Source of the DNA: a bacterium
Lineage (GTDB): Bacteria; Patescibacteriota; Minisyncoccia; Phycocordibacterales; VMGT01
Direction of reading: 5' to 3'
NCBI GenBank assembly: GCA_030697645.1
Contig: JAUYPI010000004.1
Location: forward strand, 1,141 to 65,140
Length of the DNA: 64,000 nucleotides
Shown: positions 1-64,000 of the stretch, in pieces
How the letters are laid out: the number at the start of each line of letters is the position of its first letter
How positions within the stretch are numbered: position 1 is the first letter of the stretch
Program-made: the position numbers and the translations under genes
The notes under the pieces: model-generated
What the model saw: only the letters and a program-made list of their open reading frames with translations
The model's database searches: none
What the model was told of the DNA's origin: nothing

Positions 1-30
1 AATGCGCCAAACGCGTAAGTCCTAAGAAAT

Positions 31-741
31 ATGGTCTTCGATCTTGAGTCACATCATGCCTATATTCTTGAAGGCGTGTTTGAAGCTCTACGCGAGCCGC
101 TGGTGCGGCGTCTTGAAGAGGCGTTTGGTTTGAGCGCGGCGGGGAACCCCGATTTTTTTATTCTCGAGCATGCAGTGTTCGGCATTGACGAGGCACGGGA
201 ACTTGCCGAGCGCGCGTCGCGTCGGCCGGTCGCGGGCGGGCGGCAGGTATTTGTGATCGGCGTCTCGGGGCTCACGCGCGAGGCGCAGAACGCGCTCCTC
301 AAACTTTTTGAAGAGCCTGGCGTTGGAACACATTTTTTCTTGGTTGTTCCGACGGCAGAGGTGCTCTTGCCGACGCTCCGCTCCCGCGCCGCCCTGTTTG
401 ACGCGCGCGAGATCGGCGCGGCAGCTTCCGATGCGTACGCCGATGAAATCCCGCCCGAGGCGTTCCTTGAGTCCTTGCCCGGGCGACGTCTCGAGATACT
501 GAAATCACTCATTACCGCAAAAGACGCACCCTGTGCCGCCCGATTTCTCGCGAGTATCGAGCGTGCGCTTCACGCGCGCTCCGGCGAGATGATCACCCAC
601 GAAAACGTCTTTTATTTTGAAACCCTTGCGCGCTGCCGTAGCTACCTCCGCGACCGCTCGCCGTCGGTGAAAATGATTCTCGAGTACATCGTAGCCGTGC
701 TGCCGCGTTATGAAACGCATGCTGTGGATAACTCGCTCTAG
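31..741 (+). CDS. holB: DNA polymerase III delta-prime subunit (clamp-loader AAA+ subunit)
   Basis: 236-aa ORF; clamp-loader motif AQNALLKLFEEP (cf. NALLKTLEEPP) and degenerate P-loop region VFVIGVSG typical of delta-prime. Confidence 0.6.
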   Translation: MVFDLESHHAYILEGVFEALREPLVRRLEEAFGLSAAGNPDFFILEHAVFGIDEARELAERASRRPVAGGRQVFVIGVSGLTREAQNALLKLFEEPGVGTHFFLVVPTAEVLLPTLRSRAALFDAREIGAAASDAYADEIPPEAFLESLPGRRLEILKSLITAKDAPCAARFLASIERALHARSGEMITHENVFYFETLARCRSYLRDRSPSVKMILEYIVAVLPRYETHAVDNSL

Positions 742-774
742 CAAGCGTACCTTCGTACGTTCTATACTATACAC

Positions 775-1059
775 ATGGAACAAGCAGCGTTGAAAAATTT
801 TTTGGTGCTTACTGGTATTGGGGTCGGCGCATTAGTCATTGGCACCGTCGGCGGCTATCTTCTGGGCGTCGGGCAGGGGAGGCAGGTGCTGCTTGCGGAG
901 CAAGCAGCAGAGCGTGAGAAGGCCGCAGCAGAGGCTGAAGCAGCGCTCGTCGAGGCGGCGAACCCCTTTGCGGCCGAGAACCAGGCTGCGGCAAATCCCT
1001 TTGAGGGAGCGTATCAGAATCCTTTTGAGGCCGGGACAGTGAATCCGTTTGCACAGTAG
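775..1059 (+). CDS. hypothetical N-terminally membrane-anchored protein with NPF repeats
   Basis: 94-aa ORF; one N-terminal TM helix, Ala/Glu-rich, repeated NPF motifs; no recognisable family. Confidence 0.35.
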   Translation: MEQAALKNFLVLTGIGVGALVIGTVGGYLLGVGQGRQVLLAEQAAEREKAAAEAEAALVEAANPFAAENQAAANPFEGAYQNPFEAGTVNPFAQ

Positions 1060-1061
1060 CA

Positions 1062-1180
1062 GTTACGAAATCCGAACTGGACATTTGACCATTGACATTT
1101 GACTTCGAACGACTGTCGCAGTCGTCAAAGGTCAAATGTTACATGTCAAATGTCATGATTCTGATTTCGAGCTTCGTACT
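1062..1180. repeat. modular long palindromic intergenic element (ACATTTGACC...GGTCAAATGT core)
   Basis: Inverted arms acatttgaccattgacatttgac / gtcaaaggtcaaatgttacatgtcaaatgtcatg; related copies at 10278-10330 and 26655-26830. Confidence 0.6.
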
Positions 1181-1202
1181 TGTGTTGCATCGGATATTGA
1201 AC

Positions 1203-3701
1203 ATGATGAACCACAGAACGCGTATTTTTTTGCGTGCGGGGTCACCCGTATTCCTCCTCTTTTTTGCGTTGTCCGTTGGCGCGCAGAATCCCTTTGACGC
1301 GCTGCAATTTCCGATCGCCGGGCTTGGCGACTGCGCCTCGGTTGAGGGATGCAAGCTCTATTGTGATGAGCCGGAGAACGCTCGCGCCTGCAGTGAGTGG
1401 GCGCGGGCGAATGGTTTTGGATCTGGCGGTCGTCGGGAGGACGGTGATCAAGAGCGCAGTGGCGAGGCAGGAGGGGATGAAGAACGTATCGAACACGCAC
1501 GAGAGACGCTCGAGCGGACGACTGGTCCCGGCGGCTGCAGCAGCCCCGAGGAGTGCGATGTGTATTGTTCAGAAGAGGCGCACCACGATGAGTGCCGTGC
1601 ATTTGCGCGCGAGCACGGTTTTGATACGCACGAGGAGGAACGGATCGGGCCTGGCGGCTGCCATTCCGAAGATGAGTGTCAGTCGTACTGTCGTAACCCT
1701 GAACACACGAGAGAGTGCGTTGCATTTGGCCTTAAAAACGGCAACTTGAGCCCGGAGGAGGCGGCGCGAATACTTTCACAGATTGAACGCGCGCATACGA
1801 TTGGTGCTGAAGCGCGAAATCGCGCTCGAGAGGCAGGCGAGCGCGTGCAAGGCGAAGTGGGCGAGCGTATCCGCGGCAAGATTGAGCGGTTTGATGAGAG
1901 ACGTGGGCGCGGCCCGCGCGGCCCTCGGATCGAGGTGCGCGAGCCGAAGATTGACGAGGAGAAGGCGCGGCAAATCCTCGAGACCGAAGGGGGACCCGGC
2001 GGCTGCAGCACGTTTGATGCGTGCGAGCAATTTTGTAATGCTCCCGAGAACGGCGAGACGTGCATGCAATTTGCGCTCGAGCATGATCTCATCGCGGGCG
2101 ACGAGGCCGCGCGGATGCGGCGGCTCATGGATTCAACAGGCCCCGGGGGATGTCGCGGAAGGGCATGCGAGCAGTATTGTGAAGCGCCAGGCCACGAGCT
2201 TGAGTGTATTGAGCACGCGGAGGGACTCGGTTTGATTGATCCCACGGAGGCAGAGCGCGTTCGTGGCTTCATGCGCCGCGGCGAAGAGCGCGGGCTCGGC
2301 TGCCGCGGCCGCGAGTGCGAGCGCTATTGCGAAGACCCGGCGCATCGCGACCAGTGCTTCGAGGCGTTTAAGGATCTCATCCCCGAGGAGGAGCGGGCGC
2401 ACATTGAAAAGTTCAAAGCAATTGAAGCACGCGTCGAGTCAGCGGGTGGACCCGGCGGGTGCAGAGCAGAGGAAGAATGCCATCAGTATTGCTCCGACTC
2501 CGCGCATTTTGACGAGTGTGCCGCGTTTGCCGTCGAGGCGGGGCTCTTCTCTCCCGAGGATGCGGAAAAGATGCTGAAGCAATTTATTAATGTCGAGAAT
2601 TTTCGAGGTGGTGGGCCGGAGGGTGTCACGGCCCCGCCGGGATTTGAGGGTTTCGGCGAGCTCGGCGAGCCACCGCCGTTTGAGCATTTTGAAGATTTTG
2701 AACTGCCGGAGGGCGTGCCCCCGGAAGCACGGGAGCAGTTCAAGGCGCAGTTTGAGCAGGGGTTTCAAGGTGAATACCGGCAGCGGTTTGAAGAAGAGTT
2801 CCGGGCGCGTGCCGGACGCTTTGGGGAGTTTCGGCAACAGTTTGGCGGGGAAGGCGGCGAGCACGGGCAGTTTCCCGGTGGATTCGGAGCACCGCAGGGT
2901 GGAATGCCTCCGGGTGGTTTCGGCGGGGGTTCTGGCGAGGGCGGTTTTCAAGGATTTCCGCAGCAGGGAGGTGAGACGAGCGTGCAACGGACAAGCGGCG
3001 GCATCTCGCACATCAGTCTGAAGACAAACGACTCCGGTCTCTTCACGCTTCGCATCGAGGACTCGGACGGTATCGCGAGCTTTGCGCTCGATCCCGCCGA
3101 GGGCTCACGCTACGGCGGGGATGTGCCGAACTGCCCGCGTCGGCATGAATCAACCACCGTGCGCCTCAGCGGCTCGTTCCCGTACACGCTTACTTACACC
3201 GACTGCGCGGGGAACACCACTGAACGCACGCTCTCGCAGAACGAAGCGTACGGCACTCCAACTGCGCCGCCCCAGGGATCGTTGCCGGGAGCGGGCACTG
3301 TACCAGTCCAGCCCCCGGGAGTTGGGGGAATTCCGCAAGGGTTTGACCCGCGTTCGGTCGGCCTCCCCGAAGGCTTCCAGTTCGACGGGAGCAACATCCC
3401 GCCGGAGTTCCTCACAGACGAACTCCGCGCGCAGATTGAAGAGATGCGACGCCGTGAGACCGAGAACCAATACCACGAGCAGTACCAACAACAATCTGAT
3501 CAACAGTATCAGCAGCAGTATAATCAGCAGTACCAACAACAATACGACCAGCAGCAACAAAATTTCACACCGCCGGAATATCAGTACCCCCCACCCGAGG
3601 GCACCGAGCAGCACATAGACTCCACAGCCCCAACCGGCTTTTTCCTCTCCCGCATGATCGCGAACGCCGCGCGGGCGTTCCTGGAGTTGTTGGGAAGGTA
3701 G
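1203..3701 (+). CDS. secreted cysteine-rich repeat protein (7 tandem 4-Cys modules) with Gly/Phe-rich and Gln/Tyr-rich low-complexity tail
   Basis: Start moved to internal ATG 1203 after the palindromic element; signal-peptide-like N-terminus; repeats GPGGC-x5-C-x3-C-x8-C...; C-terminal QYQQQYNQQYQQQY. Confidence 0.6.
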   Translation: MMNHRTRIFLRAGSPVFLLFFALSVGAQNPFDALQFPIAGLGDCASVEGCKLYCDEPENARACSEWARANGFGSGGRREDGDQERSGEAGGDEERIEHARETLERTTGPGGCSSPEECDVYCSEEAHHDECRAFAREHGFDTHEEERIGPGGCHSEDECQSYCRNPEHTRECVAFGLKNGNLSPEEAARILSQIERAHTIGAEARNRAREAGERVQGEVGERIRGKIERFDERRGRGPRGPRIEVREPKIDEEKARQILETEGGPGGCSTFDACEQFCNAPENGETCMQFALEHDLIAGDEAARMRRLMDSTGPGGCRGRACEQYCEAPGHELECIEHAEGLGLIDPTEAERVRGFMRRGEERGLGCRGRECERYCEDPAHRDQCFEAFKDLIPEEERAHIEKFKAIEARVESAGGPGGCRAEEECHQYCSDSAHFDECAAFAVEAGLFSPEDAEKMLKQFINVENFRGGGPEGVTAPPGFEGFGELGEPPPFEHFEDFELPEGVPPEAREQFKAQFEQGFQGEYRQRFEEEFRARAGRFGEFRQQFGGEGGEHGQFPGGFGAPQGGMPPGGFGGGSGEGGFQGFPQQGGETSVQRTSGGISHISLKTNDSGLFTLRIEDSDGIASFALDPAEGSRYGGDVPNCPRRHESTTVRLSGSFPYTLTYTDCAGNTTERTLSQNEAYGTPTAPPQGSLPGAGTVPVQPPGVGGIPQGFDPRSVGLPEGFQFDGSNIPPEFLTDELRAQIEEMRRRETENQYHEQYQQQSDQQYQQQYNQQYQQQYDQQQQNFTPPEYQYPPPEGTEQHIDSTAPTGFFLSRMIANAARAFLELLGR

Positions 3702-3724
3702 AGGGTAGAGAGTAGAAACATTGT

Positions 3725-3762
3725 CCCGCCGCAGAGACCAAGTCTCTGCGGCGGGGGTTTGC
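3725..3762 (+). terminator. intrinsic terminator hairpin (cccgccgcagagac...gtctctgcggcggg + T-rich)
   Basis: Perfect GC-rich inverted repeat directly after the 1203-3701 stop. Confidence 0.5.
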
Positions 3763-4126
3763 GTTTGGCGCTATGCCGTCATAATAACAATGCGGCCGCA
3801 TTGTTATTATGACGATGAGTTTTGCGGCGAGTGAGGGTGCTAAGGCCCCATCCATAAATAAGTTCCTCTAATTCGTGCTGAATAGCATGGCCTGATGCAG
3901 CTTGGCGCGGAATGAGCGAATCCAAGCCGTATCGAGATACGGTGAGGATTTCGCGATTGAGCACGAGCCGCATAAGGGCGTGCAGTGAGTGCGAGATGGG
4001 GAAATTATTTATGGATGGGGGCCTAAGTTGGCAGTTGTTGCGGTTCGTAGTTGCCGTGGGAGTAGTGGCGATTTTCTTTTGCAGTTGTGTCTGCGTTTTT
4101 ATTTGGTATGATGGTGGCACTGGAGT

Positions 4127-4678
4127 ATGTCGTACGATTTCAAAGAACTTAAAGATAGTCTTCGCGAGGCGGAGGAGTGGCTGGTGCGCGAGTTTGGGGG
4201 GATACGCACGGGGCGGGCGGCGCCGGCGCTGCTTGACTCGGTGATTGTCGAGGCCTATGGTGCAAAAATGTCGCTTCGCGACCTTGCGAGCACGACCACC
4301 GAGGACGCACGGACGCTCTGCGTTGCGCCGTATGATGTTTCTACCGTGAGAGCGATCGAGCGTGCTATTAGAGCAGCAAACCTTGGCGTCTCGGTGATCG
4401 CGGACGAGCGCGGCGTGCGCGTTGCGTTTCCGGAGCTCACCGCGGAGCGCCGCACGCTCCTCATGAAACTCTCGCGCGGGAAGCTTGAGGAGGCGCGCAT
4501 TCGTTCTCGCAGTGCGCGCGACAGCGCCTGGAGCGACATACAGAAGCGGGAGCGAGACGGCGAGATGGGCGAGGACGATAAGTTCCGCGCGAAGGAGGAG
4601 ATGGAGAAGCTGGTGCAAGAGGGCAACCGCGCGCTGGAGGCGTGTTTCGGGAAGAAGGAGAGGGAAATCGGCACGTGA
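4127..4678 (+). CDS. frr: ribosome recycling factor
   Basis: 183 aa; full-length similarity to RRF (VEAYGAKMSLRDLASTTTEDARTL..., C-terminal KEEMEKLVQEGNRALE). Confidence 0.9.
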   Translation: MSYDFKELKDSLREAEEWLVREFGGIRTGRAAPALLDSVIVEAYGAKMSLRDLASTTTEDARTLCVAPYDVSTVRAIERAIRAANLGVSVIADERGVRVAFPELTAERRTLLMKLSRGKLEEARIRSRSARDSAWSDIQKRERDGEMGEDDKFRAKEEMEKLVQEGNRALEACFGKKEREIGT

Positions 4679-4734
4679 GACAAGAGCCACGTGTTAGAAC
4701 CCAAAGCGCAAAGTTGACTCGAAAATGTCACATG

Positions 4735-4868
4735 CAAAAATTTACAATTTTCAATTTTGCAATTTTCAAATAATTTTCAATGTGTCAATGACTCAATGAC
4801 GACGACGTCGTTCGTGTTTGAAAATTGCTTCATTGAAAAATTGATTGAAAATTGAAAATTTTGTTGGC
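4735..4868. repeat. modular palindromic element: (CAATTTT)n - core caatgacgacgacgtcgttcgtgtttg - (AAAATTG)n
   Basis: 7-mer tandem arrays in inverted orientation around an AAACACGACG-type core; sits immediately upstream of rseP. Confidence 0.6.
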
Positions 4869-4906
4869 ATCTGGCATTCACTTGGAAGTTTTCTTTTTCA
4901 GTCTCC

Positions 4907-6025
4907 ATGAGTATTGTTATTTTTTTAGTTATTCTCGCCGTCCTGATCCTCGTCCACGAGTTCGGGCATTTTTTGCTTGCGAAGCAAGCGGGGATTCGTG
5001 TGGATGAGTTTGGCCTCGGCTTTCCGCCGCGTCTCTTTGGTCGAAGGAAGGGCGAGACCATGTACTCGATCAATGCGATTCCGTTTGGCGGTTTTGTGAA
5101 AATTTTTGGCGAGGACCCTTCTGAGGAGGCGCGGAACGGCCCGGATGCCGCGCGAAGTTTTATTAACCGCCCGAGGGCGACGCAGGCGGCGGTGCTCGGT
5201 GCCGGTGTCGTGTTCAATCTCCTTTTCGCGTGGCTTCTCCTCACGGCGGCATTTACTTCCGGAATGCCTGCATCAGTCGGGTTCGCTGAGGGATTGCCGG
5301 TCACGAACGAGCGCGTCATAATTACGAGCGTGCTCCCTGGCTCGAGCGCGGAGCGCGCGGGACTCGAGAGCGGCGACATCATTCGTGCGGTTGACGCCAA
5401 GGACGGCGTCGTTGGCGCGGTGAGCGTCGAGGCCATACAGCAGTTTATTGCCGCGCGTGGCGGGGAGCCACTTCTTCTTACCTACGAGCGCGACGGAGCA
5501 GTCGAGCAGGCGTCGGTGACACCGGCAGTTTTAGCGTTTGAGACGCTCGAGGCGAGTGGAGCTGCCGCTCGACCAGTTATCGGCATCACGATGGACATGA
5601 TCGGCGAGGTGGCGCTGCCGCTCCACCTCGCAGCAGTTGCGAGCGGCCGTCTTTCCTTTGAGCTTCCGGGGCGCATCGCGGTCGGCCTCGGCGAGCTTAT
5701 CGCCGGGGCAATTCGCGGCACCGCGGACTTCTCCGAAGTCGCCGGGCCGGTCGGGATCGTGGGGCTCGTTGGCGAGGCGGCTCAGTTTGGGTTCGTCTCG
5801 CTCCTCTCATTCACCGCTTTCATATCGCTCAATCTCGCGGTGATCAACCTTCTGCCGTTCCCGGCGCTCGACGGCGGGCGGCTGCTTTTTGTCGGGATCG
5901 AGGCGCTGAAGCGCAGCCCCATCAGCCCGCGGATCGCGAACACTGCGAACACCGTGGGCTTCGTCCTTCTTATCCTCCTCATGCTCGCGGTGACGTACAA
6001 CGACGTCGTGCGCTTGCTACACTGA
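4907..6025 (+). CDS. rseP: RIP zinc metalloprotease RseP (site-2 protease, M50 with PDZ)
   Basis: 372 aa; HEFGH zinc motif at N-terminus, PDZ-like middle (VLPGSSAERAGLESGDIIRAVD), C-terminal LDGG motif, multiple TM helices. Confidence 0.85.
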   Translation: MSIVIFLVILAVLILVHEFGHFLLAKQAGIRVDEFGLGFPPRLFGRRKGETMYSINAIPFGGFVKIFGEDPSEEARNGPDAARSFINRPRATQAAVLGAGVVFNLLFAWLLLTAAFTSGMPASVGFAEGLPVTNERVIITSVLPGSSAERAGLESGDIIRAVDAKDGVVGAVSVEAIQQFIAARGGEPLLLTYERDGAVEQASVTPAVLAFETLEASGAAARPVIGITMDMIGEVALPLHLAAVASGRLSFELPGRIAVGLGELIAGAIRGTADFSEVAGPVGIVGLVGEAAQFGFVSLLSFTAFISLNLAVINLLPFPALDGGRLLFVGIEALKRSPISPRIANTANTVGFVLLILLMLAVTYNDVVRLLH

Positions 6026-6085
6026 CGCAAACGTGCTATTTTTGAGCGCGGTTTGAACATCCACATATACTTAAGGGGTACGGGA

Positions 6086-6922
6086 ATGGGACTCACCGTT
6101 CTTTCGCTCAATGTTTGGAACGGCAGACGACACGATGAGCTTCTGGAGTATCTCTCTCGGCAGAGCGCCGAAGTGGACATCTTTTGTTTGCAGGAGATGT
6201 CTAGTACCGATACGGTCATTGCCGCAGACCGGACCGATCAAAGTGTGAATCTCTTGCAAGATTTTCGGGCTGCACTTGCAAACTTTGAAGGTTATTTTGC
6301 ACCAGTCTGTCAGCTCCTCGGCGTCGCCGCCGACGGGATCCACGTCGAGTTTGCATTTCAGGTTGGTCTTGCGATGTTTATCCGGCGCACGCTCCCACTA
6401 CTCTCGCCACCCGAGAATGTATTTGTATTTGGCGAGTATAACAAGCCGGTGCGGATGGAGAACAAATACCGGACACAGCTTCGGCCGCACCCGTTTATAC
6501 TCGCTCCGCCACGTACCCTGCAATATGTGGCGGTCGAGTACGGCGGCGAGCCGTATCTCGTGTATAACTTTCACGGTCTGTGGAACGGGGGGCCGAAAGT
6601 CGACACGGACGAGCGGCTCAAGCAGAGTCAGCGCATACGCGAACTACTCGAGCACCACCGGTCCTATAAAAAAATTTTCGTCGGCGATTTTAATCTCAAT
6701 CTGGAGACCGTGAGCCTTGAGATGATCGAGGAGGCGGGAGGGTTCCGCAATCTCGTGTTCGAGTATGGCATTGGGACGACGAGGAGTGTATTGTACCTGG
6801 AGCGCGATCGAAGTCCCTTTGCGGATTATGCGCTTGTAAGCGAAGACGTGCGTGTCACGTCGTTTGAAGTGCCGAAGGTTGCCGTATCCGACCACCTTCC
6901 GCTCATCGTTCATATCGAGTGA
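6086..6922 (+). CDS. endonuclease/exonuclease/phosphatase (EEP) family protein
   Basis: N-terminal LNVWNG and C-terminal SDHLPLIVHIE motifs characteristic of the EEP fold; start chosen at ATG 6086. Confidence 0.65.
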   Translation: MGLTVLSLNVWNGRRHDELLEYLSRQSAEVDIFCLQEMSSTDTVIAADRTDQSVNLLQDFRAALANFEGYFAPVCQLLGVAADGIHVEFAFQVGLAMFIRRTLPLLSPPENVFVFGEYNKPVRMENKYRTQLRPHPFILAPPRTLQYVAVEYGGEPYLVYNFHGLWNGGPKVDTDERLKQSQRIRELLEHHRSYKKIFVGDFNLNLETVSLEMIEEAGGFRNLVFEYGIGTTRSVLYLERDRSPFADYALVSEDVRVTSFEVPKVAVSDHLPLIVHIE

Positions 6923-7009
6923 ACGACGGTAGCCTGACCTTGAGTACCCCGCCATTGCTATGGCGGGGTACAAGTTTTTTCGCGCACGTGGACATGGTAT
7001 AGTTGCTGT

Positions 7010-7186
7010 ATGAGTGAGTCACCCGAAGGGACGGCAGCGCAGCGTGTCGAATCGCCACGCGAGCAACTGGAACGTGAAGCGGCGCGAACTCTCGGAGAAG
7101 AATATCGCGCGCTCATCGCGCGCGCGGACGAGCGCGTGCGCGCGGAGCCAGTGTTTCGGCGTGTCGAGGCGCGAGAGCCGGTATAA
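7010..7186 (+). CDS. hypothetical small protein (58 aa)
   Basis: ATG-initiated ORF below the 60-aa track cutoff (MSESPEGTAAQRVESPREQLEREAARTLGEEYRALIARADERVRAEPVFRRVEAREPV); codon usage matches neighbours; no homology recognised. Confidence 0.25.
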   Translation: MSESPEGTAAQRVESPREQLEREAARTLGEEYRALIARADERVRAEPVFRRVEAREPV

Positions 7187-7235
7187 TTCCTCGTCCCACT
7201 CTCCACTTTCTACCCTCCACTCTCTATCGTACCAA

Positions 7236-7414
7236 TAGACCTCTTGCATAACCCGCTCCTGCTACAATTTCTGATTTTTGGCTGCGACTTCGTCGAGTTT
7301 CGCAAAATGATTCTCGTCGTACAACAAGTACGCCGTCGAATCATTTTGCTCACTCTCCTCGTCTCGCTCAAAAATTAGAAATCTCGCGACGAAGCGGGTT
7401 ATGCAAGAAGTCTA
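7236..7414. repeat. ~180-bp TIR-bounded palindromic element (family TAGACCTCTTGCATAACCCG...CGGGTTATGCAAGAGGTCTA), copy 1
   Basis: One of 6 near-identical copies; internal nested inverted repeats (gcaaaatggttc/gaaccattttgc etc.); ends at the nucleotide before the ATG of the 7415 gene. Confidence 0.85.
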
Positions 7415-7723
7415 ATGAAATCCTACCCGATCAAAAACGAACTCGACTTTCTTATCGCGCGCGCAGAGAGCGAGCGTTCGGAGATGCAGACGCTGCTCGA
7501 TACTTCTCGCCGCGATGGCGATTATTGGAGAGAGAAGGCTACAGCGAAGCTCGCGACGTTTCTCGGCCTTGAGGTGCAATTTCTCTCGCGCCTTGCCGAG
7601 CTCGAGAGCGATTATCCCGAACTGGCCGCCGCCATCGAGGAGCGTAAGCGCTACCTCGCGGCTCTCGTAAGCGAGGCGCGGGCGATGTACGCCGCCTGGC
7701 AGGGTGCCGCGGAACAGACATGA
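7415..7723 (+). CDS. hypothetical protein
   Basis: 102-aa charged/helical ORF; ATG abuts the repeat element; 4-nt overlap with the downstream gene. Confidence 0.45.
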   Translation: MKSYPIKNELDFLIARAESERSEMQTLLDTSRRDGDYWREKATAKLATFLGLEVQFLSRLAELESDYPELAAAIEERKRYLAALVSEARAMYAAWQGAAEQT

Positions 7724-8790
7724 GTGAGATCACCGATACCACACATACCAAAACAGAGATCGCCGCGCATCTCGGTATTCTCCGCTCCCTCGAGACGCCG
7801 AGCGGGCTGTTTTTCGCCTCGGCAAAAGGGGTCTCGACTGGCTACGACAAGGCGTGGCTTCGCGACAACTTTTACACCTCGCTTGCGTTTGAGGCAGCCG
7901 AGGAATGGGAGACCGTCGCGCGATGCTCTCGCGCGGTGCTCGATATTTTCCTCAAACACGAAGAGAAGATCAGCTGGGCGGCTCGTGAGCGGCCGCACGC
8001 AAGCTACCAGTACATCCATGCGCGCTACCACCCCGAGACATTCGAGGAATTTTGGGATGAATGGGGGAATAAGCAAAATGACGCGGTTGGAGCCGTGCTT
8101 TTTAAGCTCGGCGACCTCAAGCGGCAGGGAAGAGGTGTCGTCGCGACTGCAGATGACCGGCGCATCGTACAGAAGCTCGTAGACTACCTTGTATCGATCG
8201 AGTATTGGCACGATCCGGACAACGGTATGTGGGAGGAGCAGGAGGAGGTGCATGCGTCCTCAATCGGCGCTTGCGTCGCGGGACTCCGCAAAGTGCGCGA
8301 GGCGTTTCCGTTCATCACGGTGCCACAGGGTACGATCGAGCGCGGCGGGGAGGCGCTGCGCGCGCTTCTTCCGCGCGAATCCGCGAGTAAGTTTTGCGAT
8401 CTTGCGCTACTCTCGCTTTTCTACCCGTATAATCTCCTTGAAGGCGCTGTGGCGGACGAAATCCTCAACAACCTCGAGTACCACCTTTCGCGCGAGCGCG
8501 GCGTGGTTCGTTACAAGACCGACCGCTACTATAATAAGAATGCCGATGGATGGAGCGAGGAGGCGGAGTGGACGATGGGTTTTCCGTGGCTTGCGATTGT
8601 ACACGCGCGTCGCGGCGCGCGAGAGCGCGCCGCCGAGTATCTCGACCGTGCGCGAGCCGTCCTCACGACGAACGGCATGCTCCCGGAGCTCTACCACTCA
8701 AACGCAACGACACCAAATGAAAACATTCCCCTTGCATGGGCAGAGAGCCTTTTCGTGGCCGCGCTCATCGAATGTGCACGCCTGCGATAA
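7720..8790 (+). CDS. glycoside hydrolase family 15-like protein (glucoamylase/trehalase-type (alpha/alpha)6 barrel)
   Basis: GH15 signatures AWLRDN (W-x-RD) and MWEEQEE (WEE general-acid motif); 356 aa. Confidence 0.55.
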   Translation: MSEITDTTHTKTEIAAHLGILRSLETPSGLFFASAKGVSTGYDKAWLRDNFYTSLAFEAAEEWETVARCSRAVLDIFLKHEEKISWAARERPHASYQYIHARYHPETFEEFWDEWGNKQNDAVGAVLFKLGDLKRQGRGVVATADDRRIVQKLVDYLVSIEYWHDPDNGMWEEQEEVHASSIGACVAGLRKVREAFPFITVPQGTIERGGEALRALLPRESASKFCDLALLSLFYPYNLLEGAVADEILNNLEYHLSRERGVVRYKTDRYYNKNADGWSEEAEWTMGFPWLAIVHARRGARERAAEYLDRARAVLTTNGMLPELYHSNATTPNENIPLAWAESLFVAALIECARLR

Positions 8791-8847
8791 AATCGGATTT
8801 TTAGGTAACTCACGGGCGCTTAGAATCCGGTTCGCCCGCTTTAGATC

Positions 8848-10161
8848 TTACGCCGATTCCTTTGATGCCGTTTCTATGAGCGCCTGCGTGTAGGAGAGTG
8901 CCATGCGCTGCTCGGAAGGATCGAAGTGTGTGATCAGGAAGGGGTACGATTTCCCCAACTCAAGCGTGGCGTGCAGCTCCGATTCCGATCCGCCGAATTC
9001 GGAGATGTGCACGAGCCCCGCGATGCCCTCCTCGATGCTTGCGAGCGCGCCGTGGCGGTTGTACTTAATGATGACGCCCTGAACCCGCTCGCCGCGGTGG
9101 TAGCGCGTGCCAGCCTCTTTCCACGGATTGGGCTTCAGCGCTTTCATGGAGAGCGAGATTTTGTCATCCTTTATGTCGATGATTTTTACGCGCACCCGAT
9201 CGCCCGTCGATACAAACGCCCGTGGGTTGTCGACGAGTCCCCAGTCGATCTCGGAGAGATGGACGAGCCCTTCGAGGCTGTCTTCGAGCTTCACAAATGC
9301 GCCGAAGTCAACCGTGCCAGTTACCTCGCCGTCGAGCTCATCGCCGACGTTATATTTGTCGACGAGCGCTTGCTTCTCTCGGTGGACGCCATACTTCTCG
9401 GTAAAGATAAGTTTGCCTTCCTTTGGCAGTACCGAGAGGACGGAGACTAAGATGTGCTCGCCGACGAGCGCGCGGAGCGCCTCGAGAATCTGGTCCTTGT
9501 CGCCGCCTGCAACGTGTGGATAATGCTCGGCCGTGAGCTGCGAGGCGGGAAGAAATCCTGAAACCCCCTGCCACTCGAGAATGAGGCCGCCCTTATTTGC
9601 GTCTTTGACCACAAGCTCGATTGTTGTACGTGCGCGCGCGAGACGTTCCGCCTCGCTCCAGACGAGCGCTTGTCGTGCTTCCTTCAGGGAGAGTTCGATA
9701 TAACCGTCCTCGTTTTCCGATGCCACGACCTTGGCGGCAATCTCATCGCCGATATTGACTTTGCGCAGAAGGTCGCGCGCGCTCTGATATTCGCGGCCGT
9801 AGATCGTGCCGGTGCCGAACGGCGAGAGATCGACGTAGACTGCCATGCGACCGATCGCAACTACGTTGCCGTGGACGAGGTCTCCACCGACGGGCGGTGT
9901 CCCGGCGCGCAGAATGAGGGCCGCCATCGGGCTTTCGTGTTTTTTCGGGAGGCGTTTCGCGCTCCGCTCTGGCCGTACGCGTTCGGTGGCCTCTTCCGTC
10001 GACGACTCGTCTGTCCCGCCGAGGGAGGCGTCGGGCGCTTCGAGAACGTGTGGCCGATACCCCTGTTCACCCGCTTCGGTGCTCTCGTCGTGCGGCAGAA
10101 GAGTGAAGTCAGCTCTCGTATCGCGCTGGGGTTCGGTACCCCCAGTAGGTTTCTGATCCAT
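8848..10161 (-). CDS. rpsA: 30S ribosomal protein S1 (4 S1 domains)
   Basis: Repeated S1 OB-fold signatures (GEVTGTVDFGAFVKLEDSLEGLVHLSEI..., GERVQGVIIKYNRHGALASI...); start set at internal ATG (MDQKPTGG). Confidence 0.8.
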   Translation of the reverse strand: MDQKPTGGTEPQRDTRADFTLLPHDESTEAGEQGYRPHVLEAPDASLGGTDESSTEEATERVRPERSAKRLPKKHESPMAALILRAGTPPVGGDLVHGNVVAIGRMAVYVDLSPFGTGTIYGREYQSARDLLRKVNIGDEIAAKVVASENEDGYIELSLKEARQALVWSEAERLARARTTIELVVKDANKGGLILEWQGVSGFLPASQLTAEHYPHVAGGDKDQILEALRALVGEHILVSVLSVLPKEGKLIFTEKYGVHREKQALVDKYNVGDELDGEVTGTVDFGAFVKLEDSLEGLVHLSEIDWGLVDNPRAFVSTGDRVRVKIIDIKDDKISLSMKALKPNPWKEAGTRYHRGERVQGVIIKYNRHGALASIEEGIAGLVHISEFGGSESELHATLELGKSYPFLITHFDPSEQRMALSYTQALIETASKESA

Positions 10162-10954
10162 GATAAACACTTTGGCTAATAATGTGCCTTTTTGGACCCC
10201 GGCCTTGAGTTGCGTTGAGGCGGGGAGGCTTTCTAAAACAATATCGATGAGTATACCGGAATGTTCGTTGAGGCGCAAACATAAGCGCTACGACATTTGA
10301 CCTGTAACATTTGACCATTGACCGTCAATAAGAATGTCCGTGCCCCCATTTCGTATTTGAAATGGTCGTGAAAAAAGAAATCCTGCCGTTCGGCTTATGT
10401 GCCTACTTGGCAGGATGCGAGGATGAGGATTACCCTCCGTAACGTCCGCGTCCGCTATACAAAAAATTTAATCAAACGCCTAATATATAGCGAAAATATA
10501 GCCAATAATGGGAAGTATATAAAAAGCAGCGCCGGTACCGGGTCTGACCATGGTCGGCGACTGATCTCTTCCCAGAAATTTGGCGAGTTCGGACACGTAA
10601 GCTTAAGCACCTCAGGCAGGATCGCATTAATCGGGTCTAACCATGTACACATAGTAACCTCCTCAAGAACCTATCTCACCTTGCTTTACTGTTCTTACGT
10701 TTATATACTACATAGTGAGATTAAAATCAAAGTAGATACATGTAGTGCGTCGAGTATGAAGAAAGTATTTTTTATCGCTTTCCTCGGCAGCCGCTCTCGT
10801 GTAGCCGCCGAAGCCTAAGCAATGTACGCGGGTCTTGCCGAGTATTTTACCTCGCAGAGCGGCGGAGGGGGATGCTCACCCGGGGCCGAGAAGCAAGGGA
10901 AGTGTTGAGCTTTGGGCGCGCTCCACACATAGCGCGCGGAGCGTAGGAGAGACC

Positions 10955-12571
10955 TCACTTTTTTTGTGGCATATACTGGCGCACTTGCTCGTATAGCGTC
11001 TGAACTCCTGTGTCCTGCGGTATCCGCTCGCGCAGAGCCGCAACGATTTTTAGTGCGCCGGCCGTGTCACCATGCGAGAGCAGCAGCGCTGCCAGGTTGC
11101 GGTACGCGTAATGAAACAACGGGTCCACGGAAATGGCCTGTCTGTATAGGCCAGCCGCTTCTTGGTCGCGCCCGCGATCGCGAATGAGATTTCCCAGGTT
11201 GTGGTATGGTGCCGGTTGAGACGGATCGGCTTCCATTGCCCGTCGTAGATAGTATTCGGTTGCTTTTTCGTCGCCGCGCGCGGCGTAGATGTTGGCGAGG
11301 TTATTCAGTACGCGGGCATTGTCAGGTACGTATGAGATGATCTGAAGATAGAACTGCTCAGGGCTCCCCCAGAGGATCGTGCGCCTCACGGTTTGCACAT
11401 TAAAGAATCCGACGTAGGCCACGCCGAGCGCACACACAAGGTACGCGAGGGCGCGCCTGCGGACGTATAGCCAGTCATAGAGACGGATGCCGTACACGGC
11501 GACGATCGCAGCGAAACCGAGGAGTGACAGGTAGAGCCAGTGTTCGTATATGAGCGCATTGATGGGCGCGATGATGCCAGACGATGGCACGAGAGGCAGA
11601 AGGAACATCGCCGCCCCGAAGAACCACAGCCGCCTGCCACGGAGCGAGTCCCGCCAGATCAACGCGGCGAGTGAGAGGAGCAGCGCCGAGCCGCCTGCCA
11701 CCGACCAGTACCACGGCGTAGTCAGCACCGGGATAGTTCGTTCCATGTGCAGATCAAGCGGGACGATTGTTAATCGTAGATAGGTCCAGAGCGCCTGGAG
11801 GAACGTCCACGTGCGAACCGTTATATGCTCGGTGTATACGTTGGCGTACTGATACCAATTGAGCGTGTTTTGGAAATCGAGGATGGTGAGCCGCAGGAGC
11901 GTGTAGGTCGCGGCAATGGCGACGAACGGCCACGTCGCCTTAAGTGCTTTCCCGAAAGCTCGCGAGAGAGGTTCAGCCCGGTACAGAGAGGCTAGCAACA
12001 CGACGACCATATAGCCCGGCAATAACACCGCTGTCTCGCGCGAGAGCGTGGCGAGCACGGCACAGGGCAGTGCCCAGTAGCGAAAACGATCGGTACGCAG
12101 CCACAGGAGAATGGCAGACAGCATAAAGAAAACCGAGAGCGGGTCGCCTCTGCCAGCAATGTAGGCGATGGCCTCGGTTTGGAGTGGGTGCACGAGCCAC
12201 AGGAGAGCGGCGAGGGCGGCTTGCCGTCTGTTTTTCAAGAGGGCGTCGAGTAGCAGGAAGATCAGGACGGCATTGGCGATGTGCAGGCCGTTTGAGACAA
12301 GGTGGTACCCCCAGGGTGTTCGGCCGCCGAGCGCCCAGTTGATCGCAAAGGAGAGCATGAGCACCGGACGGTAGTAGTTCGACCGTGCGCCGACTCCAGC
12401 AAGCACATCGTGGCTGAATAGGAACTTCGCATGAGACCAGGAAAGTTCATGTACGGCCGGATTGTTCACGATCCAGTCGTCATCATCCCAGAATAGCGGG
12501 TTGTTCATGGTGGGCGCGTACAGTGCTGTCCCAACGAGGATGAGAATGAGGATGATGTGCCAGCGCTGCAT
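10955..12571 (-). CDS. PMT/TMTC-like membrane glycosyltransferase (GT39-like) with C-terminal TPR repeats
   Basis: Multi-TM N-terminal domain with DDDDW loop motif and YYRPV, followed by TPR-like repeats (LANIYAARGD..., YHNLGNLIRDRGRDQEA...); start at MQRWHII. Confidence 0.6.
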   Translation of the reverse strand: MQRWHIILILILVGTALYAPTMNNPLFWDDDDWIVNNPAVHELSWSHAKFLFSHDVLAGVGARSNYYRPVLMLSFAINWALGGRTPWGYHLVSNGLHIANAVLIFLLLDALLKNRRQAALAALLWLVHPLQTEAIAYIAGRGDPLSVFFMLSAILLWLRTDRFRYWALPCAVLATLSRETAVLLPGYMVVVLLASLYRAEPLSRAFGKALKATWPFVAIAATYTLLRLTILDFQNTLNWYQYANVYTEHITVRTWTFLQALWTYLRLTIVPLDLHMERTIPVLTTPWYWSVAGGSALLLSLAALIWRDSLRGRRLWFFGAAMFLLPLVPSSGIIAPINALIYEHWLYLSLLGFAAIVAVYGIRLYDWLYVRRRALAYLVCALGVAYVGFFNVQTVRRTILWGSPEQFYLQIISYVPDNARVLNNLANIYAARGDEKATEYYLRRAMEADPSQPAPYHNLGNLIRDRGRDQEAAGLYRQAISVDPLFHYAYRNLAALLLSHGDTAGALKIVAALRERIPQDTGVQTLYEQVRQYMPQKK

Positions 12572-12703
12572 ATTGATACCAGTGTACGTTCTCCTACGCC
12601 GCAAGAAAACTCCCCCTCGTAGCGTAGGAGTTTTCTTGCGGGTAGTTTGCAAATATGGCCTTCCGCGCTCCCGTTTCGCGTTTGCGCGTGATAGTATTAT
12701 TGC

Positions 12704-13099
12704 ATGAGCGAATTGCTTCTTGTGCTCCCTTCATATCTTACCTGGCACTATTCGCGCTCTCCTCGGGAGTATGCTTACCTGTGGGCGCGGATGCTCTGGT
12801 TTGTCGTGCATGTATTCTCGATGCCGTTTCTTCTCGCGACGCTCTTTTCGCCGTGGCGGCGGCTCGATGAAAAGTATCCGCGACAGCTCGATCTTGGCGC
12901 GTGGGGCGAAGTGCTGGTCGTGAATCTTCTCATGCGCCTCGTCGGCTTTGTGGTGCGTATGGCCGTCTTTACGTTCGGCGTGCTCGCGCTCGTTTTTGTT
13001 TTGCTCGGCGGCGCCGTCGGTTTTATCGTCTGGCTCGCTGCGCCAGCCTTGGTGCCGGTGTTTGCTGTTATCGGGACATGGATGCTTGTTGTGGGATAA
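12704..13099 (+). CDS. hypothetical membrane protein
   Basis: 131 aa, 3-4 predicted TM helices; no family recognised. Confidence 0.4.
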   Translation: MSELLLVLPSYLTWHYSRSPREYAYLWARMLWFVVHVFSMPFLLATLFSPWRRLDEKYPRQLDLGAWGEVLVVNLLMRLVGFVVRMAVFTFGVLALVFVLLGGAVGFIVWLAAPALVPVFAVIGTWMLVVG

Positions 13100-13147
13100 T
13101 CCATTAGAGTTCGACATCCTGAAGCTTTCCATCATCTGCGTGCGACG

Positions 13148-13215
13148 AATTTCCAATTTCCAAGCAAGTTCCAATTTCCAAATTTTCAAATCTAAAACAC
13201 GACAGACCGCGGCGT
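13148..13215. repeat. partial modular palindromic element (ttccaatttccaa arrays + aaaacacgac core)
   Basis: Half-element of the 7-mer-array family immediately upstream of the Clp-like gene. Confidence 0.45.
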
Positions 13216-13241
13216 TACTTTTTAATCCGCGTTCGACTTTC

Positions 13242-15818
13242 ATGCTCCCTACACATCTCGCCCTCGCCATTCGTTCTTTAGTCCCGGTGCTCCGCACTGA
13301 GCGTGTGATTTCGCACGCGCGGCGAAGAGCAGTACGTCATTTTTCTGTTGCGATTTTTTGCGTTGCGCTGGTGCTTGTCGGTGTCGGAATCCTGCTCGCG
13401 ACACTTCGGGTGCGGTTTCCTTCCATGGTTCCTGCGCTTGGAGCACGTCAGGTGTTTTTTTTAGTTTATGCCGGAGCGCTGCCTCGTCTTATCGGCCTTG
13501 GCCTCATCGCGGCCGCGCTCTCGCTCACGCTTGTGATGCTCGAGGCGTTTTACTACTCCCATTATTTTCGCGCGCGCGGAGCACTCGGCGCTACAAGCGA
13601 CGCCAAGGGCGCAGGTGATGAGGTGACGGCAGAACCACGGATCACGTTCGAGGCCGCCGAGTCGCTTTATGATGTGTACGCGCGCGGAGAGCTCCTCGCG
13701 CGCTCGTTCCTCGCCTCGCGCCACGGCACCGAGGTATTAAGGCGCCTTGAGCTCGCGAGCGAAAATATCGCTGCGCTCGCCGCGGCGGCTGGCACGAAAG
13801 ACGCTGCTCTATCGTCTGAGAGCACGCCCGAGGAGGATACGAGCGCTGTGCCGCAAGAATTCACGCTGCGCTCCGTTGCCGAACAGTTTGTCTGGGCTGA
13901 CGAGGGCGTTCGCATCGGGCTCCTCTCGCACGAAATTACGAACGAGCTTTTTCTCGGCGCTGCGGCGTGGGTCGCGGAGCGCCGAGAGCGAGCGCACGAG
14001 CGGGAGCGGTGGTGGTCGCTTGAGCGGCTCAAGGCGGTGGGCGTTGTCGGTGACGTATGGTCTTATGGCGGCGCGTACCGTCTGCGCCGGTTTGCAAAGT
14101 CGATTTCGCACGCAGTAATTAGTGACCTCACGTCGTATGGCACGGCGGAAGCGCACGCGCTCGAGAGCGTCCTCTCAAGGACGAGTGAGGCGAATGCGCT
14201 TCTCGTCGGCGACGATACAATCGGGATCGATGTGATCCTCTCCCGCCTTGCTGCGCGTATCGCCTCAGGCGAGGTGGCGGAGGCGCTGCGGCATAGCGAA
14301 TTCTTTTCACTTGATCTTGCAGCGCTCCTTGCCGCGACGGGATCAAAGGCGGCCTTTGAAGGCGAGTGCGTGCGCGTTTTTGAGGATGCTGTCGCTGCAG
14401 GTAACATTACACTTGTCATCCCCTCGCTCCCACAGGCGCTCGTGAGCATGCAGAAGCTCGGTGTGGATTTTCTTGAGCTTATTGATCCGTATCTTCGCGG
14501 GAGCAGCATTCATGTCGTCGCGACCGCGCATCGCGGCGCGTTCCACAAAAGCATGGGAGCGGAGCAGCGTCTCGCCGAGCGTTTTGAGGAGGTTGAGATT
14601 GAGCCTGCGGACTCGAGCGTACTCGCGTCGCTCTTGCTTGCCCGCGCCGAGGAGCTTGAGCGGCGTCGTGGCGTCTTCTTCTCATTTCCGACGATTTTTG
14701 CCACTGCGGAGAGTGCGCGGCAGTATTTCCCCTATGGCTCGCCTCTCGACAACGCGTTTGACCTCCTCGATGAGCTTGCGGCACGCCCCGTTAGAAGCAT
14801 CGAGGGTGCTTCTAACGGGGCACGCGCGGCAGGCGAGCGCGAGAGCCGCCTCATCCGCCGCGCCGACCTCGACGCGCTCGTTAAAGAGAAGACCGGCATT
14901 CCTGTGGGCGAGATGGGAGCTCGCGAGCGGGAGCGGCTCCTCTCGCTCGAGAAGCTGCTCGGCCGCCGCGTTCTGGGACAGCCTGAGGCTCTGCGCGCCG
15001 TTGCCGAGGCTCTGCGTCGCGCACGAGCAGGGCTTACGAAGGGCGAGAAGCCCATGGGGTCATTCCTCTTCCTTGGCCCCACCGGAGTCGGGAAGACCGA
15101 GACATCGAAGGCGCTCGCGGCTGCACTCTTTGAAGACGAAAAGCGCCTCTCGCGCCTCGACATGTCCGAGTTTAATACCGCAGATGCGGTGGAACGTCTG
15201 ATCGGCTCACCCGACGGCGCAGAGTCAGGGGCCCTCGCGACGATCCTCCGCGATCAGCCCTATGGGGTGCTTCTCCTCGATGAGTTTGAGAAAATGCATC
15301 CGAACGCGCTCAATATTTTTCTCTCAGTGCTCGACGAGGGCTTTTTTACCGACGGCGCGGGGAGGAAGGTTTCGGCGCAAAACGTGATCATAATCGCGAC
15401 ATCGAACGCAGGGAGTGATTTTATTTTTGAGGCAGTCGAACGTGGAGAGGATCCATCCACACGCACGGATGAGCTCGTAAGTAAACTCATTGAGCAGAGG
15501 ATCTTCAAACCCGAACTTCTGAACCGCTTCGACGGCGTCATCGTCTTCCGCCCGCTCGGCCCCGAGGAGCTCCGCGGCATCGCGCGGATTCTTCTTGCGG
15601 GTCTCGCGCGCGAGCTTACCGAGAAAGGCGTGACTCTTGAGATCACAGAAGAAATCGTCGCGTTCCTCGCAGAGAAAGGTTTTGACCCTAAATTCGGTGC
15701 CCGCCCCATGCGCCGCGCGCTTCAAGAGCACATTGAGGAACCCATCGCCCGCAAGCTAATCGCCGGAGAGCTCCGTCCAGGCACCACGCTTCTTCTGACA
15801 CCGGAGACGCTCCGGTGA
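13242..15818 (+). CDS. membrane-anchored ClpC/ClpB-family AAA+ ATPase with degenerate first nucleotide-binding domain
   Basis: N-terminal ~100 aa hydrophobic (3 TM) instead of a Clp N-domain; D1 aligns to ClpB NBD1 (SGEVAEAL vs NGEVPEGL) but Walker A is GDDTIGID and Walker B is VIPSL; D2 intact (GPTGVGKTE, LLLDEFEKMHP, GARPMRRAL); no IGF/LGF ClpP loop seen. Confidence 0.75.
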   Translation: MLPTHLALAIRSLVPVLRTERVISHARRRAVRHFSVAIFCVALVLVGVGILLATLRVRFPSMVPALGARQVFFLVYAGALPRLIGLGLIAAALSLTLVMLEAFYYSHYFRARGALGATSDAKGAGDEVTAEPRITFEAAESLYDVYARGELLARSFLASRHGTEVLRRLELASENIAALAAAAGTKDAALSSESTPEEDTSAVPQEFTLRSVAEQFVWADEGVRIGLLSHEITNELFLGAAAWVAERRERAHERERWWSLERLKAVGVVGDVWSYGGAYRLRRFAKSISHAVISDLTSYGTAEAHALESVLSRTSEANALLVGDDTIGIDVILSRLAARIASGEVAEALRHSEFFSLDLAALLAATGSKAAFEGECVRVFEDAVAAGNITLVIPSLPQALVSMQKLGVDFLELIDPYLRGSSIHVVATAHRGAFHKSMGAEQRLAERFEEVEIEPADSSVLASLLLARAEELERRRGVFFSFPTIFATAESARQYFPYGSPLDNAFDLLDELAARPVRSIEGASNGARAAGERESRLIRRADLDALVKEKTGIPVGEMGARERERLLSLEKLLGRRVLGQPEALRAVAEALRRARAGLTKGEKPMGSFLFLGPTGVGKTETSKALAAALFEDEKRLSRLDMSEFNTADAVERLIGSPDGAESGALATILRDQPYGVLLLDEFEKMHPNALNIFLSVLDEGFFTDGAGRKVSAQNVIIIATSNAGSDFIFEAVERGEDPSTRTDELVSKLIEQRIFKPELLNRFDGVIVFRPLGPEELRGIARILLAGLARELTEKGVTLEITEEIVAFLAEKGFDPKFGARPMRRALQEHIEEPIARKLIAGELRPGTTLLLTPETLR

Positions 15819-15919
15819 CAGTAAATTTTGAAGCAACAGCTTTTTTTTAGCACGCATCCACCCCTCGCGGGGTGGGCGCTCACATTTTTTCAATGGCTTA
15901 TGACGCCTACAGCGAGAGA

Positions 15920-16342
15920 TTAGACTCTAAGCGGCTTATCGGAGAAATGCGTGCGGTGCTTTGAAGAGAAGTACGTCTCAAGTGTCTCCATAAACAAGTG
16001 TCTACCCAAGAGAGGCGGCACTTCATTGCGATCAATGAATCCAACAGGGACCGTCCTCTCGAAGTCGCCGAGCTGCGCATCTATCTTCGGCAAGAAGTAC
16101 ACTTTTTCAGTGCCGCCAATGCCCGACGTGTAGAAAATTTTACAGTCATGCTCAACGTTTACTCCCAGATGTTCCGCCATATACCGCGGGAGCAGCGTAT
16201 AGTCTGCTCCGGAATCTACGATCATCCACACCTCACGCCACAGATCGGCATTTCGTGCTCGAAAAAAGACCTGCGCAACAGGTCTCCATACGTCGCCGAG
16301 AACAGGCGAGTGCGATTTCTCAAACGGAAACTCTACAGTCAT
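15920..16342 (-). CDS. retropepsin-like aspartic protease domain protein
   Basis: 140 aa; hallmark VDSGAD (D-S/T-G-A) active-site motif plus downstream GIGG flap-like motif. Confidence 0.6.
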   Translation of the reverse strand: MTVEFPFEKSHSPVLGDVWRPVAQVFFRARNADLWREVWMIVDSGADYTLLPRYMAEHLGVNVEHDCKIFYTSGIGGTEKVYFLPKIDAQLGDFERTVPVGFIDRNEVPPLLGRHLFMETLETYFSSKHRTHFSDKPLRV

Positions 16343-16560
16343 AAGATGAGCGTGTCGGCATCGGGAATATACGTTACCGCTGCAGTTTCATGTGGATATT
16401 TTTTGTCAGCATCGCGCAGAATCTTTGCAGCACCGTCCCCCGTTTTCGCGGTCAGTATCTTGTTCGCCACGACGATAACGTGCTTGCCTCTGTAGCGCGG
16501 ACTACTCAAGACTTTGTGCATTATTCGGGCATGTGCGCTTTTTGTATTTTTTCTTCTCAT
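16339..16560 (-). CDS. hypothetical small protein (translationally coupled to the aspartic protease gene)
   Basis: 73-aa ORF overlapping the downstream gene by 4 nt (ATGA). Confidence 0.35.
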   Translation of the reverse strand: MRRKNTKSAHARIMHKVLSSPRYRGKHVIVVANKILTAKTGDGAAKILRDADKKYPHETAAVTYIPDADTLIL

Positions 16561-16773
16561 GCTCGCAGCGTATACTTCGTGGCATGCGAAGTCAACACAC
16601 CATAAACTGACTTCAAGGTTTTGAGGCGGAGCTGTGGATAACTTTGTTTGCCTTTTTTACGCGCGTGCCGTATCTTTACTTCAATTTGTGTATCGTATGG
16701 TCGATGAAAACACAACAAGAGTAGAGTGGAGGCGCAGTCGTCTCGACGAAGACGTAGTGCTCGCTGTTTTCTA

Positions 16774-16799
16774 AACCCCCTTTTCGGGGGTCTTTTTTT
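16774..16799 (+). terminator. orphan intrinsic terminator (aaaccccc ttttc gggggtcttttttt)
   Basis: Perfect GC stem followed by T7 on the + strand; no annotated + strand gene upstream. Confidence 0.45.
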
Positions 16800-16825
16800 A
16801 TCAACAATAAAGTTTCTATTACACC

Positions 16826-17662
16826 ATGATCAATAACTACATCGCGACGAAAGACATCGTTCTCTATAGCAGCGCGGTTAGGTCGCTGCGGCGCTTCTTT
16901 CTTAACAAAAATTTTGTTGAAGTGCACACACAGGATCGTTTGAGCATCCTTGCCGCGTGCGAGGATCCGACTACGGTCGCCACCTTTGAGTATGCAGGCG
17001 AGCGCTGGCCACTGCCGCAAACAGGCCAGATGTGGCTCGAGTATGAGCTTTTGAAAAACCCGGCGCTGCCAGGCGTTTTTTGTGTGAGTACGAGCTATCG
17101 AGCCGAGAAGAACCCCGTGCCGGGCAGGCACGAGATCATCTTCCCTATGTTTGAGTTTGAATCTCGAGGTGGTATTGACGATCTCCGAGAGCTTGAGGTT
17201 GAGCTCTGCGAGCACCTCGGGTTCGGCTTGCGAGAGAGCTTCGTTCATCAATCATACGAGGCCGCTACAGCGCACTACGGCACGGACGATATCACGAGCA
17301 GGGAAGAGCTTCGCATTGCGGACGATTTCGGGCCGGTGTTTTTCCTTGGGCAGTTTCCGGTCCGTACCTCGCCGTTCTGGAACATGCGTAAAGACGGCGA
17401 CTACGCCCGCAAGATAGACGTTATTCTTCACGGTATGGAGACGATAGGTTCGGCAGAGCGGAGTTCTGATTCAGCGGAGATGCGTGAGCAGTTTTACGCC
17501 ATAAGCGGCGGGCGGTACGCGGGGTTGCTTCATGAAAAATTCGGCCGCGAGCGCGTGGAGCGCGAATTTGATGGCTTTCTGTCATTTAATTTCTTCCCTC
17601 GCTTCGGCGGCGGCATCGGCATGACCCGGCTTATTCGTGCACTGAAGATGCAAGAGCGCTAA
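16826..17662 (+). CDS. class II aminoacyl-tRNA synthetase-like catalytic-core protein (AsnA/AsnRS-paralog type)
   Basis: 278 aa, no anticodon-binding domain; class II motifs FVEVHTQ (motif 1-like), SYRAE (motif 2-like), GGGIGMTRL (motif 3, cf. AsnA GGGIGQSRL). Confidence 0.5.
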   Translation: MINNYIATKDIVLYSSAVRSLRRFFLNKNFVEVHTQDRLSILAACEDPTTVATFEYAGERWPLPQTGQMWLEYELLKNPALPGVFCVSTSYRAEKNPVPGRHEIIFPMFEFESRGGIDDLRELEVELCEHLGFGLRESFVHQSYEAATAHYGTDDITSREELRIADDFGPVFFLGQFPVRTSPFWNMRKDGDYARKIDVILHGMETIGSAERSSDSAEMREQFYAISGGRYAGLLHEKFGRERVEREFDGFLSFNFFPRFGGGIGMTRLIRALKMQER

Positions 17663-17806
17663 AGAAAACATCCTCAGGCGCTTGAGCATGCACGATACTT
17701 TTGTTACCCTTATTTACACAAAGGTGGGCAAAAGCCAGACGGTTATGTTTGGCACAGAGGTCGGCCCTTTGCAACAATAATTAAAAATCAAAAAAATCGT
17801 GATCCT

Positions 17807-18136
17807 ATGACTATAAATTGGAAAATCTGGGCGCCGCTCGGTATCATCGTGTTGGTAGCGCTTGTCGCAATCGGCTTCTCGAAGTCCGAAGTGCCTCAAG
17901 CGCCCGTTACTGGAGAACCGCGGCAAGCGCCGGTTGTGAGAGAAGAAAGCCAAGCACAACCGGCTGCGATCGCACCAGCTACCGGCAATGTTGATGACGC
18001 GGTGAACGCAATCCTTGCGAGCATTTCCGACGATCAGTCCCTCTTTGCGGAGGCGGAAAAAGACGCCGCATTGATTGACGCTGATAGTCAAGCGATCAGT
18101 GATTTTGGTCAATCCTATAATGAAAAAGACATCTAA
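17807..18136 (+). CDS. hypothetical membrane-anchored protein
   Basis: 109 aa, single N-terminal TM helix, acidic C-terminus. Confidence 0.3.
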   Translation: MTINWKIWAPLGIIVLVALVAIGFSKSEVPQAPVTGEPRQAPVVREESQAQPAAIAPATGNVDDAVNAILASISDDQSLFAEAEKDAALIDADSQAISDFGQSYNEKDI

Positions 18137-18872
18137 GAAATTCTTTATTGGTGCTCTTGCAGCGGCAACGGTGATAAATCTTTTTTCGCCTATCCCGCTA
18201 TTTGCTCAAACAACTCCGACTGCTGCAGGATTTTGTACAAGAATTGCTGAAGTCGCTTCGCGGCTTGACCAACGAATCGCTGATCGGGAAGGACAAATTT
18301 CAGCACGGCGCCAAGAACGATCAGACAACCTTGCGAAGCGAAGGAGTGAGAGAGATGCGCGGATGTCGGAAAATCGCGCTCGGCGGGATGTAAACCGCGA
18401 GGAGCACTACGCTCAATTAGAAGCGCGAGCAACCACCGATGCGCAAAAGCAGGCGGTTGCGGCGTTTAAGAGTGCAGTTGAAGCGGCGATAAGCGCGCGC
18501 AAAACCGCCGTTGACGCGGCAATAAGTTCATTTAAGCAGGGTGTTGATTCAGCGATTGCATCGCGGAAATTAGGGATGGACGCGGCAATAAGCGCATTCA
18601 AGAGCGCACGAATTGTGGCCGCTGATAAGGCAAAAGCGGATTGTGCGGCTGGTGTTGCCCCCCGAACAGCACGCGAGACATTCCGAATGAGCATGCGGGC
18701 GGCACGGGATAAATTTAAGAGCGACGTACAGGCAACCGAGAAGTTAAGAGATTCTGTTGAATCGCTTCACGTCAGCCGAAGACAGGCGGTGGAGAAAGCG
18801 TTTGACGACTTCAAGGCGGCAATGGAAAAAGCGCGCACCGATCTAAAAGCTGCGCTTCAAACCGCCCCGTGA
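18120..18872 (+). CDS. secreted helical repeat protein
   Basis: Signal peptide (MKKTSKKFFIGALAAATVINLF); tandem ~22-aa repeats AVAAFKSAVEAAISARKTAVDAAISSFKQGVDSAIASRK. Confidence 0.45.
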   Translation: MKKTSKKFFIGALAAATVINLFSPIPLFAQTTPTAAGFCTRIAEVASRLDQRIADREGQISARRQERSDNLAKRRSERDARMSENRARRDVNREEHYAQLEARATTDAQKQAVAAFKSAVEAAISARKTAVDAAISSFKQGVDSAIASRKLGMDAAISAFKSARIVAADKAKADCAAGVAPRTARETFRMSMRAARDKFKSDVQATEKLRDSVESLHVSRRQAVEKAFDDFKAAMEKARTDLKAALQTAP

Positions 18873-18921
18873 GGTCTCTGGGTCTCATATGTAAGAGGTC
18901 TATTAGATCGAAAACGTACAA

Positions 18922-18951
18922 ATCATGACTCGGCGCAAGCCGAGTCATGAT
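18922..18951. terminator. bidirectional terminator hairpin between convergent genes
   Basis: atcatgactcgg cgcaag ccgagtcatgat, perfect 12-bp stem. Confidence 0.4.
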
Positions 18952-18972
18952 TGTATGTGTTACGCCGGGTAC

Positions 18973-19917
18973 TTACTCGTGCTCAATCCGGATTCGATCT
19001 GTCCTTGTCGTTTTTTGATGCACGAATCTGTCCACAGTTTGCTCTATGTTTGACCGTTCCACAACGGGGAGCCAAAGGATGTTTTGGTTTCGTTTGAACC
19101 AGGTTTTTTGGCGGCGGGCGTATTGCCAGATTTTTTGTTCGAGTATGCGCTCGAGTTCGTTGCGTGTGAGCATGCCACGTATGAATCGAGAGACATAGCG
19201 GTACTCGAGCCCGAATGAGTCGAGCCGCTGCCATGAGAGCTTGTCTTTCTCGTGCAAGCGCGCGACCTCGGCGATGAGGCCGCGCCGCAGGCGCACTTTG
19301 AGGCGCACGGCAATGCGCCCGCGAAGCTCATTGTCGGGGAGTGCGAGGCCGATATAGAGCACGTCGTACTTTTCGCGCGATTGAATCTTCGGGACGCTCC
19401 CGAGCGCGCGCGCGATCTCAATCGCGCGGATGAGGCGACGTTGATTGTGCGGCTCGATTGTTTTTGCGCGTCGGGGGTCGAGCCGCACGAGCTCCTCGAG
19501 GAGCTCGTGCGGCGAGCGTTTCCCGAGCTCTCGTCGCAGCGCCGGGTCCGCGGGTACGTCGGGGAGGAGTGTGTCTCCGAGAAGCGCATCAATGTAGAAC
19601 CCGGTGCCGCCGACGATAACAGGGAGCTTGCCGCGGCGGATGATACCCTGAATCGCGCGCTCCGCGTGCCGCGCGTACTGCGCCGCGCTCCACTGCCTCC
19701 TCGGCGAGGCGACGTCGAGCAGGTGGTGTGGGATGCCCCGCATCTCGCGCGCCGTTACCTTTCCCGTGCCAATATCGAGCCCGCGGTAAATCTGCCGTGA
19801 GTCCGCAGATACAACCTCGCCGCGAAAGAGCCGCGCGAGCTCGACCGCAAGCGCGCTCTTGCCCACCGCCGTCGGGCCGACAATGACCACAATTTTGTGC
19901 TTTTGCTTTGTAATCAT
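18973..19917 (-). CDS. miaA: tRNA dimethylallyltransferase
   Basis: P-loop VIVGPTAVGKS, SADSRQIYRGLDIGTGK, and HHLLD motifs; 314 aa. Confidence 0.85.
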   Translation of the reverse strand: MITKQKHKIVVIVGPTAVGKSALAVELARLFRGEVVSADSRQIYRGLDIGTGKVTAREMRGIPHHLLDVASPRRQWSAAQYARHAERAIQGIIRRGKLPVIVGGTGFYIDALLGDTLLPDVPADPALRRELGKRSPHELLEELVRLDPRRAKTIEPHNQRRLIRAIEIARALGSVPKIQSREKYDVLYIGLALPDNELRGRIAVRLKVRLRRGLIAEVARLHEKDKLSWQRLDSFGLEYRYVSRFIRGMLTRNELERILEQKIWQYARRQKTWFKRNQNILWLPVVERSNIEQTVDRFVHQKTTRTDRIRIEHE

Positions 19918-19943
19918 GGACGAGGTATAGTGTATAAAATCTT

Positions 19944-20103
19944 AAATTTCCAAATTCCAAAAAACAAGCTCCAAACAAATCACAATACTCAAAATCCAAT
20001 CTCCAAACACGACGTGCGTGTTTGAGATTTGGTGCATTGGAATTTGAAATTTGTTTGGAACTTGTTGGTTGGAAATTGGAGCTTATTTGGAACTTGGAAA
20101 TTC
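19944..20103. repeat. modular palindromic element (ttccaaa/tttggaa arrays around ccaaacacgacgtgcgtgtttgag)
   Basis: Large inverted structure ending 5 nt before the start codon of the next gene. Confidence 0.6.
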
Positions 20104-20107
20104 GATT

Positions 20108-22315
20108 ATGCTACTCAACAAAACCCTCCGTTTGATAGCGCTCGCCGGAATTTTCCTCCTGCCGCTCATTCCGATCTACGTTGCGCGGAGTATGTTTTTT
20201 CCGTTCATCACCGGGAAAAATTTTGCGTTTCGTATCATCGTCGAAATTGTGTTTGCCGCATGGCTCCTGCTCTGCGTCCGCGACCGCGCGTATCGTCCAC
20301 GACGCTCGACCATTCTCTCTGTGCTCGCGGTTCTCCTCGGTATCATTCTCATTACCGACTTTACCGGCGTCAATCTCTTCCAGAGCCTCTGGAGCAACTT
20401 TGAGCGCATGGAGGGTCTTTTTACGCTCCTCCACCTCGGCGCCTACTTTCTCGTCGCGGGATCGCTCCTCACAACGGAAAAACTTTGGAAACGCTTCTGG
20501 CACGTCTCGCTTTTCGTCAGCGCCTATCTCGGGTTCTACGGTCTGCTCCAGCTTGCAGGCGTGAAGGAGATCAATCAGGGCGGCGCGCGGCTTGACGCGA
20601 CACTCGGCAACGCCACCTATTTTGCAATCTACATGGTCTTTCACGCATTTATCGCCGCCTTCTATTCTCTGCGTCAGAGCAGCGGCAAACTTCTGAAAGG
20701 GCTCTACGGGCTCTTAATCGCGCTCCAGCTCTATACGCTCTATCATACGGCCACTCGTGGCGCACTTCTCGGGTTCCTCGGCGGTGCGCTCCTCGCGACA
20801 GTGTTAATCGCGATTTTTGGGCGGGAGCACCGCGTGCTGCGGCGCGCTTCGCTCGGTGTACTCGCTGGCCTGCTCATTCTCATCGGCGCGTTTTTTGCCC
20901 TGCGGAATAGCGACTTCGTGCGCCAGAGCGAAGTGCTCGGGCGTTTCGCCTCGCTCTCGCTCTCCGAGGGCCGGGTGCGCTTCTATGTGTGGAACATGGG
21001 ACTTCAGGGCTTCAAGGAACGGCCGCTCCTCGGCTGGGGGCAGGGCAATTTCGATGTGGTGTTCAATAAATACTACGATCCGCGGATGTATACGCAGGAG
21101 CCGTGGTTCGACCGCGCGCATGACATCGTCTTTGACTGGCTGATCACCGCCGGCGTCTTCGGCCTCCTTGGCTACTTTGCCCTTTTTGCCGCAACGCTCA
21201 CGCTCCTCTGGAGAGACCGGGCCGGTGTATTCTCCGTCGTGGATAAATCACTCCTCACCGGCCTCCTCGCCGCCTATCTGTTCCACAACATTTTCGTCTT
21301 CGATAATATCACGAGCTACCTGCTTTTCTTTAGCGTGCTTGCGTTCATCCACTCGCGGGAGAGTAGCAATGCTCGCCCGCTGTTTGCCGAGCGCGATCAA
21401 GCGCGGCTCGCTCCGCGCGGTGGCAGCGCCGGAGTTCTTCCTGCGGACCGTATCGCGATCCCCCTCGTTCTGATTGGACTCGTTGTTGTGCTCTATGCGC
21501 TGAATATCAAGGGCATCAACGCCTCACGTCTTCTCATACAGGCGATTTCTCCGCAGGAGAAGGGCGTCACCGAGAATCTCGCGCTCTTCCGCCGCGCGAT
21601 CGCCGCAAGCCCGATCGGCCGGATGGAAGCGCGCGAGCAGCTCGTCCAATTCGCGCTCGAGGCAGCAGGGGCGGAGAAGATACCGCCGGAGCTTAAGGAG
21701 GAGATCGCACGCACCGCAGAGCAAGAGATGCTCGCGATGCTCGAGACGATACCGCGCTCCGCGCGCCACCGCTTTTTCCTCGGCGTGTTTTACCGCCGCT
21801 TGGGCCGTCACGAGGATGCCGTGAAGATGCTTACCGAGGCGCTCGAACTCTCGGAGCACAAGCAGCAGCTCCGGTTCGAGCTCGGCCTCACGCACCTCGA
21901 TGCAAGCGAGTTTGACAAGGCGCTTGCGGTGCTGAAGACCGCCTACGAGGATGCGCCGGAGTACTCGGAGGCGCTTATGCTCTACGGGCTCACGGCAATC
22001 TATAGCGGAGAGCTCGAGCTCGCCGACGAGGTTTTCACTAAACGGTTCGGTTCGCCGATCCTCGATGACAATCGCGTGCTCAAGGCCTATTTTGACACGG
22101 GCAATCACGATCGAGTCGTCGCGATCTGGCAGAAGCGCGTCGAGCAGGATCCGGAGAACGCGCAGCTCCACGCCTCGCTTGGCGTATCATACGCCCAAAT
22201 CGGCGACCGTCAGGCTGCAATCGCCGAGATCGAGCATGCGATCAAGCTGCGGCCGGATCAAAAAGACAGGGGTGAGGAGCTCATCCGCCAAATCCGCTCC
22301 GGCAAGGTGCCGTAA
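20108..22315 (+). CDS. O-antigen ligase (Wzy_C)-like polytopic membrane protein with C-terminal TPR domain
   Basis: ~12 TM helices with a conserved loop (HTATRGALLGF), then TPR-like repeats (RFFLGVFYRRLGRHEDAVKM..., ASLGVSYAQIGDRQAAI...). Confidence 0.6.
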   Translation: MLLNKTLRLIALAGIFLLPLIPIYVARSMFFPFITGKNFAFRIIVEIVFAAWLLLCVRDRAYRPRRSTILSVLAVLLGIILITDFTGVNLFQSLWSNFERMEGLFTLLHLGAYFLVAGSLLTTEKLWKRFWHVSLFVSAYLGFYGLLQLAGVKEINQGGARLDATLGNATYFAIYMVFHAFIAAFYSLRQSSGKLLKGLYGLLIALQLYTLYHTATRGALLGFLGGALLATVLIAIFGREHRVLRRASLGVLAGLLILIGAFFALRNSDFVRQSEVLGRFASLSLSEGRVRFYVWNMGLQGFKERPLLGWGQGNFDVVFNKYYDPRMYTQEPWFDRAHDIVFDWLITAGVFGLLGYFALFAATLTLLWRDRAGVFSVVDKSLLTGLLAAYLFHNIFVFDNITSYLLFFSVLAFIHSRESSNARPLFAERDQARLAPRGGSAGVLPADRIAIPLVLIGLVVVLYALNIKGINASRLLIQAISPQEKGVTENLALFRRAIAASPIGRMEAREQLVQFALEAAGAEKIPPELKEEIARTAEQEMLAMLETIPRSARHRFFLGVFYRRLGRHEDAVKMLTEALELSEHKQQLRFELGLTHLDASEFDKALAVLKTAYEDAPEYSEALMLYGLTAIYSGELELADEVFTKRFGSPILDDNRVLKAYFDTGNHDRVVAIWQKRVEQDPENAQLHASLGVSYAQIGDRQAAIAEIEHAIKLRPDQKDRGEELIRQIRSGKVP

Positions 22316-22330
22316 AAAAATAGAGGGAAT

Positions 22331-22508
22331 CGCCCACGTCTTACAATTTCACGCTCGAGCTTCGGTGTTTGGAAATGGTGTCGCCTCGCTTACGAAAAAT
22401 GCAGAACTCGGCCTCCCTGCTGGTCGGCCTCAGACAGCTGCATTTTTCTACTCGGCTCGCCATTTCCTAAACACCTCTCGCTATGCGTGAAATTGTAAGG
22501 CGTGAGCG
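22331..22508. repeat. ~180-bp nested long palindrome
   Basis: Arms cgcccacgtcttacaatttcacgc / gcgtgaaattgtaaggcgtgagcg; inner tcggtgtttggaaatggtg / ccatttcctaaacacc; centre aaaaatgcag...ctgcattttt. Confidence 0.6.
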
Positions 22509-22693
22509 ATTTTGTGAGAGGCAGACGACGCACACTCTGTCCGATCGGATATTCTGCGCGTCGTTTCTGTAGTGGGTGTTTTTTGTTTTTTCAATGTTGC
22601 GCGGTCAGCAGACGCATATTATAGTGTCGGTTAGACAGTTCGGATTTGTGTTTCGACATGCGCTACATCCTAACGGAGTAAGGTGGTAGAACG

Positions 22694-23044
22694 ATGACTG
22701 AAGTGGCATTCCTGATAGAACTCGTTGCAGATGCCGACGTCGCGATGTGGGAGCATGTACTTTGCGAACTTGAAGTGCTCCTGCCGGGGACCGAGCCCAT
22801 ACCGTGTAAATTTCGGGCCTCACGGGGAATGTTTATTACGGGACATTGCAGCAAGGAGGCGTACGAGCAGGCCTTCGGTGCTCAGGTTGAGGATCGGACG
22901 AAAACGAGTGACCATCTGAACAGCAGCTCGCAGACAACCGAAGGCTGGGCTGAGGTCATCCCCGCACGAATTCCTGACAATCTTGCGGCGCATGTGCAGT
23001 CTATCACACTCGACGATCGGGCCTTTCGGACCTTAGCCCAGTGA
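22694..23044 (+). CDS. hypothetical protein
   Basis: 116-aa ORF in an otherwise gene-free interval; no motif recognised. Confidence 0.2.
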   Translation: MTEVAFLIELVADADVAMWEHVLCELEVLLPGTEPIPCKFRASRGMFITGHCSKEAYEQAFGAQVEDRTKTSDHLNSSSQTTEGWAEVIPARIPDNLAAHVQSITLDDRAFRTLAQ

Positions 23045-23103
23045 AGGCAGACACAAAAACGGGTGACACACGTGCGTGTCACCCGTTCCATTTTTTCTAA
23101 TGC

Positions 23104-23808
23104 CTAGCGCCTCTTTGCCTCGCTGCAGATTTCGTACACCACATCCTTTCGCTCCACGACGACTCTCCAGCCGCGGCTTCGGGCGATGCGGTAGAGGCGG
23201 TGGTTCGGATTGAAGCAGATCGGTTCCTCGACGAGGTCGAGGAATGCCGCGTCGTCCTCGGTGTCCCCAACGCCGATCGAGTGTGCGAGCGTGAGCCCCT
23301 CTTTCTCGAGCGCGCGGCGGAGGACCGCGCCTTTGTTTGCGATCACGTGGAGTTCCTCCACCTCGCCGGTGAAGCGACCTGTGGGACCGAGCGCGTAGAT
23401 TCTCCCGTAGACTTTGTCAAAGCCGAGCCGCTTACAGAAGGGATCAAGTACGGCCTTTGGCGATTGCGAGACCGCAAGGAGAAAGTAGCGGCGGCGTTTT
23501 AGGTCGCGGATAAGATCGCGCGTGAAGCGGTAGAGATGCTGTTCTTGTTCGCGGATTACCTTCTTGCCGACCTCTTTCAGGTCGCCGTAGTAGACACCTT
23601 TGATATGCCGATAAAAGATCGCGACCATCGCCGTGATGTACGTTTCGTAATCGCCCCGACGATTGAGCCATGCGTGGTATTCGCGCTCATACCCCCGCCG
23701 TGCGCGCTCGGGGAACACGCCCTCGCGAATCAACGCTTCCACGAGTTCAACAAATATGCTCGAGCGAAATACGGTGCCGTCAATGTCGAAAATGGCGACT
23801 TTGCGCAT
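23104..23808 (-). CDS. HAD-superfamily hydrolase (subfamily IB-like)
   Basis: N-terminal motif I FDIDGT, C-terminal GVGDTEDD (motif IV-like); start set at MRKVAIFDIDGT. Confidence 0.65.
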   Translation of the reverse strand: MRKVAIFDIDGTVFRSSIFVELVEALIREGVFPERARRGYEREYHAWLNRRGDYETYITAMVAIFYRHIKGVYYGDLKEVGKKVIREQEQHLYRFTRDLIRDLKRRRYFLLAVSQSPKAVLDPFCKRLGFDKVYGRIYALGPTGRFTGEVEELHVIANKGAVLRRALEKEGLTLAHSIGVGDTEDDAAFLDLVEEPICFNPNHRLYRIARSRGWRVVVERKDVVYEICSEAKRR

Positions 23809-23825
23809 GCTTGATATTGGTGGGC

Positions 23826-23858
23826 GGTTTTTCGTATCCATGGGCAAGGAGGGAGTCG
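23826..23858. repeat. 33-bp direct repeat duplicating the 3' end of tRNA-Leu (second copy 24035-24067)
   Basis: ggtttttcgtatccatgggcaaggagggagtcg occurs twice ~210 bp apart, with an inverted partial copy (23994-24017) between them. Confidence 0.7.
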
Positions 23859-24049
23859 GTCACGAATAAATTTCCTGACGGAAATTTTTCGCGACCCCGC
23901 CTCGCGGTGCTCGCCTTGTCCTCGCTCCGCTCAGACAAACTCGCACATCGCTGCGGCCTTCGACTCCCTCACGCACGGTGCGCAGGCACCGTGCTCTTGC
24001 CCATGGACGAAAAACGTCCCGTTTTGGTCGGCACGGTTTTTCGTATCCA

Positions 24050-24131
24050 TGGGCAAGGAGGGAGTCGAACCCTCAACCCTTGCGGGACAGCGTCCTAAGC
24101 GCTGCGCGTATGCCATTTCCGCCACTTGCCC
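24050..24131 (-). tRNA. tRNA-Leu (anticodon UAG) with long variable arm
   Basis: Manual fold: acceptor GGGCAAG/CTTGCCC, anticodon stem CAGCG/CGCTG with loop CTTAGGA, variable hairpin CCCGCAAGGG, T-arm GAGGGTTCGACTCCCTC. Confidence 0.7.
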
Positions 24132-24192
24132 TCGGATGCACTCTAGCATAGGTGTGATATACTGGACACATTAGCAACGTGTTAATTATTTT

Positions 24193-24453
24193 GTGAGTAT
24201 GCCAAAAGTTTCTATTTACACGACGCCGACGTGCGTGTATTGTCGGGCGGCGAAGGATTTTTTTAAGGAGCACAATGTCTCCTATGAGGAGTATAACGTC
24301 GCGACCGACCTTGCGCACCGCGAGGAGATGATCGCAAAGAGCGGCCAGATGGGAGTCCCAGTGATTCTCATCACGAAAGACGGCGCAACAGAGCCCGAAG
24401 TAGTCGTCGGCTTCGATGAAGCGCGGCTCTCGGAGCTCCTCGGCGTCTCCTAG
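24193..24453 (+). CDS. glutaredoxin-family protein (NrdH/Grx-like, CVYC active site)
   Basis: 86 aa; TPTCVYCRAAK CxxC motif and thioredoxin-fold length. Confidence 0.8.
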   Translation: MSMPKVSIYTTPTCVYCRAAKDFFKEHNVSYEEYNVATDLAHREEMIAKSGQMGVPVILITKDGATEPEVVVGFDEARLSELLGVS

Positions 24454-24466
24454 CTACGTCCCGGGC

Positions 24467-24538
24467 GCCCCCGTAGTTCAATGGATAGAACTGGCCCGTC
24501 CTAAGGGCTCGATGTGGGTTCGATTCCTGCCGGGGGCA
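24467..24538 (+). tRNA. tRNA-Arg (anticodon CCU)
   Basis: Manual fold: acceptor GCCCCCG/CGGGGGC, D-arm GTTC/GAAC, anticodon stem GGCCC/GGGCT with loop GTCCTAA, T-loop TTCGATT. Confidence 0.75.
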
Positions 24539-24666
24539 TACAAGCGAAGCGAATATGCACCCGGCAGGAATCGAACGCGGCGTGTCTGCCTGCCCCTGCT
24601 TGACGGCAGGCAGGGGCACGGAACCCTGCTGGCCTGATTGTCTCATTCGAGCGACTTTGCTACACT

Positions 24667-24930
24667 TTGCTCATGGACCCAAATGACCGGCAGTTGCTCA
24701 AGCACGTCGCTCTGCTTGTCGAAGAGAACACGGTGATTCTCCGCAAGCTCCTCCGGGCTGAGAAGATGCGCCGTCTCGTCTCCGCGCTCTACTGGCTCGC
24801 GGTGCTTGCGATTTCGCTTGGCGCTTACTACTTCATCCAACCATACCTCGACAAGCTGCTTTCGATCTACGGAAACGTCCGCGGCGGCGTCGAGAACGTA
24901 GGAGGCACGATTCTCAAGGGCGGCGGGTGA
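24667..24930 (+). CDS. hypothetical small membrane protein
   Basis: 87 aa, one TM helix, Gly-rich C-terminus. Confidence 0.3.
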   Translation: MLMDPNDRQLLKHVALLVEENTVILRKLLRAEKMRRLVSALYWLAVLAISLGAYYFIQPYLDKLLSIYGNVRGGVENVGGTILKGGG

Positions 24931-25685
24931 GGTTATCCACAGGTTGCGTGCTAAAATTGAACTCTCTGTGCTATGCTATATGCATGCGGTCAGATCAAGA
25001 ACGCGCACGTAAGATGCGTATCGGCGGTTACAGTTATCAAGAAATTCACCAGACTCTTGGAGTCCCAAAGTCGACCCTTTCGTCTTGGTTTTCTGGGCTG
25101 CTACTCTCACGGTCAGCACAAAGAAGGATAAATCAGAGAGTGAATCAAGGGCTTGTAAATGGATTAGTGAGACGCAATAAACTTCAGACGCATTTGGCGC
25201 GACGGCGAGCGAGAGAAACCCGCGAGCTTTCTGCGGGTGAGGTGGGCAAACTTTCAGAGCGCGAGTTGCTGCTCATAGGAGTTGCATTATATTGGGCAGA
25301 GGGTTATAAGAAATCTGTTATCAAAAATGGTAAAGAGCGTACATTCCATGCGATTAGTTTTACTAACACAGACCCGGCGATGGTTCGGCTCTTTGTTCGT
25401 TTTTTGACGGAAATTATCCATCTGCCTCAATCAAAAATACGTTTCCACGTGCGACTGTTCCCACATATCAATGAGGATGACGCATTACGATACTGGCTGG
25501 AAGCGTCCGGACTCCCAGAAGAGAGCGCCCTTAAACCTACGGTTGTCACTAGCGTGTCGAGTCTTCGGAAGCGACCCTTTAATCGGTTGCCTTACGGTGT
25601 TGTTCAGATTAGGGCATGCGATACCAAAAATTTTTATCGGATTATGGGATGGATCGACGGAATAAAACAGTTCGTTACAGTTTAA
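24927..25685 (+). CDS. HTH-domain protein with weak LAGLIDADG-like segments (candidate free-standing homing-endonuclease-like gene)
   Basis: N-terminal HTH (GYSYQEIHQTLGVPKSTLSSWF); LLLIGVALYWAEGYK and ISFTNTD weakly resemble LAGLIDADG blocks; ends 8 nt before the intron-containing tRNA; start uncertain (24927 or 24984). Confidence 0.4.
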   Translation: MRLSTGCVLKLNSLCYAICMRSDQERARKMRIGGYSYQEIHQTLGVPKSTLSSWFSGLLLSRSAQRRINQRVNQGLVNGLVRRNKLQTHLARRRARETRELSAGEVGKLSERELLLIGVALYWAEGYKKSVIKNGKERTFHAISFTNTDPAMVRLFVRFLTEIIHLPQSKIRFHVRLFPHINEDDALRYWLEASGLPEESALKPTVVTSVSSLRKRPFNRLPYGVVQIRACDTKNFYRIMGWIDGIKQFVTV

Positions 25686-25692
25686 TACTAAT

Positions 25693-26055
25693 GCCGCGGT
25701 AGCTCAGTGGTAGAGCGCTTGCCTGAAATCTTCGGGCCGTTTCGCAGTAATGCGGAAATGAAAATCGGGCGAAATGCTGGAAACCCTAACGTCGCAGTCG
25801 AGGGCAATCAGCACCCCGCCGTAAAGTCCCATAAGGAAACTTTACGGCAAGGTCAGAGACTATCCTTTTTTGGAGTACTGGATGTATGACGTCACGGGCG
25901 AATCTTAGGAAGTTCGTCGTTACGATATATCTCGGAAGCACCCGATCTCCCCTGATCAGCAATGGCGGGGAGAGTGATATAGTCCAATCCTCAAGGTGAC
26001 TTGAGTTCCATTTTGGAAGAGCAAGGCGTCGGGTGTTCGATTCACCCCCGCGGCA
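25693..26055 (+). tRNA. tRNA-Phe (anticodon GAA) interrupted by a group I intron in the anticodon loop
   Basis: Exon 1 GCCGCGGTAGCTCAGTGGTAGAGCGCTTGCCT; exon 2 GAAGAGCAAGGCGTCGGGTGTTCGATTCACCCCCGCGGCA; spliced loop CTGAAGA; all stems complementary. Confidence 0.7.
25725..26015 (+). ncRNA. group I self-splicing intron (~291 nt, no ORF)
   Basis: P1 GCCU|GAAAUCUUC-GGGC with the U.G pair at the 5' splice site; R element GGUCAGAGACUAUCC (cf. GUUCAGAGACUACA); S element GAUAUAGUCC exact; ends in G before exon 2. Confidence 0.65.
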
Positions 26056-26060
26056 CACAA

Positions 26061-26239
26061 TAGACCTCTTGCATAACCCGCTCCTGCTGCGATTTTTGAT
26101 TTTTGGCTGCGACTTCGTCAGCCGTCGCAAAATGGTTCTCGCCGTACAACAAGTACGCCGTCGAACCATTTTGCTTGTCTTCCTCGTCTCGCTCAAAAAT
26201 CAAAAATCTCGCCACGAAACGGGTTATGCAAGAGGTCTA
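26061..26239. repeat. ~180-bp TIR-bounded palindromic element, copy 2
   Basis: Starts 5 nt after the tRNA-Phe 3' end; TIRs tagacctcttgcataacccg / cgggttatgcaagaggtcta. Confidence 0.85.
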
Positions 26240-26255
26240 ATTTTTTCGCAGTCTT

Positions 26256-26654
26256 ATGCAGCGCGCGGCGTTTGAGAAATTGATTGATGAGAGCTTTGCG
26301 CTGCTGCCGGAGCGTATCCGGGAGCGGATTTCAAACGTCGCGATTCTCGTTGAAGATGAGCCGAATGCTGAAGTGCGAGGGAAGGAGGAGCTTGCGGAGG
26401 ACGAGACACTTTTGGGCTATTACCACGGCATTCCACTTGCGGAGCGCGGGAGCGACTACGGCGTCGGCATGACCCTGCCGGACACGATCACGCTCTACCA
26501 GCTTCCGATCGAGGATGAGGCGGACGAGAGTCCCGAGGAAGTGCGACGCGTGATCGCCGAGACCCTCTGGCACGAAGTCGCGCACCATTTCGGGATGGAC
26601 GAAGGAGAAGTGCGGTCGAAGGAAAGGGCGCGAGGGCGGAGGCGAGGCAGATGA
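26256..26654 (+). CDS. minimal zinc metalloprotease-like protein (COG3824-type, HExxH near C-terminus)
   Basis: 132 aa; TLWHEVAHHFGMDE HExxH motif, acidic N-terminal half. Confidence 0.55.
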   Translation: MQRAAFEKLIDESFALLPERIRERISNVAILVEDEPNAEVRGKEELAEDETLLGYYHGIPLAERGSDYGVGMTLPDTITLYQLPIEDEADESPEEVRRVIAETLWHEVAHHFGMDEGEVRSKERARGRRRGR

Positions 26655-26830
26655 TGGTGGTATTAAGGTTTGAAATTCGAAGCACGAATATCGAAATCCG
26701 AACCGAACATTTGACCAGTGACATTTGACGCCTGGCTTCGAACCCGCTGTCGCCGTGTCAAAGGTCAAATGTCACATGTTAAATGTCGTGATTCGAATTT
26801 CGTGCTTCTATATTCGGATTTTGGCGGTAC
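26655..26830. repeat. composite modular palindromic element (cgaaatccgaa arms + acatttgacc/ggtcaaatgt core)
   Basis: Combines the arm module of the 30367/40893 elements with the core of the 1062 element. Confidence 0.6.
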
Positions 26831-26840
26831 GCTTTATGTC

Positions 26841-27284
26841 ATGAACGTGTTGTTTGTTTCTGTTACGGCATTCGTATTGCACCTCGTCTGGGAGATGCTT
26901 CACCTCCCGCTCTACCGCGGTTACGAGGAGTTGAACACGCTGTTGCCTTTACCGCTCTGGGCCGCGCTCGGCGACGTGTTCTACACGCTCCTTGCGTTCG
27001 CTCTCGTGAGTCTTTTTAAAAGAAGCGGCCTGCGCTGGATAGCGCAGGCGAGGATGTCTGACTTTGTCGGCCTTGCGGTGCTCGGCTTTTTGATCGCCGC
27101 GCTCGTCGAGTACAAAGCGCTCGCGCTCGGCCGCTGGGAGTATGCAGCCGCGATGCCGATCGTGCCGCTGCTTCGCGTCGGCCTGAGTCCAATTGCGCAG
27201 ATGACGGCGCTTTTGCCGTTTTCAGTCTATCTCGGAGCGCTCTTGTTGTGCGTTACGCAAGCAATGCGTCGACGACTCCTTTGA
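26841..27284 (+). CDS. hypothetical membrane protein
   Basis: Start moved past the repeat to MNVLFVSV; 4 predicted TM helices. Confidence 0.4.
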   Translation: MNVLFVSVTAFVLHLVWEMLHLPLYRGYEELNTLLPLPLWAALGDVFYTLLAFALVSLFKRSGLRWIAQARMSDFVGLAVLGFLIAALVEYKALALGRWEYAAAMPIVPLLRVGLSPIAQMTALLPFSVYLGALLLCVTQAMRRRLL

Positions 27285-27705
27285 CGACTGCGCCGTCGGC
27301 GCGGCCTTTGAGCTCGGCCATGAGCGCTTTCATGAGGGTGCCGGCGTTTTCTTTCGTCGCGATGTTGAGTCCAGCCATTTTCTCGCGCGTGATGCGCTCA
27401 ATTTCCTCGCGCGGCATTTGCTGCGGGAGATAGGTCTCGAGTACGCGAAGCTCGGCCTCTTCTATCGTAACGAGGTCCTCGCGTCCTCCGGCACGAAATT
27501 GCTCGATTGAATCTTTGCGTTGCCGCGCGAGGCGTGCTATCACCGCAAGCGCCTCCTCGTCGGTGAGTTCGCCCTGCGGCGTGCGCTTCGTTGCGACGAG
27601 CTCGTTTACGAACGCGGCGAGCATACTACGCAGCACCGAGAGCCGCAGCGCCTCGCGCGCTCTCAAAGCCGTCTTGATCTCGTCTTTGATGCGGGAGTGG
27701 AGCAT
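27253..27705 (-). CDS. GatB/YqeY domain protein
   Basis: Full-length similarity to YqeY (MLHSRIKDEIKTALRAREALRLSVLRSMLAAF...TYLPQQM...AGTLMKALMAELKGRADGAVVKGVV). Confidence 0.75.
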   Translation of the reverse strand: MLHSRIKDEIKTALRAREALRLSVLRSMLAAFVNELVATKRTPQGELTDEEALAVIARLARQRKDSIEQFRAGGREDLVTIEEAELRVLETYLPQQMPREEIERITREKMAGLNIATKENAGTLMKALMAELKGRADGAVVKGVVDALLA

Positions 27706-27788
27706 GAGGTCACTATACTCGAGCGAGAGCAGAAATGCACCTGCCCATGAGAAGCTGCCCAAAGAGCCTTTTTAGCCACACGTAAACA

Positions 27789-27936
27789 GTAACTGCTCAC
27801 GCTGATCACAATACTACGTAACAGAGCCGTCTTTGCGAGGAGCGGAGCGACGAAGCAATCCAGAGCGAGTAACACAAACCTCCTGGATTGCTTCGCTCCT
27901 TTCGGTCGCTCGCAAAGACGGGTGTGAGCAGTGACC
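27789..27936. repeat. nested palindromic element, family GTCTTTGCGAGGAGCG...CTGGATTGCTTCGCTCC (GIY-YIG-associated family)
   Basis: Outer arms gtaactgctcacgc / gtgtgagcagtgac; inner ctttgcgaggagcgg / tcgctcgcaaag; related to 54838, 58443, 61716, 63293 and the arms flanking the GIY-YIG gene. Confidence 0.7.
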
Positions 27937-27954
27937 GCAAACAAACTGGAGAAT

Positions 27955-28052
27955 TTGCAATAATGATGCGGTCGCATAATTATTGCAAATCCCCCAACAA
28001 TGCAGGATCGGGAAATTTACAATAATTTACGATCGTGAATTATTGTAAATTT
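27955..28052. promoter_or_regulatory. two tandem AT-rich hairpins upstream of the M50 protease gene
   Basis: ttgcaataat-gatgcggtcgcat-aattattgcaa and aatttacaataat-ttacgatcgtga-attattgtaaatt. Confidence 0.3.
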
Positions 28053-28154
28053 TATATGGTATCAGCGCAGGTGGTTCATGTGGGCCACGTTGGGGGAGCG
28101 AGCGTTTTCGTATTTTGAACAAGCGCTTTCACATGGTAGCATGCGAGGTACCCT

Positions 28155-28811
28155 ATGCACGCGGTAGACACCATTTTTTTTGTCGTGGTACTCATTATGT
28201 CTGTTGTCGTGCACGAGGTGGCGCACGGCCATGCGGCGAACATGCTCGGCGATCCCACAGCACGGCTCTCGGGGCGTCTCACGCTAAACCCGCTCTTGCA
28301 CATCGACCCCATGGGTTCGATCATTATCCCGCTGCTCCTCATCACGACGAACGCGGGTTTCCTCTTCGGCTGGGCGAAACCGGTGCCGTACAATCCATAC
28401 AACCTCCGTAACCAGCGGTGGGGGACGCTTCTCGTCGGCGGCGCGGGCGTTCTCGCGAATTTTTTCCTCGCGCTCGTATTCGGGCTCCTCGTGCGTTTCT
28501 CTGGCCTCGGCCCGGAGCAGCTGCTTGCTTCAACATTTTTCCGCGCTGCAATCATAATCACTGGTCTCAACATGGTGCTCGGCGTCTTCAACCTGATCCC
28601 CGTGCCGCCGCTTGACGGCTCGAAAGTGCTTTTTTCGCTCTTGCCGTATCATTTGTCGCACATTGAGCGTCTGCTCGAGCAGTACTGGTACCTCTTCCTC
28701 ATCCCCGTTTTTTTATTCGCTGGCTTTATCATCGTGCCGGCGGTGAACGCCGTGTTTTCCCTCATCACGGGTTACTCGCTCGGCCTCTACGTGCTGGCGT
28801 TGCCATTCTAA
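28155..28811 (+). CDS. site-2 protease family zinc metalloprotease (M50B, SpoIVFB-like)
   Basis: HEVAH zinc motif in TM1, polytopic, LDG-containing motif (PLDGSKVL). Confidence 0.75.
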   Translation: MHAVDTIFFVVVLIMSVVVHEVAHGHAANMLGDPTARLSGRLTLNPLLHIDPMGSIIIPLLLITTNAGFLFGWAKPVPYNPYNLRNQRWGTLLVGGAGVLANFFLALVFGLLVRFSGLGPEQLLASTFFRAAIIITGLNMVLGVFNLIPVPPLDGSKVLFSLLPYHLSHIERLLEQYWYLFLIPVFLFAGFIIVPAVNAVFSLITGYSLGLYVLALPF

Positions 28812-29078
28812 CGGGCAGTACGCAACATGCGACAAGCAGACGCTCCCGACATACGGTGTCATACGCAGCAAAAAATTTGACAGAATAAAAACTTGTGCAT
28901 ACTATACTGGAACGCAGTTGAAAATTCTGGTTTTCTTTGAGTTCAGCTGTGCGGCGAGGTGGTGGTCATAGTCAAAAGGTGCCGCGCGTCGACACTTTCT
29001 GGCTATGACTACTATAGTCAGGCCCCTCAACTCACGGGCAGTGAGAAATTTTTTGGCTAGAAGCCAAGAAAGGATCGC

Positions 29079-29705
29079 GTGATGGCCAAATATCCAAAAA
29101 CTCTTGGACGGATTGAAGCGGTGTGGAATAAGCTCGGTGGCGAAGAAGGCGTGGATCGCTTCCTCCGTGGCGAACTCTCGGTTTCCGAACCGGCGCGTCG
29201 TTGGCGAGAGGAGAACGGCGTCATATCCTTCACAGTGATGAGCGACGGCACGACCGGTCCCCGGTGGATTCCACGCCTGGAAAAAAATGGTTTCCATATT
29301 GGAGATCACGCCAAGAATGTGCTCCGCTCTCTGGATTTCAAGCCGACCTCCGGCGTGACGACCGAGATCGAGGTTCTCAAGGGTATCCTCTTTGATTCCC
29401 CGAGTCGGATCACTTCGAAGATTCGCGCCGAGGCCAGAAGGAGGAATCTCGAGAAGCCGAACGCCGAAGTGGCCTGCCTGATCCGCGAGATGTTCCCGGA
29501 CAAAGAGATTGAAGCCATGGGCCTTTGTTTGATCATGGCTATGCACGAACCCATTAAGGATTCCGATGATGATTTGTTGAGACTCCTTATCTCGAGCAGT
29601 CTCGGCCACGGTGGTCGGTGGCTCGGTGCCCTCGAGGACTGGCCCGACGCCGGGCGGTCTCGTGATAGCGGGCTCGCGTTCGCCAAGTCGTCCACCTCCG
29701 CTTAA
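29079..29705 (+). CDS. hypothetical protein (atypical lower-GC codon usage)
   Basis: 208-aa ORF followed by a clean intrinsic terminator; preferred over the antisense ORF 28902-29723. Confidence 0.4.
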   Translation: MMAKYPKTLGRIEAVWNKLGGEEGVDRFLRGELSVSEPARRWREENGVISFTVMSDGTTGPRWIPRLEKNGFHIGDHAKNVLRSLDFKPTSGVTTEIEVLKGILFDSPSRITSKIRAEARRRNLEKPNAEVACLIREMFPDKEIEAMGLCLIMAMHEPIKDSDDDLLRLLISSSLGHGGRWLGALEDWPDAGRSRDSGLAFAKSSTSA

Positions 29706-29786
29706 GCTATGGTGGGCGAGCACATTGGTTCACAAAACTGAGGCTCTCTCAGCTGCAGTTTTTTCTGTTGGTTTGTGATGAGCACT

Positions 29787-29824
29787 TAGCCCTGTCCCGA
29801 TCCGTCGTGACAGGGCTAAATTTT
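29787..29824 (+). terminator. intrinsic terminator (agccctgtc...gacagggct + T5)
   Basis: 9-bp GC stem followed by a T-run downstream of the 29079-29705 gene. Confidence 0.5.
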
Positions 29825-29955
29825 TGCATGGAAATGTAGAAAATGATTGTCTGGCGTGGCATCGGACGTTAAACAGGCCCGGCTGCTTGCGCCGTTTCGG
29901 TTCGTATAGTAGAGTAAATGCCACGCGGACACGCGTGTTTTTTTCTTGCATCGCT

Positions 29956-30363
29956 ATGGCAACGCTCAATCAGCTCGTGCGGCACGGAAGGTCGCGCCCG
30001 ATTAGGAAGGTAAAGACTCCGGCGCTCGGCCGTGGGTTTAATACGCTTAAGAATCGCCCTACATTTTACTCGGCACCATTCAAGCGCGGGGTGTGCGTCA
30101 AGGTGACGACGACGAATCCGCGCAAGCCGAACTCGGCGGTTAGGAAGATCGCGCGCGTGCGGCTCACGAACGGCCAGGAGATTACCGCCTATATCCCCGG
30201 CATCGGGCACAAGCTCCAGGAGCACTCGGTGGTGGTGGTGCGCGGCGGACGCGTGAAAGACATCAACGTGCGCTATACGATCGTGCGCGGCGTGCTTGAT
30301 AGCGAGGCGGTCGAGACCCGCAGGCAGGGGAGGAGCAGGTATGGGGCGAAAAGACCGAAATAA
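29956..30363 (+). CDS. rpsL: 30S ribosomal protein S12
   Basis: [12 protein letters not shown]...[17 protein letters not shown]...VRGGRVKD; start at internal ATG 29956. Confidence 0.9.
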
Positions 30364-30366
30364 GTT

Positions 30367-30535
30367 AAATTCGAATATCGAAGCACGAACGTGACGAAAT
30401 CCGAAATTCGAATATCGAAATTCGAAACAATATCGAAATCTAAATGTTCCAATGTTCAAAACACGGTCGTCGTGTTTTCTGGCATTTGGATTTTGGTCAT
30501 TCGAATTTGTTTCGGATTTCGATCTTCTGGTTTCT
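30367..30535. repeat. modular palindromic element (cgaaat/atttcg arrays around caaaacacggtcgtcgtgttttc)
   Basis: Fills the rpsL-rpsG spacer; right arm ends 10 nt before the rpsG ATG. Confidence 0.6.
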
Positions 30536-30545
30536 GATTTAAAAT

Positions 30546-31016
30546 ATGAGACGCAAACTCAAAAAGAAACATGCGCTGGTGCCCGACCTTGAGTATAAAT
30601 CGGAGAAGGTAGCGAAGCTCATCAACGTGGTGATGGAGTGCGGGAAGAAAAATACCGCGCGGCGGGTTGTCTATGACGCCTTCGCGCGCATGAAAGAGCG
30701 CGGCAAGGCTGAGAACCCCCTGGAGGCATTTGAGACTGCGGTGCGCAATGTGGGACCGACGGTTGAGGTGCGCTCGCGCCGTGTCGGCGGCGCGAACTAT
30801 CAGGTACCGCGCGAGGTGCGGCCGAATCGTCGGCTGCAGCTCGCGCTCCGCTGGATTGTGCAGGCAGCGCGTTCCGGTAAAGGCCGCCCCATGTCGGAGA
30901 AGCTCGCGGATGAACTCCTCGCTGCCTCGCGCAATGAAGGCGAGGCCGCAAAGAAGCGCGAGAACGTGCACCGAATGGCCGAGGCGAACAAGGCATTTGC
31001 GCATTTCTCGTGGTAG
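30546..31016 (+). CDS. rpsG: 30S ribosomal protein S7
   Basis: 156 aa with canonical S7 sequence (LINVVMECGKKNTARRVVYDAF...GANYQVP...). Confidence 0.9.
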   Translation: MRRKLKKKHALVPDLEYKSEKVAKLINVVMECGKKNTARRVVYDAFARMKERGKAENPLEAFETAVRNVGPTVEVRSRRVGGANYQVPREVRPNRRLQLALRWIVQAARSGKGRPMSEKLADELLAASRNEGEAAKKRENVHRMAEANKAFAHFSW

Positions 31017-31261
31017 CATGAGCCCATGCTCTTCAACCGCACCGCGCTCGGCTTTATCGTGGGTTTTAGCGCTGTCATCGCGCTGAGTTTCGCTTTGATG
31101 GTGTTTGCCGGAAGACAGGCAGCAGATAAAGAAACGGCCGCACGTGCCGCATCCGAACTCGAAAGCAGACGTTGACATTTATTCGCGGCTCGTGTAGGGT
31201 CTTTATCATAAGATAGAGGCCGAAGAAGCAGATAGGCCGCAGCGCGCCGTGCTCGGCGCGA

Positions 31262-31400
31262 AATTTTCAATTTTCAATTTTCAATTTTCAATCAATGGCC
31301 AATGTTCCAATTTCCAAACACGACGTCGCCGTCCGTCGTTTGAAAATTGCCTCATTGAAAATGTATTGAAAATTGAAAATTGGAAATTGAAAATTCCCGC
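31262..31400. repeat. modular palindromic element ((ttttcaa)n - ccaaacacgacgtcgccgtccgtcgtttg - (ttgaaaa)n)
   Basis: Replaces the expected fusA/tuf position after rpsG. Confidence 0.6.
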
Positions 31401-31522
31401 TGTGTCGAGCTCAGCGAGATGCAGTCATAAATTCTGCGGAGGCACAGGCATCGCGGATTTTTTGCGTGCCCGTACCGATCGGCCCGTGCGGTCGATTTAT
31501 TTTTTGTCTTGTAGCGTTTGAT

Positions 31523-32011
31523 ATGGTTTTGACGCGAGAAAAGAAACAGCGCATTGTAAGCGAGCTTGATGGGATACTCACAAGCGCCACGGCGCTCGTG
31601 TTCGTGAGGTTCCATGGTCTCTCGCTCGCAGATACGACTTCAATGCGGCGGACGCTGCGTGAGAAGGGTGTCGGCTTTCACGTTGCGAAAAAGACGCTGA
31701 TGCACCGCGCACTTCGCGGACGTGAAGTTCACGGCGTATCCCCCGAGCTTCCCGGGGAGGTTGCCATCGCGTATGCCGAGGACGCACTGGCATCCGCGCG
31801 GGAGGTGCACGCTTTCTCTAGGAAGTTCAAGGACGCGCTTACGATCCTCGGCGGCGTGTTCGAAGGGCGATACATCGATCGTGCGGCGGCGCTTGAACTT
31901 GCGACAATTCCATCTCGAGAAACGCTGATCGCGCAGGTCGTACAGCTCATCAATTCACCGCTCTCGCGGCTTGCGGTCGTGGTTGATCAGATAGCAAAGA
32001 GTAGAGAATAA
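31523..32011 (+). CDS. rplJ: 50S ribosomal protein L10
   Basis: MVLTREKKQRIVSELDGILTSATALVFVRFHGLSLADTTSMRRTLREKGV... typical L10; start at ATG 31523. Confidence 0.85.
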   Translation: MVLTREKKQRIVSELDGILTSATALVFVRFHGLSLADTTSMRRTLREKGVGFHVAKKTLMHRALRGREVHGVSPELPGEVAIAYAEDALASAREVHAFSRKFKDALTILGGVFEGRYIDRAAALELATIPSRETLIAQVVQLINSPLSRLAVVVDQIAKSRE

Positions 32012-32079
32012 ATTTATCAGCAGTACTTTTTACCGCTCTATAAAATTTATTAGAGATCAGTACATAAACAGGCGTAAGA

Positions 32080-32198
32080 ATTTTCAATTTTCAATCAATG
32101 ACCAATGTTCTAATTTCAAACACGACCACGACGTCCGTCGTTTGAAAATTGTCTCATTGAAAATGTATTGAAAATTGAAAATTGAAAATTGAAAATTT
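32080..32198. repeat. modular palindromic element (copy nearly identical to 31262-31400)
   Basis: ttttcaa arrays + caaacacgaccacgacgtccgtcgtttg core; between rplJ and rplL. Confidence 0.6.
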
Positions 32199-32213
32199 GA
32201 ATGCTGCATTATT

Positions 32214-32618
32214 ATGCCAGAAGAACAAAATACAACAGAAGTCCCTGTGAAATTCCAGGGGTTCGTCGATCAAATAAAAGGCCTGTCCGTCCTCGAGCTT
32301 CACGAACTCGTGAAGACGCTCGAAGGGGTTTTCGGCGTCTCCGCTGCGGCAGTAGCTGTCGCGGCTTCGGGTGCCGGATCTCTCGAGGGCGAGGCAGTCG
32401 AACAAAAGAGCATCTTTACGGTTGAGCTCACGGAGGCGGGTGGCCAGAAGATCGCTGTGATCAAAGCGGTGAAGGAGGCACTCGGCCTTGGTCTCAAGGA
32501 GGCGAAAGACTTGGTGGAGGGAGCGCCTTCCGAGCTTAAGAAAGACGTGAAGAAAGAAGATGCGGAGAAACTGAAGGCAAAGATTGAAGCTGCGGGGGCG
32601 AAAGTAACTTTAAAGTAG
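32214..32618 (+). CDS. rplL: 50S ribosomal protein L7/L12
   Basis: 134 aa; Ala-rich hinge and conserved C-terminal domain ([34 protein letters not shown]). Confidence 0.9.
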
Positions 32619-32750
32619 TGCCGTGTCTTGTTTGTTGGCGACGATAATAGTTCATGGATAGTCTTAAGTGTTGTCGGATATCAGGTGACACGAGACGTAC
32701 TGCGCGTGCTCGGCCTTGAGCAAACACACGATTGGGGCTACAATTGTCCG

Positions 32751-33377
32751 ATGGATGTATTTGCAAAACTTTTCGGCAGCGCGGCGAAGGTGCGCATACT
32801 GCGCCTTTTTCTTCTCAACCCTTCGGGAGTGTTCGATATGGCGGCAATTGCGGAGCGCACGAAAGTGCCGCCTTTGACCGCGCGCCGTGAGATTAGTACC
32901 CTCGAGAGTATTGGTTTTCTGCGGAGCCGAACGTATGCTGAAGCGCGCCGGGCCGAGAGTCGCGGCTCCCACGCGAGACGCCGCATGCGTGGCTGGATAC
33001 TCGATGAGCGCTTCCCGCACCGCCCGGCGCTTGAGGCGCTTTTCCTCGGCATGGTGCCGCTCGCGCGGGAGGAAATCGTCCGCCGATTGAGCCGCGCCGG
33101 ACGGCTTAAGCTCATCGTCACGGCGGGCGTGTTTCTCCAGGACCACGACAGCAGGCTCGATCTCCTCGTCGTGGGGGATGGACTCAGGGGCGGGATGCTC
33201 GAGAGCGCCATACATTTTCTTGAGGCGGATATCGGACGCGAGCTTCGGTACGCGTCGTTTAATACGTCGCAATTCAAGTATCGGCTCGGAATGTACGATC
33301 GTCTCGTGCGCGACCTCTTGGACTACCCGCATGAAATAGTGCTCGACCGTCTTGGGCTTGCCGACAAGCGTAGTTGA
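32751..33377 (+). CDS. hypothetical winged-HTH domain protein
   Basis: ArsR-like wHTH segment (AKVRILRLFLLNP...AAIAERTKVPPLTARREISTLESIGFL); start chosen at MDVFAKL; an antisense ORF 32664-33425 also exists. Confidence 0.4.
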   Translation: MDVFAKLFGSAAKVRILRLFLLNPSGVFDMAAIAERTKVPPLTARREISTLESIGFLRSRTYAEARRAESRGSHARRRMRGWILDERFPHRPALEALFLGMVPLAREEIVRRLSRAGRLKLIVTAGVFLQDHDSRLDLLVVGDGLRGGMLESAIHFLEADIGRELRYASFNTSQFKYRLGMYDRLVRDLLDYPHEIVLDRLGLADKRS

Positions 33378-33560
33378 TGCAAGCTGGCGCAATTCCGAAT
33401 TTCTAATCTCTAATTTCGGATTCATGGAAATCGGAAATCAGGAGTTAGCCGCTCGAAATTGCGCTCGCTTTATCCACAGGGAGGATTCGCTATTTGACAT
33501 ACCCCTTATGGTATTATGAATCTGATTAATCAATAGGTCACATTATTCATCTTTATTTAT

Positions 33561-33739
33561 TAGACCTCTTCGGAAATTCCTTTCTGCTGCAATTTCTGAT
33601 TTCTGGCTGCGACTTCGGAAAGTATCGCAAAATGATTCTCGTCGTACAACAAGTACGCCGTCGAATCATTTCGCTCACTTTCCTCGTCTCGCTCAAAAAT
33701 CAGAAATTTCGCCACGAAAGGAATTTCCGAAGAGGTCTA
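33561..33739. repeat. ~180-bp TIR-bounded palindromic element, copy 3 (variant TIR tagacctcttcggaaattcc...ggaatttccgaagaggtcta)
   Basis: TIR stem differs from copies 1/2/6 but stays self-complementary (compensatory). Confidence 0.85.
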
Positions 33740-33753
33740 TTCCAATCAAATTT

Positions 33754-34455
33754 ATGATACTCGAATCGTGGAGTACGGTACTGACCCGCTCTTTTCAGGA
33801 TCTCTCGAGCGGGGTTATTAAGTTCTTGCCGGTGCTCGTTGTGGCGCTGGTTGTCTTTATCGTCGGCTGGGTGGTCGGTGTTGTTTTGGGCAAGGCCGTT
33901 GCCCAGCTCGTTCGGGCGCTGAAGGTTGATAATGCGCTTCGGAGCGCGGGGGTCGAGGAGGGTCTGCGGCGCGCCGGGTTTGCGCTTGATTCAGGCGCGT
34001 TCGTTGGCGGACTCGTCAAGTGGTTTTTGATTATCGTCTTTTTGGTCGCCGCGCTTGATGTTTTGGGGCTTACCCAGGTGAACGCGTTTCTCCAGCAGGT
34101 CGTGCTGCTCTATCTGCCGCAGGTGATTATCGCGGTGCTGATCCTTCTCGTCGCAGCGGTGATAGCTGAGGCCATGCAGAACGTGGTCGTTGGTGCGGCG
34201 AAGGCTGCGAGCGTGACCCACGCACATTTTCTCGGGAGCGTCACGCGCTGGGCAATCTGGGTGTTTGCGATCCTCACCGCGCTCTTTCAGCTCGGCGTCG
34301 CGCAGCCGTTCGTGCAGACGCTCTTTACCGGAGTGGTGATCGCGCTCTCACTTGCGGTCGGACTCTCTTTCGGCCTCGGCGGCCAGCAAGCGGCGTCAGA
34401 GTATATCGACAAACTCCGCAAAGATTTTTCGCACAAGCGAATGGATGGAGAGTAG
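33754..34455 (+). CDS. hypothetical polytopic membrane protein (conserved TM-helix repeat type)
   Basis: 233 aa, 5-6 TM helices; flanked on both sides by inverted copies of the 180-bp element. Confidence 0.5.
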   Translation: MILESWSTVLTRSFQDLSSGVIKFLPVLVVALVVFIVGWVVGVVLGKAVAQLVRALKVDNALRSAGVEEGLRRAGFALDSGAFVGGLVKWFLIIVFLVAALDVLGLTQVNAFLQQVVLLYLPQVIIAVLILLVAAVIAEAMQNVVVGAAKAASVTHAHFLGSVTRWAIWVFAILTALFQLGVAQPFVQTLFTGVVIALSLAVGLSFGLGGQQAASEYIDKLRKDFSHKRMDGE

Positions 34456-34533
34456 AAGGTGAAGAGTGGAAAGCAGAAGACTCCCCTTGCGTTCGGCATA
34501 CGCATGGTGTATTTTGATGTGTACATTTTGCAT

Positions 34534-34714
34534 TAGACTTCTTGCATAACCCGTTTCGTGGCGAGATTTTTGATTTTTGAGCGAGACGAGGAAGACAAGC
34601 AAAATGGTTCGACGGCGTTACTCGGTTGTACGGCGAGAACCATTTTGTGAAGTCTGACGAAGTCGCAGCCAAAAATCAAAAATCGCAGCAGGAGCGGGTT
34701 ATGCAAGATGTCTA
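34534..34714. repeat. ~180-bp TIR-bounded palindromic element, copy 4 (inverted orientation)
   Basis: Reverse complement of copies 1/2; its terminal gcaagATGtcta supplies the first in-frame ATG of the secY ORF. Confidence 0.85.
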
Positions 34715-34725
34715 TACGTTCGATC

Positions 34726-35997
34726 ATGCAAACATTCCTCGCAAAACTCAAACTCATCATTAACGACGCGACGCTCCGGCGCCGGATCATCTTCACGCTC
34801 GCGATGCTCGCGTTGTTCCGACTGTTCGCAATCATCCCGATCCCGGGCATTGACTCGATCGCGCTCGAGCGTTTCTTCTCGCAGAATCAGTTTTTTGGCC
34901 TCATCAACATCTTCACCGGCGGCGGTCTCGACAACCTCTCGATCGTGATGCTCGGCGTCGGCCCCTACATCACCGCCTCGATCATCATGCAGCTTCTCAC
35001 CATGATGTCGCCGCGCTTGAAGGCCCTCTACCACGAGGAGGGTGAGGCCGGGAGGCGGCGCTTCAGCCAGTACTCGCGGCTCATCACGGTGCCGCTCGCG
35101 CTCCTCCAGGGCTTCGGCTTCCTCATCCTCCTTGAGCGCCAGGGCGTTGTCACAGCGCTCGGCACGTTCGAGCTCATCTCAAACGTGATCCTGATTGCCG
35201 CGGGCTCGATGCTCCTCATGTGGATCGGAGAGCTTATTACCGAGTTCGGGATCGGAAACGGCGTCTCGCTTATCATCTTTGCCGGTATCATCTCGCGGAT
35301 CCCCGCAGTCGGCTCACAGCTGATCTTCACCTTCGAGCCATCACAGCTGCCGCTCTATGCGGGGTCGCTCGTTGCGGCGCTCGCGATCATCGCAGGCATC
35401 ATCGCGGTGACCGAGGCTGAGCGGCCGGTGCCGATTACCTATGCGAAAAGAGTGCGCGGCGCGAAAATCTACGGGGGTGTTTCGACGTATCTTCCTCTGC
35501 GGCTCAATCAGGCCGGGGTTATCCCGATCATCTTCGCGCTCTCGATCCTCCTCTTCCCGCAGATGATTGCAAACTTCCTCTCGCAGGTGGATCAGCCGCT
35601 CGTACAGACGATCTCGCGGTTTATCGTCGATGCGCTTGCGCAGCCGGTGCTCTACGGGGTGATGTACTTCATTCTCGTCTTTCTCTTTACCTTCTTCTAC
35701 ACCGCGATTACCTTCGAGCCGGAGGCGATCGCACAGAACTTACAGAAAGGCGGCGCGTTCATACCGGGGGTGCGGCCCGGGCCGCCGACTGCAGCGCACC
35801 TCGGCAAGGTCGTAACGCGGATTACTCTCGTCGGCGCGCTTTTTCTCGGCGTCGTTGCGGTGCTCCCTCTTCTGATGCGGGCTATAACGGGCATCGCTTC
35901 TCTTGCGATCGGCGGGACCGCCGTCATCATCGTCGTGCAGGTCGTCCTCGACCTCGCCCGAAAACTCGACGCGCAGATCGCGATGCGGGAGTACTAA
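34726..35997 (+). CDS. secY: preprotein translocase subunit SecY
   Basis: 10-TM SecY sequence (GIDSIALERFF...GGGLDNLSIVMLGVGPYITASIIMQLL...); start at second ATG outside the repeat; isolated from any r-protein cluster. Confidence 0.9.
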   Translation: MQTFLAKLKLIINDATLRRRIIFTLAMLALFRLFAIIPIPGIDSIALERFFSQNQFFGLINIFTGGGLDNLSIVMLGVGPYITASIIMQLLTMMSPRLKALYHEEGEAGRRRFSQYSRLITVPLALLQGFGFLILLERQGVVTALGTFELISNVILIAAGSMLLMWIGELITEFGIGNGVSLIIFAGIISRIPAVGSQLIFTFEPSQLPLYAGSLVAALAIIAGIIAVTEAERPVPITYAKRVRGAKIYGGVSTYLPLRLNQAGVIPIIFALSILLFPQMIANFLSQVDQPLVQTISRFIVDALAQPVLYGVMYFILVFLFTFFYTAITFEPEAIAQNLQKGGAFIPGVRPGPPTAAHLGKVVTRITLVGALFLGVVAVLPLLMRAITGIASLAIGGTAVIIVVQVVLDLARKLDAQIAMREY

Positions 35998-36012
35998 TGC
36001 TCGGTGCTAAAA

Positions 36013-36087
36013 AAGTGGACATCGAAAGTGGACAAAAAGTGGACATCCGATGTCCCACATGACGATGTCCCACATGAGTCCCACATG
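36013..36087. repeat. iteron-like array: 3x AAGTGGACA then 3x (A)TGTCCCACATGA (inverted), followed by hairpin terminator 36093-36116
   Basis: Direct and inverted 9-12-bp repeats immediately downstream of secY; centre includes GGACATCCGATGTCC palindrome. Confidence 0.5.
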
Positions 36088-36142
36088 AAAAACAGCCCAA
36101 CGCGGTGGTTGGGCTGTTGACTTTTGTGGAAGGGAAAGAACA

Positions 36143-36400
36143 TCAGGGGCAGGGTGCGGTTTCGCTCAACTGTGTAAGGAACTCGCGGGCTTGTTGAACA
36201 CGGCTTTGGTTTGTGGATTTACCGACCATTTCTGGAGCGTGTGTTGACTTTCTCGGGTCGTCTACCTCATCCGCGACCTGTAGAAGCAGCGCCACTAAGT
36301 ATACTTCAGGCTCTTCTTTTGCTTTTTGCCTGAATTTCGCTGAGTGGCGGGCATGAACTCTCTCCATCAAATCCTGCAATACCTCTCGAGATATTTCCAT
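36143..36400 (-). CDS. hypothetical small protein (lower-GC island)
   Basis: 85-aa ORF adjacent to 36412-37233 on the same strand. Confidence 0.3.
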   Translation of the reverse strand: MEISREVLQDLMERVHARHSAKFRQKAKEEPEVYLVALLLQVADEVDDPRKSTHAPEMVGKSTNQSRVQQAREFLTQLSETAPCP

Positions 36401-36411
36401 TGCATTTCCCT

Positions 36412-37233
36412 TTATGCGCTCTCCGTAGTTTCTGATCGCGTCTCTTTAACAATGTTGAGGTTCATGTTAAAGAAGTTTGCTGTCCAAATTTCAACCTCTC
36501 TGCTTTTCGTCGCGATCACATTCTCCCAGAATTTCCGTATGAGGAAACAAAAGACGAACATGCCGGTGTCGTCAACCCATTTCTCCACCTCCTTGGTGAT
36601 GAATTCGTAATGATTGTCAACGAACGCTTTTTTGTGCCTCGGCCATGAGCCATGTACTCTCAAAAACCGCTGCAGCTCTCCCCGCCGCCATGGATACACA
36701 TGATCGAGCCGTCCGTGTTCCGCCATGACCCAGCGAATGATCGCCTGCAACACATCATAACATCCAGACGCTTTCGCTTCTGTCTCGCGTGCGCTTTCCA
36801 TGCGGAAGATGAGCTTCAGGATCTGTGTCCGCTCGTCATCTATTCGTTCAAGGATAGGTAGGTGCTTTTTTTCGGGCGTCTCGTTCAAATATACCCCATC
36901 TACTTCGTACATAGACCACCCCTTGAAGTGTGACTCGTACACGTCAATCCGCTGCCTGGCCTCTTCCACCGAAAAAGTCACTCGTCTCGGCGGTCGTGTG
37001 CGTTCATAGTGCCTCGGGTCAAAAAGCTGCGGGTATTCGCGCATCTCCTCCATGATGGCTTCGGTCCTATCCGGATGGCTTATATATGCCTTTACAAGAT
37101 CCTCATCCAACCCTTCCTTCAGCGCAGCATAAATTTCGCTCTGGTATATGACCCGTTTCGGCAAATGCAGCTCTGCCAGAATTGCCCGGCGGCTGCGAGT
37201 GAATACATACGGCGATATGATGACTTCTGCCAT
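36412..37233 (-). CDS. hypothetical protein (lower-GC island cargo)
   Basis: 273-aa ORF with distinctly lower GC and codon usage than the flanks; no motif recognised. Confidence 0.45.
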   Translation of the reverse strand: MAEVIISPYVFTRSRRAILAELHLPKRVIYQSEIYAALKEGLDEDLVKAYISHPDRTEAIMEEMREYPQLFDPRHYERTRPPRRVTFSVEEARQRIDVYESHFKGWSMYEVDGVYLNETPEKKHLPILERIDDERTQILKLIFRMESARETEAKASGCYDVLQAIIRWVMAEHGRLDHVYPWRRGELQRFLRVHGSWPRHKKAFVDNHYEFITKEVEKWVDDTGMFVFCFLIRKFWENVIATKSREVEIWTANFFNMNLNIVKETRSETTESA

Positions 37234-37432
37234 TCGCTACCTCCCCTGATTTTTAACAACGAACATCTTCCTCGGACTCATCCCACGCTGCTTTATATCT
37301 ATGGAAATGTCAAGCTCCGCGGGACTGGCCGATGTGTTGGTCATAAGGATGTCTAACATTATAGCTGGCCGTGTCAGTCATCCGATGTCACACACAGCAG
37401 TTGTGTGTCATCGGACGTCGGACATTGCAGCG

Positions 37433-37640
37433 TTGACAACCACGGCGCGAGCCGTAGACTGAAAACATAAAAAAGTTCTACATCTCTCTCGCCACCCTCT
37501 GTATTTTGTCGGCGGTGTTTGGTATTTGGACAGCGAGCCGCGCGGGTAGCGAAGAGATCAGTGCATGCGTCGGCACCTCTGGCCTCATGCGCTCTCTCGC
37601 GAGCGGCGAGTGCCGTCGCGGAGAAACGGGATTTAAATAG
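37433..37640 (+). pseudogene. duplicated 5' fragment (upstream region + first ~55 codons) of the secreted-protein gene at 40165; start codon mutated (ATG to ATA)
   Basis: ~90% identity to 40133-40330 (ttgacaaccacggcgcga...aaaaagttctacatctctctcgcca...), reading KKFYISLATLCILSAVFGIWT... then premature stop. Confidence 0.6.
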
Positions 37641-37654
37641 CCGAGGAGGTAGCC

Positions 37655-38485
37655 GAGGAGGGTCAGACCCTCCTCGGTTTGCAGAGCCATCGGTTTACAT
37701 ACTATGTGGTAGGATAATGCTAATGCCGCGACAGACGAGACAGTTTGAAGAGGGCGGGATTTACCATGTCCTCAATAGAGGAGTTGAAAAGAGAAAAATA
37801 TTTTCCAAGACGCAAGATTACCACCGCTTTATACTTGGACTTGAATTTTTCAACTCATCCGATACTACCGACCTGTGGCATCTTCTTGCCCGAGGAGGGT
37901 CTGACCCTCCTCGGGCAAGAGTACAGTCGGTGGGCGAGAGGCTTGCGTCGCAGCGCACGAAGCAAAAATGGCATCTCGTCGATCTCCTTGCTTTTGTGCT
38001 TATGCCAAACCACTTTCATCTTATACTGCGCGAGATTCACGAAGGGGGTATTTCTGCGTTTATGAAAAAGCTGGGTGGATACGCCATGTATTTTAATAAA
38101 CAATATCATCGCGTCGGTCCGCTTTTTCAGTCGCGCTATAAGGCGGTACCGATAAAAAGTGACGCACAACTTTCAGTGATTTATACCTACGTGCATACTA
38201 ATCCGGTAGAGATCATTGAGCCGCTGTGGAAGAAGGAGAACAAGGTGTTTCATCTCGACAAAGCGCTCGCGTACCTCAATGAATATCCTTGGACGAGTTA
38301 TCATGACTATGTGGGGAGGCCACAGTTTCCTTTTGTTACCCAGCGTGATTATTTGTCCGATTACTTTGGGAGCGCACAGGCGTGTCAGAGGGAAGTAGAG
38401 GAGTGGGTAGAGCACAAAGCGGCGATGGCTGACTTTGATCGGCGCGAGTTTGAGTAAGGCAGCAGAGGAGGGTCAGACCCTCCTC
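37655..38485 (+). mobile_element. REP-RAYT unit: RAYT gene bracketed by REP hairpins GAGGAGGGTCAGACCCTCCTC
   Basis: REP copies at 37655-37675 (upstream), 37892-37912 (inside the CDS, inverted centre) and 38465-38485 (8 nt after the stop). Confidence 0.7.
37717..38457 (+). CDS. REP-associated tyrosine transposase (RAYT; IS200/IS605-family Y1 HuH transposase-like)
   Basis: IYHVLNRGVEKRKIF (N-terminal strand, cf. YHVVxRTKYR), HuH motif MPNHFHLIL, catalytic Tyr region FQSRYKAV; 11 codons (LLARGGSDPPRA) are encoded by an in-frame REP copy. Confidence 0.75.
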   Translation: MLMPRQTRQFEEGGIYHVLNRGVEKRKIFSKTQDYHRFILGLEFFNSSDTTDLWHLLARGGSDPPRARVQSVGERLASQRTKQKWHLVDLLAFVLMPNHFHLILREIHEGGISAFMKKLGGYAMYFNKQYHRVGPLFQSRYKAVPIKSDAQLSVIYTYVHTNPVEIIEPLWKKENKVFHLDKALAYLNEYPWTSYHDYVGRPQFPFVTQRDYLSDYFGSAQACQREVEEWVEHKAAMADFDRREFE

Positions 38486-38815
38486 GCGCCATATTGTTAG
38501 TGGGTTTGCTGCATAATCACGCCATGCGGAAAAAAATGTTTGTCAGCGTTGCGTGCGGCGATGTTCTTCGGCAGAGTGGTAGTATAAAAAAATGAAAAGG
38601 CCCCATCTTATTTTTCTCGGCGCGCTCGCGATAGTGTTCGCGGCAGCGAATATGTAGACGTTCATTTTTCTCCATTTCCCTTGCGAGTTTGTGTATTCTG
38701 GCGGCAGTGTTTGAAGGTGTCATCGAGATGGGAACAAACTGAAGACGTTGATGAGGTGGATAAGTGAAAAGCCCGCACAGCATCGTGCCGTGCGGGCATG
38801 TAATTCCTTACGGGA

Positions 38816-39496
38816 TCACCTTCGTATGTGTCGCCACAATCTCTCAATGAATGATGGCGAGGGAAGGCGTATCAGCATCGCCTCAGAAGTCGGGATTAAT
38901 TCGTATTCATCGTGTATTCGATCCTGTCGTTCTCGGGAGGAGCGGATGACGCGCCAGTCGTATTCGTATCTCCGTTGTTCGCCTACAAGATATCGGCTCA
39001 GTCGGGTAAAAGCAGCCATTTGAGCGATACCAAGCAGTATCACGGGTATCATCGCATCTCGAATCTCGACCGACGATTTTTGAAACGAATACATGAGAAA
39101 TCCGACTACAAAAAGAGTTAAAACGGCATAGGTGAGTTGCGCCGCAAAAGCAAGTACGCCTCCTCGCGCACCTCGTCGGTTGAAGCGGTGCCATTTAAGA
39201 CGCCTGTCGGGATCGCGGGATTCCCAAAACACCGCGATGTACCCACCGATACGAAGTGCTTGGCTTAGACTGTTGAGGTAAACCAAGCTGGACACTGCGA
39301 GGACCGCAAAGAGAAACAGAGCGAACACAGCGTGACTGACTTGAGGAGATTCTGATCCGCCTTGATACCACGCAAGCGCTACAAAAATGAACACGCTTGT
39401 TACGTACAGTATATATCTCCCGTGCGCAAGGAGTTCCCGTAATTCGTCACGCAAGGAAATAAACTCTTCAAACCTGTTCGAATCAACTTGTCGCAT
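38816..39496 (-). CDS. hypothetical membrane protein
   Basis: 226 aa, 4 TM helices. Confidence 0.45.
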   Translation of the reverse strand: MRQVDSNRFEEFISLRDELRELLAHGRYILYVTSVFIFVALAWYQGGSESPQVSHAVFALFLFAVLAVSSLVYLNSLSQALRIGGYIAVFWESRDPDRRLKWHRFNRRGARGGVLAFAAQLTYAVLTLFVVGFLMYSFQKSSVEIRDAMIPVILLGIAQMAAFTRLSRYLVGEQRRYEYDWRVIRSSRERQDRIHDEYELIPTSEAMLIRLPSPSFIERLWRHIRR

Positions 39497-39563
39497 ACGC
39501 CCTTCTCCATGGTATGATGAGAAATGAATTGAGGGTGGTTTTTTTAACCACCCTCCAATTTCT

Positions 39564-39779
39564 CTACTCGTAATCTCCGCGCATCACTCGGTGCACTAGC
39601 CGAAGTAAGCATCCGTGTATGGCACCCAAGAGCCAAACCATCCACACGCCAGCTGTATCGTTGGGAACATAGATGAGGTAATACCCCACCATACCGAGGG
39701 ACACAAGGATCAATGCAGGAATCCCAAACAGGAGTACTTTGTCCATAATCTGATGGCGCACTTCGGGAGATAAACGCAC
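39564..39779 (-). CDS. hypothetical small membrane protein
   Basis: 71 aa, 2 TM helices. Confidence 0.35.
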   Translation of the reverse strand: MRLSPEVRHQIMDKVLLFGIPALILVSLGMVGYYLIYVPNDTAGVWMVWLLGAIHGCLLRLVHRVMRGDYE

Positions 39780-39947
39780 ATTTTTCTCCTTCTCATTCTA
39801 AATGCGTTCGACAACGTAAATGTACTACCAAGCCCGGCTTTACAGTGCATGTTTATAGGCAAAAAGTCAAGTTTCCCGTTTTTTATGCGGGCTTGAACGA
39901 TGTTCGAACTACCGGGAAAGCGGGGGAGGGGGGGGTCTTATAGAGAT

Positions 39948-40126
39948 TAGACTTCTTCGGAAACCCCTTTCGTGGCGAAATTTTTGATTTTTGAGCGAGA
40001 CGAGGAAAGCGAGCAAAGTGACTCGACGGCGTACTTGTTGTACGATGAGAGTCATTTTGCGAAGCTTGACAAAGTCGCAGCCAAAAATCAAAAATTGCAG
40101 CAGAAGGGAGTTTCCGAAGAAGTCTA
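39948..40126. repeat. ~180-bp TIR-bounded palindromic element, copy 5 (inverted orientation, variant TIR)
   Basis: tagacttcttcggaaacccc...ggagtttccgaagaagtcta; left boundary of the surface-protein island. Confidence 0.85.
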
Positions 40127-40164
40127 TTGGTTGACAACCACGGCGCGACCCGTAGGATGAAATC

Positions 40165-40833
40165 ATGAAAAAGTTCTACATCTCTCTCGCCACGCTCTGT
40201 ATTTTGTCTGCGGTGTTTGGCATTTGGACACTCAGCCGCGCAGGGGGCGAAGAGATCAGTGCATGCGTCGGCCCCTCCGGCCTCATGCGCTGGCTCGCGA
40301 GCGGCGAGTGCCGCCGCGGCGAGACCGAGCTCAATTGGAACGTGCAGGGGCCGCAAGGTTTACAAGGCGAGCGTGGACCGGCAGGGTCACAACTCCATTT
40401 GTTTGACGCAAGCGGGCAAGATCTCGGGGTACTTCTCGATATAGATAACGACATTCGCGAAAATGGGACTGGTTTTCGTACTGATTTTCCGTCTTTAGAC
40501 GCCGTGTTCGATTTTCAGTCATCTGTAAACCCGCCTTCATTTATTGTCTCTTCGAACTTATTGCCTCGCGGTTTGGTTTTTAGTGAATCAGATTGCTCAG
40601 GGATGCCATTTGTCGTTGAGCGACCGCTCCATGACTACACGGTAACCGAGTTTGACGGCTCGTATTATATGACCGGAGGCGTAGACAGCGATCCGGGCAC
40701 CGCAATGTCATACTTTGACAACACTGGCCGCGTTTGCATGAACATTCTACCGGAAGCGACCTCGACCTTTCCGCTTGTAAAAATAGTCCTTCCTTTTACT
40801 CTGCCCCTTGCGTACCCTCCTATGATTGATTAA
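40165..40833 (+). CDS. secreted protein with short collagen-like (G-X-Y) segment
   Basis: Signal peptide MKKFYISLATLCILSAVFGIW; GPQGLQGERGPAG triple-helix-type repeat. Confidence 0.55.
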   Translation: MKKFYISLATLCILSAVFGIWTLSRAGGEEISACVGPSGLMRWLASGECRRGETELNWNVQGPQGLQGERGPAGSQLHLFDASGQDLGVLLDIDNDIRENGTGFRTDFPSLDAVFDFQSSVNPPSFIVSSNLLPRGLVFSESDCSGMPFVVERPLHDYTVTEFDGSYYMTGGVDSDPGTAMSYFDNTGRVCMNILPEATSTFPLVKIVLPFTLPLAYPPMID

Positions 40834-40892
40834 AAATAGGTAAGGACACCGTCTGAAAAAATTTGTTCACTTGCCCGCGAATGTTAGACATC

Positions 40893-41068
40893 GGATGTCT
40901 AACATTTCACGAAATTCGAAATCCGAAGCACGAAATACGAAACAAATCAGAATGACCAAAATATAAATACTCGAAACACGACGGCCGTATTTTGAACATT
41001 AGGACATTTGGATTTTGATATTGTTTCGGATTTCGATATTCGTGCTTCGGATTTAGGTTTTCTTTATG
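40893..41068. repeat. modular palindromic element (cgaaat arrays around cgaaacacgacggccgtattttg)
   Basis: Same architecture as the 30367-30535 element; abuts the 41066 start. Confidence 0.6.
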
Positions 41069-41953
41069 CTTTCTTTTCTCCGCAGACATTTGATTCTTTC
41101 GCTCGGCGCGCTCGCGCTGTTTGCTTTTATTTTTAGCGAAGCTGTGTTTGCGCTTCCGGTGCGGCTCCTCACCTGGGAGCCGGAGCGGCTTGCGCCGAGC
41201 TCGATTGCGCCGGGGGAGGAGGTGACTTACACAGCAATTTTTACGCCGACGCTTCCGGTGCCGAAAGTGGAGAGTCTCACCGCCTCGCTCACGGGTCCGG
41301 CGGCGGACTTCCTAACCTCGCTCACGGTTGATTTGCCGACGGAGACAGGGAACACGCTTCGCGGCGGGACGAGTGTTCCGGTGCGGCTCGCGGTGCGCGT
41401 TCCTCTCGGCGCTGTCGTTGGGAGCTACCCGGGTACACTCACCCTGCGCTACGGCGAGGATGGTCTGCCGCTCCTTTTTGCGCCCGACCTTGCGGTGGAG
41501 CTCACGGTGTCGACCGTTCCCGTCCCGCCTGACCCGGGTAAAGCAGGGAAGGAGACGATCGCGGGGATTGACGTGAACACAAACGGCGTCCGCGACGATG
41601 TCGAGCGCTTCATCGTCTTCTCCTATAACGACATCACTCCAGAGCACGAGAATACAAGGAACGCGCTGTTCCAATATGCAGGGGCGGCGCAGGAGGGGCT
41701 GATGAACGCCGCAGACAAAGTGCAGGCGAGAGCGGAAGGGGAAGAGTTGGATCAAGCGCAGAATTGTCTTTGGGCAGTACGCGGCACCGAGGAGGGCAAC
41801 ACCGCTAGTTCGATACTGACAGCACAAATGTTCAACACAGTTGCTCGGACACGACAGTGGAGCATGTTTAATCAACAACTGAGCGGTCTCGTTTCTGTGT
41901 TAGAAACGAATGAAGAAATTTTACGAGGCGACTGCTCCTTTGAGATTCAGTAG
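41066..41953 (+). CDS. secreted hypothetical protein
   Basis: Signal peptide; Pro/Thr-rich beta-type N-terminal half. Confidence 0.5.
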   Translation: MLSFLRRHLILSLGALALFAFIFSEAVFALPVRLLTWEPERLAPSSIAPGEEVTYTAIFTPTLPVPKVESLTASLTGPAADFLTSLTVDLPTETGNTLRGGTSVPVRLAVRVPLGAVVGSYPGTLTLRYGEDGLPLLFAPDLAVELTVSTVPVPPDPGKAGKETIAGIDVNTNGVRDDVERFIVFSYNDITPEHENTRNALFQYAGAAQEGLMNAADKVQARAEGEELDQAQNCLWAVRGTEEGNTASSILTAQMFNTVARTRQWSMFNQQLSGLVSVLETNEEILRGDCSFEIQ

Positions 41954-41963
41954 TTTTGGCTTT

Positions 41964-43109
41964 ATGACGGCGAAATTGTTTCCCATCGTCGTTGCGCTGC
42001 TTCTTGTTTTCGGCTATGCACAGTCAGCGCACGCTTCCGCGTGCGCTGAACCGACAATGTCAATCTTTTTCGTAAACGGGATTGGCAACACTCGTGAGGA
42101 AGCGCGGCAATCTACGAAGGTTCTGGCAGACCATCTTTACACACATGCCGAAGTCACGCCGGAGTGCGTTCAAGTGGGTCTCGCCTACAATCACAACGAA
42201 CCCCTTTTTCTCGACTGGGTTGAGGCGTGGGAGCAGAAGATGGCGGAGGTGGACGACTTTATGGTCACGTTTTGGCTCTTCCTCGGTAGAGTCGCTGGCG
42301 CATCGGACGTGTTCCTCGCGACACTCTATAACGCCGTCACCCTTATTGACCCGCCAGCATACCTCATCGACGCCGATCTTGATGAGCACCTCGCCGCCTA
42401 TCGCAGCGAAATCACCGTAGGCCGCAAAGTGATCGCTGTCCCACACTCTCAAGGAAACTTTTATGCGAACGAAGCATGGGAAAAGCTTACCCCAGAAGAG
42501 CGCGCGTCTTTCCACATCGTCGCTGCCGCAACTCCGTCGGTGAGCGTGGCAGATGGCGGCCCCTACACGACGCTCGATGAAGACAAGCTGATCGCCGCCA
42601 TTCCGCTCTCACTTCCCTCAAACCTCACGAACGGCTCCGACTTCTCCTGCGAGGACGACTGGAAGTGCCATGGGTTCAAGGAGACGTATCTCAAGGCGAG
42701 TGCGGCGAGCGAAGACAAAATCGTCGAGGACATTCTCGCTTTGCTCATCGTCCCCCCTCCGCCTTCGCCCGAGGAGTTCGCGGAGCTTCGCGGCACCGTG
42801 ACCTACCAAATCAGACCTGATGATCCGATTATCCCCGCAGTCGGCGCGTCGTCCACCCTGCTTGCGGCGCCGGTCGGCGTTCGTGTTTACCAATACGCGA
42901 CGACCAGCGTTGATGCGGACGGCCACTATAGCTACCAGAATCTTCCTCTGGGACGCTACGTCCTTCGTTTAGAGCATCCCACGATCAGCCTGAACTTTAT
43001 TTTTTTCCTCGGTATGATTATTGATCAGCCGAAGACCTACATTCAGGATATACACTGGGGGCCGCTGCCGCCAGAGGCATGGGATTGTCTACCGCTGTGT
43101 GCGGAGTGA
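41964..43109 (+). CDS. secreted alpha/beta-hydrolase-like (lipase/esterase-type) protein with C-terminal carboxypeptidase-regulatory-like beta domain
   Basis: Signal peptide; nucleophile-elbow-like AVPHSQGNFY; C-terminal DGHYSYQNLPLGRYVLRLE. Confidence 0.45.
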   Translation: MTAKLFPIVVALLLVFGYAQSAHASACAEPTMSIFFVNGIGNTREEARQSTKVLADHLYTHAEVTPECVQVGLAYNHNEPLFLDWVEAWEQKMAEVDDFMVTFWLFLGRVAGASDVFLATLYNAVTLIDPPAYLIDADLDEHLAAYRSEITVGRKVIAVPHSQGNFYANEAWEKLTPEERASFHIVAAATPSVSVADGGPYTTLDEDKLIAAIPLSLPSNLTNGSDFSCEDDWKCHGFKETYLKASAASEDKIVEDILALLIVPPPPSPEEFAELRGTVTYQIRPDDPIIPAVGASSTLLAAPVGVRVYQYATTSVDADGHYSYQNLPLGRYVLRLEHPTISLNFIFFLGMIIDQPKTYIQDIHWGPLPPEAWDCLPLCAE

Positions 43110-43348
43110 CAAAACATTAACGACGCTTTACAGCGAGTACGCTTTGTTTCGTAACTGTATTTTTGATGAGTTATGCGTTGACAGAGAAGAGCGCACGTCC
43201 GTAGTATGAACATTACGAGTGACGAGGTAACAGTTACCTGTTACTAAAATTGCATCTCGCGGGGGAAACCGGGGTGCATAGCAGACGAATGCTATGCAGA
43301 CCAGTTTTTCTCGCGATTTTCTTTTGGGCGCACAGGGAGTGGAGGTGA

Positions 43349-43396
43349 AAAACAAACCCGTCACGCGGTTCTTTGCCGCGTGACGGGTTTGTTTTT
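43349..43396 (+). terminator. long perfect hairpin + T-run (aaacaaacccgtcacgcgg...ccgcgtgacgggtttgtttttt); first of three consecutive hairpins (to 43502)
   Basis: 21-bp perfect stem; followed by a 23-bp-stem hairpin 43398-43462 and a 11-bp-stem hairpin 43466-43502. Confidence 0.5.
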
Positions 43397-43607
43397 TGAG
43401 CCCACACGTTGGCGCGTCTCGGTATTCATAAAATGTAAGCGAGACGCGCCAACGTGTGGGCTCCGGGAGACAACATGGAGTTTTGCGACGTCATGTTGTC
43501 TCTGCCGAGGAGCTCACACAGGTCGATACCGGAGGTTTCTTCCGTTTACCATATGGGACGGAGGAAATAGATGTTCCGGCTTTATTGTTTTAACACGTAA
43601 TTTCTCT

Positions 43608-44663
43608 ATGATCAAGAAATTTGGAGTATTCCTTCTCGCACTCGCGGTCGTAGCGGTCGCAGCGCCGGTTCCCGGCGCGGATGCCGCAACCCTCTCGAGG
43701 CAGATCCACGTCACGAACGTGAACTCTGCCTGGGTGGGTACCGGACTCTACGTCTCTGCCAACAGTGGCTCTAATTCAGCCATGGGCGGTGACGGCGGTG
43801 AGGCAGGTGACAGCGGGGAGAGCGGCAACTACGGCGGTGATGCAGGTAACGGCGGTGAGGGCGGCGACGCAGGCAGTGGCGGCACAGGCGGCGATGCGAA
43901 CGGCGATGGTGATGGTGACTGGGGTGGCGACGGTGGCATGGGCGGCACAGGCGGCGACGGCGCCGAAGGCGGTGACGGTGGCGATACCGGGGACACCGGC
44001 AATGGTGGGATGGGCGGCATGGGCGGTGACGGCGGTTCGGTGACGACAGGAGACGCTTCAGCCGATGTGACCGTGCTCAACGATGTGAACTTCAACGACA
44101 CCGACATCACCGACGAGTGCGGTTGCGATGACCCATCGTTCGAGGAGGACGCGAGCTCTTCATGGGAGATGCGCGAAGATGACGACCGTCACTGGGAGGC
44201 GGCATCCGAGAGTTATTCCACACACGCCGTTGAGGAAGAAAACATTATTGACGTTACGAACGTCAACGGTGCAGAGGTGGGGACTGAGGGTGCTGTGTAT
44301 GCCGATACCGGTTACAACGACGTTGATGGCGGTGAAGGTGGAGAAGGCGGGGAGACGGGTAACAGCGGCGACTCAGCAGGCGAGGGTGGTAACGGTGGCG
44401 AGGGTGGCGAGGCAGGCAGCGGTGGCGATGGCGGCGATGCGAATGACGTAGGCGCTGAGGACACCGGCGGCAATGGCGGTGATGCCGGCCAGGGTGGCAT
44501 GGGTGCCGAGGGTGGCAATGGTGGCGACACTGGAGACTCGGGCGCTGGCGGCGCCGGTGGCAATGGCGCCATGGGCGGCTCTGTCACCACGGGCAACTCG
44601 GGCATTTTCGCAGCAGTCGTTAATCTCGTGAACCAGAACATCACCCGCATCACACGCAAATAG
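43608..44663 (+). CDS. secreted Gly/Asp/Glu-rich repeat protein (GGDGG-type repeats)
   Basis: Signal peptide MIKKFGVFLLALAVVAVAAPVPGADA; long GG(D/E)(A/G)G arrays; modules VTTG-x-A/S...VN-x-VN-x-N shared with the giant protein. Confidence 0.55.
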   Translation: MIKKFGVFLLALAVVAVAAPVPGADAATLSRQIHVTNVNSAWVGTGLYVSANSGSNSAMGGDGGEAGDSGESGNYGGDAGNGGEGGDAGSGGTGGDANGDGDGDWGGDGGMGGTGGDGAEGGDGGDTGDTGNGGMGGMGGDGGSVTTGDASADVTVLNDVNFNDTDITDECGCDDPSFEEDASSSWEMREDDDRHWEAASESYSTHAVEEENIIDVTNVNGAEVGTEGAVYADTGYNDVDGGEGGEGGETGNSGDSAGEGGNGGEGGEAGSGGDGGDANDVGAEDTGGNGGDAGQGGMGAEGGNGGDTGDSGAGGAGGNGAMGGSVTTGNSGIFAAVVNLVNQNITRITRK

Positions 44664-44777
44664 TGTTGACGCAAGGGTGAAGTTTAAAGTCCTCGACTCG
44701 ACGACTCTCGTCGGCTCGTAGGCGAAGGCGCGGAGCTTGTGACTCCCGCCTTCCACAGCCCTTTTTGAAAAAGGGCT

Positions 44778-45428
44778 GTGGAAGGCGAATGCAAAATGGA
44801 AAAATCAAAAATTAAAATGCCAATGCAAAATACAAAATTGTCTCTGACGATTCTCGGTATTTTTGGATTGGCGTTCGTGTCAGATGTTGCCGATGCGAAA
44901 AGTGTATCCGTTCAAAACATAATCTCGGTTTTTTCTTCAAGCGGCGGGAATGTGGCACGGGAGGGCGAGATCGTGGAGGGAAAAGCGGAGAGCGAGGTCT
45001 TTGTCGAGACACGGGTCAACGGCGCGGTTGTCGAGAGCTACGATTCGAGAAAAGTCGTTGAGGAGAGTGCGGTGGTAGCAGACCTACACACGCAGCAGTT
45101 TAACGATTCGTTCGAGAGTGAGGATGGCTCGGTAGAGACGCATGTGTCGCTAGAAAATAGTGTTGGATATCCGAAAAGTGCGGGGCATCGGATGTCCCGC
45201 AGTACCGTGGAACAGCCGATGTCCACTGTTTCGAGCTCGACGAATGCCACCGCGACGGCAGAAGCGCAGATTGCCGCAACGAGAACCGCGGCAGCCACAT
45301 CGTCCGCAGCAACCACCTCGCTCTTTGCCGCCGGAGCGAGTAATGAGGAATCAGCGGCGCAGAGGTCATTATTCAAAAGAGCGTTCAAGTTTATAGCGTA
45401 TGTCTTTTCTTTCAAGTGGATTTTTTAA
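44778..45428 (+). CDS. secreted hypothetical protein
   Basis: Signal peptide (LSLTILGIFGLAFVSDVADA), Ser/Thr/Ala-rich C-terminus; start ambiguous (44778/44817). Confidence 0.4.
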   Translation: MEGECKMEKSKIKMPMQNTKLSLTILGIFGLAFVSDVADAKSVSVQNIISVFSSSGGNVAREGEIVEGKAESEVFVETRVNGAVVESYDSRKVVEESAVVADLHTQQFNDSFESEDGSVETHVSLENSVGYPKSAGHRMSRSTVEQPMSTVSSSTNATATAEAQIAATRTAAATSSAATTSLFAAGASNEESAAQRSLFKRAFKFIAYVFSFKWIF

Positions 45429-48400
45429 TACGGCGTTCGTGCGGCGCGTGCTCGCGGGCGTGATGGTTGTCGCTCTCCTTATGGTGAGCGCGGTACCGCT
45501 CTCAGTGATTGCCGAGGACGGAGGCGGGGATGTTGTCGCGACCGAGGCCACTCTAGGTGAGAGAGGGACTGACGGGACAGATGGCACCGACGGCGCGGAC
45601 GGTCGCGATCGCGGCGAGCGTGGGACGCGAGATGGTAGCGATGGAGAAGACGGCGGCACGGGCGAGGGCGGCGAGGATGGGAGCGGGGATGAGAGTGGCA
45701 CGGAAGGCACATCCCCTGGAGACGGGACGAGCGGCGAGGATGGCACGGGTACCGAGGAGACTCCAGACGGCGCGGACGGGACTTCTTCAAGCGACACGGG
45801 CAACCAGAGCACGAGCGGCGAAGGGGACACGAGCATCACGACTGGTGCTGCCACGGCCGTGACTGACGTAACGACCAAAGGGAACGTGAATAGCACCGAC
45901 ACAGAGGCTCTAAGCGAGGACGGAAGCGGCAACATTGATGGGAGCGGGAGCGCAAACGGTGGCGGTGGAGGCACCACAGATTCCGGGTCCGAGACCCCAC
46001 CTGCTGCTGATGATGCTGCTGATGATGCTGATGCGCACACGCGCGACGACCGCCGCGACAGCAAAGTGCTCGATAAACGGCCACGTGACAGTGCGACAAC
46101 GACATCGCTTGAGACCATCATCGAGTCTGAAAACGATATCACCGTTGCAAACGAGAATGAGACTCTGGCGTCGAGCGGCTTAAACAGCGCGGGTGGAAGC
46201 GGCTCGGTCAGCGTCACGACCGGCACGTCAACCGCATTTGCAAATATACTCAACGCGGTGAACGTGAACCTGGTGAACTCAAGCGGCCTCATGCTTTTCT
46301 TCAACAGTCTTTTCGGCTCGCTCGGCACGCTTGATCTCCGGACCGCGCTCGGAGGAGATGATGCGCTTATCGGGGGCGGCATTTTTGGCGAGCGAGAACC
46401 CTCGATCGGCACGTGCACCTTCAGTGGCTGCGCGGGCGATGTTTCGACGCGGATATACGCCTCGAGCACCGCGCGGATCTTAAACGACATCATCGTACGC
46501 TCGATCGCGGGGCAGAATGTGGCAACGACGAGTGGCGAGCTCGCACGCATTGATTCCGGCGATGCGCTCGCCGGAGCGAACGTCGTCAATGTTGCGAACA
46601 CGAATATCGTCAATTCAAACTATCTCCTGCTTGCCCTCAACGCCTTCGGCGACTGGGCGGGGGACCTCGTATTCCCGAATGGTGATTTTTTCAAACAAAT
46701 TTTTGGCGGCGGGGCTCGCGGGTCTGGCGACATCGAGGAGGACGAAGAAGGCAGCGAAGCGCACTCACTCGTCGCGAGTACAACGATCGCAAGTACGAAC
46801 ACCGCGGGAGTAGAGAATGAACTCGACGTTGACGCTCGATCGGGCGGGAACGCCGCGACATCGACTCTCGGGAGCGCCGAAATCGAGACCGGCTCCTCGG
46901 CCGCGCTGTCTCAGGTGGTGAACCGGCTCAATCAGAACATCATCGGCGGGAATTCGATGCTTGTACTCCTTCAGATACATGGCGACTGGGCGGGTAATCT
47001 CTTCAACGTCCCCGAGGGGATTCTCTGGGAGAGGACGCCCGGGGGAGTCGCGATTTGGAATGATCCGAATTATGCGGGAGGAGCGGTGGGAGCGGGTACC
47101 AGCGGCTCCAGCGAGGGAGAGGAGGGCAGTCTCGGAGTAATCGAAGACGCTCTCGTGCCGCTCTCGGAGCTCACCGTTTCGCGCGGTGACCGCGAGGCGC
47201 GCCGCGCAGCGCGCGACGCCTCGGACGAGGAGCGTCGCGGTACCACGACGACCGAGATTCTTCACCAAAACGTCGCGGAAATCGCCAACAACGTGAAAGT
47301 CCTCGCGCTCACCGGAGAGAACCGAGCGCAAAGTGTTGGCGATTCACTCATCACGAGCGGGAACGCGCTTGCCGCGGCGAACATCCTCAACATCGCAAAC
47401 ACGAACGTGATCGGTGCGAACTGGATGCTCGCGCTCGTCAATATCTTCGGCGACTGGAGCGGCAACCTCTCGTTCGGCGAGCCGGACCTCTGGATAGGCA
47501 CGACTGTTGACGCGCCGCGGAGTCCCCTAGAGGCCGGCGACGAGCTCACGTATCACTTTACGGTCGCAAACCGTGGCGACGCGCGCGCAAGCAACGTGTG
47601 GCTCAATGCGCGAGCCACCGGCGATCTCATTGCGTTTGATCGGAGCTTTACCGATTCGCTCGGCGACGCGCATTTCTATCTGGGTACGCTCGCGCCCGGC
47701 GATGTGCGGGAGCTCTCGCTCACGGGGCATCTCGATACGCCGCTTCCGTTCGGGAGGCACACGATTGACCATACGTTCGCGATCGCAAGCTACGAGCCGG
47801 AGACGAACCGCGCCGACAACACGGAGACACTCTCGCTCTTTGCATTTGGCGGCGAGGCGCCGGCGACGGGTAGCAGTACCGGCAGCGGCGAGAGCGGCAG
47901 CGGCGCGGGTTCCGGTTCCGGGGAGAGTGGAAGTGGTGCGGGCAGTGGCGGTTCGGACGTTAGTGCAGGCGGGGGCTCGTCAGACGAGAGTGCAGGCGGC
48001 GGTTCAGGCAGTGGCGGTAGTGACGGTGGTATTGGCACAGGCGATACAAACTCCGGCGGGAATACTGGCAGCACAGGGGGCAGCAGCGGCGGCAGTCAAA
48101 GCGGCAGCGGGGGCGCCTCTTCAGGTGGTTCTGGAGGAGGGGGTGGCGGCATTTACTATACGCCGCCAGCGGACTTAGAGATAGAAAAGCGCAACGGCGC
48201 GACCTCACCGGTTCCCGCCGGAAGCTCGGTGGACTACACCGTAGTGATTCAGAATGACGGCCTCGGCGAGGCGTACCACGCCGTGCTGGTCGATGTTCTG
48301 AAAGACAAAGACGGCACGGTGATTCACGAGGAGAGTTGGTCACTTGAGACGATTTATCCAAGCGAGGAGGTGACGGTGAAGTATACGATCGAGTTCAGCC

Positions 48401-49146
48401 TGAATACCGCTCCCGGAACCTACACGAACAGCGCCTACGTGAAGGCCTACGACGGCCATCCCTCGCTTGATCCATTTTACGGTTCTGCCGCGGATTCTCC
48501 GACGGTGACAAGCACGGTTGAGATCAGCAGCGCTTCGGTTTCGTCTGGCTCCTCTGGTACGGGAGGTGGAGGCGCGAACACGACGACGACAAATACAACA
48601 AACACGAATTCGACGGGCACAACACCGCCACCCGCGGCACCCGTGCCGCTATCCCAGAACGAGACCGCGAGCTCGACTAGCGCGACCACAAGCAGCACGC
48701 CCACCACCACTCCGCGAGCGACCTCCTTCAGAGCGACGGCTATCGCAGCAGCGCCAGCGCCGACGAATCCCATTGCCGCGGCGCTCTCGCCTTTCTCGCC
48801 CGCCTTGCTCGGGGCCACCCTCCCTGCGCCAAGTGGCACTCCGGCGTTTGAAGATTTTGAAGATTCAGGTGCCGCCCGCGCGGCGGTGCGAGAGAGCGGT
48901 ATCGCCCGGGAGCGGATTCTTCCTACACTGTCCTCTACGGGCGCGGAACCAGCAAGCGAGACATCGGGAGCACTCACCTCGCGAGACGAGGGGTCGCTTA
49001 CACCCCTCTCTGGCCTCGCGCACGCGGCAGCGGCATTTCTCGCGAGTCTCCCCATTCCGGCATCCATATTTTTGCCGATATTTCTCTTGGTCCTTGTGCT
49101 TGTTGGCATGCTGCTCTTCACTCGTCCTTCTGGCGCCCGGGCATAG
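45400..49146 (+). CDS. giant (1248 aa) cell-surface repeat protein with collagen-like G-X-Y tract, repeated beta modules and C-terminal TM anchor
   Basis: Signal peptide; GERGTDGTDGTDGADGRDRGERGTRDGSDGEDGG; >=4 copies of module ...TSGNALAAANILNIANTNVIGANWMLALVNIFGDWSGNL...; DUF11/CARDB-like segment; C-terminal hydrophobic anchor LPIFLLVLVLVGMLLF. Confidence 0.65.
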   Translation: MSFLSSGFFNTAFVRRVLAGVMVVALLMVSAVPLSVIAEDGGGDVVATEATLGERGTDGTDGTDGADGRDRGERGTRDGSDGEDGGTGEGGEDGSGDESGTEGTSPGDGTSGEDGTGTEETPDGADGTSSSDTGNQSTSGEGDTSITTGAATAVTDVTTKGNVNSTDTEALSEDGSGNIDGSGSANGGGGGTTDSGSETPPAADDAADDADAHTRDDRRDSKVLDKRPRDSATTTSLETIIESENDITVANENETLASSGLNSAGGSGSVSVTTGTSTAFANILNAVNVNLVNSSGLMLFFNSLFGSLGTLDLRTALGGDDALIGGGIFGEREPSIGTCTFSGCAGDVSTRIYASSTARILNDIIVRSIAGQNVATTSGELARIDSGDALAGANVVNVANTNIVNSNYLLLALNAFGDWAGDLVFPNGDFFKQIFGGGARGSGDIEEDEEGSEAHSLVASTTIASTNTAGVENELDVDARSGGNAATSTLGSAEIETGSSAALSQVVNRLNQNIIGGNSMLVLLQIHGDWAGNLFNVPEGILWERTPGGVAIWNDPNYAGGAVGAGTSGSSEGEEGSLGVIEDALVPLSELTVSRGDREARRAARDASDEERRGTTTTEILHQNVAEIANNVKVLALTGENRAQSVGDSLITSGNALAAANILNIANTNVIGANWMLALVNIFGDWSGNLSFGEPDLWIGTTVDAPRSPLEAGDELTYHFTVANRGDARASNVWLNARATGDLIAFDRSFTDSLGDAHFYLGTLAPGDVRELSLTGHLDTPLPFGRHTIDHTFAIASYEPETNRADNTETLSLFAFGGEAPATGSSTGSGESGSGAGSGSGESGSGAGSGGSDVSAGGGSSDESAGGGSGSGGSDGGIGTGDTNSGGNTGSTGGSSGGSQSGSGGASSGGSGGGGGGIYYTPPADLEIEKRNGATSPVPAGSSVDYTVVIQNDGLGEAYHAVLVDVLKDKDGTVIHEESWSLETIYPSEEVTVKYTIEFSLNTAPGTYTNSAYVKAYDGHPSLDPFYGSAADSPTVTSTVEISSASVSSGSSGTGGGGANTTTTNTTNTNSTGTTPPPAAPVPLSQNETASSTSATTSSTPTTTPRATSFRATAIAAAPAPTNPIAAALSPFSPALLGATLPAPSGTPAFEDFEDSGAARAAVRESGIARERILPTLSSTGAEPASETSGALTSRDEGSLTPLSGLAHAAAAFLASLPIPASIFLPIFLLVLVLVGMLLFTRPSGARA

Positions 49147-49176
49147 GCCCATGGCTCGTCATGGCGCACGGCGTAT

Positions 49177-49355
49177 TAGACCTCTTGCATAACCCGCTCC
49201 TGCTGCGATTTTTGATTTTTGGCTGCGACTTCGTCGGACTTCGCAAAATGGTTCTCGCCGTACAACAAGTACGCCGTCGAACCATTTTGCTTGTCTTCCT
49301 CGTCTCGCTCAAAAATCAAAAATCTCGCCACGAAACGGGTTATGTAAGAGGTCTA
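49177..49355. repeat. ~180-bp TIR-bounded palindromic element, copy 6
   Basis: Right boundary of the surface-protein island; forward orientation. Confidence 0.85.
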
Positions 49356-49392
49356 TTGACAGCGCGTTTTGTATTGCTACACTATGGTTATT

Positions 49393-50082
49393 ATGGCAGA
49401 CGAAAGGGACAAGCGGAATTTTGAAAGACGAGAGGGCGCAGTGCGGCCGCCGTTTGAGAGTGGGCCGCGAAACATCTCCTACCAACCATCATCGAATCAG
49501 TCTATGCCCATGGAACCAAAAAATAATCCGACGACAAAAGTAATCGTTATTTTCGTGCTAGGATTTGTGGCAGGTTTTGCCGTCTCGCAAACTTTCCTTA
49601 CCGAGCCACCGGGCGGCAGCGCGACGAACGATCGTACCCGCGAGCTAACTTCAGGAGTTGACAAGAGTCCGCTCGAGAGCGACACGCGTGGCTTGCCGGC
49701 GCCGGACGGCGTCGCCACAGAAGAGAATGATACAGTAGAGCCGAGCGGCGAGATCGTCTCTGGTCCGAGCGCGATCACGATTGAGAGTCAGCCAGCAGGT
49801 GAAACGGTCGCAATCAAGCGATTGGTGCTCGGCGAGCGGGGTTGGGTCGTGATCCACGAAGACGAGCGGGGGAGACCGGGACGGATTCTCGGTGCGGGCC
49901 GCTTTCTGGCTGGCGTACACGCAGATGTACCCGTCGAGCTCTTGCGGAGCACGGAATCCGGCGGCGTTTACTATGGCATGATTCACACTGACGATGGTGA
50001 TGATTTGTTCGACGCAAAGCTGGACGCGCATCTCCCCGACGAGACCGGCAGTCCGATCATGGTGCGGTTCAGCGCGTTGTAA
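49393..50082 (+). CDS. hypothetical membrane-anchored protein
   Basis: Single TM helix then Thr/Glu-rich linker and a globular C-terminal domain. Confidence 0.45.
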   Translation: MADERDKRNFERREGAVRPPFESGPRNISYQPSSNQSMPMEPKNNPTTKVIVIFVLGFVAGFAVSQTFLTEPPGGSATNDRTRELTSGVDKSPLESDTRGLPAPDGVATEENDTVEPSGEIVSGPSAITIESQPAGETVAIKRLVLGERGWVVIHEDERGRPGRILGAGRFLAGVHADVPVELLRSTESGGVYYGMIHTDDGDDLFDAKLDAHLPDETGSPIMVRFSAL

Positions 50083-50181
50083 GGAGCGTGTATTTTGTAG
50101 CGTGTATTTTGTATTGCGAAAATGCGAGATACAACATACACCATACAGATGTAAACCCCCGAGATGACTCGGGATTTTTTT

Positions 50182-51453
50182 ATGAAAAATCACCGGAATA
50201 AAAACTCACGCCGCGCATCGTTCGTATACCTTGACTACGCGGCCACGACGCCAGTTGACACAGAGGTCTTAAAAAAGATGGCACCCTATTTTGCGGCACG
50301 GTTCGCAAACCCCGCGTCACTCCACGCGCCCGGACGCGAGGCGAAAGTTGCGCTCGAGCAGGCGCGCAGCTCGCTTGCGCTGATCCTCGGCGCCGAACCG
50401 CACGAGATTGTGTTTACGAGCTCTGCCACCGAGAGCAACAATCTTGCGCTGAAGGGGGTCGCCCGTGCGTACCGCGAGCACGGCAAGCACATCGTCGTCT
50501 CGGCGATTGAGCATGCATGCGTGCTCGAAGCTGCCCGCGCGCTTGAGCGTGAAGGGTTTGCGCTCACCGTTGTACCTGTGGACCGGAGCGGGCGCGTGAG
50601 CGCGGAAGCAGTTGCTGCTGTGGTTCGCTCCGATACTATTCTCGTCTCAGTGATGCACGCGAACAACGAAATCGGCACCATGCAGCCGATTAAAGAGATA
50701 GCGAGACTGGTGCAAAAGGAGAGAGCGAGGCGAGAGCCAGCTGCACTGGATAGACAGTCACGAACGACGAGGGATCGGTCACTCGTAACTCGTAACTGGC
50801 TTACGCCGCCGTTTTTTCATTCTGACGCGGTGCAGACTTTCGGACGGTTACCGGTTCGCGTGCGCGAGCTCGGTGTTGATCTTCTCACCTGCTCCTCGCA
50901 CAAAATTTACGGGCCAAAAGGCGCGGCACTCCTCTATGTGCGGGGTGGTATTAAGATCGAGCCGCTCCTCCACGGAGGGGGACACGAAGACGGTAGGCGC
51001 TCGTCAACAGTAAATGTTCCCGCTATCGTTGGCTTTGCCGAGGCGGCCGCTATCGCCGAGCGCGCACGGGAGCGGGAGAGTCGTCGAGTTCTCGAGCTCT
51101 CGAACCGGCTCATCCAGCTGATGCGGCAGGTAGTTCCCGATGTGGTGTTCAACGGCGAGATGGAGATGCGCGTGCCGCATATCCTCAACGCGCGGATCCC
51201 TGGAGTCTCTGGCGAAGCGCTCCTCTTTGCGCTCGAGGAACGCGGGTTTGCAGTCTCCGTCGCTTCAGGATGCAGTGCACTGAAGCTCACGCCCTCGCAC
51301 GTGCTCCTCGCGTGCGGCCTTTCAAAGGAGCAGACATTTGAGTCCATCCGCATCTCGCTCGGTCGGGGAACGCGCGCGAGTGACATTCAAAAGTTTGTAA
51401 AAGCGTTTGCGGCGTCGGTGGAGAAGGCGCGAGCACTGAGCAGTAGGCAGTAG
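50182..51453 (+). CDS. cysteine desulfurase (class V aminotransferase, NifS/IscS family) with a ~35-aa insertion
   Basis: YLDYAATTP, PLP-lysine motif SSHKIYGPKG, active-site SGCSA; unusual insert KERARREPAALDRQSRTTRDRSLVTRNWLTPP. Confidence 0.85.
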   Translation: MKNHRNKNSRRASFVYLDYAATTPVDTEVLKKMAPYFAARFANPASLHAPGREAKVALEQARSSLALILGAEPHEIVFTSSATESNNLALKGVARAYREHGKHIVVSAIEHACVLEAARALEREGFALTVVPVDRSGRVSAEAVAAVVRSDTILVSVMHANNEIGTMQPIKEIARLVQKERARREPAALDRQSRTTRDRSLVTRNWLTPPFFHSDAVQTFGRLPVRVRELGVDLLTCSSHKIYGPKGAALLYVRGGIKIEPLLHGGGHEDGRRSSTVNVPAIVGFAEAAAIAERARERESRRVLELSNRLIQLMRQVVPDVVFNGEMEMRVPHILNARIPGVSGEALLFALEERGFAVSVASGCSALKLTPSHVLLACGLSKEQTFESIRISLGRGTRASDIQKFVKAFAASVEKARALSSRQ

Positions 51454-51496
51454 GCAGCAAGCGTACGACACGGTGCTTGTCGCTTGATGCGTGCTG

Positions 51497-53233
51497 CTAC
51501 AAAAACAGCCGTGCAACCCGTAACTCCTCGTACGAATACTTTTCCTCGAGCGCCTCGCGAGCAGGTGCGAGCCGCATACCATCTGATTGAGACAGCACTG
51601 CGGTCATCGCGGCAAGATCGAGGGCAGGCGGCGCGAGGTGCGTGATATCCGGCAGTACGTCTCCTGTCTTCATGCGCTCGAGATGGGCGAGAATGGTCGA
51701 GACGGCAAGGCCGCGCTCTGTGGCGATCCTTTTGATCGAAAATTTTTTCTCGAGCAGTCTGCGCGTTTCAACGAGTGTGGACCCCGGGCTCTGCGTTTTG
51801 CGTCCATGCCCGCCATGCGTGTGCCGCAGGTCTGCGCGGGCGCGGACATCTCCCGTGTCTCGCGCAGTGCGTTTCTTTCCGCCGAGCACGTCAACGAGAA
51901 TTCGCTCTTGCTCCGCGCGTTTACTTTCTTCGCTATATTCCGCAATCGCTCGACGAGCCTCATCGGAGAGTGAGCGAAGCGTCGTGTCGTAGGTGAGCAC
52001 GTCGGGGGCGATCATGAGCGCGACTTCGTTGAGACCCATGAGCTTCAGACCGGAGAGCGAACGCACGCGCGAGAGCGCAACATAGCCCATGCCCGGCGTG
52101 AACGCCCGAGAGAGGTCAATCTCGGCGCTGTCCAGCGTCATGCCTTGGCTCTTGTGTACCGTGATCGCCCACGCAAGTCGCAGGGGAATTTGCTCGAGCT
52201 TTGCCAAGACGCGGCCGTCTTCCTCGAGTCGCCATTCTTCTTCGAGGACGAGTATGCTCCGTCCATCGCTTGTGCGCACGAGCGGCAGCGCTGTTTTTTG
52301 CTCAAAGCTCTCGACGCGGCCGAGCGTGCCGTTCACATAGCCCGCCTCGGGATTATTTTTTACAAACATCACCGCGGCGCCGCGCTTGAGCTCAAGCTCC
52401 TCCGGAGCAAGGCAGCCTGCCTTGAGGCTTTCGACGAGCCGCTTGCGGCCCGCTGTGCTCATGGTGTAGCGCTCGCTTTTTCCCTCGATTTTCGCGAGCT
52501 CGTGGGCATTCAGAGCGTCAACGTCTACATTATGCGTGTAGAGTTTCGTCGGTACCGCGCCAGTGTGCGGCTCTCGCCTGTAGCGTGTGCGGAGCGGTAC
52601 TTTGGTGTGCTCGCCTGCTGTGCCGCTCCGAATATCGTTCAAGACAGAAAGGAGCGGGTCATTGCCCTGGCGATGCTGCTCGGTCAAATAGCAAACGAGG
52701 AAGTTGCCCCTCTGCCACGCTTCTCCCGAAAAGACATAGCGCGCCGGTGCAGAGTCACGCGTCACCGGCGGCAGTTGGAAGAAGTCGCCACAGAGCACGG
52801 TCTGGAGGCCCCCGAATGGAAGTGCTGTCCGGCGCACATGACGAGAGAGGCGGTCAACGAGATCGAGCTGGTGCGCATGGAGCATCGAGATCTCATCTAT
52901 GATCAAGACGCGCGCATCGCGGATTCGTGGCCCCGCCCTGCTGCGCTCAGCGATGCGCTCGAGCTCGTCTTCGGCGAGCACATCGCTGACGCCGATGCCG
53001 GACCAACTATGAATAGTCATCCCGCCGAGATGCGTTGCGGCGATGCCGGTCGAGGCGCTGACGCCAAGTGCGACGTCGTGCTCCTTGAGATAGGAGATGT
53101 AGGCATTGAGCACATACGTCTTGCCGCTCCCGGCCGCGCCGGTGAGGAAGACATTGTGTCCCAACTTCAGAATGTCGAGTGCCTCGCTCTGTCGCATAAC
53201 GCCCATCCTATCGCGCTGCTTACGGAGCGGCAA
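51497..53233 (-). CDS. PIF1/RecD-like SF1B DNA helicase with C-terminal HTH domain
   Basis: Walker A GAAGSGKT, Walker B LIIDEISM, QLPPV motif, AAA_30/UvrD_C_2-like layout; C-terminal HTH-like tail. Confidence 0.7.
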   Translation of the reverse strand: MPLRKQRDRMGVMRQSEALDILKLGHNVFLTGAAGSGKTYVLNAYISYLKEHDVALGVSASTGIAATHLGGMTIHSWSGIGVSDVLAEDELERIAERSRAGPRIRDARVLIIDEISMLHAHQLDLVDRLSRHVRRTALPFGGLQTVLCGDFFQLPPVTRDSAPARYVFSGEAWQRGNFLVCYLTEQHRQGNDPLLSVLNDIRSGTAGEHTKVPLRTRYRREPHTGAVPTKLYTHNVDVDALNAHELAKIEGKSERYTMSTAGRKRLVESLKAGCLAPEELELKRGAAVMFVKNNPEAGYVNGTLGRVESFEQKTALPLVRTSDGRSILVLEEEWRLEEDGRVLAKLEQIPLRLAWAITVHKSQGMTLDSAEIDLSRAFTPGMGYVALSRVRSLSGLKLMGLNEVALMIAPDVLTYDTTLRSLSDEARRAIAEYSEESKRAEQERILVDVLGGKKRTARDTGDVRARADLRHTHGGHGRKTQSPGSTLVETRRLLEKKFSIKRIATERGLAVSTILAHLERMKTGDVLPDITHLAPPALDLAAMTAVLSQSDGMRLAPAREALEEKYSYEELRVARLFL

Positions 53234-53340
53234 ATGCCCGTCATTCTATTGAAGTCCATTGAAGCCTCCTAATTTTTCGTCATTATGTAACTACTCAGGT
53301 ACAGTCGTCGTTGTGTGCAACACCGAGTGTTCAATAGTGT

Positions 53341-53832
53341 TCAGCATTTTTGTTTACGCGGGGACTGTGATACGACTGCCATCCACCGCAGCGAGATGTC
53401 TGAGAGCGTGCGGGGGTAGTAGATGTTGTCGTAGTCGAACCAGAGACGCATGAACGTGTGCTTCGGCAGACGGCGCACGCTGCTCACTTCAGGGTCTGCG
53501 ATGTAGATGTGCTCGGCGGTGGCGCGGTCGAGCACACTGAAGTGCCCGCGATGCCCTTCGAGCATCCATGCAAGGATGATGAGCCGCCGCTCGGTGTTCA
53601 GCCGTCGGAGGTCTTGCCAGGAGGCGCGTTTTCGCGTCTTCACCGAGAGCCCGAGGCGGCGGAGCGTGCGGAGGAGCTCATCGTTCGTGAGCCCGCCGCG
53701 CTCCCGTGCGCGCGTGAGGCGGTCAATATATGAGAGTGAATAAGGCAGGCCGAAGTAATCGGCCGCCATTTTGATGCAGATGGGGCCGCAGCTCCTGGCG
53801 TGGGGCGGGTTGAGGGGGAGGACCTTGGGCAT
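53341..53832 (-). CDS. peptidase C39-like domain protein
   Basis: Start set at MPKVLPL; Cys-containing N-terminal motif (CGPICIKMAADYFGLPYS) and downstream His (GHFSVLD) consistent with the papain-like C39 fold. Confidence 0.45.
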   Translation of the reverse strand: MPKVLPLNPPHARSCGPICIKMAADYFGLPYSLSYIDRLTRARERGGLTNDELLRTLRRLGLSVKTRKRASWQDLRRLNTERRLIILAWMLEGHRGHFSVLDRATAEHIYIADPEVSSVRRLPKHTFMRLWFDYDNIYYPRTLSDISLRWMAVVSQSPRKQKC

Positions 53833-53924
53833 CGCAGCACCATTGTGCTCGAGAGTGCCGAGAGCGGCAAGACTTGACAGGAGGCAGGCCACTTGGGGAA
53901 CAGGTCTGTCAAACGCCGGAGGGT

Positions 53925-54010
53925 TCGGTTTGGGCGTGCCCCAAAATCCCAAACACGCACGTCGTGTTTGGAGATTGAATTTTGAGTATTGTGATTTGTT
54001 TGGAGACGGG
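53925..54010. repeat. modular palindromic element fragment (cccaaacacgcacgtcgtgtttgg core + tttgg arrays)
   Basis: Same core family as 19944-20103; upstream of the C39-like gene. Confidence 0.5.
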
Positions 54011-54154
54011 TTTTTTGGAGCTTGGGGTTTTCTCACGGCGGGGGACATCCGATGTCCCGCAGTTGATGTTCCGCATTCGATTCCTGACAGTTTTTTGCCC
54101 CGGAAGCGGTAAACTTCCGGGGCGTTAGGGGCATGTGCAAGTGGTGGAGAAACG

Positions 54155-54730
54155 CTATGCGCCCGATCTGTAGATTTCGTGGAATCGCTCCGCGGTGAGG
54201 CGCATTTCGAACTCGTCAACGTAGTTCGTGCCGTCCCATGACCACTCGGGGCGACGGCCGTACTCTTCAAATCCGAACTTAGAAAAAAGCTTCCGGCCAT
54301 GTACGTTCGTCTCGAAGACGTAGCAGTAGAGAAAACGCAGACGGAGATGCCTAAAGGCAAAGCGCGAGAGCGACCGGAGCGCCTCCTGCGCGATGCCCTT
54401 ACCTCGCTCGCTGGGTGCGATGATTAAGCGGCTTACCTTTGCGCGGTGGTGGTAGCCGGCATCAATGCTGGTGAGCATGACCGAGCCGACATGGGTGTGG
54501 TCACTTTCCCGCACGATGGTATAGATCATCGTGTGTAGATCGTCTGCCGAGCGGTGGAGGAATTGGAGTTCCTCGACCACACTATTGTGACTGTGCACCG
54601 GATCAAGAAAACGCCGCGTCTCGGGCGGCTTGGTCAGTGCGAGATAGTGGTCAAAGTCTGTTTTTTCGCTATAGCGGTAGAGCGCTATCGTTCCTTCGCC
54701 TGGGAGGCGATCTTGCATATTGTAGTGCAT
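54155..54730 (-). CDS. GNAT family N-acetyltransferase (RimJ/RimL-like)
   Basis: Acetyl-CoA motif A region (IAPSERGKGIAQEAL) and GNAT length; start at MHYNMQ. Confidence 0.65.
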   Translation of the reverse strand: MHYNMQDRLPGEGTIALYRYSEKTDFDHYLALTKPPETRRFLDPVHSHNSVVEELQFLHRSADDLHTMIYTIVRESDHTHVGSVMLTSIDAGYHHRAKVSRLIIAPSERGKGIAQEALRSLSRFAFRHLRLRFLYCYVFETNVHGRKLFSKFGFEEYGRRPEWSWDGTNYVDEFEMRLTAERFHEIYRSGA

Positions 54731-54837
54731 CGCGAAACTCCTTGTGTGTGAGAGTGAGACATTGGTCCTCTGTCGGGGATCTTCAGTCCGTCGAAAGTAA
54801 AGCACGCAATATTCTCGAGCGCAAGGGTTCGTTGAGT

Positions 54838-55005
54838 AAGTGCTCACACCCCCTCACAAGGCATCGTAACAGAGCCGTCTTTGCGAGGAGCGGAGCGATC
54901 CCACGCTATGCTCTGGACAGGCTCCGCAATCCAGAGCGAGTAACGTAAAACCCCTGGATTGCTTCGCTCCTTTCAGTCGCTCGCAAAGACGAGTGTGAGC
55001 ACTTA
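54838..55005. repeat. nested palindromic element, GIY-YIG-associated family
   Basis: gtcgtaacagagccgtctttgcgaggagcg...ctggattgcttcgctcc...cgcaaagacgagtgtgagcact. Confidence 0.7.
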
Positions 55006-55172
55006 CTTCGTTTGCAGGAAATTTATGCCATTTCGTCACCAATTTAGAGCGATCGCATAAAATTGGTGACGATGAGAAACGGAAAGCGTGCAAAGCGTGC
55101 AGTGGCCCTCGGCGCCGTACCTGTCTCTGATTTGCAAATGCAAATTTTATTCGTGCCTGCTACTATCGGTCT

Positions 55173-58100
55173 ATGGGAGAGCCACGCACATCGGCAGTGT
55201 TTGAAAAGTTCTACCGTGCCCTCAATCCGGAGCAGCGTAGGGCGGTGGAAGCGATTGAGGGCCCGGTGATGGTGGTCGCCGGTCCGGGGACAGGGAAGAC
55301 CCATCTGCTCACGATGCGCATCGCGAACATCCTCCGCCTCACAGACACGCCGCCCGAGAGCATCCTTGCGCTCACCTTTACCGACTCCGCCGCGCACGCA
55401 ATGCGCGAGCGGCTCCTTGAGATCATCGGCACGGCCGCGTACCGTGTCCACATCTCGACTTTCCACGGCTTTTGCAACGATGTTATCCGCCGCTTCCCAG
55501 GCGAGTTCGCGCGCATCGTCGGCAGCACGCCCGCGAGCGAGGCGGACCAGCTGCGGATCATGGAGAATGTTATCGCGGATGAGACCCTCACTCTCGAGCA
55601 TCTTCGGCCCTACGGCAACCCTTTTTACTACGTCCGCGCGGCTCTCAGCGCCATCCACGAGCTGAAGCGTGACAGCGTGAGGCCTGAGGAGGCGCGCGCA
55701 GCGCTCGAACGCGAGGAGCGCACCCTTGCCGAGTCGCCCGATCGTCTCTACGAGAGCGGCCGGTACCAAGGGCTTGTACGTGCGTCTTTCCGCGCTCGGG
55801 AGAAACAGCTTGCGCGGCACCGTGAGCTGCTCTTGCTCTATGAGGGATACGAGCGTTCGCTTCGCGCCGAAGCGCGCTTCGATTACGAAGATATGGTGAT
55901 GGAGGCCGCTCGCGCACTCGAGCGAAGCGAGGACCTCCTGCTTGAGCTTGAGGAGCGCTACCTCTACATCCTCGCCGACGAGCATCAAGACGCGAACCTC
56001 GCCCAGGAGAAGCTCCTCACCTTGCTCTCAAGCTTCCATGAGCGGCCGAACCTCTTTGTCGTCGGTGATGATAAGCAGGCGATCTTCCGCTTCCAGGGGG
56101 CTTCAGCGGCAAACTTCGCCTCCTTTAGTGAGCGCTACCCCGACGCGCTTGTGATTGATCTTCGCGAGAATTACCGCTCACGGCAGCGCATTCTTGACGC
56201 GGCGGCGAGCGCAATCATGCACTCGCCGGAGAGCGTTTTGCGCCCTCGCGCGGCGCTTCGCGCCGCGCGAGGCGAGGGGGAGCCGGTCAAGGTTGCCGTA
56301 CTTGCAAGCCCCGCACATGAGGCGCTCTTTGTCGCGCAGGAGGTACGGAGGCTCCTTACTGCGCTCGTCGCTCCCGAGGAGATTGCCGTTATCTATCGCG
56401 ACAACCGTGACGCGGAGGCGTTTGTCTCGCTCTTTGAGAGGCTCGGCATACCCTACACGAGGTACTCGGATCAAAATGCGCTCACTGATCCGCTGCTGCG
56501 CCAGCTCGTGATGCTCCTCCGCGCCGTGAGTACGCCGCAGAGCGACGAGTATCTTTCGCGCTCACTCTTTCTCGAGTTTTTAGGGATTGATCATCTCGAG
56601 GTCTACGCGCTCTTTGAGCGCTACGAGGCGCTGCGCCGGACGCGGCGCGAGGCCTCTCTCAGACGCTCCGACGAGCGGCTGATCCACCTCCTGCGCCGGA
56701 CGCCGGGCGCAGCGCCGCTCGAGCCGATCTCGACCGACGGCGCACCGCGCAGTCTCACTTCCTTCGCCCAGCTCCTCAATTCTTGGGCATCATTTGCGAA
56801 GAGCCGCGGCCTGCTCGAGACGCTCGAGCTCATCGTGCGCGAGTCTGGCTTTCTTGTCTCACTCCTCGGCTCTCCTGAGGGCTATGAGCGCATCCGGAAG
56901 CTCGAGGGCCTTATAACCGAGCTTGCGCGCGCGGTGCCCGGGCACCGCGGTTACGGCCTCTCTGAGGCGCTCCGGCATCTCGACATACTCGAGCGCTACG
57001 GCGTTTCGCTCCGGAGCGGCGGCGAAGCGAAAGGCCCTCCGGGGGTCGTGCTCCTCACCGCACACAAGGCAAAGGGGCTTGAATTCTCGCACGTATTTAT
57101 CGTGCGCGCCGCAGAGGGACATTGGGGAGGGAGGCGGGTCGTCGAACATTTTCCGCCGATGAGAGCTGTGGCCGCGGAGCGCGGCGCGAGAGCGGCGAGC
57201 GAGAGTAGCGCGGAGAACGAGCTCTGCGATGAGCGGCGGCTCTTTTACGTCGCCCTCACGAGAGCGCGCGAGAGCGTTACCATTACGCACGCGAGAGCGG
57301 GTGATGATGGTCGAGCGCGCCTCCCGTCGCGTTTTCTCGAGGAGATTGACCCGGCACATCTCAGGCGCGTAGACACGGCGCTCCTTGAGGAGTCGCTTGA
57401 GCGGGAGCGGCGAGGGCTTTTTGGCGCGCGAGAGCTCTCGGGCCGTCTTCCGGCGCTCTCGGATAGGGCATTTCTCCGCGAGCGGTTTCGCACGCAGGGG
57501 CTCTCGGTGACGGCGATCAACAACTATCTCGCCTGCCCGTGGCGCTACTTTTTCGAGAATTTGATCCGTGTGCCGAGAGCGCCGAATCGTCATCAGCTCT
57601 ACGGCATCGCGGTTCACAGCGCGCTGCGGGAGATGTTTGACGCGCTCGGGCGGGAGACAAAAATGAGCGAGAAGGAATTCCTCGCGAGCTTCGAGCGCGC
57701 GCTGGCGCGGACTCCGCTCTCGGAGGGGGACTTTGCGGTCTCGAAAGAGAAGGGGAGACGCGCGCTCTCGGGGTACTACCGCGCGTACGAGGCTGTGATG
57801 ACAGCGCCGCTTCGCACCGAGATGCGCATCGGGGGCGTCGCTTTTGAGGGCGCCCAGTCTGATGAAAAAGATGACGCGCCGCCTCGGGTTATGCTCGTCG
57901 GCGTTCTCGACAAGGTAGAGCTTTTCGAGTCCGGATCAAACCGTCTCCTCGTCACGGACTACAAGACCGGAAGGCCCCGGAGCCGCAACGACATCGAAGG
58001 GAAGACGAAGACCTCGCAAGGCGAGTACAAACGCCAGCTTGTCTTCTATAAACTTCTGCTTGACCGCTTTGAGGAGGGGCGCTTTAAGATGCACGCCGGA

Positions 58101-58304
58101 GAGATTGATTTCGTCGAACCGGACGCTCGGGGCCGCTACCATCGCGAGCGGTTTGAAATAAGCGGCGAGGACGTCATGGCTCTTGCGGCGGAAATTGAGC
58201 GTGTCGTCCGCGACATCTGGTCGCTTTCGTTCTGGGAGCGGCGCTGCGAGGAGCGTGGATGTGAATACTGCGCGCTCCGTGAGCTGATGGGAGGAGCTCT
58301 CTGA
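55173..58304 (+). CDS. UvrD/PcrA-type SF1A DNA helicase fused to C-terminal PD-(D/E)XK (RecB/Cas4-like) nuclease with Cys cluster
   Basis: Walker A AGPGTGKT, DExx LADEHQD, helicase motifs through VLLTAHKAKGLEF; C-terminal DYKTG...QLVFYKLL and CEERGCEYC. Confidence 0.8.
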   Translation: MGEPRTSAVFEKFYRALNPEQRRAVEAIEGPVMVVAGPGTGKTHLLTMRIANILRLTDTPPESILALTFTDSAAHAMRERLLEIIGTAAYRVHISTFHGFCNDVIRRFPGEFARIVGSTPASEADQLRIMENVIADETLTLEHLRPYGNPFYYVRAALSAIHELKRDSVRPEEARAALEREERTLAESPDRLYESGRYQGLVRASFRAREKQLARHRELLLLYEGYERSLRAEARFDYEDMVMEAARALERSEDLLLELEERYLYILADEHQDANLAQEKLLTLLSSFHERPNLFVVGDDKQAIFRFQGASAANFASFSERYPDALVIDLRENYRSRQRILDAAASAIMHSPESVLRPRAALRAARGEGEPVKVAVLASPAHEALFVAQEVRRLLTALVAPEEIAVIYRDNRDAEAFVSLFERLGIPYTRYSDQNALTDPLLRQLVMLLRAVSTPQSDEYLSRSLFLEFLGIDHLEVYALFERYEALRRTRREASLRRSDERLIHLLRRTPGAAPLEPISTDGAPRSLTSFAQLLNSWASFAKSRGLLETLELIVRESGFLVSLLGSPEGYERIRKLEGLITELARAVPGHRGYGLSEALRHLDILERYGVSLRSGGEAKGPPGVVLLTAHKAKGLEFSHVFIVRAAEGHWGGRRVVEHFPPMRAVAAERGARAASESSAENELCDERRLFYVALTRARESVTITHARAGDDGRARLPSRFLEEIDPAHLRRVDTALLEESLERERRGLFGARELSGRLPALSDRAFLRERFRTQGLSVTAINNYLACPWRYFFENLIRVPRAPNRHQLYGIAVHSALREMFDALGRETKMSEKEFLASFERALARTPLSEGDFAVSKEKGRRALSGYYRAYEAVMTAPLRTEMRIGGVAFEGAQSDEKDDAPPRVMLVGVLDKVELFESGSNRLLVTDYKTGRPRSRNDIEGKTKTSQGEYKRQLVFYKLLLDRFEEGRFKMHAGEIDFVEPDARGRYHRERFEISGEDVMALAAEIERVVRDIWSLSFWERRCEERGCEYCALRELMGGAL

Positions 58305-58442
58305 GAGACGCCTCCGACGGTATCAGCTCACCGGGCTGAGTAACGGCTCAACGACCGTGTCGATTTTGAGATATTTTGTGATGATATCAAAAAACGAGTA
58401 GACAAGCTGCTCTTTAAATATACTTCCTTTGTGATGGCTCAG

Positions 58443-58815
58443 GTAACCGCTCACACCTACCACAAGACTGTCTAACAGGGCCGTCATTGCGAGGAGCGAA
58501 ACGGAGTGGAGCGATCCCACGCTATGCTCTGGACAGGCTCCGCAATCCAGAATTACGGCTCAGCAACTGGATTGTTTCCTGCCTACCGGCAGGCAGGCGC
58601 TCCGCTCGCAATGACGGGTGTGAGTGATTACGGCTAGAGGTAAGTGCTCACACCCGTCTTTGCGAGCGACTGAAAGGAGCGAAGCAATCCAGGGGTTTTA
58701 CGTTACTCGCTCTGGATTGCGGAGCCTGTCCAGAGCATAGCGTGGGATCGCTCCGCTCCTCGCAAAGACGGCTCTGTTACGAGGCCTTGCGAGGGGTGTG
58801 AGTGATTACGGCTAG
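58443..58815. repeat. two back-to-back inverted copies of the GIY-YIG-associated nested palindromic element
   Basis: Copy A 58443-58640 and copy B (reverse complement) 58625-58815 share gcgatcccacgctatgctctggacaggctccgcaatccag. Confidence 0.7.
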
Positions 58816-58897
58816 AGAGGTAGACATCAAATAAAAATAGTGGTATATATAAACAGGATAAGCGTCGGATAACTCTCTTACAAGAGGAGGAGCAAGG

Positions 58898-59380
58898 ATG
58901 GAACAGCAGAATAGTCGTACAGGGTTTCCGTTTTCATGGTGGGGTGTTATCTGTGGCACAGCGATGGTGGGGATATTTTTTGATTTGCATAAGTATGTCA
59001 CCGGGCCGCCATACAAGGCGTTGATCGCCCCGCTCCTCGGGACGCTCGTGCCACGCGATCCGTTGGTCACGATCGCCTGGCTCGTCATTATCACGCTGCC
59101 TCTCTCTTGGTTTTGGGTACGTGCACTGATGCGGCGGAACTATGAAAACGCATTCTGTTGTACATACTCGTTTGCGGTCACGCTGGTGCCGTGGACGTGG
59201 GGACTTTTGAGCATTCCGGTGAACTTTCTTCTGCCGAGCTCCGCTGGCATAGTGGTCAGCATCCTAGACGCCGTATTGCTCACCGTGTGGTTCGTGGTGA
59301 TTTCAGTTGTCACGGTTGTATCCTCTACGATAATTGAGCGGGTTCGTGTGCGGCTGGGGCATGACGGCTTACCTCAATAG
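58898..59380 (+). CDS. hypothetical membrane protein
   Basis: 160 aa, 4 TM helices. Confidence 0.4.
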   Translation: MEQQNSRTGFPFSWWGVICGTAMVGIFFDLHKYVTGPPYKALIAPLLGTLVPRDPLVTIAWLVIITLPLSWFWVRALMRRNYENAFCCTYSFAVTLVPWTWGLLSIPVNFLLPSSAGIVVSILDAVLLTVWFVVISVVTVVSSTIIERVRVRLGHDGLPQ

Positions 59381-59550
59381 TCGTGCATTGCCACCTTTTT
59401 CCAACAGGTATATATGTGCCGCGCCGAGCAACCTCAGCGCGGTATTTTTGTGCAAGCGGGAGAAGGTTGCGGAAAAAATAATTCCTGGTATATTCCGATA
59501 AGTCTCGGGAAGCTCCTTGATACTCTCTCCCTCCAAAGAAAGGGACGTTT

Positions 59551-60621
59551 ATGGCGGCAGATTTTCTCATGGCGTTGTCGCCCACGTTTTGCAAAAAAAC
59601 AAGGAAAACCGCTCCAAGAAAAATACTCATCGTAGCGCACCTGACAGATCACTATGAGCTCCCAGAAGGCGGGGCTGACAGAGTCGTGGCATCGCTCATG
59701 GAAGAAGGGTATGCGCACCCGCTGCCGTTAAACAGGTCAGCGGTTTATGAAGATCGGGATCATTATCGGACTGCATATCGCTATCTCAATGCCGATTCGG
59801 AGCTCCGAAGCCACATGGATGCCATGCTCTCCCAAGGGAAGGCTCTGGGAGATTATCTGGGTATCCGATCCCTGCTCTATGATCACCCAGAAATTCAAAC
59901 GTGGCAGGATGTGCAGGAGAAACTTTTTGCCCTGCCGGTGTCTCCTGCTCCACCACCAGCTCTGGCTCCGCCCGCCACAGAAGTTTCGGCGGATAAGATT
60001 CTCGCAGAGATTTTCCCTCCGCCGACGAAACTGGATGGCAAACTGGAGGGCATCAGAGCTTCGGTTGAACGCTTCCGTGAAAGTCTCGAGGGGTGGATGC
60101 ATACCCTGCAGACGGAAGCGAGAGAAACACAGGAGCAGATGCGTCACCTGGCACGGGAAAATGCTCTCCTGCGCGCACGGCTTATGGAGTACGCACAGTC
60201 CGGAGACAACGCGCGCGCGGCGGCCGACATCATAGAGAACGCGGTCTCTGATCTGACGAATTTCTTCTCGATTGCCAGTTGTGGCCTTCCTGGCCATACC
60301 AGTATATCGGCTAGTAAAGGCGGCTGGGCCGGAGAGTTTGCCCTCTCCTATGGCGAGGATTTTCAGGATCGATTCTTCGGGGGCTATCTCGCGGTACACG
60401 AGAGAACGCAGGTCGTAAAAGCGCTCAACAACTTTGCTGCGGAAGGACGCTTCTATCCCGGCCTCAACACGAAGAAGTTTGTGCGGCGACTGCCCGGAGT
60501 ACCGATGGGAATTCGCGGGTATCACTATTCGCGTGCAGCGGATGACATACGCTTTACGTGGAAGCAAATCAGTGGCGTGATTTACGTCTTTAACGTCCAC
60601 AAAAAAAATGAACTTGATTGA
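59551..60621 (+). CDS. hypothetical protein with C-terminal RelE/YoeB-toxin-like segment
   Basis: C-terminal YHYSRAADDIRFTWKQISGVIYVFNVHKKNE weakly resembles YoeB/RelE (YSRRI..RLVYRV...HY); rest unassigned. Confidence 0.35.
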   Translation: MAADFLMALSPTFCKKTRKTAPRKILIVAHLTDHYELPEGGADRVVASLMEEGYAHPLPLNRSAVYEDRDHYRTAYRYLNADSELRSHMDAMLSQGKALGDYLGIRSLLYDHPEIQTWQDVQEKLFALPVSPAPPPALAPPATEVSADKILAEIFPPPTKLDGKLEGIRASVERFRESLEGWMHTLQTEARETQEQMRHLARENALLRARLMEYAQSGDNARAAADIIENAVSDLTNFFSIASCGLPGHTSISASKGGWAGEFALSYGEDFQDRFFGGYLAVHERTQVVKALNNFAAEGRFYPGLNTKKFVRRLPGVPMGIRGYHYSRAADDIRFTWKQISGVIYVFNVHKKNELD

Positions 60622-60810
60622 GGGACACAACAGCGCCTCGCCGCTATGCGGCGAGGCGCGTACCAATTACGGACGAAGCCATGATCGCTTGGCTTTTTCT
60701 CTATCATGCTCCCCCTTTACGCATTTTTTGACAAATAATACCGGTTTGTATATAGTCTGGAGGTGGGCAGCTAATGTATTCGATCAGGAAATCCGAAAAA
60801 GGAGGATTCC

Positions 60811-61599
60811 GTGGACCGTTTTTTAAGTTTCCCAATAGTGGTTCTTTTGATACTGATGCCGTTCTCTTCTGTTTGGGCAGAGGGGGACGCACGCCTTCCG
60901 ACGCACGCAGAGCTCGTCGGGGCGCTCGTCGAGGCATGCAAAAAAGGAGTCAACAATGGCGCAATTTTCTCACCAGCCCAGATGTGGGCTGCGATAGTGG
61001 ATCGCTCTGGTCAGGTTGTCGCCGTCGCAAAGACGCCCGGCGCAGATCCCTGGCCCGGCAGTCGGCCGATTGCGATGCAGAAGGCAAACACGGCCAATGC
61101 GTTCAGCAATCGAAACCTGGCTCTCTCCACGGCCAATCTGTACAGCGCGGTGCAACCTGGCGGCAGCCTCTACGGGCTGCAACATAGCAACCCAGTCAAT
61201 GTCGCTATCGCGTATGGAGGGAAGGCAGATAAATACGGCACTACCCAGGATCCTGCGGTGGGGAAGCGTGTTGGTGGCATCAATGTCTTTGGTGGAGGAT
61301 TACCTCTCTACCATCAAAGGACTGGTGAGGTATTGGGCGCAATCGGGGTCAGCGGCGATTCTTCGTGTGCTGACCACGTCATTGCGTGGCGCGTCCGTCA
61401 TACTCTCGGCTTCCGCATGCTTCCGGGCGGTGTCAACAAGACATCGTACGGAGGAGCATCGGCGCCACAGGCCGGTGATGACAACATCATCTATGCAGAG
61501 AGTGGCTTTCGCCACCCTGCCTGCGGTTTTAAGGAAACGAGCGTAAACGATCTGCCTTCAGTACAGAACCTTACCAAGCCCGTTGCGAGCAAGAAGTAA
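60811..61599 (+). CDS. secreted GlcG/DUF336 (heme-binding, PduO-C-like) family protein
   Basis: Signal peptide; hallmark GAIGVSGDSSCADHVIAW (cf. GGIGVSG of GlcG/HbpS). Confidence 0.65.
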   Translation: MDRFLSFPIVVLLILMPFSSVWAEGDARLPTHAELVGALVEACKKGVNNGAIFSPAQMWAAIVDRSGQVVAVAKTPGADPWPGSRPIAMQKANTANAFSNRNLALSTANLYSAVQPGGSLYGLQHSNPVNVAIAYGGKADKYGTTQDPAVGKRVGGINVFGGGLPLYHQRTGEVLGAIGVSGDSSCADHVIAWRVRHTLGFRMLPGGVNKTSYGGASAPQAGDDNIIYAESGFRHPACGFKETSVNDLPSVQNLTKPVASKK

Positions 61600-62005
61600 C
61601 TATCGTTTGCTGCCCACCATGTTTGAGACGGCCGCTACACTACCTGTAGCGGCCGTATTCTGTGTCGCACTACTGGATCACAGGCAAAAGCACTGGCAAG
61701 GAGGCGGGCGGCGTACGTCTTTGCGAGCGGAGCGAAGCAATCCAGGGCGATGACCTACAATTCTCTCGACACGTCTCTCGCTTGGGCGCACACTACGGTG
61801 TTGTTTGACACCTCCCCGATGCTCTCGTCTACTCCGCTATCCACACCCCGCGCACAGTTTTTCCCCTTGACGCTTGAAGCGCAGAAGCTGATGATGTTGA
61901 TATAACGCATTGAATCACCGCGCGCGGCTCCTGCATGTATGTAGAGAGTGGGTTGTCCTGTATTAATAACAGCCGTGCCGTCGTTCATTCGTTTCCCATG
62001 GACGT

Positions 62006-62317
62006 ATGCTATTCAAGAGCACAACTGCACTGCTTGTTACCCTTGCGACTCTGGTTGCACTGCCGCTTATTTCCGCTCTCGAAGCCCACGTGCTCAACGT
62101 CACGGCGCAGATATGGAAATGCGCTCACCGTGCCGGTGAAAAGACAGGAATCCGAACTCGCGTTCTCGCAGGAGGGACGCGAGTTGTCGTTTTCAGTTGC
62201 GCGCTCGGGCTCTTTCCTCTGGTGGTATATAAAAAAACTCCAGCCGTTTTGACGCGGCTGGAGTTTTTTTATGTGCGCTCTGGCTTCGGTGCCTTAGGGT
62301 CGAACATTATTCGTTAA
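62006..62317 (+). CDS. truncated paralog (possibly pseudogene) sharing the N-terminal signal/anchor module of the next gene
   Basis: LISALEAHVLNVTAQI vs AFSAFEAHIINVTARIEN in the 62349 protein; a bidirectional terminator hairpin lies inside this ORF. Confidence 0.3.
   Translation: MLFKSTTALLVTLATLVALPLISALEAHVLNVTAQIWKCAHRAGEKTGIRTRVLAGGTRVVVFSCALGLFPLVVYKKTPAVLTRLEFFYVRSGFGALGSNIIR
62238..62264. terminator. bidirectional intrinsic terminator (A7-ctccagccg ttttgac gcggctggag-T7)
   Basis: Perfect 10-bp stem flanked by A-run and T-run. Confidence 0.5.
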
Positions 62318-62348
62318 TAACGTAAAAAAGAAAAGTCGCTATAAAAAT

Positions 62349-63278
62349 ATGAAGAAATTACTTTTTCGCGCGGCAGTCGGCATTGGCACGCTCGGCGTCA
62401 TTGTCGGCGGCGCAGCGGCATTCAGCGCGTTTGAGGCGCACATCATCAACGTGACGGCGAGGATTGAGAATGCCTTGAGTGTGAATGAAGGTCCGATTGA
62501 GTTCGGCACCGTGTTCCCGCAGGAACTTCTTGTCCACGACTTGCACGTAGTGATGTCTGACTCTTTCGACGGGGAAAATCGAGTTGATGACATTAACTAT
62601 GTGATCAAGCAAAAGCCGAAGGTGAAACGCTGCATTGAAACTCGAGGTGACCTCGACCCTGTGACCACGATCCTGCGTTGCCGGCAAGAGCTCGATGCGA
62701 CGCGCAAGCCAATTGACCCGAACGACGCGCCGGAGCCAGGCGATCCGCACGCAATGATTCATCCCACAGGCCACGATGCGGGCATTGTTGCCTGGAAGTA
62801 TTGCGAGGAAAACTTACCACTAGACGCGCCGTATGGTGCGAGCGTAGATCCAACTCACGAGTATTGGAGATATTGCTATTTGCCACTCGCAAATTATCTC
62901 TCCAAGCACGAAAGGACCGTCGATGGTACGCCAGATAACGATCCGAAACCGAATGTTCCCGCTTTCCACCAGGCGTATACATGGGATACAGGCAGCCCTG
63001 AGCTCGATCCTGCCTACATCGCCAAGGGCCGATTGGCTAAAAGCCAGAACGACAAAGCTGATCTGTGGAACATTGATTTGCGAGTTCCGTGTTTTGTTAA
63101 TCAGTGCGACCAGGATGCGGACAATCCACTCAACGATGACACCGACGAGTTCCCCGGTTTCTATGTTCCATTCGAATTCAGACTCCCGAGTCACCTTGAA
63201 CACAAGGTCTTTGGAACTGATCTGTGGGTAGAAGTGACCGAGATCAGTCGGTCAGCGGTAGCGGGGGGGGGGTCATAA
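62349..63278 (+). CDS. secreted hypothetical protein with SipW-cognate-like signal region
   Basis: Signal peptide followed by AFSAFEAHIINVTARIEN (cf. A(Y)FSDTE of TasA/camelysin-type signals); Asp/Pro-rich. Confidence 0.5.
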   Translation: MKKLLFRAAVGIGTLGVIVGGAAAFSAFEAHIINVTARIENALSVNEGPIEFGTVFPQELLVHDLHVVMSDSFDGENRVDDINYVIKQKPKVKRCIETRGDLDPVTTILRCRQELDATRKPIDPNDAPEPGDPHAMIHPTGHDAGIVAWKYCEENLPLDAPYGASVDPTHEYWRYCYLPLANYLSKHERTVDGTPDNDPKPNVPAFHQAYTWDTGSPELDPAYIAKGRLAKSQNDKADLWNIDLRVPCFVNQCDQDADNPLNDDTDEFPGFYVPFEFRLPSHLEHKVFGTDLWVEVTEISRSAVAGGGS

Positions 63279-63292
63279 TACTCGCCCGATAG

Positions 63293-63477
63293 GCGTTAAG
63301 TAACCGCTCACGCCTATCACCACACTGCTTAACAGAGCCGTCATTGCGAGGAGCGGAACGGAGGGAGCGATCCCACGCTATGCTCTGCTCTGGACAGGCT
63401 CCGCAATCCAGAATTATGCGCAAAAACTGGATTGCTTCGCTCCGCTCGCAATGACGAGCGTGAGCGCTTACGCCGTT
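63293..63477. repeat. nested palindromic element, GIY-YIG-associated family
   Basis: gtaaccgctcacgcc...gtcattgcgaggagcgg...gcaatccag...ctggattgcttcgctccgctcgcaatgac...gcgtgagcgcttac. Confidence 0.7.
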
Positions 63478-63663
63478 AATCCTTCACGAATCCGGCCTCT
63501 CTTTTTTGAGGGGCTGGGAGGTGAGGGATTGAGAGGAAATGTCTGTGAATGACGAAATTGCCGACGGAGACAGCCGAGTCGTACATTCGAAGCACGAAAT
63601 ACGAAACTAAACTTTGGCAAATTTCGTCATTGCGAGCGAAGCGAAGCAATCCAGGGGAATGTT

Positions 63664-63954
63664 CTACAATTCGTTCGACAAGTCTCGCCACGTCGGATTC
63701 ATCGCCTCGACAAGCGCAAGCTTCTTCTTCCGAGAACCACCTTTGATCTGTTTCTCACGGGATATGGCAGCATACATTGTCTCATGCACTTCGTAATATA
63801 CGAGAGTATGTACATGGTATTTTTTTGTAAATCCGTCCACTGCTTCCGACCGATGTTCCTGCAACCGTCTTTGCAGATGCGATGTTACCCCAGTGTACAA
63901 CGTGCCGTTTCGTCGGCTCGCAAGGATGTACACACATGGGATCATTCCTGACAT
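63664..63954 (-). CDS. GIY-YIG nuclease family protein (UPF0213/YhbQ-like), embedded between inverted arms of the nested-palindrome family
   Basis: CVYILASRRNGTLYTGVTSHLQRRLQEHRSE GIY-YIG motif; arm fragment gtcattgcgagcgaagcgaagcaatccagggg at 63626-63656 and its reverse complement ccctggattgcttcgctccgctcgcaa at 63974-64000. Confidence 0.7.
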   Translation of the reverse strand: MSGMIPCVYILASRRNGTLYTGVTSHLQRRLQEHRSEAVDGFTKKYHVHTLVYYEVHETMYAAISREKQIKGGSRKKKLALVEAMNPTWRDLSNEL

Positions 63955-64000
63955 ACGGTGATTATATACTAAACCCTGGATTGCTTCGCTCCGCTCGCAA

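Follow-up and report, generated by a model that had tools for sequence, protein, structure and literature searches.

A conserved three-gene cassette for module-sharing, putative surface proteins of Paceibacteria and the dispersed hairpin repeats around it

We know of few envelope structures of the uncultivated Paceibacteria/Parcubacteria for which candidate genes are available, apart from type IV pili, and their attachment to hosts or surfaces is largely unexplained. In other bacteria, surface structures are known that combine an anchor with a subunit. The chaplins of Streptomyces comprise the long, cell-wall-anchored ChpA-C and the short, secreted ChpD-H. In curli (CsgA/CsgB) and the TasA/TapA system of B. 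subtilis the major subunit is secreted, and a second protein, which stays with the cell as nucleator or anchor, is related to it or has imperfect repeats. A further type of surface protein is the fibrillar adhesin, in which the CnaA-like CLIPPER/DUF11 domain (PF01345; 9IFR) builds the stalk (PMC12617251).

The locus described here is part of the window, i.e., the whole 64-kb stretch of DNA that was analyzed. Its core encodes a protein of 351 aa (43608 protein), a small protein, and a protein of 1248 aa, called the giant in the following. Like a fibrillar adhesin, the giant starts with a signal-like sequence, has a distal part outside the stalk as well as Ig-like domains of the CLIPPER type, and ends in an anchor. 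It differs from these adhesins in that it has two CLIPPER domains split by a 100-aa G/S linker instead of a long tandem stalk, that the anchor is a plain transmembrane helix without an LPXTG, PEP-CTERM or OmpA-like motif, and that the distal part consists of four unannotated modules, which are found also in two co-conserved neighbour proteins. The chaplins are similar in that an anchored multi-domain protein and shorter secreted proteins share a small beta-rich domain and are proposed to co-assemble at the cell surface, which for the cassette is a proposal only; in contrast to the chaplins, the cassette module has about 80 aa with 22-residue strands, and a transmembrane helix is present, not a sortase signal. 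The pairing of a secreted subunit with a related anchor is reminiscent of curli and TasA/TapA, and the repeat positions of the module are Asn/Gly-rich as in curlin repeats. However, CsgG/E/F-type or SipW-type machinery is missing nearby, and the hosts of the cassette are monoderm-like Patescibacteria. The Curlin_rpt, chaplin and TasA/camelysin Pfam domains were detected neither in the proteins of the window nor in 20 members of the 43608 family.

Gene content of the locus and extent of the conserved cassette

An earlier note on this DNA had described six genes for secreted or surface proteins as one island. Six ORFs, all on the + strand, were confirmed within 40165-49146, and the same genes are called in public assemblies of the same organism (L002). 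These are gene 40165 (40165-40833, 222 aa), gene 41066 (41066-41953, 295 aa), gene 41964 (41964-43109, 381 aa), gene 43608 (43608-44663), the small gene (44778/44796-45428), and the gene of the giant (45400-49146). The small gene most likely starts with the ATG at 44796 (210 aa, as in L002) or at 44823 (201 aa, NCBI), rather than at 44778; the GTG at the latter position lies inside a perfect 20+20 palindrome. The signal peptides that had been claimed for the six genes were recovered heuristically, i.e., all six N-termini have a basic n-region, a hydrophobic core, and an AxA-like site. Two collagen-like G-X-Y tracts had also been reported. Short runs do exist, but they comprise just 5 triplets in gene 40165 and 6 in the giant and have no Pfam Collagen match, and a long uninterrupted array recognised by Pfam Collagen (Scl/BclA type) is present in none of the six proteins. 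The arrays of the 43608 protein are (G-G-X)n with about 50% Gly and are not collagen-like. The palindrome that had been noticed inside the small gene, GGGCATCGGATGTCCC, sits at 45183-45198, but it is imperfect. It is one copy of the dispersed motif GACATC(C/G)GATGTC, which has 10 matches in the window versus 1.2 expected.

The first three genes are not conserved neighbours of the core and lie outside the conserved cassette. The product of gene 40165 is a secreted or membrane protein with a signal-like N-terminus, a Cys-containing N-terminal motif, and the five G-X-Y triplets; it has no Pfam, NCBIfam or PDB match. A homologue near the cassette was found in only one related genome (L004/L008), and the first 54 codons of the gene are duplicated at 37467-37628. 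Gene 41066 encodes a secreted protein with Ig-like hints only, below the Pfam threshold. The product of gene 41964 is secreted as well and has a weak C-terminal CarboxypepD_reg/SdrD-B-like beta-sandwich and an HSQGN motif that, by inspection, resembles the nucleophile elbow of Ser-hydrolases. Homologues of genes 41066 and 41964 were absent from 80 related loci.

Between genes 41964 and 43608 lies a highly structured intergenic chain of perfect hairpins (43205-43607, + strand; inverted repeats I3, I6 and I7). It has a predicted RNA folding energy of -208.6 kcal/mol (z = -14.7) and no Rfam match, and it contains a bidirectional intrinsic-terminator-like hairpin at 43348-43400. This terminator-like chain parts the six genes into two groups of three. 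The left three genes encode lineage-specific secreted proteins and belong to separate transcription units.

Relatives of the giant were found by a module pattern scan in at least 186 GTDB species genomes, and all records with informative titles belong to Parcubacteria/Paceibacteria. Gene order was analyzed with family HMMs at the 68 loci with at least 1.5 kb of DNA upstream of the giant. A 43608-like gene was present upstream of the giant and on the same strand in 68/68 loci and an ORF of the small family abutted the giant in 46/68, counts that are partly circular since 19 and 27 of these loci had supplied the sequences for the A4 and A7 HMMs, respectively. Most loci without a detected member of the small family have short unassigned ORFs in the same slot, and six genomes contain two or more tandem 43608-like paralogues. 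The stop of the small gene overlaps the start of the giant by 29 nt, and the overlaps are 26 nt in L004 and 20 nt in L006. Next to the cassette, no enzyme for assembly, secretion or sorting is conserved. Only 43608, 44796 and 45400 stay together, and this three-gene cassette (43608-49146) is conserved, unlike the left half of the proposed island. The earlier note had held that the locus would be a common one if relatives kept the genes in synteny without flanking elements and the recurring module matched a well-known domain such as DUF11. Relatives indeed keep the core in synteny without the elements, but the module is not DUF11, which occurs elsewhere in the giant.

The shared module and the architecture of the core proteins

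All three core proteins have in common an Asn/Gly-rich, long-strand module of about 80 aa. Its consensus is N-x-N-x-A-x-V-x-N-x-V-x-V-x-A-x-T-G-x-N-x-A ... I-x-T-G-D-A-x-A-x-A-N-V-V-N-x-A-N-T-N, and nearly all invariant positions are Asn, Gly, Thr or Ala. Module and arrays had been proposed to be shared by 43608 and the giant. The module is present in both, but the partial module of the small protein had been missed. Comparison by hhalign of the giant's module with the 43608 family gave 97.8% (E = 7e-13), and with the small family 93.7% (E = 2e-7). Neither a Pfam or NCBIfam model nor a PDB sequence matched the module; its profile matched 3,432 cluster representatives at E <= 1e-3 and 1,092 at E <= 1e-30. 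Diagnostic motifs are TG-x-N-x-A, TGDA-x-A, NVVN-x-ANTN, FGDW-x-GN, and the C-terminal NITRIRR.

The 43608 protein is Gly-rich and of secreted type. According to the family alignment it contains two modules, at aa 33-166 (nt 43704-44105) and aa 213-351 (nt 44244-44660), each of which is split by a (G-G-X)n insert, and the two are connected by a CGC linker. It ends with NITRITRK, and the family has the invariant-type end ...N-I-T-R-I-x-R. All 145 homologues that were found carry the name 'hypothetical' in their sources, and other domains were not detected in them, apart from one chance match to PF02934. The small protein has a signal-like N-terminus and a half-module at aa 35-76 (nt 44898-45023, family alignments). 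Its C-terminal tail, ...FKFIAYVFSFKWIF, is hydrophobic or amphipathic.

The giant has four full modules and an N-terminal half copy. Its N-terminus, a hydrophobic core with a VIA|ED site (heuristic), is followed by an acidic G/D/T-rich region, which includes the half-module (nt 45826-45909). The full modules are located at nt 46102-46335, 46435-46680, 46768-47019 and 47239-47487. CLIPPER/DUF11 domain 1 (nt 47488-47850) and the G/S linker come next, and then domain 2 (nt 48172-48453) and an S/T/A/P-rich linker; the Pfam score for PF01345 was 49.8 bits versus a cutoff of 24.6. In domain 2 (LEIEK ... LVDVL ... YTNSAYV), Lys, Asp and Asn stand at the expected positions of a putative isopeptide triad, as judged by inspection, and each of these three columns is conserved to at least 90% among 71 sequences. 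The first strand of domain 1 contains no Lys. The hydrophobic anchor that had been claimed for the C-terminus was recovered by the Kyte-Doolittle heuristic as a predicted transmembrane helix (aa 1209-1240, nt 49024-49119, maximum 2.94), and it is followed by the short basic, Arg-containing tail TRPSGARA. A value above 1.8 in the last 60 residues was reached by 41/114 homologues of the giant, and in some homologues PG_binding_1 (PF01471) replaces the transmembrane helix. No LPXTG, PEP-CTERM or PGF motif was found at the six C-termini, and Pfam revealed no sortase among the six genes.

AlphaFold2 predicted the module to be a meander of very long beta-strands of about 22 residues. The model of the giant's aa 235-830 (pLDDT 82.6, pTM 0.77) has four all-beta modules and then an Ig domain, and fold searches with it, the CLIPPER domain included, returned only Ig-like matches. 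Each module of the giant has extra closing strands (...S-N-Y-L-L-L-x-F-N-N-F-G-D-W-x-G-N), which the 43608 family systematically lacks. The monomer model of the 43608 protein was poor (pLDDT 55.7, pTM 0.31) and showed just four strands of 24-26 residues, which may reflect only its inserts with about 50% Gly. The earlier suggestion of a cell-surface or adhesion locus is thus supported for the core, by the signal-like N-terminus, the two DUF11/CLIPPER Ig-like domains and the C-terminal anchor of the giant, and by its module-sharing upstream neighbours.

The 179-nt hairpin elements

The six genes lie between two 179-nt, MITE-like hairpin repeats, neither of which is assigned to a strand. The left repeat (39948-40126) precedes the ATG start of gene 40165 by 39 nt, with the promoter-like sequence TTGACA-16-TAGGAT on its 3' side (40131-40158). 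The right repeat (49177-49355) is directly followed by the promoter-like TTGACA-16-TACACT (49356-49383) and the start of the next gene, which encodes a DUF7282 protein (49369/49393-50082). The earlier note had regarded the two as inverted flanking copies. Both are present and 83% complementary, but six copies are scattered in both orientations over the window, so the element is not specific to the island borders. Because each copy is itself a near-perfect hairpin (DNA fold of the right copy -52.7 kcal/mol, z = -12.6), the term 'inverted' says little, and any pair of copies can be read as 'direct' as well as 'inverted'. No copy occurred in the loci fetched from about 80 related genomes.

No target-site duplication is shared outside the elements, where the flanks differ (...GAGAT on the left versus TTGACA... 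on the right). Neither Pfam nor NCBIfam revealed a transposase or integrase among the six proteins of the block; a RAYT/IS200-like transposase gene is located outside (37723-38457), and no transposase with the same ends as the element was found in the window. Contigs with an empty site or an alternative location of the block were not found, and the other public contigs of this organism end inside elements. In L001 (GCA_034376905.1) the sequence right of the 49177 copy runs into the region beside the 26061 copy. This junction joins segments of 99.98% and 98.7% identity, and the mixed identity fits a repeat-mediated chimeric assembly.

The element resembles MITEs and REPIN-like repeats in being short, non-coding, multi-copy and intergenic, in its potential to form a long hairpin, and in breaking short-read assemblies. 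It also shares with them terminal inverted repeats (TAGAC...GTCTA) with possible TA duplications. Known RAYT partners are REPs, which are much shorter than 179 nt. Differences from MITEs and REPINs are that the only nearby transposase is of the RAYT/Y1 type and that every copy lies immediately (0-40 nt) upstream of a + strand gene start. The two elements are independent copies of a dispersed hairpin repeat in 5'-proximal gene regions and most likely do not mark a mobile unit.

Possible function of the cassette

With moderate confidence we favour the view that the giant is anchored in the membrane, resembles a fibrillar adhesin, and has two co-conserved partners with the same module; together they possibly form an extracellular fibre, the step that we infer. 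The C-terminal helix would hold the giant in the cytoplasmic membrane, the linkers and CLIPPER domains would serve as a stalk as in fibrillar adhesins, and the stacked N-terminal modules would be presented at the cell surface. The 43608 protein, which lacks the closing strands and a confident monomer fold, could dock onto the module stack or extend it by beta-sheet augmentation, and the small, co-translated protein might act as an adaptor or cap. Together, the three proteins would build a fibre or sheet that is anchored outside the cell and serves to attach it to surfaces or host cells. This logic of anchor plus subunit would be that of chaplins, curli (CsgB/CsgA) and TapA/TasA, without a sequence relationship.

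It is possible, albeit somewhat unlikely, that the proteins do not polymerise, and that the giant is a stand-alone adhesin with ligand-binding modules, while the upstream proteins are soluble or membrane-associated paralogues that use the same binding module independently, e.g., as decoys or as proteins of a matrix or coat. An architecture with a signal peptide, a novel domain at the distal end, a CLIPPER stalk and an anchor is classic for a fibrillar adhesin (PMC12617251), the giant's modules are predicted to fold confidently alone, and assembly machinery is missing in the neighbourhood. However, independent binding explains neither why the gene order is so strict (68/68) nor why the reading frames of the small gene and the giant overlap, and the absent closing strands and the invariant-type C-terminus of the 43608 family are also left unexplained. 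A two-dimensional coat, i.e., a surface-layer or envelope lattice instead of a fibre or adhesin, would agree with the secreted look of all three proteins, with a family that is class-wide and numerous (the 3,432 cluster representatives at E <= 1e-3), and with PG_binding_1 in some homologues of the giant. It is nevertheless improbable: an SLH or other known S-layer anchoring domain was not detected by Pfam/NCBIfam, and the long disordered linkers and the CLIPPER stalk suggest projection from the cell, not a tight lattice.

The proposal that the six genes were moved or rearranged as a unit, like a composite transposon delimited by inverted TIR copies, did not hold and is very improbable. The two complementary flanking copies, the alternative right junction in L001, which makes the element a breakpoint of rearrangement or of assembly, and the DNA 2.5 kb left of the block, where the RAYT/IS200-like transposase and a duplicate of the 5' part of gene 40165 are located, would speak for it. 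They are outweighed by the dispersal of six copies at gene starts, the uninformative orientation of a hairpin, the differing outer flanks and the lack of an internal transposase, the unconserved left genes, the internal terminator-like hairpins, and the fit of the L001 junction to a chimeric assembly. In addition, the core trio goes back to the ancestor of the lineage, and about 80 relatives carry it without the element at the loci that were fetched.

Taken together, the cassette is a surface system that occurs throughout the lineage and is as yet uncharacterised, and evidence of a mobile island is lacking. In this genome the 179-nt elements should not be taken for island borders; they explain the fragmentation of short-read assemblies there. 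A compact, recognisable three-gene cassette and an unannotated module with simple diagnostic motifs are now defined. The module is a new family for annotators to model, and the cassette offers experimentalists defined targets in metatranscriptomics, antibody work, cryo-ET and heterologous expression. Beyond the favoured view of an anchored adhesin-like protein with two partners, it is conceivable, though rather doubtful, that the trio is an undescribed extracellular fibre system of the sampled Paceibacteria lineages, an organelle for attachment to hosts or surfaces in which the four-module beta stack of the giant templates the polymerisation of 43608 and the small protein is the adaptor or cap. 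If true, this system would mechanistically parallel chaplins, curli and TasA, with an unrelated fold of about 22-residue strands and in ultra-small episymbionts.

Six genes for putatively secreted proteins

All six ORFs that the earlier note had grouped into one surface island were found on the + strand, namely 40165 (40165-40833), 41066 (41066-41953), 41964 (41964-43109), 43608 (43608-44663), the small gene (44778/44796-45428) and the giant gene 45400 (45400-49146). The gene calls were identical in L002, an independent assembly of the same organism, where the products have 222, 295, 381, 351, 210 and 1248 aa, respectively. NCBI labels the giant (Q8R39_01000) and the small protein (Q8R39_00995) 'hypothetical protein [bacterium]'. 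As had been proposed, each product has a signal-like N-terminus by a heuristic call, which combines a basic n-region with a hydrophobic core and an AxA-like site. The expected hydrophobic anchor of the giant was also present, i.e., a strongly hydrophobic helix at aa 1209-1240 followed by TRPSGARA; a motif check revealed no LPXTG, PEP-CTERM or PGF motif at this C-terminus. Collagen-like G-X-Y tracts do exist in two proteins, but they are short (5 triplets in 40165, 6 in the giant), and none of the proteins matched Pfam Collagen. The Gly-rich arrays of 43608 have the form (G-G-X)n with about 50% Gly and are encoded by degenerate 9-nt repeats.

A conserved trio with a common module

With the module region of the giant as the query, 179 proteins were retrieved. 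Most of the matches listed have 800-1000 aa and 32-41% identity over nearly the full query. Those with informative names belong to Parcubacteria/Paceibacteria lineages and are called 'hypothetical', occasionally 'peptidoglycan-binding', and the Pfam domains recorded for the matches are limited to DUF11, DUF7507, CARDB, NPCBM_assoc, PG_binding_1 and a few others. When one genome of each GTDB species was scanned, giant relatives were detected in 186 genomes. Many of these records bear the generic title 'uncultured Candidatus Saccharibacteria', and the lineage statement refers to the informative titles, which include Kaiser-, Zambryski-, Taylor-, Giovannoni-, Nomura- and Wildermuthbacteria, Paceibacterota and Minisyncoccia. 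Family HMMs revealed a 43608-like gene upstream of the giant on the same strand at all 68 loci whose upstream DNA spans at least 1.5 kb, at least two copies of it at six of them, and a recognisable small-family ORF abutting the giant at 46. The small gene overlaps the giant start by 29 nt in the window, and by 26 nt and 20 nt in the related genomes L004 and L006, based on others' gene calls. Homologues of 41066 and 41964 were absent from all 80 related loci, where a 40165 homologue was found in one genome only, downstream of its giant.

The recurring module that had been claimed for 43608 and the giant was confirmed by alignment and by profile-profile matching. In 71 aligned giants it forms four repeats and an N-terminal half copy, and the consensus unit is N-x-N-x-A-x-I-x-N-x-V-x-V-x-A-x-T-G-x-N-x-A-x-G-x-G-x-A-x-I-x-T-G-D-A-Y-A-x-A-N-V-V-N-x-A-N-T-N, directly continued by -I-x-D-S-N-Y-L-L-x-x-F-N-N-F-G-D-W-x-G-D; the invariant columns are nearly all Asn, Gly, Thr or Ala. 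The 43608 family comprised 145 proteins, all named 'hypothetical' in their sources and with no recorded domain except one chance PF02934 match. Its layout is a signal peptide and two modules joined by a conserved C-G-C-(D/E) linker; in each module, a (G-G-X)n insert expands the turn after T-G-x-N-x-A-x-G-G, its length varying from 0 to about 90 residues. Because the chain stops right after ...V-V-N-V-V-N-R-N-I-T-R-I-R-R, the closing strands S-N-Y-L-L-L...F-G-D-W are missing. Members of the small family have a signal peptide followed by V-x-N-x-V-S-V-S-A-S-T-G-G-N-x-A-x-G-G-x-V-x-x-G-x-A..., a V-N-G-E-V-V-E-D segment, a variable region and a conserved hydrophobic/amphipathic C-tail (...F-K-x-V-F-S-I-F). 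Judged by sequence profiles, the matches of the module to the 43608 family (97.8%, E = 7e-13) and the small family (93.7%, E = 2e-7) support its common ancestry in all three families. In a search space of 1.84 billion the module profile matched 3,432 representatives of clusters at 50% identity with E <= 1e-3, of which 1,092 reached E <= 1e-30; the best matches typically had five matched stretches. Taken together, these results show an order-conserved, lineage-wide trio of secreted proteins with one common unannotated module.

The AlphaFold2 model of giant aa 235-830, based on 71 sequences (pLDDT 82.6, pTM 0.77), contains in each module a strand about 22 residues long, a pair of short strands, one of 11 and one of 10 residues, and an Ig domain of seven to nine strands after the four modules. 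The 43608 monomer model was poor (pLDDT 55.7), with four strands of 24-26 residues and the Gly-rich inserts as coil. DUF11 was recently given the name CLIPPER, and the domain was shown to be a stalk domain of fibrillar adhesins that is CnaA-like and stabilised by an isopeptide (PMC12617251). In CLIPPER domain 2 of the giant, Lys (LEIEK), Asp (LVDVL) and Asn (YTNSAYV), the candidate residues for an isopeptide, occupy columns at least 90% conserved in the family; domain 1 has no such Lys.

Two types of C-terminus were seen among the giant homologues P0001-P0120. In one, a recurrent ...(N/Q)xxAAAF/LASL... segment, possibly a sorting signal not recognised so far, precedes a transmembrane helix and its basic tail, and the other is an amphipathic tail (...FIDLFKNIFKQRRIFQ...) resembling the small-family C-tail ...FKYVFSIF.

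Hairpins and dispersed repeats

The earlier note had regarded two inverted 180-bp elements as the borders of an island that was possibly moved or rearranged as a unit. However, six copies of this 179-nt element are dispersed over the 64-kb window (7236-7414, 26061-26239, 33561-33739, 34532-34720, 39948-40126 and 49177-49355). The element is an almost complete hairpin (DNA fold -52.7 kcal/mol, z = -12.6), and therefore any pair scores as a direct and an inverted repeat (D15, I1). Compensatory changes between the two arms distinguish the copies (CTTCGGAAA/TTTCCGAAG versus CTTGCATAA/TTATGCAAG). All six lie 0-40 nt upstream of a + strand gene start; the first copy directly touches the ATG at 7414/7415, the one ending at 34720 just precedes a SecY-like gene, and two are immediately followed by a TTGACA -35-like box. 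Thus, the copy at 39948 belongs to the 5' region of gene 40165, and that at 49177 to the 5' region of the next gene, which encodes a DUF7282 protein. The outer flanks of these two copies have no duplication in common, and the element was absent from all 80 related loci. The placement upstream of genes and the compensatory arm changes point to a hairpin in a transcribed 5' leader, an element that carries a promoter, or insertion targeted to promoter regions. The promoter-like sequences TTGACA-16-TAGGAT (within 40131-40165) and TTGACA-16-TACACT (within 49356-49393) leave only about 7-10 nt to the ATGs of their genes, at 40165 and 49393, so that the mRNAs would be leaderless or almost so.

The spacer of about 500 nt between 41964 and 43608 contains at least five consecutive perfect hairpins (43205-43607; RNA MFE -208.6 kcal/mol, z = -14.7), including a bidirectional terminator-like stem with A5 and T6 flanks at 43348-43400. 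These hairpins have no further copies in the window, and an Rfam search of the region gave no match. This chain separates 41964 from 43608, and the six genes are not one operon; nor do the flanking elements define a unit. Short-read contigs of the same organism end inside the elements. In one of its assemblies (GCA_034376905.1, JAXMIX010000189.1) the sequence runs past the giant and through the element from 49358 into 26241-21951 in reverse, but since a left part 99.98% identical to the window meets a right part of 98.7% identity, this join has the appearance of a chimera mediated by the repeat, or of mixed strains, rather than of a proven inversion; a strain-level rearrangement at the element is the alternative. 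A mobile island delimited by inverted elements is essentially excluded. Of the two findings that, according to the earlier note, would make the locus a common one, conserved synteny without elements was indeed observed for the core trio, whereas the module matched no known domain among the Pfam and NCBIfam models, nor any PDB sequence.

The 43608 stop and the ATG at 44796 are separated by a perfect 20+20 palindrome at 44747-44787 (CGCCTTCCACAGCCCTTTTT G AAAAAGGGCTGTGGAAGGCG), in whose 3' arm the sole SD-like sequence, GGAAGG, is found. Possible roles of the palindrome are attenuation of transcription downstream of the putative major subunit and translational control of the small gene. The palindrome reported inside gene 44778 was located at 45183-45198 (GGGCATCGGATGTCCC), but it is not perfect and is a member of a dispersed motif, GACATC(C/G)GATGTC, with 10 matches in the window versus 1.2 expected (sites include 36042, 37377, 37407, 40887, 45184 and 54044). 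Possible explanations of this motif are an operator, a REP-like site and the footprint of an element. The copy at 40883-40905 is a perfect 23-nt palindrome (ATGTTAGACATCGGATGTCTAACAT) with arms resembling the TAGAC/GTCTA ends of the 179-nt element; the copies at 45183, within the small-gene coding region, and 54042 have GATGTCCCGCAGT in common.

The stretch 37432-37627 duplicates the promoter of gene 40165 and its first 54 codons at 89% identity, but has ATA in place of the start ATG, and looks like a truncated paralogue left by local rearrangement. Directly after it come a GC-rich hairpin and the gene for a RAYT/IS200-like Y1 transposase (37723-38457), which matched Pfam Y1_Tnp with E = 3.7e-7 and NCBIfam REP_Tyr_transpos below its cutoff. 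Another family of dispersed repeats (...GTCTTTGCGAGGAGCGGAGCGA...GCAATCCAGA...) occurs in hairpin arrangements at 27789-27936, 54850-55009, 58443-58809 and 63300-63412, and also at 61716-61777 and 63625-63686; in one pair the arms are 160 nt long with 98% complementarity. More short A/T-rich repeat families lie near 4754-4860, 31261-31395 and 32079-32198. Palindromic repeats between genes are thus unusually abundant in this genome.

Proposed role of the trio

The layout of the giant is that of a membrane-anchored fibrillar adhesin. Its stalk, composed of CLIPPER domains and G/S and S/T/A/P linkers, would project the four-module stack from the membrane. The two-module 43608 protein, which lacks the closing strands and is present as several tandem paralogues in some genomes, is proposed to extend or decorate this stack by beta-sheet augmentation. 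The small protein, translationally coupled to the giant, would serve as adaptor or cap. The main rival to this assembly is a stand-alone adhesin, with the upstream proteins as independent paralogues; an S-layer-like coat is a weaker one.

Chaplins, CsgB/CsgA and TapA/TasA follow an anchor-plus-subunit logic. The trio would resemble them in this logic, but does not belong to these families by sequence. As a CLIPPER-containing surface protein the giant is of a kind already known. The module and the conserved trio appear to be undescribed so far, because the names are all 'hypothetical', family models do not exist and a literature search found no paper describing either. The result is of moderate interest for the biology of Patescibacteria and for annotation.

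Follow-up and report, generated by a model that had tools for sequence, protein, structure and literature searches.

Near the end of a 64,000-nt stretch of bacterial DNA (the window), a gene for a small GIY-YIG nuclease lies between two inverted arms, and similar arms recur elsewhere in the window in palindromes without any gene. Is the nuclease the agent which spread these palindromes, or are the arms its substrates? The initial annotation had raised both possibilities and knew of no named family with this organisation. The gene and its two arms are placed as follows.

63664-63954, minus strand: ssnA-like gene, an ORF of 96 aa (93 aa with Met4 as start) for a single-domain GIY-YIG nuclease.
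63626-63656, plus strand: SRM-type arm on the downstream side of the gene, reading GTCATTGCGAGCGAAGCGAAGCAATCCAGGGG, with its GTC tag facing away from the gene.
63974-64000, minus strand: SRM-type arm on the upstream side of the gene, truncated where the window stops; full form gtctttgcgagcggagcgaagcaatccaggg.

The position of the gene within inverted arms was confirmed; the arms (63630-63656 and 63974-64000) are 96% complementary across 27 nt. The downstream arm begins 11 nt past the stop codon. The upstream arm is truncated by the window edge, as had been noticed, and was completed with a contig from assembly GCA_034376905.1 (L001), 100% identical to the window over 574 nt, in which it lies ~19-23 nt from the gene start.

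The 96-aa protein matched the Pfam GIY-YIG family (PF01541) over residues 7-78 with an E value of 6.7e-16, and no other Pfam domain was found. There was no database record for the exact 96-aa protein; its 93-aa form is 100% identical to a protein (P0001) named 'GIY-YIG nuclease family protein' by NCBI, and led us to L001. No match was obtained with NCBIfam or PADLOC and the sole PHROGs match was marginal (E 9e-4). The best solved relative, BH0048 of UPF0213 (PDB 1zg2), was of marginal similarity (E 0.0012). A simple consensus scan called no promoter at the gene. Residues Y9, Y20, R30, H34, E67 and N86 were invariant in an alignment of 35 sequences (A1); in the numbering of the 93-aa form, Y9, Y20 and E67 are Y6, Y17 and E64.

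These three residues relate the protein to SsnA of N. meningitidis, a 94-aa GIY-YIG nuclease which cuts only single-stranded DNA (Chenal et al., Nat Commun 16:2388, 2025, PMC11893778). SsnA recognises hairpin repeats of the 'CGTC-tagged' type (NTS/SRM), binding them and introducing a nick a few nucleotides 5' of them, the usual order being NTS-ssnA-NTS; mutation of Y6, Y17 or E64 abolishes its cleavage activity (Chenal et al. 2025, PMC11893778). The product of 63664-63954 carries the equivalent catalytic Tyr, Tyr and Glu at the same positions and has the size and single-domain build expected of the Ssn family (CDD cd10448; ~94 aa, without an additional DNA-binding domain). It is 57.6% identical (tblastn E 1.5e-29) to copy B of a metagenome-assembled genome (L018), a gene with SRM-pattern repeats on both flanks. 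No Neisseria protein was among the best 120 homologues listed in a search begun from the NTS-flanked L018 paralog.

The inverted arms of 27-31 nt which bracket the gene have the form GTC-WTTGCGAG...GAAGCAAT-CCAG, and the window contains 13 such arms (window-type forms GTCWTTGCGAG...GAAGCAATCCAG and GTCATTGCGAGCGAAGCGAAGCAATCCAG). GTC...GCAAT-CCAG is kept in all 13, including the C after ...GCAAT, while the fourth base is A in 5 and T in 8, T weakening the first stem pair. The arms show the SRM/NTS features, namely the (C/T)GTC tag, the AT-starting stem, the C right after the palindrome and the CYRG tail. In mutagenesis experiments GTC was the most critical element for cleavage and the C after the palindrome for binding (Chenal et al. 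2025, PMC11893778). The published SRM string, HGTCWYN(0-2)YYVSBRHN(0-5)WNVSBRGN(0-2)RNCYNB, matches the canonical NTS, had 0 matches in the window or in isolated arms and only 12 across 96 loci; the ATTGCGAG arm type falls outside it. Because the size of the protein, its single domain, its catalytic residues and the features of the arms all resemble those of SsnA and SRM, we consider it probable that the gene encodes an Ssn-family (SsnA-like) nuclease, as likened to the published description of SsnA, and that the flanking arms are its cognate SRM hairpins. The proposal that the arms are hairpin substrates of the nuclease is thereby supported by homology to the SsnA family and to NTS/SRM hairpins.

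One could suspect that the similarity of the arms is coincidental or results from repeat mis-assembly, as both the window and related contigs terminate within an arm. Yet GTCATTGCGAG, with at most one mismatch, occurred 14 times versus 1.9 expected, a count reached in 0 of 100 shuffles. Dozens of independent genomes, complete chromosomes included, carry homologous genes with the same arms beside them, and an independent assembly is 100% identical. Chance or artefact, to which we attach practically no probability, is thus already refuted.

Relatives of the nuclease are widespread, with more than 592 in genome contigs of Alpha- and Gammaproteobacteria, Cyanobacteria, Chloroflexi, Planctomycetes, Bacteroidota and Patescibacteria. 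When 85 homologous genes from many phyla were inspected to a distance of 150 nt, arms were found on both sides of 43 genes and on a single side of 22. Next to the gene, the first 200 nt contained 65 and 62 correctly oriented arms, as compared to ~10 per 200-nt bin farther away. The published proportion of genes with repeats on both sides is 42% (Chenal et al. 2025, PMC11893778). The L018 genome carries two paralogs, each surrounded by its own arm type, one of which is NTS-like and fits the published SRM pattern.

The hairpins differ in their stems by compensatory changes, with GTC before the stem and CC after it in every case: ATTGC was found 214 times, ATCGC 13, ATCCC 8, ATTCC 6 and ATGGC 5, in a scan which demanded a perfectly complementary 5-mer, the counts showing which stems occur rather than providing an independent test of pairing. 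The ATTGC type (ATTGCGAG...GAAGCAAT) accounted for 214 of 359 tagged hairpins (639 kb) and was the commonest around the closest homologues. Published counts of the association of Ssn with its repeats are probably underestimates, because this commonest arm type is invisible to the SRM search string. Of 348 arms, 225 had C before GTC and 100 had T. All four bases occur at N in the arm centre GCG-N-AGC, which fits a DNA GNA mini-hairpin. The unpaired GTC, C and CCAG were kept exactly across phyla, and arm types track nuclease paralogs.

This conservation bears on the possibility that arms and palindromes work at the RNA level, terminating transcripts or stabilising mRNA as is classical for REPs, the nuclease gene being a mere neighbour. 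All the elements, and 13/13 arms of the window, are intergenic, several elements lie just 3' of genes, whole elements fold very stably (z -9) and many REPs are transcribed, as argued by Di Nocera et al. (PMC3733652). However, a simple hairpin role needs neither exact unpaired bases nor a correspondence with paralogs. Moreover, no intrinsic-terminator-like site (stem and T-run) was called around the gene, no Rfam family was matched by the arms at the gathering threshold in the window or 16 related loci, nor at E up to 5 in 58300-64000, and RNA is not bound by SsnA (PMC11893778). We therefore regard a role in RNA as very unlikely. A search of the literature by arm sequence returned nothing informative on these arms.

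With standard DNA parameters a single arm folded at -2.7 kcal/mol, not better than shuffles; in ssDNA, the two arms of one pair would favour pairing with each other. Folding into a four-way (Holliday-like) junction, to be cut by an SLX1-like enzyme, was also considered and rejected, as the minimum-energy fold is a long hairpin and the characterised enzymes take simple ssDNA hairpins.

If the arms are probably Ssn recognition hairpins, what are the gene-less copies? Arms were present at every gene-less site that had been listed. The number of sites is six rather than seven, with five complete elements (E1-E5) and one solo arm; the sites themselves are real and their ends were corrected as below.

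27789-27935, plus strand: MITE E1, 147 bp; terminal inverted repeats (TIRs) GTAACTGCTCACGC / GTCACTGCTCACAC; target-site duplication (TSD) CGTAAACA / CGCAAACA; SRM arms at 27829-27861 (plus) and 27885-27919 (minus).
54836-55006, plus strand: MITE E2, 171 bp; perfect 14-bp TIR GTAAGTGCTCACAC; TSD TTCGTTGA / TTCGTTTG; SRM arms at 54877-54932 (plus) and 54956-54990 (minus).
58443-58631, plus strand: MITE E3, 189 bp; TIRs GTAACCGCTCACAC / GTAATCACTCACAC; left flank TGGCTCAG, right flank GGCTAGAG common to E4; SRM arm at 58483-58548 (plus) and degenerate arm at ~58566-58615 (minus).
58640-58809, minus strand: MITE E4, 170 bp; in the opposite orientation to E1-E3 and E5; perfect 8/8 TSD GGCTAGAG; SRM arms at 58656-58690 (plus) and 58714-58769 (minus).
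63300-63471, plus strand: MITE E5, 172 bp, 155 nt from the ssnA cassette; TIRs GTAACCGCTCACGC / GTAAGCGCTCACGC; TSD GGCGTTAA / GCCGTTAA; SRM arms at 63340-63409 (plus) and 63429-63455 (minus).
61717-61777, plus strand: solo SRM arm (61717-61746) with ~34 nt of the ssnA 3' end; 51 of 61 nt identical to 63626-63686.

The palindromes had been described as built of the arms. The arms are indeed inside, but the outermost stem of E1-E5 is distinct from them: it consists of a 14-bp terminal inverted repeat, GTAANNGCTCACRC, which each of the five carries at both its ends (10 matches versus 0.6 expected). The 8-bp flanks matched at 7/8, 6/8, 8/8 and 7/8 positions (E3 unclear), the chance of 6/8 or more being 0.6%. 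E2 and E4 are 95.9% identical, and E1 folds as ssDNA at -45 kcal/mol (z -9.1). An independent metagenome copy (L100) shows an 8/8 duplication, TTTATATA, and a terminal repeat altered on both sides, GTAACCCCTCAC.

IS66 ends start with GTAAGCG and are flanked by 8-bp direct repeats; in ISDge4, of the ISBst12 group, the end is GTAACTGCTCAGCA and the repeat is also of 8 bp. Similarly, the terminal repeats of E1-E5 start with GTAA (GTAACTGCTCACGC as compared to GTAACTGCTCAGCA of ISDge4), and the elements carry 8-bp TSDs, measure 147-189 bp and contain no ORF. Because their own 14-bp TIR and 8-bp TSD constitute an IS66-family signature, E1-E5 are, as judged by their ends, IS66-family-type MITEs whose cargo is a pair of Ssn hairpins in inverted orientation. 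Unlike IS66 elements, they have an interior which is almost wholly the hairpin pair, and no cognate transposase was seen: a full-length IS66-type element with these terminal repeats was found neither in the 64-kb window nor in the compared loci. Most likely a DDE transposase acting in trans, and not the nuclease, multiplied and spread E1-E5. We know of no description of an Ssn hairpin pair as the interior of IS66-type MITEs.

The gene-bearing unit has its own boundaries. Among five Patescibacteria-like loci, homology starts at the outer GTC and stops at the outer GAC, with unrelated flanks, and the contexts differ (beside T4SS-like genes, an IS110 transposase or a secreted-protein gene). Thus the arm-gene-arm unit behaves as a discrete cassette whose genomic surroundings are unrelated. 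The solo arm at 61717-61777, 1.9 kb from the intact cassette, had been taken for a gene-less palindrome (61716-61760); an arm is present, although a lone one, followed by the ~34 nt of ssnA 3' end. The minus-strand ORF at this site ends with ...ARDVSREL*, as compared to ...WRDLSNEL* in the intact gene, and the site looks like a decayed gene-bearing unit, a second cassette. A 77-aa ORF at 61755-61988 was rejected as a decayed paralog: BLASTP was empty, and the relation is limited to the last ~34 nt, at the DNA level.

These observations bring back the proposal that the GIY-YIG nuclease mobilises the arm-gene-arm unit and that the gene-less palindromes are its non-autonomous miniatures (REPIN-RAYT-like or homing-like). 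The discrete homology block and the decayed copy agree with it, and nicks would be expected at both outer boundaries of the unit. The last 34 nt of L001 (MITE end, arm and ssnA 5' region), in a background 100% identical to the window, form an alternative junction exactly at the arm, either a variant or an assembly join, and Chenal et al. 2025 (PMC11893778) remarked on the IS-like architecture. Against it, E1-E5 have their own IS66-type TIRs and 8-bp TSDs, which are absent from the gene unit. Among insertion signatures, 8-bp TSDs were seen at the MITEs (E3 unclear); the gene unit has no TSD, and no empty-site pair was found among the loci compared. Of 4 loci, 2 had short (3-nt) direct repeats flanking the unit, too weak a signal to be counted. 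Contigs of other assemblies keep the order of the window and merely break off at repeats, and a search for presence/absence variants via neighbouring proteins gave only such collinear contigs, the yqeY neighbour having no record. Finally, SsnA homologues do not cleave dsDNA and have no known strand-transfer activity (PMC11893778). We consider mobilisation by the nuclease unlikely: the idea of miniature derivatives is not supported for E1-E5, and only the solo arm has the look of a derivative of the gene unit. An extended version, in which arm-ssnA-arm would be self-propagating, with an ssDNA nickase aiding its own or hairpin relocation (a GIY-YIG analogue of REPIN-RAYT), and the hairpins would in addition be cargo of IS66-type MITEs, appears doubtful; if true, it would place two nested mobility layers on one nuclease-site system.

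Reading the locus as an Ssn/SRM system, we compared it with known systems. As in N. meningitidis, inverted (C)GTC-tagged, CCAG-ending hairpins lie on both sides of the gene, many intergenic copies are dispersed and arm types are specific to paralogs. Unlike published SRMs, the arm is ATTGC-GA-GCGNAGC-GAA-GCAAT, with a 5-bp Watson-Crick stem around a purine-rich core. Unlike described Ssn systems, this probable member has dispersed copies which ride inside MITEs and a host that is probably a member of Patescibacteria.

The family is therefore named, contrary to the first impression: Ssn/SRM (Chenal et al. 2025), with repeats described earlier as CGTC-tagged REPs, a class to which Neisseria dRS3 and Rickettsia RPE-4/RPE-6 belong (Di Nocera, De Gregorio & Rocco 2013, PMC3733652). 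The window arms share with these the CGTC/TGTC terminal tag, the AT-starting stem, the short CCA-type tail and a prevalence of inverted dimers able to fold into larger structures, whereas CGTC-tagged REP families have 8-9-bp stems with 4-5-nt loops (PMC3733652) and the canonical stem is shorter here. CGTC-tagged REPs were said to 'apparently lack a dedicated transposase' and no link with a GIY-YIG gene was made (PMC3733652). REPIN-RAYT systems (Bertels & Rainey 2011; Nunvar et al. 2010) similarly place a single-copy enzyme gene between inverted tagged palindromes that are dispersed as inverted doublets. There, however, the enzyme belongs to the HUH Y1 transposases and descends from IS200/IS605, and the tag is GTAG; here they are GIY-YIG and (C)GTC, and the enzyme, a predicted nickase, has no known strand-transfer activity, unlike RAYT. 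The GIY-YIG catalytic fold is also that of homing endonucleases (I-TevI, Seg, Mob) and of UPF0213/YhbQ. Unlike GIY-YIG homing endonucleases, the protein has no DNA-binding domain and no intron or intein context (the gene lies outside the group I intron of the window, 25715-26006), and its expected substrate is ssDNA rather than dsDNA. Literature on GIY-YIG with miniature or inverted repeats, with Patescibacteria, or on COG2827/UPF0213/YhbQ was uninformative.

By analogy with SsnA, the nuclease would bind an arm only as ssDNA and only in the forward orientation (5'-GTC, hairpin, CCAG-3'), and would nick a few nucleotides 5' of the GTC tag. The tags point outward in every arm pair of the window, so nicks would be expected just outside the pair, one per strand. 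Exposed or incoming ssDNA would then be fragmented at arm sites. Homologues show ssDNA-specific binding and cleavage, and in Neisseria transforming DNA carrying the repeats recombines less (Chenal et al. 2025, PMC11893778). From these homologues we infer that the 96-aa protein cuts the arms of the window and, likewise, what its role in the cell of the host organism may be.

Taken together, these results add three things: a Patescibacteria-like host, an arm type missed by the SRM search pattern and hairpin pairs borne by MITEs. For annotation, assignment from sequence favours an Ssn-family site-specific ssDNA nuclease with its recognition repeats instead of 'hypothetical' or 'UvrC-like'. Each new pair of Ssn and arm is a candidate reagent for sequence-specific cutting of ssDNA. 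Carriage in pairs by MITEs provides a concrete route for repeat expansion without the nuclease acting as a transposase. Ssn systems also occur in probable Patescibacteria, ultra-small bacteria thought to depend on the uptake of foreign DNA, in which an ssDNA 'restriction' activity could matter.

The right end of the window carries a GIY-YIG nuclease gene between two palindromic arms, in the following arrangement:

63664–63954, minus strand: ssnA-like ORF, 96 aa
63626–63656: downstream arm gtcattgcgagcgaagcgaagcaatccagggg, beside ssnA
63974–64000: upstream arm, a near-perfect reverse complement of gtcattgcgagcgaagcgaagcaatccagggg, truncated at the window end

This arrangement, proposed in the initial annotation, is real: the sole Pfam match of the 96-aa protein is the GIY-YIG catalytic domain (PF01541, residues 7–78, E 6.7e-16), and an inverted-repeat search retrieved both arms as 27-nt sequences, 96% complementary. 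A 93-aa form of the protein is 100% identical to NCBI protein P0001, which led to contig L001 of another assembly (GCA_034376905.1), itself 100% identical to the window across 574 nt. The arm cut at position 64000 could be completed from this contig: it reads gtctttgcgagcggagcgaagcaatccaggg, with the ATG 19 nt further on. No NCBIfam model was found for the protein and the nearest solved structure, BH0048 (UPF0213), was matched with an E of 0.0012 only. Its homologues number in the thousands, the closest named ones being from Patescibacteria and Paceibacterota MAGs. A scan with one genome per species gave more than 592 relatives, of which the best 80 (52–67% identity) belong to Alpha- and Gammaproteobacteria, Cyanobacteria, Chloroflexi, Planctomycetes, Bacteroidota, Nitrospirae and Patescibacteria.

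While the initial annotation knew of no named family with this organisation, both the enzyme and the repeats have been described. Neisseria meningitidis SsnA is a 94-aa single-domain GIY-YIG protein (CDD cd10448) whose binding to the hairpin repeat NTS, CGTCATTCCCGCGMAVGCGGGAATCYRG, requires ssDNA and a single orientation, and which cleaves a few nucleotides upstream of the repeat, with no activity on dsDNA or RNA (Chenal et al., Nat Commun 2025, PMC11893778). Mutants Y6A, Y17A and E64A retain binding and lose cleavage; the C directly after the palindrome is the most important base for binding, and the three nucleotides preceding the palindrome for cleavage. In Neisseria, SsnA reduces transformation by NTS-bearing DNA. 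‘Ssn-related motifs’ (SRM) occur near 71% of homologues across bacteria, on both sides in 42%, and the authors noted that NTS-ssnA-NTS resembles an insertion sequence, leaving its role outside Neisseria open (PMC11893778). These repeats had been catalogued earlier as ‘CGTC-tagged REPs’ with AT-initial stems and CCA tails, mostly as inverted dimers; Alphaproteobacteria hold most of them, some occur in Cyanobacteria and Planctomycetes, and they were described as ‘apparently lacking a dedicated transposase’ (Di Nocera et al., BMC Genomics 2013, PMC3733652).

The window protein shares its size and build with SsnA, and its invariant residues Y9, Y20 and E67 carry the numbers of the mutated SsnA residues, Y6, Y17 and E64, in the 93-aa form. 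Like NTS and SRM, every window arm keeps the GTC, the post-palindrome C and the CCAG. Judged from their sequence, gene and arms probably belong to the Ssn kind described in 2025. The published degenerate SRM string had no match in the window, while the canonical NTS does match it. Since the ATTGCGAG...GAAGCAAT arm is missed by this string, it represents an SRM class beyond the published search definition. Only a few related loci match the string.

A structured scan identified 11 bona fide arms in the window, and 13 in total with one degenerate arm and one truncated at the window end. Chance or artefact as the source of arm similarity is excluded: the arm core GTCATTGCGAG occurs 14 times with at most one mismatch against 1.9 expected, L001 comes from a separate assembly, and arms also flank homologous genes in relatives across many phyla. 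In most loci of the best 80 relatives, GTCATTGCGAG...GAAGCAATCCAG precedes the gene and its complement follows, often 5–25 nt from the start or stop codon. With a fixed pattern, an arm was found within 150 nt on both sides of 43 of 85 genes, on one side of 22 and on neither side of 20, several of the latter failing the strict CC tail alone. Within 200 nt of the gene, correctly oriented arms amounted to 65 on the upstream and 62 on the downstream side, compared to about 10 per 200-nt bin farther out. The link between gene and arms is a general one.

A scan for hairpins built as GTC, 5-mer, loop, complementary 5-mer, CC returned the stems ATTGC (214), ATCGC (13), ATCCC (8), ATTCC (6) and ATGGC (5) in the relatives’ loci; these counts are a list of stems in use, since the scan itself demanded complementarity. 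Stems are mostly AT-initial and the remaining positions vary jointly on both sides. In the commonest 25-nt arm all positions are fixed save the N of GCG-N-AGC (C in 34 arms, A in 26, T in 17, G in 10), which fits a DNA ‘GNA’ mini-hairpin and points to a DNA rather than an RNA structure. Standard parameters give a weak fold for a single arm (−2.7 kcal/mol, z +0.45) and −45 kcal/mol (z −9.1) for a whole gene-less element, in which the arms pair with each other. A role of the arms as RNA terminator or stabiliser is unlikely, as no terminator-like site was called around ssnA, no Rfam family matched the arms, the unpaired nucleotides are kept exactly in different phyla and the arm type follows the paralog. 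The latter is seen in L018, from the gammaproteobacterial MAG GWF2_41_13, where two Ssn paralogs (306–560 and 4001–4273, 3.4 kb apart) each have their own hairpin type (GTCATCCCGCTG...CAGCGGGATCCAG versus GTCATTGCGAG...GAAGCAATCCAG). The paralog whose arms match the SRM string encodes a protein 57.6% identical to that of the window. L018 is a natural example of enzyme–site specificity pairs.

The gene-less sites do share the arms of the gene, as first noted, and arms were found at all of them. Alignment of the five complete copies (E1–E5; E3 is at 58443–58631) showed that conserved sequence extends outside the arms. Each copy carries at both ends a 14-bp terminal inverted repeat, GTAA(G/C)(T/C)GCTCAC(A/G)C, a pattern with 10 matches in the window against 0.6 expected. 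The target-site duplications sought were found as 8-bp direct repeats at four copies.

Direct repeats flanking gene-less elements (left; right; identical positions)
E1, 27789–27935: CGTAAACA; CGCAAACA; 7/8
E2, 54836–55006: TTCGTTGA; TTCGTTTG; 6/8
E4, 58640–58809, inverted: GGCTAGAG; GGCTAGAG; 8/8
E5, 63300–63471: GGCGTTAA; GCCGTTAA; 7/8

Flank matches of at least 6/8 arose in 0.6% of trials with random sites at equal spacing. E3 shares its right 8-mer with E4, and its own two flanks agree at 3/8 only. When metagenomes were scanned with a pattern specific to the element, two more copies were found in other samples. One of them, L100, has a perfect 8/8 duplication, TTTATATA, and the same inverted arm pair inside a terminal repeat altered at both ends (GTAACCCCTCAC / GTGAGGGGTTAC). 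GTAA(GCG) ends and 8-bp direct repeats are the signature of the IS66 family (PMC11946415); ISDge4 (ISBst12 group) has the end GTAACTGCTCAGCA and an 8-bp repeat (PMC12898284), compared to GTAACTGCTCACGC at the end of E1. Because their terminal and direct repeats are of this type, E1–E5 can be classed as IS66-type MITEs of 147–189 bp, whose interior is essentially an outward-tagged pair of Ssn hairpins. E2 and E4 are 95.9% identical, a sign of recent copying. Neither a cognate transposase nor a further terminal repeat was found in the window or the fetched loci.

Having their own terminal repeats and 8-bp duplications, the five complete copies are not the simple miniature derivatives of the gene unit that had been suggested as one reading, and the same signatures contradict nuclease-driven mobility for them. 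The sixth site (61717–61777) differs in content: a solo arm is followed by about 34 nt matching the ssnA 3′ end (51/61 nt overall), and protein-level similarity to the ssnA product was not found. We read it as what is left of a second gene unit.

A UvrD/PD-(D/E)XK (AddA-like) helicase-nuclease gene (1043 aa, 55173–58304) has three of the five MITEs at its sides, with E2 upstream and E3 and E4 back to back downstream (58443–58809). Directly before E5, a ten-G run (63263–63272) at the 3′ end of a 309-aa ORF (62349–63278) may be prone to slippage or mark a weak point of the assembly.

The arm–gene–arm unit behaves like a cassette. In an alignment of five loci, the window unit (read from L001) and four from relatives with Patescibacteria as their closest named homologues, similarity runs from the outer GTC of the upstream arm to the outer GAC of the downstream arm and the flanks are unrelated. 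Contexts differ, with a secreted-protein gene cluster, a PrgI/TraC/TraG-like type IV secretion cluster or an IS110 transposase as neighbour. In several of the loci holding the closest relatives of the window protein (L082–L087, L094 and L095; Magasanikbacteria/Patescibacteria by name), the cassette lies directly upstream of the PrgI / TraC-like / TraG-like (type IV secretion or DNA-transfer) cluster. The IS110-family transposase is the neighbour of a close homologue in L096.

Mobility of the cassette driven by its nuclease is possible. Given the outward tags and Ssn cleavage 5′ of the tag, the expected nicks would coincide with the cassette boundaries, which is compatible with nuclease-assisted relocation and is no evidence of it. 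For the gene unit, a target-site duplication and an empty-site pair were both sought and neither was found. Within sequence otherwise 100% identical to the window, L001 ends (7839–7917) with the E5 MITE end, an arm and the ssnA 5′ region, whereas the window (63427–63471) has the gene-less loop. This junction may have arisen when identical 25-nt arm cores recombined to give a tandem duplication, may represent an allele that carries the gene, or may be a join made in assembly. Further contigs of this population run collinearly with the window and break at repeats. We consider it improbable that the cassette propagates itself as a GIY-YIG-based analogue of REPIN-RAYT.

Other structured features were noted in the window. 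A complete group I catalytic intron (25715–26006, plus strand; Rfam RF00028, full model, 65 bits, E 2.9e-14) lies about 1.2 kb from tRNA-Leu (24050–24131, minus) and tRNA-Arg(CCT) (24467–24538, plus), and its flanking ORFs (24927–25685, plus; 25786–26196, minus) had no Pfam match. At 24518–24576, the tRNA-Arg 3′ end recurs in inverted orientation 13 nt further on (23 nt, 96% complementary); this copy may act as a terminator or be left over from an integration event at the tRNA. A second palindromic family of about 180 nt (33561–33739, 39948–40126, 7233–7417 and 3841–4025), with arms unrelated to those of Ssn (24–26 nt, TAGACCTCTTCGGAAATTCCTTTC and variants, 131–135 nt apart, 88–100% complementary), may represent a further MITE or structured RNA. 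Intergenic inverted tracts (31262–31395, 32079–32183, 4753–4861, 19949–20080 and 1080–1154) consist of short repeats of the AATTTTCAAT or GACATTTGAC type.

The finding is biologically coherent, and its additions to the known system are modest: an arm class missed by the published definition, a probable patescibacterial host, and hairpin pairs borne by MITEs, which offer one concrete route for the multiplication of these repeats.
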